A stretch of 54,582 bases of DNA, the filler included, from Sphacelaria rigidula (lineage: Eukaryota), in assembly GCA_964200075.2 (NCBI GenBank). It is 3 parts of 3 records of this genome, joined end to end, with 100 filler letters (N's around TTAATTAATTAA, not from the genome) between each part and the next. Parts side by side here need not be neighbours in the genome. Positions count along the whole stretch, not along the records: positions 36,460 to 54,582 come from CAXNAA020000909.1; 2 more parts are not named here. The stretch is one strand, 5' to 3'. Made by a program: the position numbers and the translations under genes. Below are positions 1-54,582 of the stretch, piece after piece. Below the pieces are notes generated by a model that saw only the letters and a program-made list of their open reading frames with translations, searched no databases and had not been told where the DNA came from. Position 1 is the stretch's first letter; the number at the start of each line of letters is the position of its first letter.

Positions 1-949
1 TTCTTGCGCGCATTCTTTGTATTACCATCATACATCGTCGTACAATACTCCGTCTGATTTCACGTGTTGGCCCAGATATTTTTCTTGTCACAGACAACCG
101 CAGAACGGAATGCACCAACTATCCCCTCGAGGAACTTTGTCCCGCCGAGAGGGGGAAGACGTACCCTGCAGTTTTGCAGTCAACAGTCGCTTCAGCTCAA
201 ATCCTCTGACATCTCACCCTACTGTTGAAACATGAAAAGCATGCTACAGCGCTACAAGTCATGTCACCATATCCGTCTGGAACACACTGATCAACAGCCA
301 CCTGCAGACACACTTACCGCCACCATCATGTTTCATCCCCATGATTGCCATGTAACAAACAGTCTGGCTCCACCCACATAATCAAAATCCATAACTGCGC
401 GGATACTGTACTGAAGTCCCGGGAACTAAAAACACCTTGCAAATCAAGAAATCCCCGCGGTACCACCCCGTTCGGTGTAGTACTCACGTTTGGGACATAT
501 GCCCCCAGTGAATCTTCTCTACCCCTTCTCCGCGCACAAGGTAGACGATGCGCGCCCCCTGCACAGTGTTGAAGCTAAGTGGTGACGTCGTTTTTGCAGA
601 ACACGTCTCCCACAGGCGCAGTGAATAGCTCAGGAACAAAGCCCACTCCCCAGAGCTGGCGTGAGCTGGTCTTTCGACCGTGCTGCGCCGGAACGTCCCA
701 AATCCCGAGCGCGTCGTGAGGTGCGTCTCACCACCTGACTTCTTCTCCCCGCCCGCGGGCAGTGCTCCGTGCACTAATGGGGACATCGCTGGCTTTGCTT
801 CATACAAACTGCCTCTCTAAAGTCCGCGTCGTCCCTGGTCGCTGTTGGGGGTATGACCGCGTCCCTTGGTGCTGCCATCTTGGTCGAATGTTTGAACCAC
901 GAGCCGTTGGCAAATCAAATGGACTCTAGAGTGTTCCTTGATACGTGAT

Positions 950-3900
950 CCGTAAACAGGGACAGCTAGACACGACTAATGAAGTCGATCAGAGGACACG
1001 GCTGAGCGGATCATGTTGTAGAAGAGTAGAATTACATAGCTTGACTAAGCAAGTCAAGGAAGGAAAAGATGGAACAGAACGAAGTGAACTCGTGTGGCTA
1101 CCCAACACGTGGTAAGCGGAGTTCCCAGACATTGCGTACGTGAGTACAAGACATACGCCTACTGTGGTATCAAATCCCACCGCATGTAACTGTCACAACC
1201 CGTGAAGACGGATATCTCTGTACCGTGGCTGATCAGTACACTGAAAAGGCTGTTCACCTCAACATATACCCTCCGCGAAACGCAAGCGAACCGTCCTGTG
1301 TCTAGTAATAAAGATAGTACAGGTAGCGAAGATGAATGATCTTGCCCAGCTGTTGTAGCGTCTGATACAGTTAGGTTGTCTCCTGTTTCTCACAGGAAAG
1401 ACGTGAAGAGGACAAAATTCTTCTCTACGTCAGTAGCAGTTGGCACTAATTTTCCAGTTGTGCAACACTTCTCCAAGTTCGAGGTCCGAGCCATACTCTA
1501 TCCCGAGATCAATCTCTACCTTCAAGTACTGTATGGCTCGCTTCAGTCCTACTAAAGCCTTCGGTTCTGGTTCGGACATGCTCCTCACCATGGCCGCGTG
1601 TGATCGTATCAGGTCTTGTGCATCTTCTCAGGTAGAGCAAGGATCGGTAGCCAAACATAATTGTTTGGTGCCTTGGCGAAAAACCGCCCTTATCGAGGAT
1701 CTCGATCATTCCTTCATCTTCAGCGCCCGTCGCCTGTGACCGTGCGCCGCTGTTGACGTTTTGTTTTAATTCGGTTTCGCGTACGCCGCTTGCTTTACCG
1801 TGACGAATACGACGTCGTCCTCTCGTATGGTTTGGATATCAAGTAAAACATTAGCGTACCGAAGTCCACGGCCTGGTATTCTCGTGAACTTGTAGATGAT
1901 CCCATCAGTCGCCACCTTGTCACTGTCACTCATCGGGACGCCGGCTACGTAAAATAGAAGAATGGCGCCCTCATCGTCCTTGATGTAAACACGAGGGTCA
2001 GCCGCGCCAGGAATAAGCCCGAGTATAGGTGAAAAACAACGAATATTTGAACATATCTGCGCCACCCACGAAGGGAAAAACAGAGGCCGTAGAGACAAGC
2101 TTTCAGTTCCTACACTTTGTCTCATTCCTCTTTAGAGCCCTGAAACTTCTCCAGGGGGCATGACGTGCACGGGTGGATCACCCTCACCCATGCGTGCTGA
2201 AGGGAAGCAGTCTTGATGTTGATAATTCGTAAACGGGACCCATTGCATACCGCGTTGGCGATGAACGCCCCAACACACTCCAGCGGAGTGGTGGTGCCAT
2301 GTCGGCTGCGGTGTCGAACTCATGGAACCCCTGAACCACAATTGTAGTCTTGACCCTGACGAGTTTCCGATCCTTGACAATGTCGCTCGGCACAAAAACC
2401 TTGATACCTGACATTGATCGGGCACGCCAACCCGGTTCGAGACGTCGTGATCATGGAGGGATCTCATATCATCCTTCACGCTCGCACGCCAGCGAACGGC
2501 GTTACGTCCGCCAATCGCCTCTTGATAAGCGCGAGGGTTGCCCGGTTGACAAGATTTGATTGTTGGGTGAGACAATCCGGAAGCTCCGCAGGATCGAAGG
2601 CATTGCCTTGTACATCGCATTCAAGTGACGAATATTTCCCCCTAGGTGGTAGGCTGTTGACGGCATTCTTCCTGATCGAAGACGCCTCCATAGCTGTCGT
2701 CGCTGCTTGCGATATGGGCGGCGCCGTGCCTTTTGGCACGATGTTGTCCACCGTGTCCACTGGTTCGTGGTCCTCGGGAAAATGATTTGATCTATTTCCA
2801 AGTGTCGGGACATCCCGAGCTCCCTTATCACGAATGAGACCTCCGCACTTGGGATGATACTTCAAAGTTTATCCCAGTCCCAGTGTCGATAGCCCATGCT
2901 GTTGATCTCGTACCCCACACCATTTATCTTGACGGGACGTTAGTTTCTGTTCCTTTGGTGTTTCCCGATATGTTTGAAGGCGGTACAACCCCCCACTATA
3001 GTAGTGTAAATGTTTCGGATTACCTGGGGGTTTGTTTAACCATATTCTCATGAGAGCCTTGCCGTCCAAGATGTCCGTTGGCGTGCGATTACGTAGTTTA
3101 CCGCCGTCTTGACGGCCTCAGCCCGAAGTGGGGCAGGAATATGAGTAGCGCCCAGCATTCTGGTCCGAACGATACCGACGACGATGCCACATCCTGGCTC
3201 AGCGATTGTTTTCCGCTGAGGTTTGTCAGCGCAACCGCCACAACTTTGTTCCCCCCGAGATCTATCGTCAATTGTTTGAAGCGGCCTTTGAAATTTCCAC
3301 CTCCATCACACCTAGTTGTTCTACAGGATAGCCCGTCCGAGTCAGCAACTTCCTGGATGACCTGCGAGAGTGCTAGCTCTGCGCTATGCTTGAACTTGAT
3401 CGGGAACACATATCCCATGCGCGAGCTGTCATCAGTGAAGAGGTGGAGAAATATACCCCAGACGACTTCACCAGATGTTTTCTCCATGAAATGACGGGAA
3501 CCACGTTTAGGCGCTTCTCGTCACGTGGTCTATCAGAATACGGTTGGGATAGTTTGTTTCTCTTCCACTCTGAACAAATATCTCACTCACCCGGCTTGGT
3601 GTTCTGTGCAAACGTAACTCCAGTGGACTTACTGTCAGTGAGTTATTTCAGCGCTCGGGAGTTACATTGTCCCATTCGGTGATGCCAAATATCAGCCACG
3701 GCGACGGTAAGGTAAAGCCGCTGCGCGGCTGATCATCTATTATCAGCGGAAGAATGAATATTCGTGGCGTTAGAGTCAATTTTGGGGAAGTCAAGATGCC
3801 ACTACAACGATTCACCGGCGGCTTTGAGATGGGATCTACTATTACCCCGTTCTTGTGCAATGTTCCCGCGGGAACCCGCCACACGCCACGACCAGTGCCT

Positions 3901-4960
3901 TAAGACTGACGAGAGCTACCTGGTATTATCTCTTTGCGTTCGGTACGTCAGTGTCCGCATGATTCATCTATGCGGACCCGACAGCCGATTCTCCATACCA
4001 CATGGCTTCCCAAACTGGATTTTATCGAGACCATATCTGCAGTCGCAGCACAGTCAATGAAGATATTGCCTGCCCTCGCAGAGTTCGACTCTCCCTTCGT
4101 CATGTCAGGGAACGCCGAGCGAAAAACTATAGTGCTGGGGAAGTCTAGTGTGTGCACAATGGGGCTCACGGGCTCATTAATCGTGGTGACTACTCCATCG
4201 TTCCCAGCCATACTTTGCCCACTCACAAGTAATCAGTTGTAGACTTCACCGCCCTATAGTCAATCGGGGACTACGATGACGTGGCGCTGTCAAATCTGCC
4301 AGACGATGACGACGCATCGATCGAGAGATTGTCCGGACAGGTACTGTTGCAAGTACGGGAAGAGGTCACAGTATATTCGACTGCCCGAAGTCTGGAGAAT
4401 ATATGGTCATGGCGGTGGGTTTGGTGAGCGACGTCATCGACGACGCCTCCATATGCTCGGATGATATGGCGGAAGCTTTCACCAGCATAGATATGACGAA
4501 GACCGCCGAAGATACCACAGGCGAGAGTGAGTTTGCTTCTGAGACGGAGGGATGTAGAGCAGCAAGATGGGGACAAACCGAGGGTGTTTGACACGGCGGC
4601 ACCCCCAGAATTTTCAGCGAGATTCCAGTACGATGATTGAGGATCGAGAATGCATTGATAAGGTACTACGGTGTGCGGGCGATGGCACTTGCCCGATCAT
4701 CGGCAGAGGAAATTCGAATCTTGCTTTCAGATCTGACGGACGTAGTTGTGTCGTGCTACACGTGAAAAAATGTAGACCATGCATCAGGCGCTTGTCACCA
4801 TATTTTGTCACTGACCGGGCTGCAGGCCGCATCTACACACGTGATCACGTGACGGCTTTCGGGTTGAGGTGAAGTCAAGCAACATCCTGAGTATACCTGG
4901 TCAGCAAAACCTCCTGAAAATGTACGCCCGCCGACTAGATCCCTTAGTTTAGGAAAAGCA
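950..4960 (-). mobile_element. Degenerate Ty1/copia LTR retrotransposon A (gag-PR-INT-RT-RH fragments)
   Basis: Minus-strand fragments in copia order: protease NIFIDCAATADMV (~4030-4070), CEIC zinc motif, integrase LFTDDSSRMGYVFPIK...RCDGGGNF (3098-3487), RT PRAYQEA...W...DMRSL and ADPRVY (1766-2620), LLYLRRCTRPD (1509-1709). Many stops and frameshifts. Boundaries approximate. Confidence 0.85.
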
Positions 4961-5778
4961 TGCGTCAGCATTTGCTGTGATTGCCCTGGGGGCAACATCA
5001 AATCTCCGGATCGTTGATATCAACGATTTCCACTGTTCCCATGCTCACGCACACGAGGACCTCCTTTGCAAGACCGCAAAGCAGCTCGGAGTGGATCTGC
5101 GCGGTGAGATGAGACTTGCCGTGGATGCTCGAAGCGCAAAAGACTCCGACGCCCGATCCGAAGATTGACACACACCAGAGTACAGGCAATCCCGATGCCA
5201 GGCGAAGCGAGGGATGACCACGTCGAAGGAGAGCCGGTCGAAAGCGAGTCTGCGGAGAAACCCCAGCCGTGGGCGCTTCATCCCGCGCTTCCCGTCATGT
5301 GTCATTCTCGCTACCCAACTCCGAAGGGGGGGGAGGCGACATCACATCGCAGACCCTGGGGGGAGGGGGATGGAATGACTTCGCTGTCTCCTTGCGAGGA
5401 CGGGGAAGGCGGGGCAATTTTTCAGAACCCCGTTCAAGATCTCATTGATAGTCGGGACTTGGCGCCGACCATACCGCCGCCATTGGTGGCGCCGACAACA
5501 CTTGCTTCTGCGACGACATCAGCTGTGCAGGGAACACCAACACCAGCAGCGCCGCACGCAACACCGTACAACAATGCCGAGAGAGCAGTCACCCGCGCCA
5601 CCGACACCGCACTCACCTGCGCCCTCCACGCAAACCATACCATAGTCCTTGCCGCCGACAACCATTGACACCTCCGGGCACAATGGCGGGGGGGGGGCAT
5701 CGAACTCCTGAATTTCAAAGGACGGAGCTTTGCCGTCTTGATCTTAATGATGAGTTGTCTCTACCTTCTCAAATGGCA

Positions 5779-5888
5779 CACCGGTAGTCACTTGGGTGCT
5801 TGCAACCTCATATTTGGACGTTACAGACCTTGTGCAACGTCTATAATGTCCAAATTTGAGATAACAGGTACCCCAGTGGCCACCCGTG
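5779..5888. mobile_element. 110-bp MITE, CMC/EnSpm(CACTA)-like, 2-bp TSD (CA)
   Basis: Imperfect inverted arms of about 50 bp (CACCGGTAGTCACTTGGG... / ...CCCAGTGGCCACCCGTG), flanked by CA at 5777-5778 and 5889-5890. Terminus matches that of the 6382-7750 element. Confidence 0.75.
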
Positions 5889-6673
5889 CAGGTCGCACGC
5901 GCGGTGCGACAAGAGCGGCTGTTTGACCGTGAAGGGCTGCAAACCGCGATTCACTGTGCAGAAGCGGGGATGGTAGACGAGGCCGAGAAAAAACTGCGGG
6001 CGCAAGCAGAGAGCCACCTCCTGGCAAGAGCACAAGCGGTTTGAGGTCACGGATTTATCAGATATCTCCGCCTAAGTTTCTGCAGACTTGGGACCGGTGA
6101 AGGAGGCGGATTCGGGTAGATTGCCCGTATCTTAGTGCAGAAGGAGGGTAAATGTGGTTGGCAGGTGTAACCCAGCTCAACAGAGCCAATGAAAGCCAGG
6201 CTCTGGCCTATCAGTCACATTATCCATGCGAGAGGCACTGGAAAGGAGTCGTAGAATACTCGGCCTACCTGAACAGGGCTATGAGCTACGGTTTGACGCT
6301 CAAAAGAGAGAGTGATTTCGGTGTACTGCGTTGCTGACTACGCAAAGAAAGATAAGGGCGGGCGATCGGGTTTGAGGGGTACACGGGTGGCCACTGGTGC
6401 ACATTATATGAAAAAATTACGACCTACCTTCTGTAACGTAGGCTATCCGCATTTTTGAACCTGGCAGGTTCTGTAAGGTACCCGCGTAACGTCTGAGGTT
6501 ACGTAACGTTCGCAACCACAAGGTGGAAAGTTATGGAAGGTGCCTGTTCGCTTCCTGAACGAAAGATGTGCTGTGTGGTCCGTCCCGGTATGACACTTCC
6601 TTACTCTACGGGACGCCCTGCCACTCGCGAACCTCACTGTCCACATTTTAAATCCCACCAACAATCATCATCT

Positions 6674-6740
6674 GGACTGTCGAACCCCCGACCGCTTGTT
6701 CCACAGGCGGGCATTTGACCGTTGAGCCACCAGTGAGCGC
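6674..6740 (-). pseudogene. tRNA-like / tRNA-derived SINE head (A and B boxes)
   Basis: Reverse complement contains A-box TGGCTCAACGG and B-box GGTTCGAC at tRNA-like spacing. Stems are imperfect, so it is not a functional tRNA. Confidence 0.5.
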
Positions 6741-6876
6741 TCACTACTTTAATGGATAAATTTTTCGCTTCCTGAACAAAAGATGTATATTCGGCGAGTA
6801 GTGTGTTCCAAATGGGTGGTGCATAATTTTTTCATTGGCCACCATCCGGCGAGTAATGGACTCCGGACCCTTCCAG

Positions 6877-6908
6877 GCGGGTTCGATTCCCGCCGCCACC
6901 ATTTTTTT
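6877..6908 (+). other. tRNA 3'-half-like motif (T-arm + CCA + oligo-T)
   Basis: GCGGG-TTCGATT-CCCGC stem-loop followed by CGCCACCA and a T run. No matching 5' half seen. Confidence 0.45.
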
Positions 6909-7388
6909 ATTTGTTTTTCGAACATGTTTTTCTTTTTTTATCCCGACTGCTGCCGAGATAGCCCCCTCCCGAACCGGCCCAAAAAGTGCACGGAGGCGGT
7001 GATCATAAATGCCGTTACATCTGGTTTAGTACTGCACGACGCGACTCATTTGGGCGGTATAGCCGATTTCGGACTACTACACGCCGCTCATGTGGGCGAA
7101 ATTGCTGCAAACGACCCCAAAAGTGGGATCGTAACCGGTTTGTCGGACGGTCTCCAGTGCACTTTTTGTGGGGGGACTATCTCGGCATCAGTCTCCCGCA
7201 GTGCTGATGCGGCGTGCACACACAAGAAAATGCCATCCGTCGACGGTATGGTCTACCGAGGAACACCCTAGAAATTTTCGACTGCTGCTTTAAATACGTG
7301 AGTCCAGTTGACGGTGAAACACAGCGGGGGGCGCTCTGTAAAGAAGGCTGCGTGTTCGGCTCGCGGTACGTTCCCTCCGAGGTTCTCT

Positions 7389-7733
7389 GACCCTACACGA
7401 GGTGCTGAAAATAATCCAGGTTATGCTGCTGTATAGCCTCCTGTAACGTGGGTCACGCGACCTTACATAAAGTGCTGAAAATAATCCAGGTTATGCTTGC
7501 TATATAACCTCCTGTAACGTGGGTCACGCGACCTTACATAAGGTGCTGAAAATAATCCAGGTTATGCTTGCTATATAACCTCCTGTAACGTGGGTTACGC
7601 GACCCTACATAAGGTGCTGAGAATAATCCAGGTTATGCTGCTGTATAACCTCCTGTAACGTGGGTTACGCGACCTTACATAAAGTGCTGAGAATAATCCA
7701 GGTTATATAGCCGTATAACCTCCCGTAACGTGT
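7389..7733 (+). repeat. Tandem array of about 5 x 70-71 bp in the subterminal region of the TIR element
   Basis: Units start at 7389, 7459, 7530, 7601, 7671 (GACCTTACATAAGGTGCTGAAAATAATCCAGGTTATGC...CTCCTGTAACGTGGG). Confidence 0.95.
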
Positions 7734-8310
7734 ACCAGTGGCCACCCGTGTAGCGGTAATGTGGGGAGGAGTTGCGGTATGTAGTACCAGTCCTACGCAA
7801 CACCTCGTTACCTTATCCACTGTCGAGCCCGAGTATGTGGCAATGGCACAAGGAGCCAAGGAACGTATGTCTGTCAGCCCGATCCTGTCTTCTTACGACC
7901 AAGGGTCGTGCCGGGACGTGCGGCAGAGTATGATGTTGTTCGTCGTGAGGACAACGAGGGGGCTAAGGCTCTGGCGGAAAACCCTCTCAGTTCAGGTCGC
8001 AGCAAGCACATATATGCCAGGCAGGTGGCATTTTATTCAACTTGGTGAAGGCAAAAGACATCAAGATGGTGCATGTAGATTAAGAGGGCAGTATGCTGAT
8101 ATTCTGATGAAACCACTCTCGGTCTCGTTGTTGAAGAGGCATCGACGCGCTTTGAAGAATATGGGGTACAACGAGTAGGCACACTACTTTTCCTTTGATG
8201 ATGTGTGTATGTCAAACTGTTTGCTCTACACGTTCCACATCATGGTTTCCGTAATGCAGTTGTGCGTATGTCAGATGAAGTTGCTCACGCAATGTTGCAG
8301 GGCAAGGGTT

Positions 8311-8436
8311 TGTTGGACGTTTCCCGGCGTAACATGCATGCGCCCTGGCCTAGGCGTTTACAAAAATGAGCTGTTGGACTTTGAGCACAAACATTGGTGT
8401 GTGTGTGTGTGTAGGGGTTTTGCTCGGAAGATCTCC

Positions 8437-8472
<36 letters not shown>

Positions 8473-8574
8473 ATATAGCTGTTTTAAGAGAGAGCTTCAA
8501 GCACTGACGTATCAGATCAAGGAGATTGTTCGTATGTTCAGACACGCCCAGTAGGCTCGGATTTATGTAGAACA
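8311..8574 (+). repeat. Probable 3' LTR of copia B
   Basis: TGTT...AACA ends, preceded by purine tract AGGGCAAGGG, downstream of RNase H. Contains (TG)n/(TA)n. No 5' partner seen. Confidence 0.55.
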
Positions 8575-9460
8575 GGAGATCAGGGTCACGTACGAGTCCT
8601 GAAAGTCAAGTATGTACAAATGTGGTACAATACAGTAGTAGCCGAGCGGTCGGCACCGACCCGCTTCAGTCACTCTGTAGCGTTTCCTCGTCTACTATAC
8701 TCTCATGAGTTATAGCATTACTTGGGTGCTCTCTAACAAACGATACAAACTATTTACACAGTACCTAAACAACGGATAAATCGCTGGAACTGCGGTGTTC
8801 ATGTTGAAGCGTTCAACGCTCGGGCGAAAGCATTATATGAGTCTTCGCCGATCTGAGGATTCAAGATTAAATGTTGTGCACAGCGATCATCGCGGCATCT
8901 TCATCCAAGTGTGGAAGACACCTCTTTGCAGTGACATATCAGAGACTGATGCCGCACATGTATGAAGAACCAGCGCATGCAGGTACAAGGTAGGAACGAC
9001 CTGAATGGGGCAGATTACCGAGGACCCTGTAATGCCAACGATACTAGACAACTTGGGGTGATGCCAGGAAGAGCCTGATATTAGGACGGACCAAAATCCC
9101 TCGAGGAACTGGTCGCCCCCAGGCGACCACTTCTCATCTGACCCAACTTCTTGCCCACGTATCACAAGAGGAAATCATCGCCAGCCTCAAAGTTCCTTCG
9201 GCATCAGGGCGACATCTCCCAAGACAGCCTCCTTCTTAGTCTGTCTACCCTAGCGATAGGCCTTCCTCACATCGGCGACACCAGAAACAGAATTCAGGCA
9301 AGACATGCCGTAGAAGTAAAAAAATTAGAACGAGAGCCGACTGCTCCACGACACTGGGAACACTGGGATCCTCCAAGGAATGCTACTACTGCAGGTGACA
9401 TGTATGAGTCATGTGCATAATTATTCGAGTTGAAAGGTTATTGGAGTCATGTGCTTGGGT

Positions 9461-9650
9461 CAACGCGAAATTAGCCCCCTCAGTGTGCATTACATATCAC
9501 GCGCATGGCTAATCAAACAGCAAAGCTCGAAATAAGACTCTTCAGTGTGCATTATGCGTCACCTGTACGACTAGTCAAACAGCGAAACGCGAAATTAGTC
9601 TCACCAGCGTGCACTATATGTCACCAGAATGGCTAATCAAACAGCGAAGC
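9461..9650 (+). repeat. 3 diverged tandem units of about 62 bp
   Basis: CGAAAT(T/A)AG...CAG(T/C)GTGCA...CTA(A/G)TCAAACAGC repeated three times. A single copy occurs in the sister element near 21120-21180. Confidence 0.8.
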
Positions 9651-11102
9651 CACACCTATCAACCAACCCTTCACCAGCATGATACAAAAGAGACCGCAAC
9701 TTATCAAGCAGGCCGACCTCTATAAACGCGGTGCCTCGAAATAGCCCTGACAATACATTTTACTCACCCTGCGAATGTCCGACCTTGTCATTCCCTACCA
9801 TTTAGCAAGCGAAAAAAGGAGGTGTATGGGACAGTCTTACCGCATCCCAGCCCACAAGTTGAGAGAATTTGGAAGCTACAAACAGTTCAATATTCCACAC
9901 CTCAGTACGCATGCAAATGAGAAACGTGTCCAGCGTCTGGTGAAAAATATCGGAGAGAGGCGGATTTCCTAGTCAGTACAGTACCTTCTCCGGTGGGGCA
10001 CCAGAACAGCCCTCAGTTGTGCTTTGAAAGTACATACTAGGAGCAGAAGCTGAAAAAGAGCACGATGAGAGTTGGTTCCTAAGCAGCCTTCAGAGAAGCC
10101 GTGGAAAAAGCAATACACCGCACGAAGGTCCATCATCGTCGAGAATGAAGCTTAACTGGTTGAGGCTCTCATCATGCTACATTCTGCGCCGTACTCCAAT
10201 GAATCGGTAACGTTGCATTCCGCGCTGAAACATGTTCAACCGGTAGCCAGAATAAAAAACAATGTCATCAGCAGGGGGCTGTTGATTCCAAATTGGAACA
10301 CCAGTCTTCCTTTGGAAACCCGATCTTGGACGATCACTGTTATGACTCATACAACGCATCATCACCACTGCAGGTATACAGATACGCTTTCAGGGTTATA
10401 CTGTACATCGGTACGCGTCAGATTCGCAGCTAGAGTGAATGGAGCCCCGCGGAAAATAATCACAATCGATTCCGAAGCAGATGTACCATGTATCGACAAA
10501 ACGTTCATAGATGACCTCCCGGCCATAATAGCAGCTGATATAAAGCCAGTACCGCTAGGACCCATGGATTTCACAAGCGCGGACGGTTCCCCCATAAAAA
10601 CCCTGCCAGTGGAGGCGTTTGTATTACCTGGCCGGATTGTCTATCATTAGGCAATTCCATTATTAGTGCTTTCAAAGCTACACTTGACTGGCAGGTGGAG
10701 GAACTGACATTCCGTGATGCCAGTAAAAAAATCAAAGCATCACATCGAAAACAACAGGGTTCGCAAAATACAACGCACTCTGAAACAATACATTGCTCTA
10801 TAGTTAGTGTGAATTGCTCTTACTCTGTTCCAGTCTTAATTACAATACATATAGATGCAGTGTGCCACCGCAAAGTGAATTGACAGTACCAGTTGAAACG
10901 GGAAATACCTCGTTAACAACAACAGCAGCTGTCGTGGAGCCACGCATAATGACCGAGGAAGACACTCGATCGCCTGGTGTACCTCAAGCATTCGCGCGCA
11001 TCATGGTTGCAAGGACAGTATGCACGTGGTCGGCAACGAATAAGACGGCAATGGTACAAATAACCAACCCGTCGAGCCGACATGTAAACCCGAAACGCAA
11101 TA

Positions 11103-12099
11103 CAATGGGGGGGGCGCCATAGTGCGGATATGTGCCACGAGGTAAAACCCGCACTATAGCGGGCACGCGCACTATATAAAATTGGACCTGAATAGTGCGC
11201 TTTCCCGCACTGTTGACGATATCACTTGTTCAAGGCATAGGAAACAACCAACAGCAAGGTGTATGTACGCAAACAAGGTGTTGAATCCTGCGTCTGTTCG
11301 TGGTGAGAAGAGGACAGCATGTCGCAACGGCGAATCCGCATCCTGAACGTGAGTACAATGATACGAGTAGTTGAGTACTTTACAGTACTTCGTTCATGAC
11401 ATGTTCGGACGCTGGGGGTACCAACTGGCTGAGTGTGCAAAGTCCCATGGTTGTTTCAGTCTGCTTTCGCGTCCACTTGTTGAGTACGAAAATAATCACA
11501 GGGATTCACCATAAGATAATTCAAGCTACACACGAAACCTAAACCTGCCCAACGAAACGCCGTCTTCAACACGACCTAGACACCTTCGGGAAAAAAACGG
11601 CAAGCAAGAAGGATCCATCCCGAAAGTCTCTACTTGTCGCACACTCTACCTCTGTTGCTCCAAGAAAACGTCATCGAGGTCGGCCTGACTGCACGAAGAA
11701 AAATGGGCAAACTCTTAAATAATCGACTCATTTACCACACACGGGAGTCAGGCACCCGCTAGACCCGGCCAAAAAGACCCCGACAGCAGTAACTTTTGTG
11801 CGTGCGGCAAAACGCAAATCGCTCCACGTGACAAAATACTGTAGCTGTATTCTGTACTTCACGTGGTTGTGTGTGATTTGTGCGTGTGTGCGTGTTGGTT
11901 TGACCGCATATAGGGCGGGGGTGACGTCAGACCCGCACTATATAGGGTCGTGGGGGTGGATCAAACCCGTAGTATAAAGGGTTGCCCCAATAGTGCGGCA
12001 CGCGCACTATAGAGGGGTCTAAGTTGTGCCAAGCGATTCCACCCGAGTTATACCAGGCACGCGCACTACATAACCCGCACTATATCGGCTCCCCCACTG
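11103..12099. mobile_element. Non-autonomous Tc1/mariner-type element (TA TSD)
   Basis: Termini CA(A/G)TGGGGG...TAGTGCGG, TA at 11101-11102 and 12100-12101. Excision restores gypsy frame KRNTILGYI. Subterminal CGCACTATA repeats. Confidence 0.85.
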
Positions 12100-13954
12100 T
12101 ACGATTCTAGGCTATATCACCCCAATAAAAGAGACGAAAACCGGGAAAACTTCATGATGATAATAAGAGAAAAAACCCGGAGAAAATTCACGTTATTCCG
12201 GACACCCTCTCACGACTGTTTGGGCTACTCCAGAGCGACAAGAAGCGGAAATCAAGCCGTTGCTTACACGAAAATGTTGTAGCGTGCCAGAAGATCCTAC
12301 GCTGCAATTAGCTGAACCACAGCATCAATGTCAAATACCAGCTGAGAAGCTCGACCGTTTGAAGCCGGTGCAAAGTAAACGAGAGCTGTCAATCAGCCGC
12401 GGGAAAAATGCAAAAAAAGCAAACACGGGAGTACGCACACTATGTCAAGGTTGCCAATGCCGAAAGAACGGCCTACAACCGGCCAAAAATTGCCGATGGG
12501 ACACTCTCCGGTATAACGACAATACCAAAGAGTGTTGGCAGACCTAGTCGGATAGAAAACAGCTTCGATGTCAAACGCTGGGGTACTATGTAAATATATA
12601 CTGTCCGTAATGGACCACCTCACAAGGCATACTTTACTCATTCCGGTGCCGATAAAACAGGCCACATCAATAGCCAAAACTCTTATTGGCAGAGGTTTTA
12701 CTTCATTTTCATCCCAGGAAAGCTGCATTCGAATCAAAGAGCCGAATTTGAGAACAAGCTAATATACGCGACAGAAGCTGGGTTCCAATAAAGCTCGCAC
12801 GACATCTTCACGCCTGCAAGGTAATTCAGGGTCGGAACGAATCAACTCCACTATTCACGCGATATTAGCTATGCATATGTCAATTGGAAACAAAAAATTG
12901 GCAATCCATGCTTCCGTTCGTTCAAATGATGTACAACACATCCTATCACAATACGGTATAGGAGATACCTTACTTTTTATTGTTAGGAAGACAGCCCAGA
13001 TTATCAATCGACATCACCCTAGGCATACCTGAGAGAAGCCAAGCTGCAACAACTGGAGAATTTTCCAGAACAACACGGGAAAACCTACGGTTCGGATTTG
13101 AAATCGAGAGACAAGCTCTACGAGGAACAGCGAACGAGCAAGAAAAGCAAGAAAAAGATAAAACCGTTCCCAGTGTTCAAACCCGGTCAAAAGGTTCTCC
13201 TGTACCGGCCATACCAGGATTGAGGAGGGCCAAACCCGAAACTCCAATAATTACCATGGAGATAACCTTTCATGATAACCGAGAGACGATCGCCGGTTAT
13301 GTACTGAATCAAAATAGGCGACGACTCTCACGAAATGTCAGTAGTACATCTCGCTTACTTGAAGGAATATCGTCCGCGAGAAACACCACCCGCATCAGAT
13401 TTCGATAAGTCGAGCGAGTTGTTCCTAGGCAAACGGATACCTCTACCGGAGAGAGACCATCCAGACGAAACATTGCCTACACTAGAACGTCACGCTGTCA
13501 TTAAAGTGGTGGCCCACGCTCCATGACCGGGTCGGAGAAGTCTTCATAAATACAAATATCGGTTGAGACTCAAAAGCTACGGTCCAGCAGATGACCTAAC
13601 CTGTCTAGCTGACGAAATTCATAAGGTAGAGATCTCATCGATATATACCGTCCTGACAATGAGTTAGCAGAGCGCTCACACCTGGAGTCGAAATCCAAAA
13701 ATACCAAGAAACGAAAACGGATGTGACTGTTCAACAGACTGTTCGAGCGTCCTAGCAAAACGCTCAAGGGTTGAGCAGTAGCCTGAGGTCACAATTCGGA
13801 GATCAATACGAGTGAAACAAAAAGACATTTGAACAACGCAGACGTGAACGGAAGAATATCTGACATGTCAGTGGTGACGGGGGTGCAACGTCCCAAGGAA
13901 GATAGCCTCTCAGCAATGGGGGGAGTTGCTGACAAGTAGCAATGATCATTTCGA

Positions 13955-14482
13955 TGATGTTTCACCAAAGAGCACAATGCTCGTAAGAAAACATCACACC
14001 CACCGCTTTGTTACCAACGCGAGGACTTTGTCCTACTCCGGTGTCAGTGGAACCGAAGGCATCCCAGAACCCGGGCATGCATACCTCAAGCGCCTGTGGA
14101 CCAGCCAGTGTCCCAGTGCCCAGTCATGTATACTTGAGTGATGCAGCAAGCACCAAAGCATCCCATACACATATGTCACACATGACACAGTTACATGACA
14201 CACAAGAAGTAAGAGTCACTTTAACGATGTTTGGCCGAATGAGCACAATGCTCACAGGCCGAAAACATCATGCACACCGCTTTGTTACTAACAGGAGGAC
14301 TTAGTCCTACCCCGGTGTTAGCGGAACCAAAGGCATCCCAGAACCTGGGCAGCAATAACCCGGGCGCCCGTGAACCTTTCAGCGTCCCAGTACCCAGTCA
14401 TGCATGGCCGACAGACACAAACAGCACTGAAGTGCAAAAAGGCATTTGAGGGAAGCATGTCTCACATGACACACTTACGTGA
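13955..14482 (+). repeat. Diverged tandem duplication of about 270 bp in the 3' part of gypsy A
   Basis: GAGCACAATGCTC...CACCGCTTTGTTAC...GGCATCCCAGAACC...CACATGACACA occurs twice. Confidence 0.85.
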
Positions 14483-14639
14483 CCGAGGAAAACCAAAATT
14501 TTAGGGTTTGCAATACATGCACTGTTGCTGACCATAGGTAGCAAAGATATACTGGGGGTTGAGCTCTCATGAAACAATTTTAACCTCGATCGAGACGTAC
14601 GTACTGTTGAGGGTTGAAGATGTCTGCTCAATAGATATT

Positions 14640-18131
<3,492 letters not shown>

Positions 18132-18231
18132 NNNNNNNNNNNNNNNNNNNNNNNNNNNNNNNNNNNNNNNNNNNNTTAATTAATTAANNNNNNNNNNNNN
18201 NNNNNNNNNNNNNNNNNNNNNNNNNNNNNNN
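18132..18231. other. Artificial assembly spacer (44N-TTAATTAATTAA-44N)
   Basis: Six-frame stop linker embedded in Ns, exactly 100 bp. Confidence 0.97.
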
Positions 18232-18289
18232 GCTTTGGGCTTGAGTCTCATCTCGAAGTTAAACCTCAATTCGCACAATTTGTTGTTCT

Positions 18290-20480
18290 TTGTCGTCTGC
18301 TGTCTGCTACATAATCATGCAACATAATACTTCACAAGTAATTTTCGTCGCTGGTGCTCAACTCGTAGAATTATGCCACTCAACGCCATTTATCGCCAGT
18401 TTGCTACGAGGAATTGCCCTCGGAGGGCCCATAGATTTTCGCAGCTGTCCTTATACATGTGTTCAACTTGGTTGTTCCCTATACCGTAGAATAGCATCTC
18501 AGCTCTTCCATCCACAGGGTGAAAAACAACTCCAGATCAATCGAGATATAGCTCTCATGGAGTCCATCAAGTAGACCCCCAGACCCACGATGCATCAACC
18601 AGCCGCGCACGTGCATTACTACACATTGTGCCGATTGCATTCGTGTACGAGCTGGGTCAGCTTTAAAGCTCACATTCATCTCCAGTTGATAATAACTTTT
18701 CACGTTCAACGAATAAGCCGGATGCAACAGATCACTGTGAAATGCAGTCCAGCTTGCTGCTGAAATTGTCGTCATTCGATTAGCCACGTCTTGATGATGA
18801 ATGTGCATCGAATACAAAATGCATTCCAAATCGTCTTGTCTTGACACTCTAAAATAACTATTTCCCACTTTGGCACCCTGTCGTCGTATATAACCCATTC
18901 TTTCTGCACCCGCGATCGCATATCCACTATTACACAAAACATGAAATACGTTGTCCAACTTGAAGAATTTCGAGTCAATGTTTTACATGGATATTCATTC
19001 TAGACATCAATTTCTAGCCCTTGAATGGACGATAGACTTGTGTCACTCAGAGATCAGACAGCCATGTGAACCCCTCCCAACATGGGCACATAGACTTTAG
19101 TACGTCTAGCACATGTAGTATATTATTAACCGTTAGCTATTCATTATAACGGAGAGTAGTATCCCAGCATCTTCACCATGGAGTGAAAACCAAATTCAAA
19201 TGCGATGAAGATCACAAACACTTACGGAGTCCATTGATCAAACCTACAGACCCACGATTCATCAACCAGCTGGAAACACCTACAGCGCATTTTTCGGACT
19301 TTATTTTCTTGTCCCTAACCTAGGTAACAATGGTGGCTAGAATCTACAACACCCCAAAAGCTCTTTTACCGTCGACAAGTAGTCAAAATAGAGCTCGACA
19401 TACTCAGATGATATTGTTGCCGAGTAATATCGTCGTTTTCCACATATGATAGCAATCCCTGCCGCTGTTTTTGATAACAGCTCCATCCAAGCTTTTCCAA
19501 CTGGATCCCGAACAACTCGCAAGAGATCCCAAAACAACCGTCCATCATGAACACGTGATCGCGCTACTTGCACAACTCCGTATGACGGAGCGATGGCTAG
19601 CGTCAAATTCCCAAATCGTTGCCCATAAGAGGGCTCCTGACTCCATATATCAACAAAGAAAATCTCAAAGTCAGGGAGCGTCGAGTTCCAAACCGTTCGT
19701 AACTAATCGTCTCTCTCATCCGAGACAAGGTACTACTTTCCAACGTACAAAACGCACTTTTCGTATGTTGAACATCTGCGCAATAGAGTGCAACTGTCGC
19801 GAATCGGTGGTATACGTCTAGAGGTGAAGGGTGCCAGTCCGTGGGCACCCGAGCATTACTGTGCTCAAACACATGCAAGTTGTAGACTTGTCTGAAATCA
19901 GACCAAGGTTACAGTGCTGCTCCAGAGGCTTCCTCCCTGTCAAGGGCTCCAGAGAATTCAAGACTCGAGCAATTACACAAACAGCTGTTTTCGTTAAACC
20001 AGAAGTGACCCCCTGTTTTGCTCAAAACAATATGATATTCACTTGCTACTGTACTCCTCATGCAAGAGGTGCTCCTGTACTTTCTCTACAAAGTACGAGC
20101 GGGGCCAGTCTAGACACGGATTAAAGCTCTCACAGCAATATCTTGTCGACAAGGACGAGTTGGGCCATGATCCGCATATTGTATTAATGGTCTAACCAAG
20201 GGGAAGTTGCCCATCTGCTCAATAGTTTGGGCCCATATTTTCTCGTTGATTACAAACCATGTCTAGTGATTCCAATACCCAACAGAGGTGGCGTCCACAG
20301 TAAAATCTCTATGAAAACCCGGATCAATGCATTCAGCGAATGACAACGAATTTCGGTGTAGACATTCCCTGGAGCACGGGGAGACGATAGATACTCTCAC
20401 CTTCGCCTTTTTCGCAATCTATCTCGAGATATGGCGCACATAAGTTTTCGTACTAAAACCAGTATATGACGGGCAGAGGC
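18290..20480 (-). pseudogene. Degenerate intronless coding-like region of unknown family
   Basis: Chain of minus-strand ORF pieces (18479-18958, 19337-19606, 19603-19878, ~20110-20465) with globular-looking composition and sparse stops. No motif recognised. Confidence 0.35.
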
Positions 20481-21084
20481 ACTAGATGAACTCAACACTA
20501 AAAGTCGCGTCCCAGTTTTTGAGAGCTTTTGTGGAGGCCACGTATGTATGAGCGTAATGACATCCATATACACATGTAAGCTGGAGAAACAGTCTCAGGA
20601 ACGGAGCCCGCCAGTGACACACATGAGCGGACTCGAAACGTTCAAACCTGTGAAACTGGATCTTTAGCAAACCTAGGCAAACCGGGTCTACGGTACAGGA
20701 GCCCAAAAACAATGGGGTCACCGCATGAATCCTGGTGGAACGTAGCTGGTACTCCCGTACCACCTCGTTCACTCGTTCTTCTAGCCTACCCTTGACCACG
20801 GTCGCATCCTTGCCCAAATGACAAGAAGGAGAATTACGCCTCGCTCTGGAGATCCTTCGGCAGCAGGGTACGACAACGTTCCTCTTCGGGACCCGTAAGT
20901 CGACTGCCTCACCCCTAGCGAGGCTTAGTTCACAATGGCGTCAACGAAGTGATTTGAATCTACTCGTGCAGAGCAGAGCACTTTTACGTGCGGAGCACAC
21001 TGCCTTAGCACTTGCGACACCATCCGATACAAAAGGAACCGAGGAACGCTTCAGCAGGTGAAACGTATGGGTCATTTGTGCACA

Positions 21085-24000
21085 GTTATTCGAGTTGAGA
21101 GGGTTGTAGGAGCCAGCGAAACGCAAAATTAGCCTGTAGTGTGCATGATATGTCATCAGCAAGGCTAGTCAAAGAGCGAAACCGCACTCATTAACCCACC
21201 TCCCACCACCATAGTGCAGGAGGCACGGCTGTCAATCAAGCAGACCGACCCCTGGAAACACGGTAACTCGAAATCGCACTGACAAAATTCTACCCAACCT
21301 GCGAATGCACCACCTTGCCATAGCTGACATGTAGCAAGCGAAAGAAGGGTGTATTGGACGGTCGTGCCGACTCTCAGCTCGCAAGTTGAGAGGAATTGCA
21401 AACGGCAGATGGTTCATTTTTTCACGTCTCAGGGCGCATGCAATGGAAGATAAGTACCAACCTTCTGGTCCAATATGCATAAGAGAAGCGAGGTTTCTAG
21501 TCAGTACAGTAACTGCTCTGGTGAGACATCAAAACAACCCCAGTTGTGTGTGGAAGTATAGACTAGGATAAAGCATATGCTGAACAAGAGCAACAGGTCT
21601 GAAAAAAGGAGTGCGGTTGTAATATCACCAGCCTCCGTACTTGGAGTTAATTTCTGAGCAGCCTTTGTTACAGCCGTCGGAAAGCGTTACACCGGACACG
21701 GGTCCAAAACTGGGGAGACTCATCAAGGGCATACCGTGCGGCATTTTGTGCAGTACCCCAAGGGATCGGTAACGTTTCATTCCATGTCACACATGTGCAA
21801 CCTGCCACACAATTGTTTGTAAGCAGGGGCTGTTGATTGCTAATCGGAACTGCTCATACTCCCTCGAAAGATCATTCAGTCACATTCTAGTTAGATATAG
21901 CACCTGGATAAGTCTGCATCTTAAACTGGAACAATTACTGTCCAACACGGAGAAAGTGAGTTGTTTGTCATACAATAGCCTCTTCAGTGGGATCGTGTGC
22001 GAAGTCCCACAAAGAGATTGAGAAAGTACATGACACAATCAAGCAGAAGCTCAGAGTGAGAAACACAAGTCGAAAAATGGTGCAGAGTAACCAGCCTTCG
22101 TACTTGGAGAGTGTTCCACAAGCAGCTTTCATAGCTCAACCGTCATGTAGTTACAATGCAAAACACCGATCGAAATTTCTGACTCCCGACGCTCAGGCGT
22201 TCATGGCTTTTCACATGTCTTCGTTGGCACGGTACCCGAAAGGACCCGTCACGATGCATCCAGCCTAGGCTTCTACTTATTATGCTAGCACGGTTTTACT
22301 TAATAACGACCCCACATTATTTTGAAGATAAACGACTTCTTCAGAAACCGTGCTAGCATAATACGTAAAAGCCTAATCCAGCCTCAGAAAGAGTCCAAGT
22401 ACCAGCTAGAATAAATGATAGGGCGGTGGAAGCTCTGACCATAGTTTCAGCATCCGACTTACCTATCATTAGCTTGAAGTTTATCCGTTCGGCATCCTAC
22501 TTTGAATACGGCGGACATCAAACCTGTCCCAAGCGGATCTTTGGATCTAGAAGCGCGGACAACTCACCTATCTAAGTAGTGGGTTCCACTCGTTTCGACC
22601 TCACGTTAGGTAGAAAACCCTACCCGTCGAAGCATCGGTTTTACGAGATCTAGGCCCCGATCACATGCGGATTAATTATTCACTGATCAGAGCGTTTGGA
22701 GGCATTTCGGACTTGGAAGCTGAGACATAATCGCTCCGAAATTTTATGTTAGTATCAAAGCTACACACAAGAAACGGAACGAGCACAGCAAATCTGCACG
22801 CAAAGAGAAAGAACTGCGGCGCAATTTGTCCCAGTATATATCAGAAGAAATGTGTTGTTCCTCCGCAAACTGAGATGGCTCTTCATGTCGACTCGGATGA
22901 GCCTCCTGAAGTGACATTCACTGCGTTAATTTAACCGCGCGTAGTCACAGAACAGGGCGTTCAATCGTTAGAAATACCATCAGTTTCAAACGTCTGATCG
23001 TGGCACGCAATTTGTACATGGTCAACGGTGAATAAGACGGCTATGGTTCAGGTCGCCAATCCATCCAGCAGGCACGTTCGTATTGAGCGAAAACACTCTG
23101 TCAGGCAGGACACATCACTCTTGCATCAGACAGAGGTCTGAACAGTGAAAAGACAAACATAGGCAGTGCAGTCGCTGAAATCAAGTCGAAGGAACAGAGG
23201 GACCGAAGTCCTCAATCTGTGTACTTGATACCGGACAATCTTTTCGTGTTCACCGCAGGGGTCAGGATGCTGAGCAAGAAGTGAAGTCAAATGTCCACTC
23301 CAACCGGTTTTACAGCGAGTCGACAGACTACCCCACAGGGCCAACCCAAGGGTACAACAAGTCATCGACAAGCGTGTATGCGAAACGAAATCCTCAGCCG
23401 ATTGCTTGTAAATACGTCATCGCTGTGGTAGATAATGAGAAGCGCAATGGACTCTTTATCCCAAGTCTTGACAAAGCCGCACATTTTCCGCAGGAACAGA
23501 GGCCCAAGTCCTTGACCTGTATACGAAGTACCGGACAGTCTTTTCGCTCACAGCGCACGAGTTAGGGTGCTCCACGATAGGTGAAGCTGAGTTCCTACTC
23601 CAGCAAGGTACACAGCCGGTCGAAAGACAGCCTTACCGGGCCAACCCGCGAGTACAGGAAGTCATCGACAAGTGTGTACACGAAATGGAAAGATACGGTA
23701 TCATCGAGCAAAGGGCTAGCCGTTGGGGCGCGGCGGTAACAATAGTCGCTAAAAGCGATGGAACAGCTCGATTTTGCGTTGACTATCGATCTACACTCAA
23801 AAGTCTAGTGCGTAAGTCATGGCCAATGCCTCAAATGGAATTTCATATCGATACGGTAGCAGGGGCAAAATATATCTGTCTTCGATGTGCAGAAAAATCC
23901 ACCAAATCCCAATAGCGGAGAAAGAAAAGGAGAAGACAGCCTTCGTGACGAGCAAGGGCAAATGGGTTTTTAATCGTCTCCCATCCGAAGTAGCGTCGTC

Positions 24001-26640
24001 CCTATTTATTTTTTCACGAATAATGACTCTCACTTTCTCACACTTTGGACCGAAAAGCGGCCTCCTAGAATACATGGACGATTTAATCGCATGTTCTCCT
24101 TCATGGGAGAGCCACCTAACCCTACTTGAGGACATGTTCAAAGCACTGCAAGCAGCGGGCCTCACCCTAAAGCCATCAAAAGCACAGTTTGGACCAAAGG
24201 AAGTTAAAGACCTAGGGCACACTCTGTCAGCGGACGGTATCAGATTGAGTGACGGCCGTATTAAGGCCAACGCTTTAACTCTGCCCAAAAACATTATTCT
24301 GCAACCCTAAAACAATGTTACGCTGTTATTTTAGCGATCTAACACTGGAAGCATTTTTTGAGGGGCAAGCATTTCACTTGTGTAACAGATCATGCAGCGC
24401 TGCGGTACCTATATACAATGCAAGACACAAGCAACGTGCTGACCAGATGGGCTATTGCTTTGCAATCATATGACTTTACAGTGTAGCACAAACCGGGGAA
24501 ACTAAATATCGTACCCGACACTCTATCGCGACTATTTAAATTCGAGCGACAACAGGAAAACGAAGTCGAACCCCTACTCGCTCCGATATGTCGTAACGTG
24601 CCAGAAGATCTCGCATCACACACGGGAAAACAGCACCAGCCATTTCAATTCTCTGCCGATGATTTGGATAATCTGAAACCGGTACAAAGCGACAGAGAGC
24701 TGTTCACAGTAAAGGCAGTTTACAGCAGCGCAACGAATGTCTTCATGTCTGTGAACAAGCAAAAATTGCGAGCAGAACAGGCGAAAGCATATGGCCCCTA
24801 CATTCAATATTTGAATGACGACACCGCACCAATCCCGGAAAAGAGAAACGTTGGCAACCATGTCTTACTACTCAATCCAAGACGATATTTTGTACAGGTC
24901 TTATCAGCTAGGGCGTCTTCGGAAAAGAGGCACCTTTCGTGATCAACTAGTGGTACCCAAAGCCCTAATAAGGTGAACCTAAGGTTCGTACTACACTCGT
25001 ATCACGATTATGCATTATCCGGAGGCCACCTCAGTTTCAAACCGACTTACGAAAAGGTCAGAGCGAAGTATTGGTGGCCGTCAATAAGCAGAGACGTATG
25101 GCATTGGTGTAAAGAATGCCAGGCATGCCAACCTCGGAAAACAAGCCCGCAATCGTCCAAAACTCCCGACAGGCCATATACCTGTGGAAAGACCGTTTCA
25201 ATGTGTATCCATAGACTTGGTCGAGTATAAGACGATTTCCAGCTCTTCAGCTGGAGTGCCATGCAGGTATGTCATGTCGGTAATGGATCATTTGACACGC
25301 TACGCACTTTTTATCCCGATCCCAAACAAATCTGCCGTTACCGTAGCACGAATGCTCGTCGACAGAGTTTTATCAACATTCGGCATCCCGGAAAAGTTAC
25401 ACCCTGATGGAGGCAGGGAGTTTGATAACCAAGTGATCCACCAGCTACAGACTCTGTTGCAATTCGAGAAAACCCGCACGATTCCGTTCAGACCTCAAGG
25501 CAACTCGGTTTCAAAGCGGGTACACTCAACCCTACACGCGATGCTGGCAATGCACAGTTCAGTCAAGCAAGACCACTGGGCAACAATGTTGCCGTATGTT
25601 CAAATGGCATACAACACCTCATTCAACACAATGGTGCAAGAAACCCTATACCTCTTGTTGTTCGGACGGCAGCCAAGGTTGCCAGTTGATATAGTTCTAG
25701 GCATTCAACATGTAGGACACGCAGCAGATGTCGAAGAGTACACGAAACAACAGAGAGACAATTTACAGCTGGCCTTCGAACTCGCAAGACGCAATCTGCA
25801 AGAACGCGCAGACAAGCAGAAAGCAAGCAATCACAAACTCACGTCTTTTCCCACGTTCGAACCGGGACAAAAAGTATTACTATACAGACCGTACCAGGAT
25901 ACCGACTGCCCAAATCCAAAACTGCTGTCACCTTGGCGAGGTACGTACACTGTTTGATCCAAAGTTTCGCCACTAGTATACAAAGGAAGGTTGGGTTACG
26001 ACGCAATAGAAACGTCCGAACACTTGGCTCACTTGAAAGTATACTACGCACAGGAGAAAGCATCGGCCCCCGATTTTGATCGCCTTGCCGACTTTTTCCC
26101 GGGGAAAAAACGGCCTCTTCCAGAGGTAGACCGCCCAGATGTAGCACATCCAAAAATTGAATGCTAAACCGTTGACAGAATAGTGGGTCATAAACGAGAC
26201 CCAGGGCGATAAAAGCGACCTAAACTATGAATACCGCCTCAGACTCAAGGGTTACGGCCCATCAGCTGACCTAGAGTATCGAGCAGACGAGGTACCCCAA
26301 TGTCAACACCTCACAAACTGAATAGCGCGCATTCACCAGACCCGCCGTCTCGTAACACGAGAAAGCGAAAACGGGTTAGTGAAACGGTTCGAGCGGAAAC
26401 CAAATTTCCCATAAAGAACAATGGCCGGAAACGTGTACTTGCAGGGAAATTTCCCACCACATGCAGACGCGTTCGGTATAAAAACAAGAGGAAGGAGGAT
26501 TGATGCTATGGTCAGCGCGACCACAAGGACATCAGCGGTGAAGAGACTCGACCATAAGGTCTGAGCTCTTACCGGCAAAATAGGGGTATTGCTGGCGAGG
26601 ATGACCGTGGAAATTTTGCAATGTTGGAAGTACACCACTC
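21085..26640 (+). mobile_element. Degenerate Ty3/gypsy element B (RT-RH-INT-chromodomain)
   Basis: RT RFCVDYR, KTAFVT, YMDDLI (23685-24310), RNase H remnants, HHCC GGHL...YWWPS...CKECQAC (24973-25140), integrase core (25184-25957), chromodomain-like YEYRLRLKGYGPSADL (~26226-26275). Confidence 0.92.
22266..22375. mobile_element. hAT-type MITE (8-bp TSD ATCCAGCC)
   Basis: About 30-bp TIR TAGGCTT(C/T)TAC(T/G)TATTATGCTAGCACGGTTT. TSD at 22258-22265 and 22376-22383. Confidence 0.9.
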
Positions 26641-26690
26641 CAGACATTAACAGCCGATTTTATATTTTGGGGTTCATACAAAATACATGG

Positions 26691-26943
26691 CATGATATAT
26701 AAATAAATTTAATTAATTAATTAATTAATTGGATGGATGGATGGATGGATGGTTGGTCATCTGGGGATGGTTGGTCATTTGATTTATTTTTTTGAGCAAG
26801 GGAAAGACAATAAAGTACCATGATATATAAATAAATTTAATTAATTAATTAATTAATTAATTGGATGGATGGATGGATGGATGGTTGGTCATTTGGGGAT
26901 GGTTGGTCATTTGATTTATTTTTTTGAGCAAGGGAAAGACAAT
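26691..26943 (+). repeat. Tandem duplication of about 128 bp with (TAAT)n and (GGAT)n
   Basis: Copies start at 26691 and 26819. Confidence 0.9.
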
Positions 26944-26971
26944 ATGGATCAGGAATTTTTAAAACGTCTAA

Positions 26972-27374
26972 CCCTTAGACCTGGAGTTACTATTTCTGGA
27001 TCATCCACACTTTTTTTTACTCGAAATTGATGCCGATTCAACAGAAGACTAACCTCGCGGTCTTCTAAGGTATAACCCGTGGAATGCGAAGTTTTTCATC
27101 TGTTGAATCGTCATCAATATGATGACGTGAAAAAAAGTATTGATGATCCAGAAAGAGTAATATCGCGGTACTATTGGATGAAAGATTGTAACCCCAGTGC
27201 TGCATTTTGAGTAAGAGATTCGGCATTAGTTCGATATATCACTGAAAGTGAAGCCGTTTTACAAACACATAAATCAGTAGTGACGCCGATTATTGTACCT
27301 GTGAATCGACATAACTTTGACATGATAAAAAACATAAATTATGCCGATTCACAATAACAAAAATCAGCACAGGG
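26972..27374. repeat. Cluster of imperfect palindromes built on the ATGCCGATTCA motif, related to the piggyBac-like MITE at 50122
   Basis: Inverted arms 26987-27050/27090-27160. The 27341-27370 segment is the near-exact reverse complement of 50148-50177. Confidence 0.65.
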
Positions 27375-27498
27375 CACCGAAATACTCGTCAGATAGCGCG
27401 GACAGGATAGCGGCCTGCGCAAGTGTTCCGACAGAAAGAATATGAAAATATCAGCGATCGTACAGAACAGGAGCAGACATATATATATATATATATAG

Positions 27499-27735
27499 TC
27501 CACCCCAGTGATATTCGTTAACGCCCACGATGGAGTGGCCTGTGTACTTGACGGAGGGGTTTCCCAGGGTTTTCCCATCGAGGAGGAAGTGAAGGCACGA
27601 CGTCATAGGCACATCCCACAAGGAGTGGACGTGGTCGCATACGTCTGAAATCTGGTTGCTGCCAGGGAGCAACGCAGAGGACGCGAAGGGGATCGCATCC
27701 GAACACAAGCTATCAACATGAACCGTCCGCGTAAA
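27499..27735 (-). pseudogene. Ubiquitin-like domain fragment ending in Gly-Gly
   Basis: TVHVDSL...SNQISDVCDHVHSLWDVP..CLHFLLDGKTL...SIVGVNEYHWGG follows the ubiquitin pattern (IFVKTL..DTIENVKAKIQDKEGIP..RLIFAGKQL...STLHLVLRLRGG). Aligned by eye. In-frame TGA upstream and no stop immediately after GG. Confidence 0.35.
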
Positions 27736-29567
27736 ACCCGAAACGACTTCCTTGCGTCAGCACCTCAAGCTGGCAGTACTCAGGAAGACGGAAGTATGAC
27801 CCCGTGGACCCTAGCAGGAGGTACCTATACTCCTGTACCACGATAACCCCTCAGGAGGTATCACCGCGCTCTCAAGCGAGCAATGTAAAAAAGTAGAAAC
27901 ATTCATATATATATATATAGTGATCGCTTAAGTACGAGTACGGGAAAAAAAAGTAACGCAAGTTACGTAGCAGCAAGGAGGAAAATAAAATAAAAGGAGG
28001 AACAACAAAGACAGAATAGACCTCCTTCAAAAGCCCGGATGAAGCGCCTAGAAAAACGGCATGGAGTAGTTCGCCGACGAGAAAACCAAGAATGAGTAAT
28101 TATTGTATTTCCCCTTATGAAAAAATATAGCCATCCAACCATTCCTCCTCAAACAACCATCCGACCATCCATCCTCACAAAAAAAATCACAGAAAAGAAT
28201 GACGAAATACTATACAACAACGAAACCCATCATACGAAATGTATTAGAAATAAAAATTCTATAAAAATAGAGTTCTACAGAGGTGAAGAGGACCCGGCGG
28301 ACTAGTACAGGTGAAAAGTAGGAAGCCGTTGTAATGTATGAAAACGAAACAAAAGAAAAACGCAGACATGAAATAAATGCGCGAACAAAAAACCAGGAGG
28401 AGTAATCCGCCGACCAAAGCAGACACATAAGACAAAAACGTAAAACGGAAATACAACAAGAGAAGAAGAGTAGGGAAAAGGAAATAGGAAGCCGAAAAGG
28501 AACAGGTAGTAAAAAGCGTGCTGCGCATGCAGGTACCGCACAGTACCCCATGGAGGAAAATGACGGTGAGGTAGGTGAGATATCGCCGTCCATAAAAACA
28601 GGAATGACCAACATTGAAAGAAGACAAACACGAACACCGAAAATACAACTTTAAAAGTTGAGTAGGGAAAAGGAAATAAAAAGCCGACAAACGTACAGTG
28701 ACTTGAAATATAATATCATACGCTCTATGAAAAAATGTGGATTCGCAGTAAAAGGAAAAGGGGGTAGGAGGTCGTTGCAATGTAAGAAAACGAAAAAAAA
28801 AAACGCAGGCAGGAACAAAAAGCGCGTAAGAAAACGGGAAGACGTCGTCCGTCGTACACAAAAGCAGGAAACATTAACTCTCACATAACACAAACATGTA
28901 CACCGAAAAAACAAGAAGATAAGTTAAGTAGGGAAAAGGACATGGGAATGGTTGAAAGTATGAGTGACTACAAATAGAAAACCATACGCTCCTGTAAAAA
29001 TAGGTATACCTAGAAACGGAATAAATATACCAAAATAATAAATGGAGAAACGCAAGAAGAAAAACCTGACGTAGAAAAAAAATAAAAAGAAACAGCACTG
29101 ACAAGAAACAGCAAATGTTGAAGACGAAACGAAGGAGAAAAGCGAAGAAAAAAATAGAGAAAATAACTCCCTAAAACGTATGAAAATACAAGTATAACGT
29201 GAAAATCTTAAAAAGGCACAGAAGCAACGATGAAAAAACTAGAAGACCAGACTGTTACAATAGAAGAGAAAATAACTGAGAAAACGCAAGAAGAAACACT
29301 ACAGAAGAAAAAACGCGAGACAGAACCAAAGCAAGAGACACAATACTAAAAATACAATCGAAAGAAATAGAAGAAAAAAATCTGGAAGATAGAAAAATAA
29401 ACGGCAAGGGTGAATGTAGAAAATTGGAATTGGTATACTAATGTAAGAAAAGATACGACACAAAGCACGAGAAAATGAGAAAAAAGCGACAAGCGTAGGA
29501 AATAAAAGAAGTAGAAAATAAAGGGCAGAAAGAAATACCTACAAACGAAAAAATAAAAAATCGAAAA

Positions 29568-31698
29568 CTACGAAGGATGACGACGCTTCCCTCGAGAGGC
29601 GCCACTGCAAAGAGAACACGTACGGGGGGAATCAGGATCAGATCCTGATTGACCACAAGTTCTATGCAACACTCCTTCGCAAGATCCGCTGCAAGGCACC
29701 ATAGCAATGGAAGGCGGTAGAACACAGCCGGGCTCAGTGCAAGGCGAGTGAATCAGAAGCGGTAAGATGTCGGTGCCGTCGTCGGAGGTTCCAGGTCCAG
29801 TGCGGAAGGTCGGTGTAAGAGGAGAATGACGATGGTCAGGAATGGTGAGGTCGGCGGATACGGAGTCGGAGTTGGAGTCGATGGAGAGAGCGGGAGCTAG
29901 AGCAGACGGACGCACGAGGCGGTTAGAATTGTCGTCGGAATCGCTGTCGGGCCCCACAGGAAAGTTGGGTACACCCGGTAAACGAGAGTCGGCTATGGCG
30001 GCCGACGCACGGCGACGATTACGCAATACGCGAACGGCGTCAACGGCATCGACGACCTCGGCGCGGCGACTAGCGTGAACCTTAGCCTGGTCAGCCGTCA
30101 ATTCAACCCATTCGGCATCCTGATGATCCCAGAGTGCAAAACTGTCGCTGACGCGACCACCGACGCCGCCGGAGAAAAATAAGGAGTACGCGTGCTCCCG
30201 ACGGAAAAGAGTAGGACACACAAGTGCTACGAAATACGCCTCAGATCGCAGAGCTTCCATGGGGTGACCTCCGGTGGGGCATATCCACGACGAGCTAGGA
30301 AGGTATTCCCCATCCTGAACCATCCAAGTAACGATCGCGACGGGCGACGGCGTGAGAGGACGAAGAAACTCCTCCCTAAAACGTCGAAGACAGCTCCAGA
30401 AGTTTTTTTTTCCGAGTTCAAGCCGAATTTCCTTGACGGCTTGACGCTGTAGTTTACGGTATTCCGCCAAAGTAACGTTGACCTCGGTTTTGCTGACCCC
30501 CTTGAGTTTTGTTCTGAAGTGGCTCTTCCCAACATCCTCGGAACAGTAGCCGACCATCGCTGGAAGGAGAGAGTAAAGTGCGAGAAAGAGAGAAAAGGGA
30601 AATAATTAATAGTTAATATGAAAAGTAGATAATAAAGTAGAAGGTGAAAGTAGAGGTAGAGCAGGCGAGGAGAAAAAAAGCAGAACTATACAGAGAAGAA
30701 AAATAAGGAAAGAAGGGATAGACAGATGAGAAAAAATAGGTGAGTTGCAGATAACAGCTTTACATAGCGAAACACAAAGAAAATAACAATGGGAGGAAGA
30801 TAACAAACGAGGAGAAGAATGGAATAATGGCGAAAGCTTAACAAACAAGAAGAAAGGTGCTGGGAAGAGGGCAAAAAGAAGAGTGAGGATAGAAGGGAAG
30901 GTGAATAAGAAAAAAAAAACGCGATATCTTGTAAAAATAAAGAGAAAAAAATAAACGTAAGACGTGACAGAAAGTAGGGGAAAAAAAACTTGCCTTCGAA
31001 ACTTTGTTTGTTCCCCAGGGGCTTCACGTCGATTTTGAGGCGAAGATCTGGAGTCCATTCTTCGAAGCTCTTGATGGCGCTCCGAATGTCGGCATTAAGC
31101 TTTCGATCGTTGTCGTATGCCTTGACGATGCCCAACGTCAAGATTCCCTGGATGTGTAAGTTGCCTTTTTTTGCTCCTTGCTCCAGGCTGACGACGCCTC
31201 GTACCGTCCTCTTCTCGAGGAAGTGGGCAGCATCGTCGAAAACATTGGAAGGAATGTTCGCGGCGTCCCGAAATTTAACGGTTAATGAGAAATCGACGGG
31301 GTTGCCCGCCCCGCAGTCGATGATCGAATCGACGATGCCACCGGTGACATCGCAAATTCGTTCAGTAGAACGTAGAGGCGGCCGACCGCGACGCCCAGGC
31401 TGGTCGCTTGTAGCGGACGTGGAAGGAGGTGGCGCTTCAACCATAAATGGCTGGAGAGGTTGAGTAGGAGAGGTGTCCGCCGAGAGGGAGTCATCCGCCG
31501 CAGACAAAGCGGTGCGACGACGACGCGTCCTCCTCGTGCGCGTCGGCCCATCGGACGAAGATGGACGGACAACGCCGTTTGCAGTGGAAATTTGAGTGTC
31601 CACCACGGGCGCAGCATCTGCGGCACGGGTGAAACGCGCGTCATCGTTGTGGGGGGTCGACGACGCCGTCGTTTCTGTCGGAGGCAACGGAAGGGATG
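29568..31698 (-). CDS. Replitron-type HUH endonuclease/transposase with C-terminal PHD finger; exons 31698-30994 and 30559-29568 (5' exon(s) unresolved)
   Basis: Motif I DFSLTV, motif II SLEQGAKKGNLHIQG. Splicing a 434-nt GC-AG intron (AAG|GCAAGT ... CTCTCCTTCCAG|) gives in-frame QSFEAMVGYCSEDVGKSHF (motif III Tyr), then WMVQDGEYLPSSSWI.P..G.PM and Cx4Cx10Cx3Cx4Hx2Cx12Cx2C. No stop in either exon. Confidence 0.85.
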
Positions 31699-32582
31699 CT
31701 GTAGGGGGAACAAGGAAATAGGACGTAGGAAGGAGAAAGAAATGAAATAGTTAAGTACTGGAAGCGAAAAGAGCGTGAAAGCAAGAGAGGACGAGGAGAA
31801 AAGTCATCGAGAAGGAGAAACGAAGGAAACGCATGTAGAAATGAAAGAACTGATAAGACACATAGAACAAACAGGAGATAAGTAACTCGGGAAAAGAGGT
31901 ATGGTACGAGTTACGAATAAACAAAATAATGAGAGGACAGCTCTAGCTATCAACTGGAATCTTTGTGAACATCTATGTATTTTTGATGGACATAATATCC
32001 GCGCCAGGTGCAACAATGACCGCAAGGATACAGTACTTCGCATCAAAAGAATTGCGTCTCTTACAAATCGTTACGCGCAATGTAGAGAATGAGGAATCGT
32101 TACGATGGCGAGAAACATAAAAAATAATAGGGAGAAAGGAGCAGCGGTTCAGAAGCTGCCATTGGGTTAACCTCCGAAATGCCCTGTTCGGGCAAGGAAT
32201 AGGATGTTACAGAAGAAAGAAACGTACACAAAGGATGCGAAGCTCTCCAAAGATAAAACAGTGGAATATCGCGAATGGGGTTGAAAAGTAATCCACAACA
32301 TAGCGTAAAGAACGGAGCGAACCGTAGACGTACAGGTACCTGCAGAGAAATGCGACACGCACTATAACGTATGTTCCGAGGAGGTCCACGACCGCAATCG
32401 AAAATGCTACGAGTAAGTGGAAGAGAGTGAAGGTACGGTTGGGGAGCATTTTTTTTTTATGAGAATAGGATTGTTAGGAGCACTGTAAAATTCGATACAC
32501 CACTCACGAGATACGTGATAGTACACGAGGGATACGTAATCAATGTGCCAGAGATATCCCGAACGAATTTGCAGACGATAAT

Positions 32583-34660
32583 GCTATTACCCATAATATA
32601 GCGTGATGTACAATCGTTAGGAGCCCCTGAATACAAGAAGAATTAGTGCAAAAAGTGCAACCCTATCGTTGCATGGCACAGGAGACGAATGTAGACGGAA
32701 GCATTTGAGATACCGTAAGGAGTAAGAGAAGGACGATTGTAAGGAAAGGAGATAAATGAACCAATTAAAAAAATACAGAGAGGAGAATACTTACAAATGG
32801 TGGGAGAAGGAACGACTGTCAGAGGCGTCGGTTACTGGAAGAACTCCGAAGGAGGAACGCAGGACCAGCACGCTTCGCATCAACGCAGGAGCCTGAACTA
32901 CGCGGGATGTGTTGGATGAGTCGTCGTCGTTGTCGGAGTCCGATGTGAGAATATCCACAACGCCGTTGGGCGTGGTACCGTAAAAGGTCTGGCAAGAGGC
33001 GATCGCAAGACGCTGCTCCTGCGTGGACTTTGTCACAGGTACCTTATTCGCTGCAGAAAAATCCACGAGAAAGAGCGGAGGGGGGCGCAAACGGAGAGAT
33101 GAGGGCAAAGATAATGGTGAGAAAATTAGAAGAGGAATAACGGTAGAAATGCAAAAGGTGTATTTACGAAGCCACAGCGCTACCCAGAAAAAAAGAGGAG
33201 TAGGGGAAGTGAAGGCTTCTATCCACCATAAGTATCGAAGATTAATAGCGGCGAGAGCTACATGTTCACAAAAGAGAGAAAAAAATTGTATCGTGGTACA
33301 AAAAATTGTGCGAACGTGGTTGAGTTACAGCGAAAGACGAAGAAAGACATGACTAAAATAGACAGACAGTAGTACGTATAATACATACCGCAAAAAATAT
33401 ACTGAGTAGTGGAACGAACAGATAACCCTAAATAAAGTACCGATAGACGGGGGCCATAAGTTCGAGTAAGAGTAGAAAGAATATATGTCAAAATGCAATG
33501 TAATTTTAAAGCCGGACGCCCCGGTTGCTCTGTTGGTAACCCCGAACGCTCAGACGGTTGAGTATTGGGGTTAAATTCCCGGAGCCATGTGGGATATTTA
33601 TTATTGCAATCGATAATGCTATGACTCACTATATAGCGCAATCAACAATCGTTAGGTGCCCCTGAATATAAGCAGACTCCGTGCAAAAAGTGCAACCGTA
33701 CCGAAGCATCGCACAAGAGACGAGTGCAGACGGAAGCATTTGAGAAACCGTAGAGAAACAAACAAAATGGACGTATGTAACGAAAGGAGATGAATGAAAC
33801 ATGAACAAAAAAAATAGAGAAGACAACACTTACGTATCTTGGGAGGAGGCAGGACTCTCCGAGGCGTGAGTTACTGAGTGGTCTTCGAGGCAGGAAGGCA
33901 CGGAGTCGTGGTCGAGCACGCGCCGCCTCTTCGCAGGAGCCTGAACTACGCGGGATGTGAAGGCAGAGTCGTTGTCGTTGTCGGAGTCGTCGTCCGATGT
34001 GAGAATTTCCACAACGCCTTTCGGCTTAGTACCGTATAAAGCCTCGCAAGAGGCGATCGCAAGACGTTGCTCCTGCGTGGACTTTGTCACAAGAGCCTTA
34101 TTTATTGCAGAAAAATCCACGAGAAAGAGCAGAGGGAGGCGTAAACGGATAGATGAGGGCTAACATAATGGTGATAAATGAGAAAAAGACTACCGGTAGA
34201 AAAGCAAAAGGTGTATTTACGAAGCCACAGCGCTACCCAGAAAAAAAGAGGAGTAGGGAAAGCGAAAAGCGAAGGCATGCATCCACCATAAGAATCGAAG
34301 ATTAATAGCGGAGAGATCCGCGCTGAAATATCGAAAAACACACAGGAAAAAAACGTGAATGATGAGAAGACCGAGAAGAGGTTGAATGGTCCTATTATAG
34401 TAACACTGTGGACAGGGAGGCGGCTGTATGTTCACAAAACAGATGACAAAAATTGTATCACGGTACAAAATTTTGTGCGAACGTGGTTGAGTAACGGCGA
34501 AAGACGAAGAAAGACATGACTGAATTAGACTGAGAGTAGTACGTATAATACATACCGCAAAGCACATACTGTGTAGCGGAACTGTGAAAAAACTGCGAAT
34601 AAAGTACCGATAGACGGGGGCCACAATTTGGAGTAAGTGCTGAAAGAAAAGATGTCAAAA
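32583..34660 (-). repeat. Diverged tandem duplication of about 0.9-1.0 kb, each copy with an exon-like segment (32795-33050; ~33834-34105)
   Basis: Paralogous peptides VTKSTQEQRLAIASC...VV(D/E)ILTSD...SRVVQAPA. Both end at GTAAGT donors. The acceptor is intact only in the 33050 copy. Confidence 0.85.
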
Positions 34661-34989
34661 CACAAGGTAATATGAGCCAGTCGCACTGGTGGTTCAGTTA
34701 GCAATCTGGGCTATTTTCGACACCCTGTTCAACACTGAAGAGCGACTATGTCGTTGTATACAATAAACTATTGGACTATTGAAAATAAAGCGATCGGAAG
34801 GTAAAGCACTGCTGCAGTAGAGTGAAAAAAAAAGCACAAATTATAGATGGGGAAGGCGGGGGAAAAGAGTAAAGTATACTGACGTTAGCACGATGTCTGT
34901 GGTTGGAAGTAAAAATTGTGATCAGTGGCGCCAAATTGAAATCAAAATTCTAGATGAAAAAGGTGAAAAGACGGCAGCACAATATTGCC

Positions 34990-35310
34990 ACAGTCCCGGT
35001 GGCTCAGGTGGGAAACTCGTAACCCTCTTGCACTTGAGCTGTGGGGTTCAATTCTCGGAGAGACGCAGAATTTTCACACCATGCCCAACAGTGGAGAGCG
35101 ACCATGTCGCGGGTACAAAAATTCGAGTTAACGGTCTATAAGGGAAAGGGACTGCTGACCTCCTCTCGCGAAAAATATAGAAAAGGCAAGCACTGCAGAA
35201 GGAAGGTGGAGGACTAAAAACCAATAATAAAGATTAAGCTCCTGAAGAATGTAACTTCCTCCTGTGTGACCCCACCTGGTGCGTCCACATATACCGAAAG
35301 GTGGAAATTG
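34990..35310 (+). mobile_element. tRNA-derived SINE-like repeat
   Basis: A-box TGGCTCAGGTGG and B-box GGTTCAATTC, followed by a body that recurs inverted at 36895-37135. Confidence 0.6.
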
Positions 35311-35407
35311 GGGCACAGAAAAAACGGAACAAGAATTCACTACAGCAGTAAAGTTACGTCCTAGAAAGCGAAGTGGGAAGAGGGGGGCAAGGCTCTTCTT
35401 CACTCAC

Positions 35408-35726
35408 CCCAGCAGGAAATCGGTGCTTCGATCTGATGTATTTCTTCAGATCCTCCGCGACGTCGCGAGCGTTCTCGTTGTCGGAAGCTAGGAAGCTAAG
35501 AGCACCCATGAGGAACGTTCGATGACTCCGGCCACGCCTTCAGGAAGATATATGTTACCTTGAGATTTAAGGTCGTCCTTGATGTTGTAACCGTTCGCGA
35601 CTCCGACACAAGACGTTTACTCGGGAACGGTGATGGTGATGTGATGGGACGACATATAAATTTGTGGAGATCTTTTGAGGAAGCGCCGGGAAATAAAATG
35701 GATGGCGCGGCGGGGCGAGGCATAAC
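35408..35726 (-). pseudogene. Exon-like pseudogene fragment of a small unknown protein
   Basis: Bounded by CAG| and |GTGAGT. Reads VGVANGYNIKDDLKSQGNIYLPEG...SWVLLASDNENARDVAEDLKKYI once an 8-bp duplication (35483-35498) is removed. One upstream TAA. Confidence 0.4.
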
Positions 35727-36359
35727 CTGCGGGTTTTACAGAGCCGGTGCGTCTCGCAGATTACGTCAGTTTGACGATGGAATTAGCCCAAAAGAAATAA
35801 AACCCAACGTATGAAGAGAAAATTATAAAAGAGACGTGGAGATCAAAAGTTAAGCGGTTGACTTTACGGCCATTTGACGATGAAATTAGCCGAAGTGAAA
35901 AAAATGACGTACATAATCTGATAAAATTATAGCCGACAAATTAGCCGAAGTAAAAAAAGGGTGCACATAGTATGCCAAAATTATAGCCGAGGAGGTCAAT
36001 GTTGAAGTGGTTGAGATGTGCACTAGGCGAGGCGATATAGAGGCGGATCTTATTGATCAGTATTTATGTGGAAATGGGTGGAAAAGTTCTAAAATGGAAC
36101 GAGTAGAGGGTGACGACCTAAGACGAACGTTCGGCGTCTGATGCGCAACGCATGTTCAGTGCAGTACATGTGCAGTAGGCGAGGCGACGTAGAGGTGGAC
36201 CTTGTGGGCATGGGTTTATGTTATATACATTGGCGATGATGTATGTATTGAAGAGTAGTAATAGTAAATTAAATGTAGGCAATCGGCAGATGCCGAAGTC
36301 ACAAAATGGAATACATTGTACTCATGATCATGCCTGCCGTAGTCATCAGACCATTGACC

Positions 36360-36459
36360 NNNNNNNNNNNNNNNNNNNNNNNNNNNNNNNNNNNNNNNNN
36401 NNNTTAATTAATTAANNNNNNNNNNNNNNNNNNNNNNNNNNNNNNNNNNNNNNNNNNNN
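36360..36459. other. Artificial assembly spacer (44N-TTAATTAATTAA-44N)
   Basis: Same 100-bp linker as 18132-18231. Confidence 0.97.
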
Positions 36460-36550
36460 CCCCCCCCTTCCCGCCCCCCGAAAAAACAGAGGGACTTCAC
36501 TGCGTGTGTACAACAATGAACTAATACGACTGAATGAAATCCGTGCGTAG

Positions 36551-36786
36551 GTGTCTCCGGGCTACAAGCCGATGGAGGAAGGGGGGTGCCGAGTGTACCG
36601 AGGGATGCTGGGGTTCGTGCAGGCAAGGCTTTACGTGAAGGGCCGAGGAGACTTTCAGAACAGCAAGCGCCGTTCCATCACTGCTTTCTACCGAATATTG
36701 GCAAAACGGATCGCCTGTGGGGTGGCGGACCAGCCGATGGCAGTTCTGCACTTGGATGGGGACACCGGCTCGGCGTCGCCGAAACG
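36551..36786 (+). CDS. CHS-like exon 1 (visible): K..NSKRRS and DGD motifs
   Basis: tag|GTG ... CG|gtcagt; HLDGDT. Confidence 0.8.
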
Positions 36787-39700
36787 GTCAGTCGCGGGGC
36801 GATGCCTGGAAACTCGGGATCTTTTGAGGATACCGAGGGGGAGTTTATTTGCCCCGTGTATTGTTGCCCTGTCATCTCATCTTTTTCGAGCGCTGTCCCC
36901 ATTTTTCGGTATATGTGAGCGCATCAGCCAGGATCACATAGGAGGAAGGTCAACACGGGAGCTTTTTGGTTCCTTCTTTTTGCAAGTAGCACTCCACCTT
37001 CCCTCTGCGGTGCTTGCCTTTCACTGTATCGCGGGGAGGTTTCAGCCTTCCCTAATTGTCGTCGACCGTGACGTCGAATTTTGTGTACCCACGACGTGAC
37101 TGCTTCCTCATTGTTGAGCATGATGCAAAAAAAAACTCAATATCTCATGGCTTCACCGACACTCAAACCAACGTCCCAACCGTATCTTCCGAGGTTCCAA
37201 ATGGAGTCTCCGTGGCGACCGGCGTGGCCTTAGATGAACGACTGCAGGATGACATGTTGTCTATAGCCTATACCGCACAACTCTCAGTCAGCAAATATTA
37301 TAGCGTGTCCTCTCGCGAGCAGACGGGTGAGGCAGGGGTGTGGGTGAACACCTTATTCGATTTATGGCGGCATGCTCTGGTGTTTGACCAGTTCAGACCC
37401 CTGGGCGACTGGCTGTAACAAATCTACCTTATAGGGGAGGTACCGTGTCGTTGGGCGGTGCTGCAGGTGTGCTGACCTCTGTAGGTGTTGTGTTGTGTGT
37501 CACACCGGGAGACGTGTGATGGGTTGGCCTGCGAGGATGATGGAGTCGTCATGATGAGTCTCGTACACGGCGCTGGTTGTTGTCGGGCTGGATGGCCACT
37601 GTGCCGAGCGGTCGGTCGTATGTCGTCTCGCGTGCTCATGTTGCTGCGTTCCCCGTGTTTCCCAATAAATTCCCAACGAATTCCTAGCATGTGTTTGTAT
37701 TGCTGGCTTCTTTCTTCGTCTCTTCAATGTTTTGCCAGTAAATATTATGGATGTATGTCCTGTGGCCCCGCATGGTGTGTGTAATGGGTGCGTGCTGTTG
37801 TGGTGTGGTCCGATTCGATTCTGTCTACTCCCGCTGTCGCTGCTGCGTCTTGTTTCTCATTTTCTTGTCATGGTCGGCAGGCCAAATGCGGAGTCGAGCT
37901 ACGGGCTGCAAAATGTGGGCAAGATGATGCGGCTGATGCAGGGCTGCAAGAATGTAGGGGCCATCGCTTCGCAAGTGCGAGTGCTGCAGCGGAGCAGAAA
38001 TGCCTTGACGTTGATGCAGAGCTTTGACTGCAGTACCACATACGTGGGAGTGTTCGGGGGTTCCTCGCTGTGCGGACGAAGTATCGCGTGCTTCGGGATG
38101 GCGGTGATGTATCGATACAGGTGAGCTTCCCGGAACATCGAGTGCGCGCATATATATATGTATGCGCACATGCGTCGGTTTGTGCTCGCCCTCCACGAGT
38201 CCTTGCCTTGCGTGGGCGATGCAGCAGTGGTTCATGGTATCACCAAGTACACCATCCTATAGGACCCCACTGCATGTTTCGGTGGTCGATGCTTGGTGCT
38301 TGGTGCGTCGTGAGTGATTATCCTTGTGTCCGTCGCCATGCATGCGTGCTTATTTCAGCTACGTGGGGAGTATATACTCTGTGAAGGTCTCTGCATTGAA
38401 TCTGGAAAGTACACGATAAGAGGGTATGGAATCGTCAGACTCATACCCATGGGGTGTGGTAAAAATATTCATGTGAAGGTGTATTCATGGCGGTAATATG
38501 TTTTTCGTACCGACCAGTTCTGCTTGGGTATGTCAAAGTCGATATAATAGTCGCTGTCTCTCATTGTGCTGCACGTGAAATGCCCGTCCTGTTTTTTTTT
38601 TCCATTGTTTTCTGATTTGTTTCTTGTCGGCTGTGGTACATGCGTATGTATCCTCAGCGCTCTGTTGGAGAGCAAGGTTGAGGGGGTTCCTGCCCCGCTG
38701 GAGGCGTTCTCGCGAACGCCGGGCAAGCACCTGGTAGATCTCGTGAACTTGGATATGAACGAGGACCAGGGGATGACCACGTTCGTCATGCGGGTGAGCC
38801 GAGCGTTACAGGTCGCTGCGCACAGCTGTGTTTCGTTCCGCAGTTCGGGGAACTTCGTTTCGGGTGTATGATCTGCTCGCTGTGGCGTGGACATGGCACA
38901 CGAGTGAGGCGGATAGCAGAAAGTGGCTGGACGCTAACATTGAACTGTACTGTGTTTCCCGCGCGCTTTGGAGGGAATGTGGAATGCAGGCTACACACGA
39001 ATGTGCTCTTTGCTGAGCGTGCCAGTTCCTGATGATGCCTACATTTCAATGCGCCGTTGTGATTCAAATGAGATGTGTACCGTCGGGTTGTGAATGTTGT
39101 CTTCATATCTGGCAGGCTGGGTACGACACAAAAGTTTGTGTGGTGACTCGCTTCTATACCTACGCGCCCGAGACGCTAGCGGAGCTCATGGGACAGAGGC
39201 GACGATGGCAGGTGCGTGCGTCATATCCCAGCGTGTGCTATACTGTGGCGTGTATATTTGCATGTGTTTTTCAAAACAACTGTAGGTCGTTGGCCCCCTA
39301 AGGAACGGAGCGGGCTTTCCCGGTGTGGATTCTATCTGATTTCCCTTGCGTCGAGATCTACACCTCACTCCACCTGCGAAGAAACAATGGGAATGAAACC
39401 CGCGTTCAGTCCCGATAGCATGAGTGGCCAGTAGATATATGTACATGTGTATTGGAAACACGTGAGGGGCCTTCCAGAGTATTTTCGTAGAAGAGCATTA
39501 GCATCGCTTGCTACGACGTATGGGTACTGCGTAACCTAAGCGTCCACCCGTCCCAACCCCGACCTCCCCCGTCCGCGTTTGCCAGGCTGGGTACTTCGTG
39601 GGAATGCCTTCCCAGATCTTCGGTTGGCCGTCGCCGCACCTTCAGGTCAAGAAGTCGCGATGGCTCATGGCGGCGGTCGTGATGACCATGTGGGTCAATG

Positions 39701-42700
39701 CGTTCTTGTTGCCGGGAACGGTCGGCGTGGGGTTGGCACTCATCTTTGGGCAGGTGCGTGCACGGCAGTCAAGGGTTTTCCTGTTCATACCTCCTCTTCA
39801 TCCCTTGTGCCTGCGTTTCCGGGTTTCTGTTTTTTGTATTGTTTGAAACATCATGTCTTTTTGTGCATTTTTTTTTTTTTTTTTTTTTTCGTTTTTCTTT
39901 TTCCCTTTTCCTCCCCCCCTCTTCTCTTTCTCTTTTTTTTTTTTTTTTTTTCTNNNNNNNNNNTGTTTTTGTTTTTTTTTTTTTTTTGGCTGCCCCTACC
40001 CCCCCCCCCCCCCCCCCCCCCCTCTTATCGTCTCTTTCTCTGGACCAGAACCTGGTGTCGAGACATGAGCCCCATCTCCCCGTCGGTATATGCTTTTAAT
40101 TTTGAATTTGGTATTTCCGCGCAAATTGGATCTTGACTGATAATCCCGCCGGCCTTCACTGGGTCCGCTGTCGTCAACCACGTTTCCTCAGCAAGTCATG
40201 TTACGTTCTCAACGACTGAAGACAACATTAGTCGGGAGACATGAATCAAACCAAATTTTACGAAATATTTTGGATGTGATTTCAAATCCCGGAATATTTC
40301 GGGGGTAGGTCGTTCCATATGGACCGACCACGTGGGCGCGGGGCGGCTATTAATCGGAACTGAAAATTCCATGTCTGTACCCGCAAACTTGTTATCCGAA
40401 ATTTCATGTCCTTCTTGCCCGCACACTTGCTATTCGAAATTTCATGTCCGATCCTCTTTTTCTTGTTCTGGCGTGCGGACAGGCGTACGTCCGATTCGGG
40501 TGCACGGGCCCGTGTGGGGTTGGGGGCAGCCTCCCAGTTCTGCTGTCGGAATCCCTGTTCGCGGCTGGTGTCTGGGCATTTTGGATTATTTTCATAGTAA
40601 TGACGATGGACAAAGCCCCTAAGGAGGTAAGCGGGGGGGGGGGCTAGTATTTATGGATGCAGCGCTGCCAGTTTTGTTCATCTGAGTGATCCGTCTTTTC
40701 TCATTTCATTTATTGCTCCCAAGGAGGCCAGGCGGTGGTGGTATCACTCTTAGCATGAGTGGGTGTTCGGCTACTTTTTTTTATTGTTCGTTTTTGTGAT
40801 GCGTTTTTTTTTTTCTATGGGTCTGACAACGTTGCTGCACCAGCTAAAGCTTTCAAGGCTGTAGTAGTCAAGCCCCTTGTGGCGGGAACGGGAACTCCTT
40901 GCTCCCTCATTTTCAATGATTTGTTTTTTTGACTCTTTCCTACTTTTTTCCTGGGTGTCGGCCCCTTGTCATCGTGTCATGAAATAAGCGCAGTTGAAGG
41001 GCCCAAACGCCGAGAGGCCATCGTTTGCCAACCCTTCATGCGGCGAAGATTCGGTATCCCTGTCGTTTTGTTTCCTGACAATGCTCACGCCGTCTCGTCT
41101 TCTACCGTGCGTTTTTAAAATATCTGCTTCTCAATTTTGTGAAAACGCCCAACCTGTTCGCGAGTCTTGCGACGGGAGAGCTGCGCAACTTGTTTCCCAG
41201 ATTTGGATACCTGTTGAGAGCCCGTCATGGCACCCCAAACACGACCTATGAAGTGTGTGGGAGTGCCCCACGGTTGGTGTTGCGATTGGCGGGATATTTC
41301 GGAGAGTTACCCTACATGACACAACCTTGGAATTGTCGCAACGGAAATGTCCTGATTCGTTTCCTGGTGTAGATCTTGAATTTTGGAGCCCCTCGACGAG
41401 AAACATCTGGGGCCAATAATGTCTAAACCCCTACCGCGGCATTACGTGGACGACCTTTCTCCCCCTCTTCCTTCCCTGAGCAATGCCACGGTAGAGATCC
41501 ACGTTTTGCACAAAATCTTGTCTGGTTCAGGGGCTCCTAACGATTCTTGACGTCGAAGAATATGGGTCAGGGCATCCGCGCTTGCGAAAATCATTCGGAA
41601 CATCCGTAGCACATTGTAATAGTAATTCATCCTGGCGTACTCACATATTTCATAAGCCGTGTTTTGGATGAGATGAAGGGCTCCTAATAAGTCCAACCTC
41701 GGAAAAAATATTCCTGCACTCCTACCGTAGCATCACTCTCTCGTGTGTTGCTTCCCCTCGAATCTTTCAATCGGTCATGTGTTTGCGATACAGGTGCGAC
41801 ATCTCTGTCGATTGTTCTTCTTGGCGATGAGCGTCCTGTCGGTGGTGTTGTGCGTAGCTACGGCGTTTGTGTCTGCGGGCGTCCAGGTTTTCCTGATTCT
41901 GTTGGTGGGGCTTAATCTTATCGTCGGGCTTGCGCTCACATACGATTGGCGGGAGTGGCCGCACCGGCTGCAGGAGATCATTCTTTACGTGATCTTTTTA
42001 TGTGAGCTACATACATTTAATGTATAGTTGATGTATAGTTAACTGAACTGTTATTTGGTGGTGGTGGGATATAGTCCGTATGTTGTGTATTGTTTACCCT
42101 AATTTTATTCTTATTTTACTCAATAGCGTAATGTCTCGCCGGTGCATACACAAATCAGTACATTTGCGTCCTGTTTCTCCATACTTTACCCAAGTCAAAA
42201 ATCAACATTCTCGGAACAGTATTTTACACTAGACGCTCGGACTGGAGAGGGAGAAAACTTTCACACGTGTCCGATTATCATTTTTGTTTCTGATCGGACT
42301 GGTGAAAATGATGGTACCACCCATGGGCGTGATATTTTCTTGTTTCATTTATTTCGCTCTCAGTCGGTACCATACATGGCCTCGTGACGACTCCGTACTC
42401 GTAGGTCAAGGGAGTCGGTCCCCTCTCTCCTCCCCCCATTACCGGTTACATGGGGTATCGGCTTATCAAGCGCTGGAAGTGAACATGATGTCGATTCAAC
42501 AGACGAGGTACACATCCCACGGGTGGCGTTCATGGTTGGCTTTTCATATTGCTGGTAGGACTCTTCGATTAAATAGTGCAACAGGCGACTTACGTTTGAC
42601 TGTGCAGGCACATCGCTGTGACTTCATAGCGCTGCGGTGCGGTTCGCTGCGTACATCAACACTGCAGCTTTACACATTCTCGTCTCAGGTAGTAGGGAGG

Positions 42701-44624
42701 TTATCTTTTGTGCGCCTTCAGAGGAACATCTAACGTCCAAGATTTCAAGGCTGTGGCCTGTAGGGTATACGAGCTGAGGTTGGTGTACTTGCAGCGGCAT
42801 GAGGGAGATATTTCAAGGGTCGTGCGAATTGATGATTCGTCTGGAAATTACTCGACTTCAGTGTAATAGATTCGTTCCGTACGAATCAATCCTTGAGCTT
42901 TGTTTTCAGCGTTGCAAGCCAGGTACGCGCAGCCCAGGCACATGGAATGGCGCGAAAATTGTGCGGAGAGCTTTTTGACCAACGGTCAACTTTTTTTCAC
43001 CTCCTTCTCGAGCAATTAAACAGGCCTGAAAAATTGTAGATTTGCTGAGATGCAAACCAACCGGCAATGATGCATCCGAACCGGGAGATATTTCATCGAG
43101 AAATATCCTTCTGAACCATGCTACACTGTTAGGAACAGGGCTCGATACCCCGCCGAAACACATCGGAATGTTCGTACATGGCATGCCAACCAGACATACC
43201 GAGGGTTGGGGGAATCATTGCTGGTTCGAATCACCATTTCTACGATTTTTGAGGCCTGGTTGCTCGAGAGAGGAAGGAGAAAAAATTGACCAGGGGTCAA
43301 CAAAATCTCGACGGAATCAATCTTTGCGCCATTCGACGTGCCTCGGGTGCGCGTGCGTACCTGGGTTGCTTGCACCTGAAAACGAGGCCCTAGGATCTTA
43401 TTCGTACGGTAAGAATCAATCACACAACCAAAATTCAGGAATTTTCCACATCTTCGACAAAATGTATATATACCAACACTTCTGACGGACAAAAATATAC
43501 CGCGTGAAGTAGGGCCCTATTGCAACTGTTGATCATACACTTTGAGTATTGTCCAAAGTGTGTAATTTTCATAACACAAACTTGCAAGATTCCCGTCCGT
43601 ACCAATGTTGCATCTTATGTCCTGTCTCACGCTTTGTACATGTTTCTCACCCACGCTCTCCCCCAACTCCCTTCCTCTACCCCCCGTCACAGACGCTATC
43701 CAGCCGATGATCACTATGTACTCTGTGGCGAACATCGACAGTGCTTTATGGGGCACCCGCTCCATAGGCGACGTCAATGCGACGGCCAAGGTGCTCGACG
43801 CGCCCGAGGCGCCCTCTCTGCCTCGCAGGCGACGCCGCCGACATCGTCGGCGATGGAGCAGGCCGAAGCGGGCGGGGCGGACGCCGGTTTTCCCCGATTG
43901 CTCCACGTCCGACGCCACGCAGTCCACCGCAGGGGGCAGCAGTTTGTGGGAGGAGGAAGGAGAGGGCTCGTCATCTGACGACAGCGATGATGTCGGAGAA
44001 ACGGAGTACTATGCTTACTTCAATCGGCAGTTCCAGGAGCGGTGTCAGCAGGTGGAGGGCTCGTGTAGTACGTTAGCCGACGGGAAGGGTCCCCGGGGTG
44101 GTCATCAAGCGGAACGGGCGGGCCCCGCATGGGGGTGGGATGGCGGGACAAGGAACCCTCAAGTGGCGGGGGAGGCGCGGTTAGCGCGGCCTCGAGAGAG
44201 GCGGTGGTGTTGCTGCAGGTTTAGGCTGACGCTGCGGGCGAGGAAGCTGATGGTGTTGACCGCGTGGGTGCTGCTCAACATGGTGGTAACGGCCGTCTTC
44301 TTGCTGTGGCATTTGCATCTTGTTGTGGTGTTGAACTTTTTCAGTAATTTCGCGGGGCTTGTGACGATTGTGGTGGCCGCCAGGGTGGAGGCGCATAAAC
44401 AGCGGCGGGTGACAGCACCGTCGTTACCACGGGGGAAGTTGGGGGACGGCTGCCATGATGCCGGAGTTGGGAAGGGGCGCGAGGGTACGGGGGGTTCGGG
44501 GACGGGCGCGACGAGCAGCGCTAATAGCGGGGCGTTATGGTATGGGTGGGCGCCGCTGAGCGCCATGTCCACCTCGGTTGTGACCTGGGATGGTTCTGAG
44601 GATGGAGTGTCGAGGGCTGTATGA
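36551..44624 (+). CDS. Chitin-synthase-like processive GT2 glycosyltransferase, 5'-partial, 8 exons: 36551-36786, 37881-38120, 38658-38793, 39116-39211, 39586-39753, 40483-40626, 41794-42001, 43693-44624 (2160 nt, 719 aa)
   Basis: All junctions are GT-AG and phase-compatible (2,2,0,0,0,0,1). Motifs in CHS order: VK...NSKRRS, LDGDT, VGAIAS, MQSFDC, MYR, NEDQGMT, TYAPET...QRRRW, TM helices, YSVANIDSALWGTR. Confidence 0.9.
36895..37135 (-). mobile_element. Second copy of the SINE-like body, inside a CHS intron
   Basis: Shares TTTCGGTATATGTG, CTCCACCTTCC(C/T)TCTGC(G/A)GTGCTTGCCTTT and TCGAATTTT..GTACCC with the reverse complement of 35060-35310. Confidence 0.65.
37881..38120 (+). CDS. CHS-like exon 2
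   Basis: cag|G CCA ... TAC AG|gtgagc; VGAIAS, MQSFDC, AVMYR. Confidence 0.85.
38658..38793 (+). CDS. CHS-like exon 3 (catalytic-base motif EDQ)
   Basis: cag|C GCT ... CGG|gtgagc; LDMNEDQGMTTFVMR. Confidence 0.85.
39116..39211 (+). CDS. CHS-like exon 4 (QRRRW)
   Basis: cag|GCT ... CAG|gtgcgt; TYAPETLAELMGQRRRWQ. Confidence 0.9.
39586..39753 (+). CDS. CHS-like exon 5 (transmembrane)
   Basis: cag|GCT ... CAG|gtgcgt; 168 nt, hydrophobic. Confidence 0.85.
40483..40626 (+). CDS. CHS-like exon 6 (transmembrane)
   Basis: cag|GCG ... GAG|gtaagc; 144 nt, hydrophobic. Confidence 0.8.
41794..42001 (+). CDS. CHS-like exon 7 (transmembrane)
   Basis: cag|GTG ... T|gtgagc; two to three hydrophobic helices. 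Confidence 0.8.
42820..43470. mobile_element. Foldback/MITE-like element in the last CHS intron
   Basis: Long diverged inverted arms (e.g. CCGTACGAAT...GTTTTCAG...CCAGGTACG...AGGCCT versus their complements at 43240-43415). Ends approximate. Confidence 0.7.
43693..44624 (+). CDS. CHS-like terminal exon (WGTR motif, low-complexity tail, extra TM hairpin)
   Basis: cag|AC GCT; YSVANIDSALWGTR; stop TGA ending 44624. Confidence 0.85.
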
Positions 44625-47600
44625 CTGCAGGGGGGAGGGAGGGGGGAGGGAGGGGGTGGAGTGTGACTATAAAAGGGTGAGAAGCAGCTGACGATGAGAT
44701 CGGATGTAGATGAGGGTGCGGCAGTCGAATGGCCTGAGCAGGTTCCGCGAGTGGAGTGGTTCGTGATGACTCGTGGCGAGCTTTCGGTTCGTTTTTCCTG
44801 GCGCTTTTGGTTGGGATATTTTTTTGCCGGAAGAAAGTTAGAGAGATACGGGAGCATTGTCGGAAGAGGTTTTGTGTGTTTTTGTGTGTTTGGGCGCGCT
44901 CAGCATTTTTAGAGTGGGCTGGGTGAGGCTTCGGGAGTATTTTTACCCGCGCACATCCACATGTATGATGTCGTGTTCCGCAGGTCGCGCATGGTCACTG
45001 TCGGGTGTTTCTCGAGACCCGCGGTCGAAAGGGACATGTTTTACGCGAGCGAACCCCCGCTCAAGACCGATTATGCGCTGTTTTTTTGCGCTGTTGGGAA
45101 CAAGTGTTGTCCTCTCTCCCCCGCTCTCGATCGATGAGAGATGGGAGAAGGAGGGAGAGATGGATTGCATTTAGTTTCCATGTATGTACGGGCAGCGACA
45201 GCCACGACTGCTTCAAAAACGTTTATTGCGTGTTTTCTGTCGTCAGTGTTGTTTTGACGAATTTTCGAACCCGAGGTGTTTTCTTGTTGCCTTCTTTGAT
45301 ACGGGTTTTGGTCCGGATTTACCGCGTCCCCTCTCTCCCCTCCTTTTTTTTTGAGGTCAGTCGGTCTTACGGTTGCGTGGTTTGTCTTATTTTTCTTCAT
45401 GACACAATTTTTTTTTTCCCCTCTTCCGCCCGATGCACACGCAATACGTGGTCATTGATGGCTTAAGAAGAGGAACACACACACACACAGGTGTACATTT
45501 TTCATATGCACGGGTGGTATCTAATTTTGATCAGAGAGCACCGCTCACGTATTGTGTACGTACGATACCAATGTTTTTCTAGAATTTTGGGGCGAAGTGC
45601 TGTTCCGGAAGAGTTCCTCCTTTCCGTCCCGCTGTCCCCGACAAATAAATGCCGAACTTTCCTCCATCACCATGTGTTGTCCTTTTGGAAACTATTAAAA
45701 CGTCATCGCATGTGCGTGTGTAGTAGTTACGAGTATTAATGAGCTAGCTCGAGGCCCTTGGGGCCTCTTGCCCCCTCCTGGGTCTTTCTTTTTCGTGTTC
45801 TGCCGCCCGCTCCGCTCCACGCGTGCTTCCCCCGNNNNNNNNNNTTTTGAAAAAATTAAAAAGTCAGCGCGTGTGGGGTTTGTGGAATTAAGCGTATTAA
45901 TGGGCTTGCCCGAGGGCCCCCCCCCCCCCCCCCCCCTTAAGGGTTTTGTCGTCAGCACGCGAAGAAAAAAAAAGTCGAATTTTTACAGCCATGTCGCTTG
46001 CGAAGTGCTCCTTCGTCATAACTATGGTGTTTCAGTATGGCAGCAGTGTCTCGGCCGTAGACAGCTTTTATTTTTTTGTTTCCCCCCTTCGAGTCGTGTG
46101 CTCCTTGCGCCCTCCTTCCGCAACATGGAGGGTATATCCTTTTTGCGTCGCTTTCTCTTGTCGCCCCCCTCTCCCCCCTCCCCCCTCGTGTCGTCGCTTT
46201 TCCGTGGTTTGTCAATGAGCAAAATAGTATCGTGCTGTGTTAGTGAAGGTGGGGCAATCGGAGTAATGACAAGGCAGCGGGAAATTCTCCCCTCCCCCCT
46301 ACCGGCTCAGCCGTCTTTGAAAGTCTGCATGACGGGGTGCTGTTCCTGCCTCCTTTCGATAGTAATTTTTGTGCCGTGTTCACGTGTGGTTTGTGGTGAT
46401 TGTTGGTTGCATATTTTCTGGTGAATAGAAGGAGTATACTGCGTGTGGGTGACTGAGGAGTGAAACGTGTCAGTGTCGGTGTTTTGTGCGTCTGTTTCCT
46501 TGTTTCGTGATCATATTTTGACGATGATGGGCTCTCTCTGCGGGCGTGGGTATATCTATGACCAGTTATGTATGATGGCGGGTCGATTTTCGTCATGACT
46601 GGAGCGAATTTGGGCGGCTTTGAAGCGGCAGGGGGTCGATATTTCATCGAGTTTTCACACTGCACACTATTGGAGGCTTCGCGGGAATCATCGCAAGTGT
46701 GTGTCAGTTGGAGTGGCGGTAATACGTGAGTTCCCGAACCGGTTCTTGGATTGGTCCCCGGTTCCGGGCCGGGTTCGTGGTGTGCTGTTCCGTTGTTCCC
46801 TCGGTGAAGGTTTGCGAGTTGACTGCCGCACTCGTTGACATGCGAGTTTGTGGTGAGGGAAAGTGAGGCAAATGGTGGACCGGTCCGGGCTGGGCCGGGC
46901 GATGTTACTCTTTAGATTTGCGTGTCTGACTTTTGTGGCGTTTTTTGTATTTTTTTTCCTGCATGTCTGGCCGGTCAGTCCCGTTTGTGTTTCATTATGT
47001 CACATGAATTCCCGGATTATGGTGGGTGCTTCGTGTTCCGGGTTTGGGCGGGGGGGCGGGAGGATCGGCTGCTGTGTGATTTGTGTCTTTTTTTTTTTTT
47101 CGTCGTCATCGCCCTCTGCGGTGGGGGAAGCAAAGGAGTCTGTATAGTAGAAGCGGTATGAACGAGGAGGCTTTTGGATCTTTTTGACGATTTGGGGAGA
47201 GTTTACGGGCGCCCCCCTTTTTTTTTCACGAAGGAACGGAGGGAATCATGAATGCCGTGCGTGATTGCTTCCTTCGGTTTGAATCATGACAGCAAGATTA
47301 TTTCGTGCGGGAAAAATTCCGCCTTCTTTCCAGTATCATCGGTGAAATGCGATGGTTTTTCGGCGCGGGGGAACTATGTGCTTTATTTTATTTTATTTTT
47401 GTGGGTCTCGCTATTGGTTCGCTTCTTGTGCCGATGGAGAGAGGGCGGGCAAGAGAAATGCGGAACTGGGCTCTCTGAGCTGAGGACTTCATTGCACGCT
47501 GTCTCTGTAGAATAGGAATGTGTATGTATAAAACAATCATATCGATATACCAAGCGTTGGTATGCGCAGGATAGGCATGACTCAGCAGTCATCATGACGT

Positions 47601-49394
47601 GACGGTGATGACCTCATAGCTCGTTTTTTTTCTTTTCTGTCACACACCGCGCATGCATGCAAAATATTTGGTGGTGGTATATTCATACATATATACGTTT
47701 TTTTTTCGCTGCCGGTGGTATTCTTTTTTCCTTGTTTTTATTATTTTATTTTATGTTTATCTTGTTTTTTTGCCCTTGTGCATCACCCGCCCCCCTCTCC
47801 GCTCAAGTCGCACTAGAATGGACTCAGAGGACGTAGCTAGTAACGTGCGGGCATTTCGTTGACCGCTCCCTAACTACTGTTGGGTGGGAAAGGCCACGCT
47901 ACTCCGCTCGAATTTTCCCTGGAGAAAAGTGTCGAGATGGCGAGCTGTGGCGCGGGTCTTGGGGGGAAGATTTCAGATCCCAGGGCATGTCTCGAGCACG
48001 CGGGTAAACGAAGTTTGTAGATGCATGGATTTGCAGAGGGCAAGCGTAACCTTTTATTAGTCAGGGGTAGGGGTAGATTGTCGTTGTCCCCCCCCCTCCC
48101 CCCCTTTTTTTGGTGATGAAATGGCACACAATGTGCCATCCTTCATTTTGTTGTTTTTTTCGCATTATTCACCTGTTTATGCTTTGAATGTTGTCCGGTG
48201 TGTGTACACCACACATGTACAGTATGTGGCGTGAGGTTCTGTTTTCCTTGTACACCTGGAGCCCGAAGAAAGTGTTCTCCTTTATCCCTGGAGATTTTCA
48301 TCCTCCCCACTCGTCCCTTCCTTCTCCGAAGTAGCTAGGTGCTTGGCTGCTTGCTGCTAGTGTGGTGAGGGAGTAGAGTGCCACTTGTATTTGGCATTAC
48401 CGCTCATGCTGTTTCCTGATCACGAGCATTTCCAAACAGGAGTAGTGGTAGTAGTGCGTATAGTTGTCCACCCTCCAGGATCAACTGAGTGCCGTCGTTG
48501 CCCCAAGGTTCCTCTGTTGAAATATCTTCGAATGGCCGCCTTGTGTTGCGTGCCTTGGGTTGTGATACTCCAGTTTGTCCTTCGCATCATGGATCATGTA
48601 CTCTGTATATGTCAGAGCTGTTGCATCGTTGTCGTTGTCATCCTTGTGATTGCTTGATTGGTTTGTTGCTCCGGCTCGGTTTTCTGGTCCATTACATGCA
48701 CATGTGTGCTATGCCCTGTGAAGCGGGAGCAGCAAGCGGGTCATGGGGTTCAGTCTCTTCGTTCATCGAAGGAGCTAACGTTTTGGCTTGCAACCATTTG
48801 TTGTGTAGTCGGTGTGGTGGTCGTGTTGAACTGTGGTCCTTACGTTGTGCGGTTACCGTTCTCTGAAGTGTTTTGGGGAACGTGAGTCAAGCAATAGACT
48901 CCTCTCGTGCGTTTCGCCTGTAGTGATTGTACCGATACTGTAGTGCCACTTTCTCCGTCTTCATGTATACATATTCCACGAAGTATCTCTTCCTGTGTCT
49001 GACGTAGTTGGTGGGAGTTCTGTTGCGGCGTATATTGCGTTCATTGGGTTTATTGAGCTTATTTGTAAATTGATTCATGATCGCTGGAGCATGGAATGGA
49101 TTGATACCTTTGTACGAATCAATGGGGGTACAACTTGTTACTGTTACTATTGCTGCTGCTGCCGCTGCTGCTGCTTCAACTTCACGTGGAGCGCGGTGGT
49201 GGGTTGATACGCGTGAGCCTTTTGGAAGATGACCGTTTGTTGTGCTGTGTTGAGTGCTTGTTGTGTGTGTCCCTTGTTGGGTAGGCCGGTCCGGCGGAAT
49301 TAGAGAAAGTGTTGCCGCCATCAGCAATGAGTGAAGGAATGGACACGGGATTCTTAAAAACGGGAATATATGTCTCGGTGCTGTTCGGAGTCGC

Positions 49395-49649
49395 GGGAAA
49401 CGATACCCCACGAAGGCAGCTCCTAGGGGAATCGTTTTTGTTCCTTTCGATGATATTCGGATATCGAGGGGAGTGGTGTCTTCGGAAGGCACATCCGAGG
49501 GTATCGGAGTTCCAAGAAACCTTTCGGGAGGGAGGGGGGGGGTGTTCTAGTTTCCCCGAAGGTGCCTTGTAGGGGTACCATTGGAACATGATCGAAACAG
49601 TCACCATCAACGGTTCCGTCGAAGGTGCTTTCGTTGGGTATCGTTTCCC
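49395..49649. mobile_element. MITE-like element with about 25-bp TIRs
   Basis: GGGAAACGATACCCCACGAAGGCA versus reverse complement of TGCTTTCGTTGGGTATCGTTTCCC. TSD unclear. Confidence 0.65.
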
Positions 49650-50121
49650 ACAATTACAAATCAAACCATGGACAAAAAGATCGCCCCCATGAAAAATTCA
49701 CCTTACATCTCTTTTTGGTGATGAATTAATTGAGTTGAACCGAGAAGCAATCCGGGAGGGAATATCTGATGCTGTAAACTTCTCCATCGTGTACGAGATA
49801 CTAGACTACAAAATGCGCCGAGATAAGTCCCGGCTGATAAGGTTCAAGGTATGAGGTGCAGGTAGCTCTCTTATGGGAGCGTTTAGATTTTTATTTTGCA
49901 ATATATACATTTTTTTTCTTTGCCGTAGTTGTGTATTTTGTGCCCGTTCACGATGATGACAAAGAAAACAAAATCCTCTGAAATTGTTGCAAAATAAAAT
50001 TTCAAACGCTTCCAAATGAGTTGGCCTGTAGGTACGAACAGCTGGAGGTTACCGCCGAACGTGAGAAAATTGACCGTGCGTGCAGATGAGGACCAGATGT
50101 CACATTTGTGAACACTGTCAA

Positions 50122-50259
50122 CCCTTTGGGAACTAGACCCCCAGGGAGTGCTGATTTTTGTTTTGGTGAATCGGCATCATTTTCAGTCATTTTCGAGTCA
50201 AGATGATGCCGATTCACAAAGATTCACAAAACAAGATCAGCACTTGAGTTCCCCAAGGG
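50122..50259. mobile_element. piggyBac-type MITE (TCAA/TTAA flanks, CCC..GGG ends)
   Basis: 13-bp TIR CCCTT(T/G)GGGAACT, flanks TCAA 50118-50121 and TTAA 50260-50263, internal inverted repeat GTGCTGAT..GTGAATCGGCATCAT. Confidence 0.75.
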
Positions 50260-51275
50260 TTAAGCCGAGTATATCGTGGAGATGCACGCAAATTGTATCA
50301 GGGGCACGCGTGACTGGGTTTAGGTTACTTTACCGCCGTATCGAACCAGCAGACGAGAGGCAAATATACTGTTCTTCTCGCATGTGAAGGAGATGAGGAG
50401 GGGGTTCTCGAGATGCGGTTTGCTTATTATAGCACCGAATGTACAATTTCAGTTGTCAGCCTTTCCAGTATCTCATTATCCGGAGTGCCCGTATATGCAC
50501 AGCCCCATAGACCCACGGGGTATGATCCCCGTGTCCCCGGTCATTATCCAGAACCCTTCCAGAATCCTCCAAAATCCCCGTGTCCCGGGTCATTATCCAT
50601 ATCATCCCTACCTACCAGCTCAACGTAACGGCGTATTTTCGTCACAGCACCCCCAAAGCGCGTTAGACGAAAATCGATCAACAAGCTTGACACATAGACA
50701 ACGTCAAAACGATGAGTAAGTCACAACCGAATACCAAACTCACGCGTAATGCGAGCAGCAACGGGACGAGTCACCCACAAGTAACGCAACTCCTTCGCCT
50801 TCGTGAGAAATTCCGGAGCGGCCTGAAAAATATCCTTGACAGGCTCCCACGTACGCTCCTCAACTTCGAGAACAACCCAGTCGACCATCACGATCAACGA
50901 ACGATCATCTGCTTCTACCACTCGGACAATACCAGCCATCTGAAATTTACCCTGATTGAAAGCGTGCTGGAACACGTCCTTAACGTCAGCCGTAACATTA
51001 AGCCGCGAGTCTGCATAAAAACGCAATTGAGCTACATGGATGGGCGATCTGAACACGACCCGAAAAAATGTTCTGGATATCAAATACGTGCGGGTGGTGA
51101 GAACCAACCACTCTCCACGGACCAGTCTATGTCACCGTCAACATGGGCGTAACGCCCGGACGACGCACCCGTGCATACAAGACAAGGTCGCCTACCTCGA
51201 AATTCGGTAGTCCCAGCCCCGACGAGGACCCCTCACGTCTACGCGCACGTTCAGCGGCAACACGCTCCTGCACTT

Positions 51276-51481
51276 TGTGACGATTTATAGGCAACCGATT
51301 AGACTACCGTACAGTCAGCGCTGACTGTACGGTAGTCTAATCGGTTGCCTATTAATCGTCACAGAAGTTAGTCGTGGGGGTTCGATCCCCGTCACTTTCA
51401 CTCCGAGGAGGGCGACTCCCCTTGCCAGTGCTGTTCACGCTGACTTTACGGTAGTCCAATCGGTTGCCTATAATTGTCACA
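51276..51481. mobile_element. TGT..ACA element with 44-bp TIRs and 4-bp TSD (ACTT); Ginger-like MITE
   Basis: ACTT on both flanks. Removal restores gypsy frame FHVQVQERVAAER. The TIR is present three times. Confidence 0.75.
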
Positions 51482-52130
51482 ACTTGAACGTGGAAACGTT
51501 CTTCCAAGTCGAAGACACCTTGCAATGCACGCTTAATTTGAACATCCAAGACATCACAATCCCATTTCCCCGCTGACGAAGACGTCAACTCTGAGAGAGA
51601 CGTCTGAGGAGCGTGACCAAACATCACGTGGAACGGCGTACTATCGTCACGACGACGATACGCTGCATTGAGCGCCCACTGAACCACAGGCAATACGTAT
51701 CCACTCGGAAACCGCTCTACGCTGCTCGATAAACATAAAGCGAAAAGCACGTACTACTTTCTTGAGCATGCGTTCGCGCGTGCCGTTAGACCGCGGAGAA
51801 TACGCTACCGCAAAATGGTGATCAACGTGCAAAGCCTCTCGCAATCGGGCCAAGATTGTCTTCTCGAAATGCATGGCGGTATCACTTACCCACACACGCG
51901 GCACCCCCGAAGTTATGCACCAATTTTGCGAGGATGCAGCAGTCGATTCAGCAGTACACTGCACAATAGATGAGACGACAACACTGCTACTGGTTCCAGA
52001 GACACGAAGTTGCTCAATTCATCCATGATCCCAAAAACGAAACCCAGACATCATCCGACAAACCTTGGGAAGCCAGCGGGTCACTCTCGCCCACGTACAA
52101 GGAGTCAAAATGAACGACTTCATACAACAC

Positions 52131-52557
52131 GGGATCTTTCAAATTGGGGGTGGATCTTTTACTGGGGATGAGAAACCCGGAGACTTGAAATCTTCGTATC
52201 CACACCAAATTCGAAATATTGTTTTATTTCTTCATCTATTCTTCGCTATTGACAACTGCTACACGCCGTAGGAAATTGCATTACGATCACCGAAATGTTG
52301 AGGTCCTAGGTAAAAAATCGGTTTCATGGAATTTTGGGCGTCCGGCCAAAATGGTTCCGAAATTGTTTTCTCACCTAGGATCCCAACATTTCGGTGATCG
52401 AAGTACAATTTCTACGGCGTGTATCAGTTGTCAATAGCTATCAGTAGGTGGAGAAATGGAACCATGTTTCGAAAATTTGGTGTGGATATGAAGATTTTAA
52501 TTCTCCTGTTTTCTCATCCCCAATAATAAAGGATCCATCCCCAATTTGTAAGATGCC
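52131..52557. mobile_element. 427-bp foldback MITE inserted in the gypsy C integrase
   Basis: Almost entirely an imperfect palindrome (GGGATCTTTCAAATTGGGG... / ...CCCCAATTTGTAAGATGCC). It splits HGTMP from EVVHFDSLY. TTA on the right flank (PIF/Harbinger-like, uncertain). Confidence 0.85.
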
Positions 52558-54582
52558 TTATCACGGCATGGTCCCATGGACTGTTTCACCAAGCGGGCGG
52601 GGAACAACATCACCCGCCCTTGAATGAGCATAGTGAAGACACTGGCGGACAAATTTGCGCACATGAGTTTCTATCCCCTGCCAGACACAAAACTCTCGCA
52701 AGCGCACGAGTGTCGCAGCCGCACCACGATGTCCGGCGTCGCGCATGTGCGCGCACATCATCAGACGTACCCGCAACTACATGTCAGAACTCGGAATCCA
52801 CAAAACGTTTCGGCCACGCACATGCACACGAAACATACCTTCACTGTCCAAGATAGCAGTACCAACGTCCGACTCGAAAGATTGCACATCCGCATCTTCG
52901 GCCCCAAGGTTATTTCGTTGCGCTTGGCGGACAACAGATTTGGACGGCATCGAGTCGTCACGTTCACACGGACCATACACAGCCATAGCGCGCACAGACA
53001 AAGGCGGAATATTCACCCAACGCGAAAGCAAGTCACCCCACGCGTTACGGTCACTCGAAATATGGCAAATGGAGTAACGGTACTGGCCAAGAACACTTTT
53101 CCAACCCTCCAAACGTTGTGTCAATGCCTTCTACACAGACGTAACGCACGTTTCCGGGTTGAACATATACACGAGATTTCGGTGATCCATGAAAATCTGG
53201 ACGCCGTCTCCCACAAAAGATGCTCCAAACGACGGAAAGTGCTCACGACAGCAGGAGGTTCCTTGTCAATTGTGACCCAACGCAGCTGCGAACCCTTGAA
53301 ACTACCACTGAGGAAAGCTAGCGGTTCATGCGTCATGTCCTCGGCCGGCAGGCGTCTTTGCATTTCAACTTCAGGCATCTGCGTGACAAAACTACCCCAA
53401 TGGCACTCAGATGCACCCAGAAACATCAACACCTGGCGATCAGGACGAGGATAGAACAGCGTCACGGCATGAGCCACCAGATCCTTCGCTGCCGCCCACT
53501 CCTGCAGCCTGCCCTCCGTCCACAATGCAGGCGGAATAGCGCGTTTTTTTGCAACACGCTTCGTCCACTTCGCAGCCCCCGCGATGAGTTCTTCGAGGAA
53601 AAAACGCAAGGGGGCTACGGTTTCTGCCATACGCGGCAACGAGGTACGTAGCCAACTCACGGCTTGCAGGAGCTGCATGAGTTCCGCGGCCGTCTGCGGG
53701 CGTCGCATGTCAGACAAGCCTCGAAATCTGATAGGGTAATCAGATACGCGTCCGTATGAGTACACTTTCCCGCACCACAAGAGTTCACAAGCGAAAAAGG
53801 TACACTTGTGCGTAGCCGCAAACAAACCAACACTCTCTAAATGGGCCAAGATAGCATCAAGCGTGTCTAGAAGTTCGTCTTCCGTGTTCGCGAAAAAAAC
53901 ACATGATCAACCCATTAACTGCATTTAAAGCGGGCGAGAAGTTCTGTCATGATACCTTGGAGATTTGCCGTGAATTTAAATCGCCTTGCGGCACTCGCTT
54001 CGGGGTGGACAAGCCAAACGGGGTCGTGATTGTGAAAATCTGCTGCGCCTCCTCCGCCAACGGCACCTGCCAGTGACCTTGGAGGAGGTCCAACTTGCCG
54101 AAACAACGAGCACTCAACAGGTCAAGCATGTCCGACTCTTTGTTGGGCATCGCACCCGGCGATTTCTCAACCTGCTCATTCACGGCCTTGTAGTCGCTTA
54201 CCAGGCGGGACGAATCCCTCTTCGGACACACCATAGCCGTACTGAACCACACCGCCCGGAAGTTCCAGACTACCAATCCAAGCGCCAAAAGAGCCTCCAT
54301 GCACGACGCCAACCAACTCGACTTCGCCGGATCGTACCGCCGCGGCTTCGCCCTCACCGCGGACGCCCCAGGTTTCAGCTGAACACGCGCATGGGCTTCA
54401 CTCGTGCAGGGGGATCACCCCGCAGCGCACTGTGATATAGATGGAGCGTGACCCTAGGTTCAACGCCTTCCTAACTATGATCAGTGTGCTGCAGGCTTGA
54501 GTAGGTACACAACGCACCAGGTGTCCGAGTAAAGCAAGCCGCAAATGCACACGTGCAGGTTTCCGTGATCGTTGGTCACAGT

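Follow-up and report, generated by a model that had tools for sequence, protein, structure and literature searches.

Gene structure at the locus

The window, by which we mean the whole 54.6-kb stretch of DNA that was analysed, carries on its minus strand two stop-free frames, 30686..31750 (354 codons) and 29568..30605 (345 codons), which rank second and fourth by length among all its stop-free frames. The initial annotation had proposed that the two are joined across a 434-nt intron into a single stop-free frame, and recomputing the frames and the join gave the same result. With 30994 joined to 30559, the 434 nt taken out start with GCAAGT and end with CCAG; the intron is GC-AG, not GT-AG. The codon split by it, G/CG, encodes Ala, and the protein reads KQSFE-A-MVGYC across the join. 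The features of the locus are as follows.

33834..33946, minus strand: upstream exon A, its 3' end set by the donor GTAAGT at 33833
32795..33050, minus strand: upstream exon B, with acceptor CAG, donor GTAAGT and an open frame
30994..31698, minus strand: exon 1, coding for a disordered N-terminus rich in Ser, Thr and Arg, then the ~100 residues that open the Rep HUH domain
31277-31291, minus strand: Rep motif I, FSLTV (family signature SUTU)
31148..31189, minus strand: conserved Glu (in SLEQG; proposed as a third metal ligand) with motif II, HIQ (HUQ variant of HUH)
30560..30993, minus strand: intron, 434 nt, phase 1, GC-AG, CT-rich, splitting the HUH domain between motifs II and III
29568..30559, minus strand: exon 2, coding for the last part of the HUH domain with motif III, then domain 2, a conserved extension, a linker, the C4HC3 finger and a basic tail, followed by the stop
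30537..30551, minus strand: motif III, GYCSE, with a single catalytic Tyr
30174..30380, minus strand: Replitron domain 2 (Pfam Replitron_C, PF21860), a putative oligomerization domain
29607..29741, minus strand: C4HC3 zinc-finger-like module (PHD/FYVE-like spacing)
29571-29591, minus strand: basic GKRR tail, after the finger
29568-29570, minus strand: stop codon TAG

The frame of exon 1 remains open from 30994 to 31750, and we guess that the exon begins at the acceptor AG 31700-31699. The 565-residue spliced peptide proposed earlier depends on this candidate acceptor (31699/31698). Since (705+989)/3 = 564.7, one base must derive from an upstream exon. No in-frame ATG occurs between 31750 and 31445; the first, at 31444-31442, would give a protein of 480 aa. 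The N-terminal part of exon 1 that lies 5' of this ATG is homologous to two relatives, P0117 and P0099. In exon 2, the linker before the finger is acidic and Ser-rich.

The Rep nuclease domain and domain 2

Both exons matched the Pfam family Replitron_HUH (PF21859) above its cut-off of 28.5 bits: exon 1 with 35.9 bits (E 1.1e-8; positions 2-92 of the 128-position profile, residues 154-251) and exon 2 with 34.9 bits (E 2.3e-8; profile 95-128). All the motifs that had been quoted for the protein, FSLTV, E.G..GNLHIQG, the GYC region and GEYLPSSSWI, were located in the window. The Glu of SLEQG lies within 31175-31189 and HIQ at 31148-31156. In a 74-row alignment the corresponding columns are nearly uniform, with Glu in 64 of 67 non-gap residues, His in 66/67 and Gln in 65/66. 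SUTU is the motif I signature of the Replitron Rep, and the HUQ variant is common to Replitrons and circoviruses, according to the main text of the defining paper (PMC10288648).

The same main text includes in the definition of Replitrons a second conserved domain, ~90 aa, after Rep (PMC10288648). Replitron_C matched at this place over positions 9-77 of its 77 with an E of 1.2e-5 and 26.0 bits, 1 bit under its cut-off of 27, and it matched 11 of 12 aligned rows at E<=1. The GEYLPSSSWI block (30282-30311) falls inside this domain.

In a Pfam search of the spliced protein at E<=10, a weak zinc finger was the only family besides Replitron_HUH and Replitron_C; at that threshold nothing matched from Helitrons, from viral or geminivirus Reps, or from the PIF1 and SF3 helicases. 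A Walker A motif was found in 0 of the 160 retrieved relatives, and no helicase-like ORF in 26000-36300, where a single Walker-like match occurs, in a frame of 73 codons at the interval's edge. The profile searches thus bear out the earlier prediction of an HUH protein of Replitron type, with no Helitron or CRESS Rep profile and no PIF1 or SF3 helicase.

The fold comparison was run on a model of the relative P0008 (41-45% identical; pLDDT 85.1), standing in for the window protein. In the VIA comparison, rows 1-13 were all Rep nuclease or viral origin-binding domains, with Z of 5.4-7.9, a range in which (below 8) a match can reflect a common arrangement. The top match, to the circovirus Rep 7kii_A, had Z 7.9 and an rmsd of 2.4 over 87 aligned residues. 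A Foldseek search with the whole model of P0008 returned nothing at E<=1e-3. P0008 folds like the circovirus and pMV158 Reps, in agreement with the HUH endonuclease fold, a five-stranded sheet flanked by helices.

Choice of the splice junction

We scored 18 stop-free GT/GC...AG combinations with a family HMM built without the window's own rows, and the 30994/30559 junction ranked highest, at 271.2 bits. Its coordinates in PF21859 run from profile position 92 to 95, the gap corresponding to the last residue of exon 1 and the split-codon Ala. An annotated Sphacelaria rigidula protein of 615 aa has the identical junction and keeps the one-residue bridge (P0161: ...KQSFE-A-KVGYC at the intron site). 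In addition, 9 of 150 listed representatives begin exactly at the intron position (query residue 94 is protein residue 1), and in P0117 and P0099 the translation runs on after KQSF into intron-like sequence. The position of the HUH intron and the bridge residue therefore recur among these relatives, and the 30994/30559 junction is supported by homology. The contigs of run X8, automatically guessed to be RNA (no run listed is recorded as RNA), cover neither exon 2 nor this junction.

GT donors are far commoner than GC donors, and a canonical GT donor sits 9 nt upstream of the GC donor. Its use would end exon 1 at 31003 and join it in frame and without a stop to 30559, removing the residues S-F-E; this was the runner-up among the 18 combinations, at 258.3 bits. 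We regard this join as quite improbable, even if GC donors are a rare class: it scores 12.9 bits below the GC junction, the relatives retain three residues between Q-[ST] and M, and profile positions 90-92 of PF21859 match the very residues that it would delete. The GC donor, GAAG/GCAAGT, agrees with the strong consensus typical of its class.

Relatives and copy number

The search for relatives returned 10 close homologues and, at E<=1e-3, 272 representatives among 1.84 billion. Each of the four named relatives comes from a brown alga, in keeping with the earlier guess, made from the DNA, of a stramenopile-like genome; the nearest belong to Sphacelaria rigidula, Ectocarpus sp. 13 and Nemacystus decipiens. 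Exon 2 aligns with the 615-aa S. rigidula protein at 71% identity, and exon 1 at 45%. Divergent lineages with 36-80% identity are numerous among brown-alga-like sequences. Two S. rigidula proteins encoded on different contigs are 88% identical, indicating that the family is multicopy in this species. The depth of the public runs over the locus is similar to that of the unique flanks, which indicates a low copy number in the runs, and no second copy of the transposase occurs within the 54.6-kb window. Pattern searches gave 120 matches in JGI metagenome contigs and 2 in IMG/VR contigs, 0 of them confirmed in either set, and no match in GenBank phage records.

Two versions of motif III

The family motif III is GYxxK, but the window has GYxxE, the codon at 30539-30537 being GAG (Glu). 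Lys occupies this column in 70 of 71 non-gap residues of the 74-row alignment; only the row of the window itself departs from it. The sole contig over 30539 in runs X1, X3 and X4 has T on the plus strand, that is, AAG (Lys) on the coding strand. Directly after motif I, the public-run contigs have Ser-Ser where the window has Lys-Phe, and at 31259-31276 the two versions co-occur (depth 48.9 of 73.3 in X3 and 18.8 of 30.3 in X4). A Lys-bearing version, ~98% identical to the window copy, is thus present among public reads that carry the same organism label. Among 40 of the 539 variant rows, those listed, the differences between the versions amount to five synonymous changes and one Ser-to-Ser double change versus five replacements at six nucleotide sites. 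Because it has Glu at a near-invariant Lys, and no in-frame ATG before residue 103, the window copy may be catalytically impaired.

The C-terminal finger

A conserved stretch follows domain 2 across the brown-alga clade, and near the C-terminus lies the C4HC3 module, whose Cys and His positions vary little or not at all across 12 aligned rows. The finger was found in 16 of the 160 retrieved proteins, all 16 of them close relatives. The Pfam family Znf_SCAND3 matched 4 of the 12 rows (best E 0.00081); in the window protein itself the zinc-finger match, from the search at E<=10, was weak. Against PDB profiles the best E was 0.0034, the others, mostly PHD-finger proteins, having E of 0.11-4.3. 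One of five models of the finger was confident (pLDDT 78.1 versus 47.8-50.7). Foldseek rows for the finger were mostly PHD fingers, every one at E>=0.45, and the finger in the P0008 model gave VIA matches to RIM/FYVE-type fingers with Z of 3.6-4.9. The main text of PMC10288648 does not mention the finger; the word "zinc" occurs there once, in the legend to Fig. 1.

Upstream exons and surroundings of the locus

Exons A and B are joined in one contig of run X8, across GT-AG borders, with 0 differences and on the same strand as the gene; a further X8 contig, of 151 nt, sits on exon 1. Exon A is a diverged duplicate of exon B, within a tandem duplication (32569-33534 and 33604-34699) whose copies are 80-86% identical. 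The exon-B peptide matched no Pfam family and had no relative among the 160 retrieved proteins or the longer database proteins. With its canonical donor, exon B is one base out of frame relative to exon 1; a join of the two would be in frame only if the donor were shifted one base off GT, and we do not claim it.

The locus lies in a repeat-rich region, where 26987-27160 is a palindromic element and 34944-35631 another repeat, both of very high copy number. A joint between 27063 and 35127, which skips 8063, was considered as the empty site of an 8-kb insertion. We read it instead as repeat-family joining and rejected 27063 and 35127 as ends of the element, because the shorter side of the joint has 18-21 letters, its depth is 742-2004 in three DNA-type runs, and the joint falls in these repeats. 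The contigs of the runs showed no ends of an element. Tandem Repeats Finder reported nothing in 27300-35200, and no tRNA genes or Rfam families were found in the window.

Class assignment

The protein-level tests, on both exons and on domain 2 (with Replitron_C 1 bit under its cut-off), support the Replitron identity proposed in the initial annotation. We conclude that the locus is very probably a Replitron copy of the brown-alga lineage (a probability of roughly 0.85), an assignment made at the level of the transposase. Replitrons were defined, and already reported in brown algae, by Craig 2023 (PNAS, PMC10288648); the find is therefore a further member of a group described in 2023, not a new kind of transposon.

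Less plausibly, the locus could be a host gene that arose by domestication of a Replitron transposase, of low copy number and several exons, with a chromatin-type finger; catalysis would no longer be needed, and a change from Lys to Glu in motif III would for that reason be tolerated. The Glu would suit such a gene, yet H, Q, Y and K are near-invariant in the relatives, and reads of the same organism contain the Lys version. So would the spliced upstream exons on the same strand, but these are out of frame with exon 1 and without relatives. While the depth of the locus, like that of unique flanks, agrees with domestication, many divergent lineages at 36-80% identity and two copies 88% identical in one species fit transposon families, and the locus lies within a repeat-rich region. 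The conservation of the C4HC3 finger across the clade and the tally of synonymous against replacement changes among the listed variant rows count on the side of domestication, which we nevertheless consider unlikely. An integrated fragment of a CRESS-DNA virus or plasmid Rep, that is, an endogenous viral element rather than a transposon, is very improbable indeed, for although the solved structures nearest in fold are Reps of circoviruses and nanoviruses and the HUQ variant is shared with circoviruses (main text of PMC10288648), there is no viral Rep or SF3 family at E<=10 and no Walker A, the Replitron-specific domain 2 and a conserved spliceosomal intron are present, and neither IMG/VR contigs nor GenBank phage records yielded a relative.

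Comparison with known systems and proposed mechanism

To our knowledge, Replitrons are one of only two groups of eukaryotic transposons that use an HUH nuclease, and we know of few Replitron copies that have been examined in genomic context. As a Replitron copy, the locus provides a clean brown-alga case, with homology-backed exons and, within the catalytic domain, a conserved intron. It leaves knowledge of the group unchanged, and its value lies in annotation and follow-up.

The Replitrons of stramenopiles and brown algae have the same order, a Y1 Rep (SUTU, Glu, HUQ, single Tyr) followed by domain 2, and likewise no helicase, disordered termini and an intron-containing gene, but GYxxK where the window copy has GYxxE. 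Relative to the main text of PMC10288648, the stretch after domain 2 and the C4HC3 finger of the clade are extra, and the finger is a feature that this text leaves without mention. Replitron-1 of Chlamydomonas reinhardtii, the founding and active element, also has the two conserved domains and an intron-containing gene, although distant Replitron relatives are only ~20-30% identical to the brown-alga query P0008. Replitron-1 is likewise of low copy number, with three ancestral copies in the genome (main text of PMC10288648); it has TAAAGG terminal direct repeats, an RG target and a fuzzy right end.

Outside the group, the best structural matches of the nuclease domain were CRESS Reps (PCV2, duck circovirus and nanovirus M-Rep; besides 7kii_A, 8h56_A with Z 7.5, 2hw0 with 7.3 and 6h8o_A with 6.5), with which Y1 and HUQ chemistry is common; unlike the window protein, these have an SF3 helicase and small circular genomes, and there was no sequence-level Pfam match to them. 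RepB of pMV158 (3dkx_A, Z 6.0; 8amu_A, Z 5.8) also lacks a helicase and has a Y1 Rep nuclease with a helical oligomerization domain after it, but it is the initiator of a bacterial plasmid, no sequence similarity to it could be detected, and oligomerization through the Replitron domain is putative. The Helitron RepHel also belongs to a eukaryotic copy-and-paste HUH transposon, but has a Y2 Rep and a PIF1-like helicase, neither of which is found at this locus.

Activity, multimerization and a function for the finger are inferred. By analogy with Replitron-1 and with the CRESS and pMV158 Reps, the transposase would multimerize, its Tyr would nick one strand at an end of the element, the protein remaining attached as a 5'-phosphotyrosine, and the element would be copied and pasted via host replication or a host helicase. 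It seems possible, if only tentatively, that brown-alga Replitrons acquired two additions to a helicase-less Y1 Rep, a C4HC3 finger of PHD/FYVE type and a conserved extension of helical form, that the finger tethers the transposase to chromatin or DNA and thereby biases integration, as suggested by analogy with the chromodomains of some retrotransposon integrases, and that one phase-1 GC-AG intron in the HUH domain was kept across their diversification. The window copy, with its Glu, might then be a natural, disabled allele that coexists with a Lys-bearing one. The Lys/Glu difference between the assembly and the public reads makes a natural pair for testing the role of this residue.

Two minus-strand frames join across a predicted 434-nt intron

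The initial annotation had read two minus-strand frames, joined over an intron, as the gene of a spliced HUH transposase. This observation is confirmed. Stop-free frames run on the minus strand at 30686..31750 (354 codons) and 29568..30605 (345 codons), and rank second and fourth in length among the stop-free frames of the 54.6-kb window. On the coding strand, the donor side at 30994|30993 reads ...CAA AGT TTC GAA G|GCAAGT..., with GC rather than GT as donor, and the acceptor side at 30560|30559 reads ...CTCCTTCCAG|CG ATG GTC GGC TAC.... Excision of the 434 nt fuses the frames, free of stops, through a split Ala codon. All the motifs quoted in that annotation were located in the two frames.

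Features of the putative transposase gene
31277-31291, minus strand, FSLTV
31148-31189, minus strand, SLEQG...GNLHIQG
30537-30551, minus strand, GYCSE
30282-30311, minus strand, GEYLPSSSWI
29568-29570, minus strand, stop codon TAG

The junction was assessed by combining all GT or GC donors in 30900-31060 with AG acceptors in 30500-30640 that gave a stop-free join (18 combinations), and by scoring each translation against an HMM of 72 relatives from which the window's own rows were left out. The proposed pair, 30994/30559, scored highest (271.2 bits); the runner-up, which uses a GT donor 9 bases upstream and ends exon 1 at 31003, reached 258.3 bits. Independent predicted gene models of relatives agree with the proposed junction. 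P0161, an annotated 615-aa protein of S. rigidula, reads ...KQSFE-A-KVGYCSKD across it, exon 1 matching up to residue 312 and the match resuming at residue 315 with exon 2, and in four other relatives (P0007, P0008, P0042 and P0068) three residues likewise separate Q-[ST] from M. The intron position looks conserved within the lineage, since 9 of the 150 listed representatives begin precisely at the junction (query residue 94 being protein residue 1) and since, in relatives P0117 and P0099, the translation continues after KQSF into CT-rich, intron-like sequence.

The predicted protein belongs with Replitrons and carries no recognizable helicase

Pfam holds two Replitron models, Replitron_HUH and Replitron_C, and both matched. 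Residues 154-251 of exon 1 correspond to positions 2-92 of the 128 in Replitron_HUH (E 1.1e-8, 35.9 bits, cut-off 28.5), and residues 1-34 of exon 2 to positions 95-128 (E 2.3e-8, 34.9 bits); residues 60-128 of exon 2 correspond to positions 9-77 of the 77 in Replitron_C (E 1.2e-5), at 26.0 bits and thus below the cut-off of 27. The two profile positions without a match are the final exon-1 residue and the split-codon Ala, and the intron therefore interrupts the HUH domain exactly at the proposed site. The sole further Pfam family at E<=10 was a zinc finger, Znf_SCAND3, with a weak match (E 0.094); the Helitron, viral Rep, geminivirus Rep, PIF1 and SF3 helicase families were all absent from the locus at that threshold. 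As for the proposal that the element is helicase-less, a Walker A pattern occurred in 0 of 160 relatives' proteins, and the six frames of 26000-36300 held one Walker-like match, which fell at the edge, within a frame of 73 codons. These results bear out the absence of a helicase and support the Replitron interpretation at the protein level.

Queried with exon 2, a word-indexed protein search yielded 10 proteins, 36-80% identical, at E<=1e-3 (3962 candidates). With P0008 as query, exhaustive phmmer retrieved 272 representatives out of 1.84 billion at E<=1e-3, with 75 at <=1e-10 and 13 at <=1e-30. All four named relatives come from brown algae, namely Sphacelaria rigidula (two proteins), Ectocarpus sp. 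13 (one) and Nemacystus decipiens (one), in line with the earlier description of the genome as stramenopile-like. The two S. rigidula proteins, 88% identical, lie on separate contigs, and the family therefore has more than one copy in this species; the window itself holds one transposase copy and no second. Searches of JGI metagenome contigs, IMG/VR and phage records turned up no relatives. The labels of the runs that carry the stretch include 'algae metagenome'.

Replitrons have already been reported from brown algae, according to the section on taxonomic distribution of Craig 2023 (PMC10288648), and Pfam models exist; thus, the locus adds a member to a known group and not a new kind. At the level of the element, section 9 of the same article names ends, short direct terminal repeats, copy number and mobility as Replitron features. 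What the locus offers beyond family membership is modest: a seemingly conserved GC-AG intron in the HUH domain, a clade-specific finger and a Lys/Glu difference.

The predicted fold of a relative resembles Rep nucleases

The fold was tested on the relative P0008, standing in for the spliced protein; its tblastn identity is 45% over exon 2 and 41% over exon 1. With an input alignment of 74 rows, chosen for long coverage from about 160 proteins, the predicted model had a mean pLDDT of 85.1. Foldseek against the PDB returned nothing at E<=1e-3; AAV Rep68, pMV158 RepB, Vientovirus Rep and wheat dwarf virus Rep were among its weak rows. VIA-align against 48,161 chains gave 17 matches at Z>=5, a range in which values under 8 may reflect a common arrangement, and rows 1-13 were without exception Rep nuclease or viral origin-binding domains.

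Leading VIA-align matches of the P0008 model (Z under 8 may reflect a common arrangement)
Duck circovirus Rep 7kii_A, Z 7.9, rmsd 2.4, 87 residues aligned
PCV2 Rep, Z 7.5 and 7.3
Nanovirus M-Rep, Z 6.5
pMV158 RepB, Z 6.0

It is the consistency of this list, together with the Pfam result, that leads to the reading of a Rep-type fold. The list also agrees with section 5 of Craig 2023 (PMC10288648), in which PCV2 Rep is the top HHpred match.

Close relatives share a C-terminal finger-like module

Close relatives have in common the pattern C-x4-C-x10-C-x2-3-C-x4-H-x2-C-x12-22-C-x2-C, followed by a basic tail. As a regular expression it was found in 16 of 160 relatives' proteins, every one a close match, and was absent from the distant full-length Replitron-like representatives. 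A 12-row profile of the finger gave 12 matches at E<=10 to PDB sequences, the best being 1v5n_A (E 0.0034) and the remainder mostly PHD-finger proteins, weak at E 0.11-4.3. For the window's last 76 residues, one of five AF2 models was confident (pLDDT 78.1 vs 47.8-50.7); its Foldseek rows were mostly PHD fingers, all weak at E>=0.45. The module in the P0008 model resembles RIM/FYVE-type fingers (Z 3.6-4.9). Weak as they are, these matches point one way, to a tentative PHD/FYVE-like assignment of the module. Within the collection of papers searched, none has 'replitron' together with 'PHD finger', and in the article text of Craig 2023 (PMC10288648) 'zinc' appears once, in the legend to Fig. 1.

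The window copy differs at conserved positions

Across the 74 aligned rows, the columns of the catalytic residues are near-invariant.

Conservation of the catalytic columns (non-gap counts per column)
Glu column, 64/67
His column, 66/67
Gln column, 65/66
Gly column, 69/71
Tyr column, 70/71
Lys column, 70/71

The lone exception in the Lys column is the window's own row, which has Glu (codon GAG at 30539-30537). The motif III Lys has a role in catalysis. We aligned Logan contigs of four public sequencing runs to 26000-36300; among the rows listed (40 of 539 variant rows, so that counts are partial), the sole contig over 30539 in each of the DNA-type runs X1, X3 and X4 has T on the plus strand, so that the codon in coding orientation is AAG (Lys). 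That the Glu version is missing there is uninformative, because contigs drop rare variants. Directly past motif I, again among the rows listed, the runs have Ser-Ser, as do P0117 and P0099, whereas the window has Lys-Phe. At 31259-31276 both versions are present in X3 and X4 (the variant makes up 48.9 out of a depth of 73.3 and 18.8 out of 30.3, respectively), and an X1 contig across 29973-30632 shows 11 differences over 660 bases. Since both co-occur in X3 and X4, there are at least two versions, which are about 98% identical. We infer that the window copy has gained changes at conserved positions, and its predicted catalysis may be impaired.

Start codon and candidate upstream exons

No in-frame ATG lies between 31750 and 31445; the first, at 31444-31442, would give 480 aa including every conserved domain. 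Homology to relatives P0005, P0117 and P0099 reaches upstream of this ATG, and 31700-31699 would make a plausible acceptor; a further coding exon upstream of exon 1 is therefore possible. In run X8, a 216-nt contig with no differences links 33834 to 33050, and the 783 nt that it skips start with GTAAGT and end with CAG on the minus strand. This contig is best read as spliced RNA from the same strand as the transposase, and supports the tentative classing of X8 as RNA. Another X8 contig, of 151 nt and depth 2, lies over exon 1 (31128-31278) and has letters like the window's.

The exons so linked, A (33834..33946) and B (32795..33050), are diverged duplicates in a tandem duplication, 32569-33534 / 33604-34699, 80-86% identical. 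Each unit, of about 1.05-1.17 kb, has an exon with an open frame that holds VV(D/E)ILTSD and an acidic/Ser run. In the joined A-B form the homologous frame meets a stop immediately past the junction, and from its canonical donor exon B is one base off the frame of exon 1. The exon A and B peptides matched no Pfam family and had no relatives among the 160 relatives' proteins and longer database proteins. Between exon B and exon 1, about 270 nt at 32422-32682 are 68% identical to the inverted 41475-41741 (9 kb off in window coordinates), and the pair is probably another dispersed repeat.

Repeat-rich surroundings

The neighboring retroelements had been described as decayed, and their Pfam matches, none of them in a frame that reaches 380 codons, fit this description.

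Retroelement matches (Pfam)
15537-16115, minus strand, RVT_2
17045-17995, minus strand, gag_pre-integrase, sub-threshold
25088-25954, plus strand, rve
53124-53906, minus strand, RT_RNaseH

The fragments in 15537-18175 (RVT_2, gag_pre-integrase) are Copia-like, and those at 25088-25954 and 53124-53906 (rve, RT_RNaseH) Gypsy-like. A long Thr-coding (ACN)n run near 17900-18175 adjoins the N stretch.

Very high-copy repeats stand on either side of the locus, at 26344-27375 and 34944-35631 (depths 1e4-3.5e5 vs about 50-300 over the locus). The repeat at 34944-35631 (core about 34985-35075) has a depth of 1e4-3.5e5 in three DNA-type runs, with neighbors at about 100. It may be a tRNA-derived SINE, since it holds tRNA-like A-box and B-box-like strings, TGGCTCAGGTGG ... 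GGTTCAATTCTC; ARAGORN found no tRNA in it. A related piece seemingly lies between the tandem units, near 33530-33600. On the other side, the element at 26987-27160 is a palindrome of about 175 bp (arms 26987-27058 / 27086-27160, 85-88% complementary; depth about 1e5 in the runs), which by its sequence is MITE-like or hairpin-forming, and at 27063 many contigs stop or diverge. Microsatellites, (TTAA)n and (GGAT)n, occupy 26691-26944, duplicated 132 nt apart. Downstream of the gene, 28318-29001 holds degenerate direct repeats (units of about 190-445 nt, 61-85% identical), which Tandem Repeats Finder did not detect. The 100 N's at 36360-36459 are bordered by TTAA repeats and by inverted repeat copies at 35071-35304 / 36899-37131.

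Follow-up and report, generated by a model that had tools for sequence, protein, structure and literature searches.

Chitin synthases carry an ordered set of motifs, (T/C)xxNE, DxD, QxFEY, (G)EDR, Q(R/Q)xRW and (S)WGT(R/K), and solved structures of this group (PF03142/PF01644) include Phytophthora sojae Chs1 (PsChs1; 7wjm), Candida albicans Chs2 (7stl) and S. cerevisiae Chs1 (8k3w). Among other GT2 enzymes, class I hyaluronan synthases (Chlorella virus HAS, 7sp6; Xenopus HAS1, 8smm) have the GT2 fold with QxxRW in common with the locus described here, while cellulose synthases together with proteins of the cellulose-synthase-like (CSL) kind (BcsA, 4p00; plant CesA, 6wlb), which make up the majority of known brown-algal GT2s, are processive enzymes with D, DxD, ED and QxxRW as here. 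The ESV class of EsV-1 and phaeoviruses is likewise a chitin-synthase-type GT2 tied to brown-algal genomes. The available part of PMC5122149 describes a chitin synthase encoded by EsV-1, an EsV-1 copy that is integrated in Ectocarpus and transcriptionally silent, and an ESV class falling within the typical division-2 chitin synthases, and the available part of a preprint (bioRxiv 10.1101/2025.02.06.636530) reports a chitin synthase encoded in an endogenous giant-virus region of Undaria. The accessible section of a review lists brown-algal wall components without naming chitin. In a CAZyme survey, as far as its accessible text goes, the brown-algal GT2s that are left over have no match to a known activity, and none resembles, or has homology to, Alg8 (PMC11468063).

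Here we describe a locus that, in our assessment, probably holds the eight final exons, 719 codons in all, of a nuclear gene rich in spliceosomal introns and encoding a membrane-embedded processive GT2. The enzyme would belong to a very divergent, chitin-synthase-like group that brown algae have conserved, and its product would most likely contain GlcNAc.

Gene model

In the 54.6-kb window (the whole stretch of DNA analysed), eight GT-AG exons between positions 36551 and 44624 yield 2160 nt, corresponding to 719 codons and a TGA stop, with no internal stops and with seven introns that all have canonical splice sites (Table 1). The exon junctions were set by tblastn of a homologue, P0001, together with a junction scan and reading of the frame, and the matches of P0001 to the single exons are far beyond chance. 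The window product was 75.5% identical to P0001 overall and 86% identical in conserved columns. The junction of exon F is the least certain one, with the junction scan scoring a shorter alternative slightly higher; its acceptor (GGACAG) was chosen because it keeps the AY shared with P0001 at residue 477. Nine 19-residue windows of the product had a Kyte-Doolittle mean of at least 1.6, four of which overlap, leaving about six distinct segments. The eight exons, the 719 residues without internal stop, and the DGD, ED, QRRRW, WGTR and helices given in an earlier note on this DNA were thereby reproduced exactly.

Table 1. Features of the locus, in positions of the whole window; E-values are from tblastn of P0001 against single exons.
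Feature	Position	Strand	Length and content	P0001 residues	Identity	E
Artificial linker, second copy	18132-18231		same construct as at 36360-36459
Artificial contig/scaffold linker	36360-36459		44 N + TTAATTAATTAA + 44 N
Exon A	36551-36786	+	236 nt; first exon present, not the gene's first exon; GCRVY, KGRGDFQNSKRRS loop, LHLDGDTG; acceptor GCGTAG, donor GTCAGT	185-266	85%	3e-37
LDGDTG	36752-36769	+	exon A; DxD metal and UDP site
Exon B	37881-38120	+	240 nt; GAIASQVRV, MQSFD (counterpart of chitin-synthase QxFEY), CFGMAVMYRY	263-342	87.5%	7e-39
Exon C	38658-38793	+	136 nt; NLDMNEDQGMT			1e-22
NEDQGMT	38758-38778	+	exon C; ED catalytic-base motif; aligns with AEDR (E495) of PsChs1
Exon D	39116-39211	+	96 nt; AGYDTKV...GQRRRWQ			2e-15
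GQRRRWQ	39191-39211	+	exon D
Exon E	39586-39753	+	168 nt; interface helix, first membrane helices	420-476	89%	1e-27
10-N assembly gap	39954-39963		intron 5, amid poly-T and poly-C low-complexity sequence; coding sequence untouched
Exon F	40483-40626	+	144 nt; variable loop, then membrane helix SLFAAGVWAFWIIFIVMTM			6e-12
Exon G	41794-42001	+	208 nt; DWREWPHRLQE loop, two membrane helices	531-600	76%	4e-28
Exon H	43693-44624	+	932 nt including stop; QPMITMYSVANIDSALWGTRS; remainder with charged low-complexity linker	602-864	49%	3e-63
LWGTRS (WGTR)	43746-43763	+	exon H
Two C-terminal membrane helices	44247-44375	+	exon H
Stop codon TGA	44622-44624	+	exon H

Comparison with chitin synthases and other GT2 families

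The family shares its motif order with chitin synthases one-to-one, as C(V/I)T..NE, DxD, Q.F(D/E), ED, Q(R/K)RRW and WGT(R/K), with membrane helices between QRRRW and WGTR and more of them after WGTR. The window copy itself carries DGD, ED, QRRRW and WGTR, and reads EDQ for EDR and QSFD for QxFEY; the first motif was seen in homologues only, because that part is missing from the window. Unlike chitin synthases, the clade has these two replacements as well as FGMAV for PGxF (the residue after ED being R in chitin, hyaluronan and NodC synthases), forms a separate and long-stemmed group below the Pfam gathering score, and is represented in P0001 by a protein with a disordered N-terminus and no predicted N-terminal membrane helix.

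In a single-sequence phmmer search of the PDB, the best match to a solved structure was PsChs1 (E 4.8e-7; residues 332-660, including QRRRW and WGTR), and the A3 profile matched the same enzyme at E 8e-11 with all motifs paired. Scores for the Pfam model Chitin_synth_2 (PF03142; gathering threshold of 27 bits) remained below the cut-off for P0001 (16.7 bits), P0002 (19.6 bits) and P0004 (21.9 bits), and neither the Pylaiella protein P0003 nor the window exons alone yielded a Chitin_synth_2 hit. Two members of the sister group scored barely above this threshold (30.8 and 28.7 bits), and 19 of 28 more distant relatives passed it. The open reading frame of exon D alone matched Pfam Glyco_tranf_2_3 (18.5 bits). 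Atlas neighbours, taken as leads only, comprised named chitin-synthase clusters and 'hypothetical protein' clusters without a Pfam family (three of the ten rows shown for P0001).

The fold was compared via an AlphaFold model of P0001 rather than of the truncated window product. Core residues 111-620 were mostly modelled with pLDDT >90, and the predicted structure has a GT-A domain and a membrane channel as in solved chitin synthases. Using this model, Foldseek returned named chitin synthases in 17 of the 18 rows listed among ranks 1-20 (probability 1.00, E 3e-18 to 4e-15), with TM-scores by target of 0.47-0.62 at only 13-18% identity. Hyaluronan synthases formed the second-best fold group (Foldseek E 4e-12 to 5e-9) but were clearly weaker than chitin synthases by both sequence and fold, with a weak profile match (E 0.0035) and a TM-score by query of only 0.27-0.30. 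NodC (TIGR04242) scored in four of the five proteins scanned, covering the DxD-to-QRRRW core and ranking as the top NCBIfam family in three of them, yet with 10.8-17.4 bits against a cut-off of 550. Cellulose synthases were 10-11 orders weaker than chitin synthases in Foldseek (E 1.5e-7 or worse), CelA gave a hit for only one of the five proteins, scoring 12.3 bits where the cut-off is 699, and the WGTR of the clade sets it apart from cellulose synthases and CSL proteins. On these fold and CelA scores, a cellulose synthase or CSL identity was rejected; grouping with such families had been named earlier as a point to check, and the chitin-synthase kind of GT2 that was originally proposed is upheld by the PsChs1 and Foldseek matches.

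A family conserved in brown algae

All named relatives came from brown algae (Discosporangium, Pylaiella and Ascophyllum; 51-60% identity), in three separate assemblies and on contigs of 24.6, 175 and 661 kb. The family clade held five rows, with a support of 100 on a stem of 1.54 in one tree and of 100/100 in a second, rooted tree. Pylaiella and Ascophyllum paired in both (SH-aLRT 99, and 89/98 in the rooted tree), and Discosporangium fell outside this pair only in the rooted tree (83/90), roughly in species order. In that rooted tree (83/90), the window lineage branched outside all three algae named above, and judged from these sequences it may sit just outside their lineages. The family was placed on a long branch outside typical chitin synthases, as a clade of its own with a sister group, in a tree whose named anchors were limited to a fungal and an actinobacterial sequence, each of them long-branched. 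Two sequences of the sister group resemble eukaryotic gene models with read-through introns, and D160, D253, D255, Q309, E378, D379, Q415-W419, T622 and R623 are invariant in the family and two sister sequences.

Outside the brown-algal clade, no hit above 36% identity with full-length-scale coverage was found among 1.84 billion representatives, nor was any relative found in 185,579 bacterial and archaeal genomes. Combined with the partly eukaryotic-looking models of the sister group, these searches leave the non-viral lateral origin once suggested for the gene without support. Each of the four relatives that are named or close indicates brown algae, and the genome stays, as proposed, a probable brown-algal one. 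No paper among those searched describes this chitin-synthase-like gene.

Predicted mechanism and product

If the enzyme works as solved chitin synthases do, its GT-A domain on the cytosolic side would use DGD to bind a divalent metal and a UDP-sugar, deprotonation of the acceptor hydroxyl would fall to the aspartate of ED, and the WGTR loop and the QRRRW Trp would hold the growing end. Some six helices between QRRRW and WGTR, together with the two C-terminal ones, would then form the channel through which the beta-linked chain is pushed out. We infer that the product most likely contains GlcNAc, being chitin, a chito-oligosaccharide or a mixed polymer.

It is conceivable, though rather unlikely, that the same fold and processive mechanism serve a product without GlcNAc, for example as a mannuronan (alginate) synthase or another matrix-glycan synthase. 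However, QRRRW and WGTR are both retained, the NE in motif one corresponds to that of chitin-synthase TMYNE, and the nearest folds are those of chitin synthases and then hyaluronan synthases, all of which are known to use UDP-GlcNAc. The sister clade, moreover, has the special features of the family too and is unlikely to stem from alginate producers. No alginate-named family was among the NCBIfam hits at E <=1 for the five proteins, in a library that may lack an Alg8 model, and no Ectocarpus protein was among the named hits, which is weak evidence given that this search was limited by length and shared words. What speaks for a different sugar is that the named members are brown-algal only, that the clade scores below the Pfam chitin-synthase cut-off, that the changes to EDQ, QSFD and FGMAV could point to another donor or acceptor, and that the leftover brown-algal GT2s may, according to the accessible text of the survey, include mannuronan synthases (PMC11468063). 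A GlcNAc-containing product remains our preferred reading.

The missing 5′ part

The 719-aa product is an incomplete protein, because position 36551 follows a splice acceptor and not a start codon, and the Met at 36572 aligns with the internal residue 192 of P0001. P0001 (866 aa) extends about 184 residues further at the N-terminus than the window product, and this extension takes in the beginning of the catalytic fold. In the homologue, the absent stretch of about 185 codons spans at least three exons and contains the first beta-alpha-beta of the GT-A fold along with the CxTxCNES and LD(A/G) motifs, residues 120-159 being modelled by AlphaFold as strand-helix-strand with pLDDT >90. These codons are absent because the contig, which begins at 36460 directly after the artificial linker, starts only 91 nt upstream of the acceptor at which the first exon opens. 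The linker 12-mer (TTAATTAATTAA) equals its own reverse complement and reads TAA in every frame, and a linker with such a six-frame-stop 12-mer is presumably a spacer used for joining contigs. The earlier description as a frame-intact gene thus holds for the frame and the eight exons, and overstates the whole because the copy is without its 5′ part owing to the assembly join.

A genuine 5′ deletion in a dead, truncated copy, rather than an assembly artefact, appears quite unlikely to us. Although P0001 residues 1-184 had no match on either strand of the window (best E 0.32), no start codon for the gene was found there and the neighbourhood is rich in transposons, the 719 codons run without stop or frameshift across seven canonically spliced introns, every catalytic motif present in the window is intact, the identity to P0001 is as given above, and the break falls exactly at the linker.

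Host gene and origin

Intron positions are common to family members, with exon-sized fragments from other sources ending at P0001 residues 261-263, 342-343, 388, 420, 476, 531 and 600-602. P0001 itself probably represents a spliced transcript, its contig measuring no more than 4416 nt and its reading frame running unbroken through each of the seven modelled junctions. The flanks of the window gene carry Replitron, copia and gypsy elements, and a scan of 21 flanking ORFs revealed no viral domain. The gene has transposon flanks instead of viral genes and introns at family-wide positions, and is therefore an old host gene, consistent with the host origin first put forward.

An endogenised EsV-1-like phaeovirus chitin-synthase gene, captured by the host and gaining introns later, is improbable as its source, and a viral origin is unsupported. 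Chitin synthases are indeed encoded by EsV-1 and the Undaria endogenous giant-virus region, as the consulted parts of those papers state, and one Atlas neighbour cluster, again a lead only, is mainly Nucleocytoviricota. However, the introns and flanking ORFs described above, a family tree that roughly tracks host relationships and the ceiling of 36% identity outside the clade all argue against this route, and the clade fails the Pfam model of division 2, where the available text of PMC5122149 places the EsV class. Compared by description, the EsV-1 copy is silent and of division-2 class (same partial source), whereas the window gene is interrupted by seven introns, lies between transposons and has an orthologue that is apparently transcribed.

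That the contig belongs not to the alga but to a contaminant that makes chitin (oomycete, fungus, diatom or other epiphyte) is highly improbable, for although the host taxon rests on the chitin-synthase-like gene itself and the window lineage lies outside the three named algae in the rooted tree, the closest named proteins are from three separate brown-algal assemblies, these algae branch roughly in species order, and fungal and oomycete enzymes are remote matches only.

Implications

As a long shot, the clade could be a missing brown-algal matrix polymerase, either as the long-sought mannuronan (alginate) synthase or as a NodC-like maker of GlcNAc oligomers for the expanded brown-algal GT23 (NodZ/FUT8-type) fucosyltransferases to extend. 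Such GlcNAc oligomers might, if this is true, prime fucans, for instance, or provide a GlcNAc ligand in gamete recognition. Both versions would mean that a chitin-synthase fold has been put to making a polymer with which nobody has connected it.

Gene model and its missing 5′ part

The window was repeat-rich and eukaryotic in character, with a GC content of 41–55% in 2-kb bins. Scanning 13 plus-strand ORFs exon by exon against Pfam yielded as sole match a sub-threshold GT2 hit on the exon carrying QRRRW, and because this signal was too weak the gene was instead modelled on a homologue. A protein search with the second exon as query provided P0001, an 866-aa homologue, to which eight plus-strand blocks between 36551 and 44624 could be matched by tblastn (E 6e-12 to 3e-63). 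Splice junctions were set from a junction scan together with a reading of the three frames. The resulting exons summed to 2160 nt (719 codons plus TGA) without internal stops, and all introns were of the GT...AG type, so that the eight exons and 719 aa claimed in the earlier note were exactly reproduced. The DGD, ED, QRRRW and WGTR motifs named there were likewise all located in the model, as were hydrophobic segments of 19 residues, lying in the QRRRW-to-WGTR interval and near the C-terminus. Confidence was lowest for the acceptor of exon 6 (40483), which was picked for an AY conserved with P0001 and for which a shorter alternative scored slightly higher in the junction scan. At junction 5 the scan preferred a non-canonical GC donor, which was replaced after reading the frames. 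Long low-complexity tracts (poly-T, poly-C and CT-rich) containing 10-N gaps were present at 39850–40030 in intron 5 and at 45835–45844 downstream of the gene.

Coordinates of the gene model, its motifs, the spacers and the flanking mobile elements
Feature	Position	Strand	Basis or remark
Exon 1 of model	36551–36786	+	P0001 match, frames
Exon 2 of model	37881–38120	+	P0001 match, frames
Exon 3 of model	38658–38793	+	P0001 match, frames
Exon 4 of model	39116–39211	+	P0001 match, frames
Exon 5 of model	39586–39753	+	P0001 match, frames
Exon 6 of model	40483–40626	+	P0001 match, frames
Exon 7 of model	41794–42001	+	P0001 match, frames
Exon 8 of model	43693–44624	+	P0001 match, frames
LDGDTG	36752–36769	+	motif in gene model
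NEDQGMT	38758–38778	+	motif in gene model
GQRRRWQ	39191–39211	+	motif in gene model
LWGTRS	43746–43763	+	motif in gene model
Artificial spacer	36360–36459		44 N, TTAATTAATTAA, 44 N; 91 bases upstream of 36551
Identical spacer	18132–18231		44 N, TTAATTAATTAA, 44 N
Replitron HUH endonuclease	29571–31750	–	two adjacent ORFs, 345 and 354 aa; 37.5 and 37.8 bits, cut-off 28.5
Copia-type RT and integrase (RVT_2, rve)	15537–16932, fragments from 15183	–	ORF domain scan
Gypsy-type RT and integrase	23816–25954, fragments from 23472	+	ORF domain scan
RT/RNase H	53124–54414, fragments from 51355	–	ORF domain scan

The 5′ end of the model did not carry a start codon: position 36551 was preceded by an acceptor (GCGTAG), and the methionine at 36572 aligned with internal residue 192 of P0001. 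A tblastn search of the whole window on both strands at relaxed settings, with residues 1–184 of P0001 and the corresponding stretch of the Discosporangium relative, gave no credible match (best E 0.32). In the structure model, the first strand-helix-strand unit in the catalytic domain comprises P0001 residues 120–159 (pLDDT >90), and in the alignments this region contains CxTxCNES and (F/I)LD(A/G) and pairs with the TMYNE region of PsChs1, the solved chitin synthase of Phytophthora sojae (7wjm). Because 36551 follows an acceptor and residues 1–184 are absent, the 719-aa product is not the full enzyme.

The 12-mer at the centre of both spacers is its own reverse complement and presents TAA in all frames, and with its flanking N runs we take it to be the sort of spacer that joins contigs. 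The occurrence of two identical spacers implies that the window consists of at least three joined contigs (to 18131, 18232–36359 and from 36460), and adjacency across either spacer is not guaranteed. A long (TTG)n microsatellite (17890–18131) abuts the first spacer and a poly-C run follows the second, both of which are typical of contig ends. The modelled exons cover the 3′ four-fifths of a gene that is cut at a contig join, and the most economical reading is that the 5′ break stems from the assembly rather than from a deletion. The description of the gene as frame-intact thus held for the reading frame, which is open over all 719 codons, and failed for completeness; the practical point for the window is that the model is incomplete owing to an assembly join.

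Relatives, shared introns and inheritance

Searches of 5.8 billion clustered proteins revealed as close relatives only P0001 and three "unnamed protein products" (P0002–P0004), from Pylaiella littoralis (P0003, 800 aa) and, as partial sequences, from Discosporangium mesarthrocarpum (516 aa) and Ascophyllum nodosum (515 aa). The window model was 75.5% identical to P0001 (502 of 665 aligned residues), 59.6% to the Discosporangium, 55.6% to the Ascophyllum and 50.7% to the Pylaiella protein. An exhaustive HMMER search of 1.84 billion representatives gave 185 matches at E ≤ 0.001, with 53 at ≤ 1e-10 and 8 at ≤ 1e-30, and the sole additions from an alignment-based protein search were one fungal and one actinobacterial protein. 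No bacterial or archaeal relatives were found on scanning 185,579 genomes with the alignment pattern, none of the 124 pattern matches being a relative.

Among 156 sequences compared (155 proteins and the window model), 59, including P0001 itself and the window model, had a best segment with at least 45% identity to P0001. Most of these 59 were exon-sized fragments, with ends at residues 185–188, 261–263, 342–343, 388, 420, 476, 531 and 600–602. These ends coincide with the modelled exon boundaries, indicating that the intron positions are common to the family. P0001, in turn, reads without a break for 866 aa on a contig no longer than 4416 nt and crosses all seven junctions as modelled, and we infer that it represents a spliced transcript.

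In a quick-search tree of 33 rows and 628 columns, the five family members formed a clade with a stem of 1.54, and the next clade outward added five sequences (P0011–P0013, P0018 and P0014), each with support of 100*. Two sequences of this sister group had odd insertions resembling read-through introns. The sister clade, at 24–36% identity in the representative library, also has GCR(V/I)Y, a KG...GKRxS loop, DGDTGS and an ED motif whose next residue is not Arg. In a careful tree of nine rows, for which four sister-group sequences served as root, the named algae resolved as (Discosporangium,(Pylaiella, Ascophyllum)), supported at 83/90 and 89/98, and the window copy and P0001 lay basally, in unsettled order on short branches, outside the Ectocarpales–Fucales pair. 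This placement points to a host that is a brown alga or comes from a closely allied sister lineage. On balance, these results favour vertical descent of an old clade whose sister group is probably eukaryotic, and the earlier proposal of a chitin-synthase-like host gene, probably brown-algal and with an unrecognised product, was right in kind.

Flanking elements and the question of a viral origin

Viral chitin synthases are on record in brown algae: that of the phaeovirus EsV-1 is described as an "ESV" class inside division 2, with a silent integrated copy (PMC5122149), and an endogenous giant-virus region of Undaria carries a chitin synthase (bioRxiv 10.1101/2025.02.06.636530). The 21 flanking ORFs scanned in the window contained transposon domains and no viral domains, and the viral origin that had been considered for this gene is unsupported. 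The minus-strand ORFs with HUH endonuclease domains also showed a weaker Replitron_C match (25.9 bits, under the 27-bit cut-off), and the element looks like a Replitron-type transposon in which an intron or a frameshift divides the transposase between two ORFs.

Retrotransposon fragments in the window, some of copia type (RVT_2, rve) and others of gypsy type (RVT_1, RNase H, rve), were split into several ORFs. Strong strand asymmetry was seen at 28000–36000 (AT skew 0.25–0.50, GC skew 0.16–0.20), and a unit of ~1.05 kb was tandemly duplicated at 32569–34671, with five repeat families at a spacing of 1035–1167 and 83–91% identity. A 78-nt inverted match (77%) between this upstream repeat unit (32612–32689) and intron 6 (41468–41545) is perhaps a small dispersed repeat.

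Enzyme class and catalytic motifs

The Pfam family Chitin_synth_2 matched P0001, P0002 and P0004 at 16.7, 19.6 and 21.9 bits, all below its 27-bit cut-off, and the Pfam scan gave no Chitin_synth_2 match to the Pylaiella protein. Among 28 longer relatives, 19 passed, 3 fell below the cut-off and 6 had no match at E ≤ 0.001. The best PDB sequence match was PsChs1 (E 4.8e-7, residues 332–660), and a six-sequence profile retrieved PsChs1 (8e-11), Candida Chs2 (6e-5) and Xenopus hyaluronan synthase HAS1 (0.0035). P0001 was modelled with AlphaFold2 from 37 sequences, giving a mean pLDDT of 73 and values mostly >90 over residues 111–620. In a Foldseek comparison of this model with the PDB, 17 of the 18 rows listed for ranks 1–20 were named chitin synthases (S. 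cerevisiae Chs1, C. albicans Chs2 and P. sojae Chs1; E 3e-18 to 4e-15), rank 1 being 7xs6, an entry described just as a membrane-integrated glycosyltransferase. The next 13 rows were hyaluronan synthases (4e-12 to 5e-9), and bacterial and plant cellulose synthases followed from rank 34 onward (1.5e-7 or worse). The NCBIfam scan of the family returned NodC (chito-oligosaccharide synthase) at 10.8–17.4 bits against a cut-off of 550, and no alginate-named family. Atlas neighbours, as leads only, were named chitin-synthase clusters and "hypothetical protein" clusters without a Pfam family. By analogy, the family most probably works like a chitin synthase while lying under the Pfam chitin-synthase cut-off, and curated Pfam thresholds overlook this clade.

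In the profile alignment, CVTVCNES, ASQVRV, MQSFD, FGMAVMYRY, GQRRRWQAG and LWGTRS of the family paired with CITMYNEG, CGQLTV, AQHFEY, LPGAFSAYRY, SQRKRWLNG and SWGTKG of PsChs1, respectively, and NEDQ corresponded to AEDR, whose glutamate E495 carries the mutation of entry 7wjn. Residues D160, D253, D255, Q309, E378, D379, Q415–W419, T622 and R623 were invariant in six sequences. Substitutions common to the brown-algal sequences were EDR to EDQ, QxFEY to QSFD and PGxF to FGMAV, and at the same sites the sister group had EDY or EDF, Q(A/V)(F/L)E and VGMSV.

Possible product and significance

These comparisons establish the class of fold and an invariant set of motifs. By analogy with the solved enzymes, UDP-sugar and metal would be held at DGD, the ED aspartate would serve as base, the tryptophan of QRRRW and the loop with WGTR would grip the acceptor end, and the chain would be pushed out via a channel of helices 442–613 and 766–826 of the model. 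Because WGTR is, to our knowledge, found in no enzymes other than the synthases of chitin, hyaluronan and Nod factors, a GlcNAc-containing product is favoured, with a roughly even chance of being correct, and the EDQ, QSFD and FGMAV substitutions leave room for an altered donor or acceptor.

We also know of no identified polymerase for alginates or fucans. The wall components described for brown algae are cellulose, fucose-containing sulphated polysaccharides and alginates (PMC12223506). In an expert CAZyme survey, about two thirds of brown-algal GT2s were cellulose synthases or cellulose-synthase-like proteins (CESA/CSL), others were dolichyl-phosphate glucosyltransferases and the remainder resembled nothing of known activity (PMC11468063); in the accessible portions of that source, "chitin" was absent from text and supplements, and "hyaluronan" and "NodC" from its three supplements. 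For the GT23 enzymes of brown algae, the predicted activity is fucosylation of chitin oligosaccharides or of glycoproteins (bioRxiv 10.1101/2025.04.25.649966), and further sources cited are PMC8307928, PMC5460208 and PMC5795050. In the literature searched we found no description of a chitin-synthase-like gene with introns that is encoded by the brown-algal host itself; already known are the relatives, as database entries under "unnamed protein products", and the copy in the window is incomplete.

The clade is conserved and intron-bearing, has kept all chitin-synthase-type catalytic motifs and appears to be transcribed, which points to one of two possibilities. The first is a GlcNAc-containing glycan that has gone unrecognised in brown algae and could tie in with older work, summarised in the Background of PMC4700764, in which GlcNAc residues of female gametes mediate recognition in Ectocarpus. 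Alternatively, the scaffold of chitin synthases may have been adapted to a different sugar. Under both readings, the clade is a concrete, assayable candidate for brown-algal glycan synthesis.
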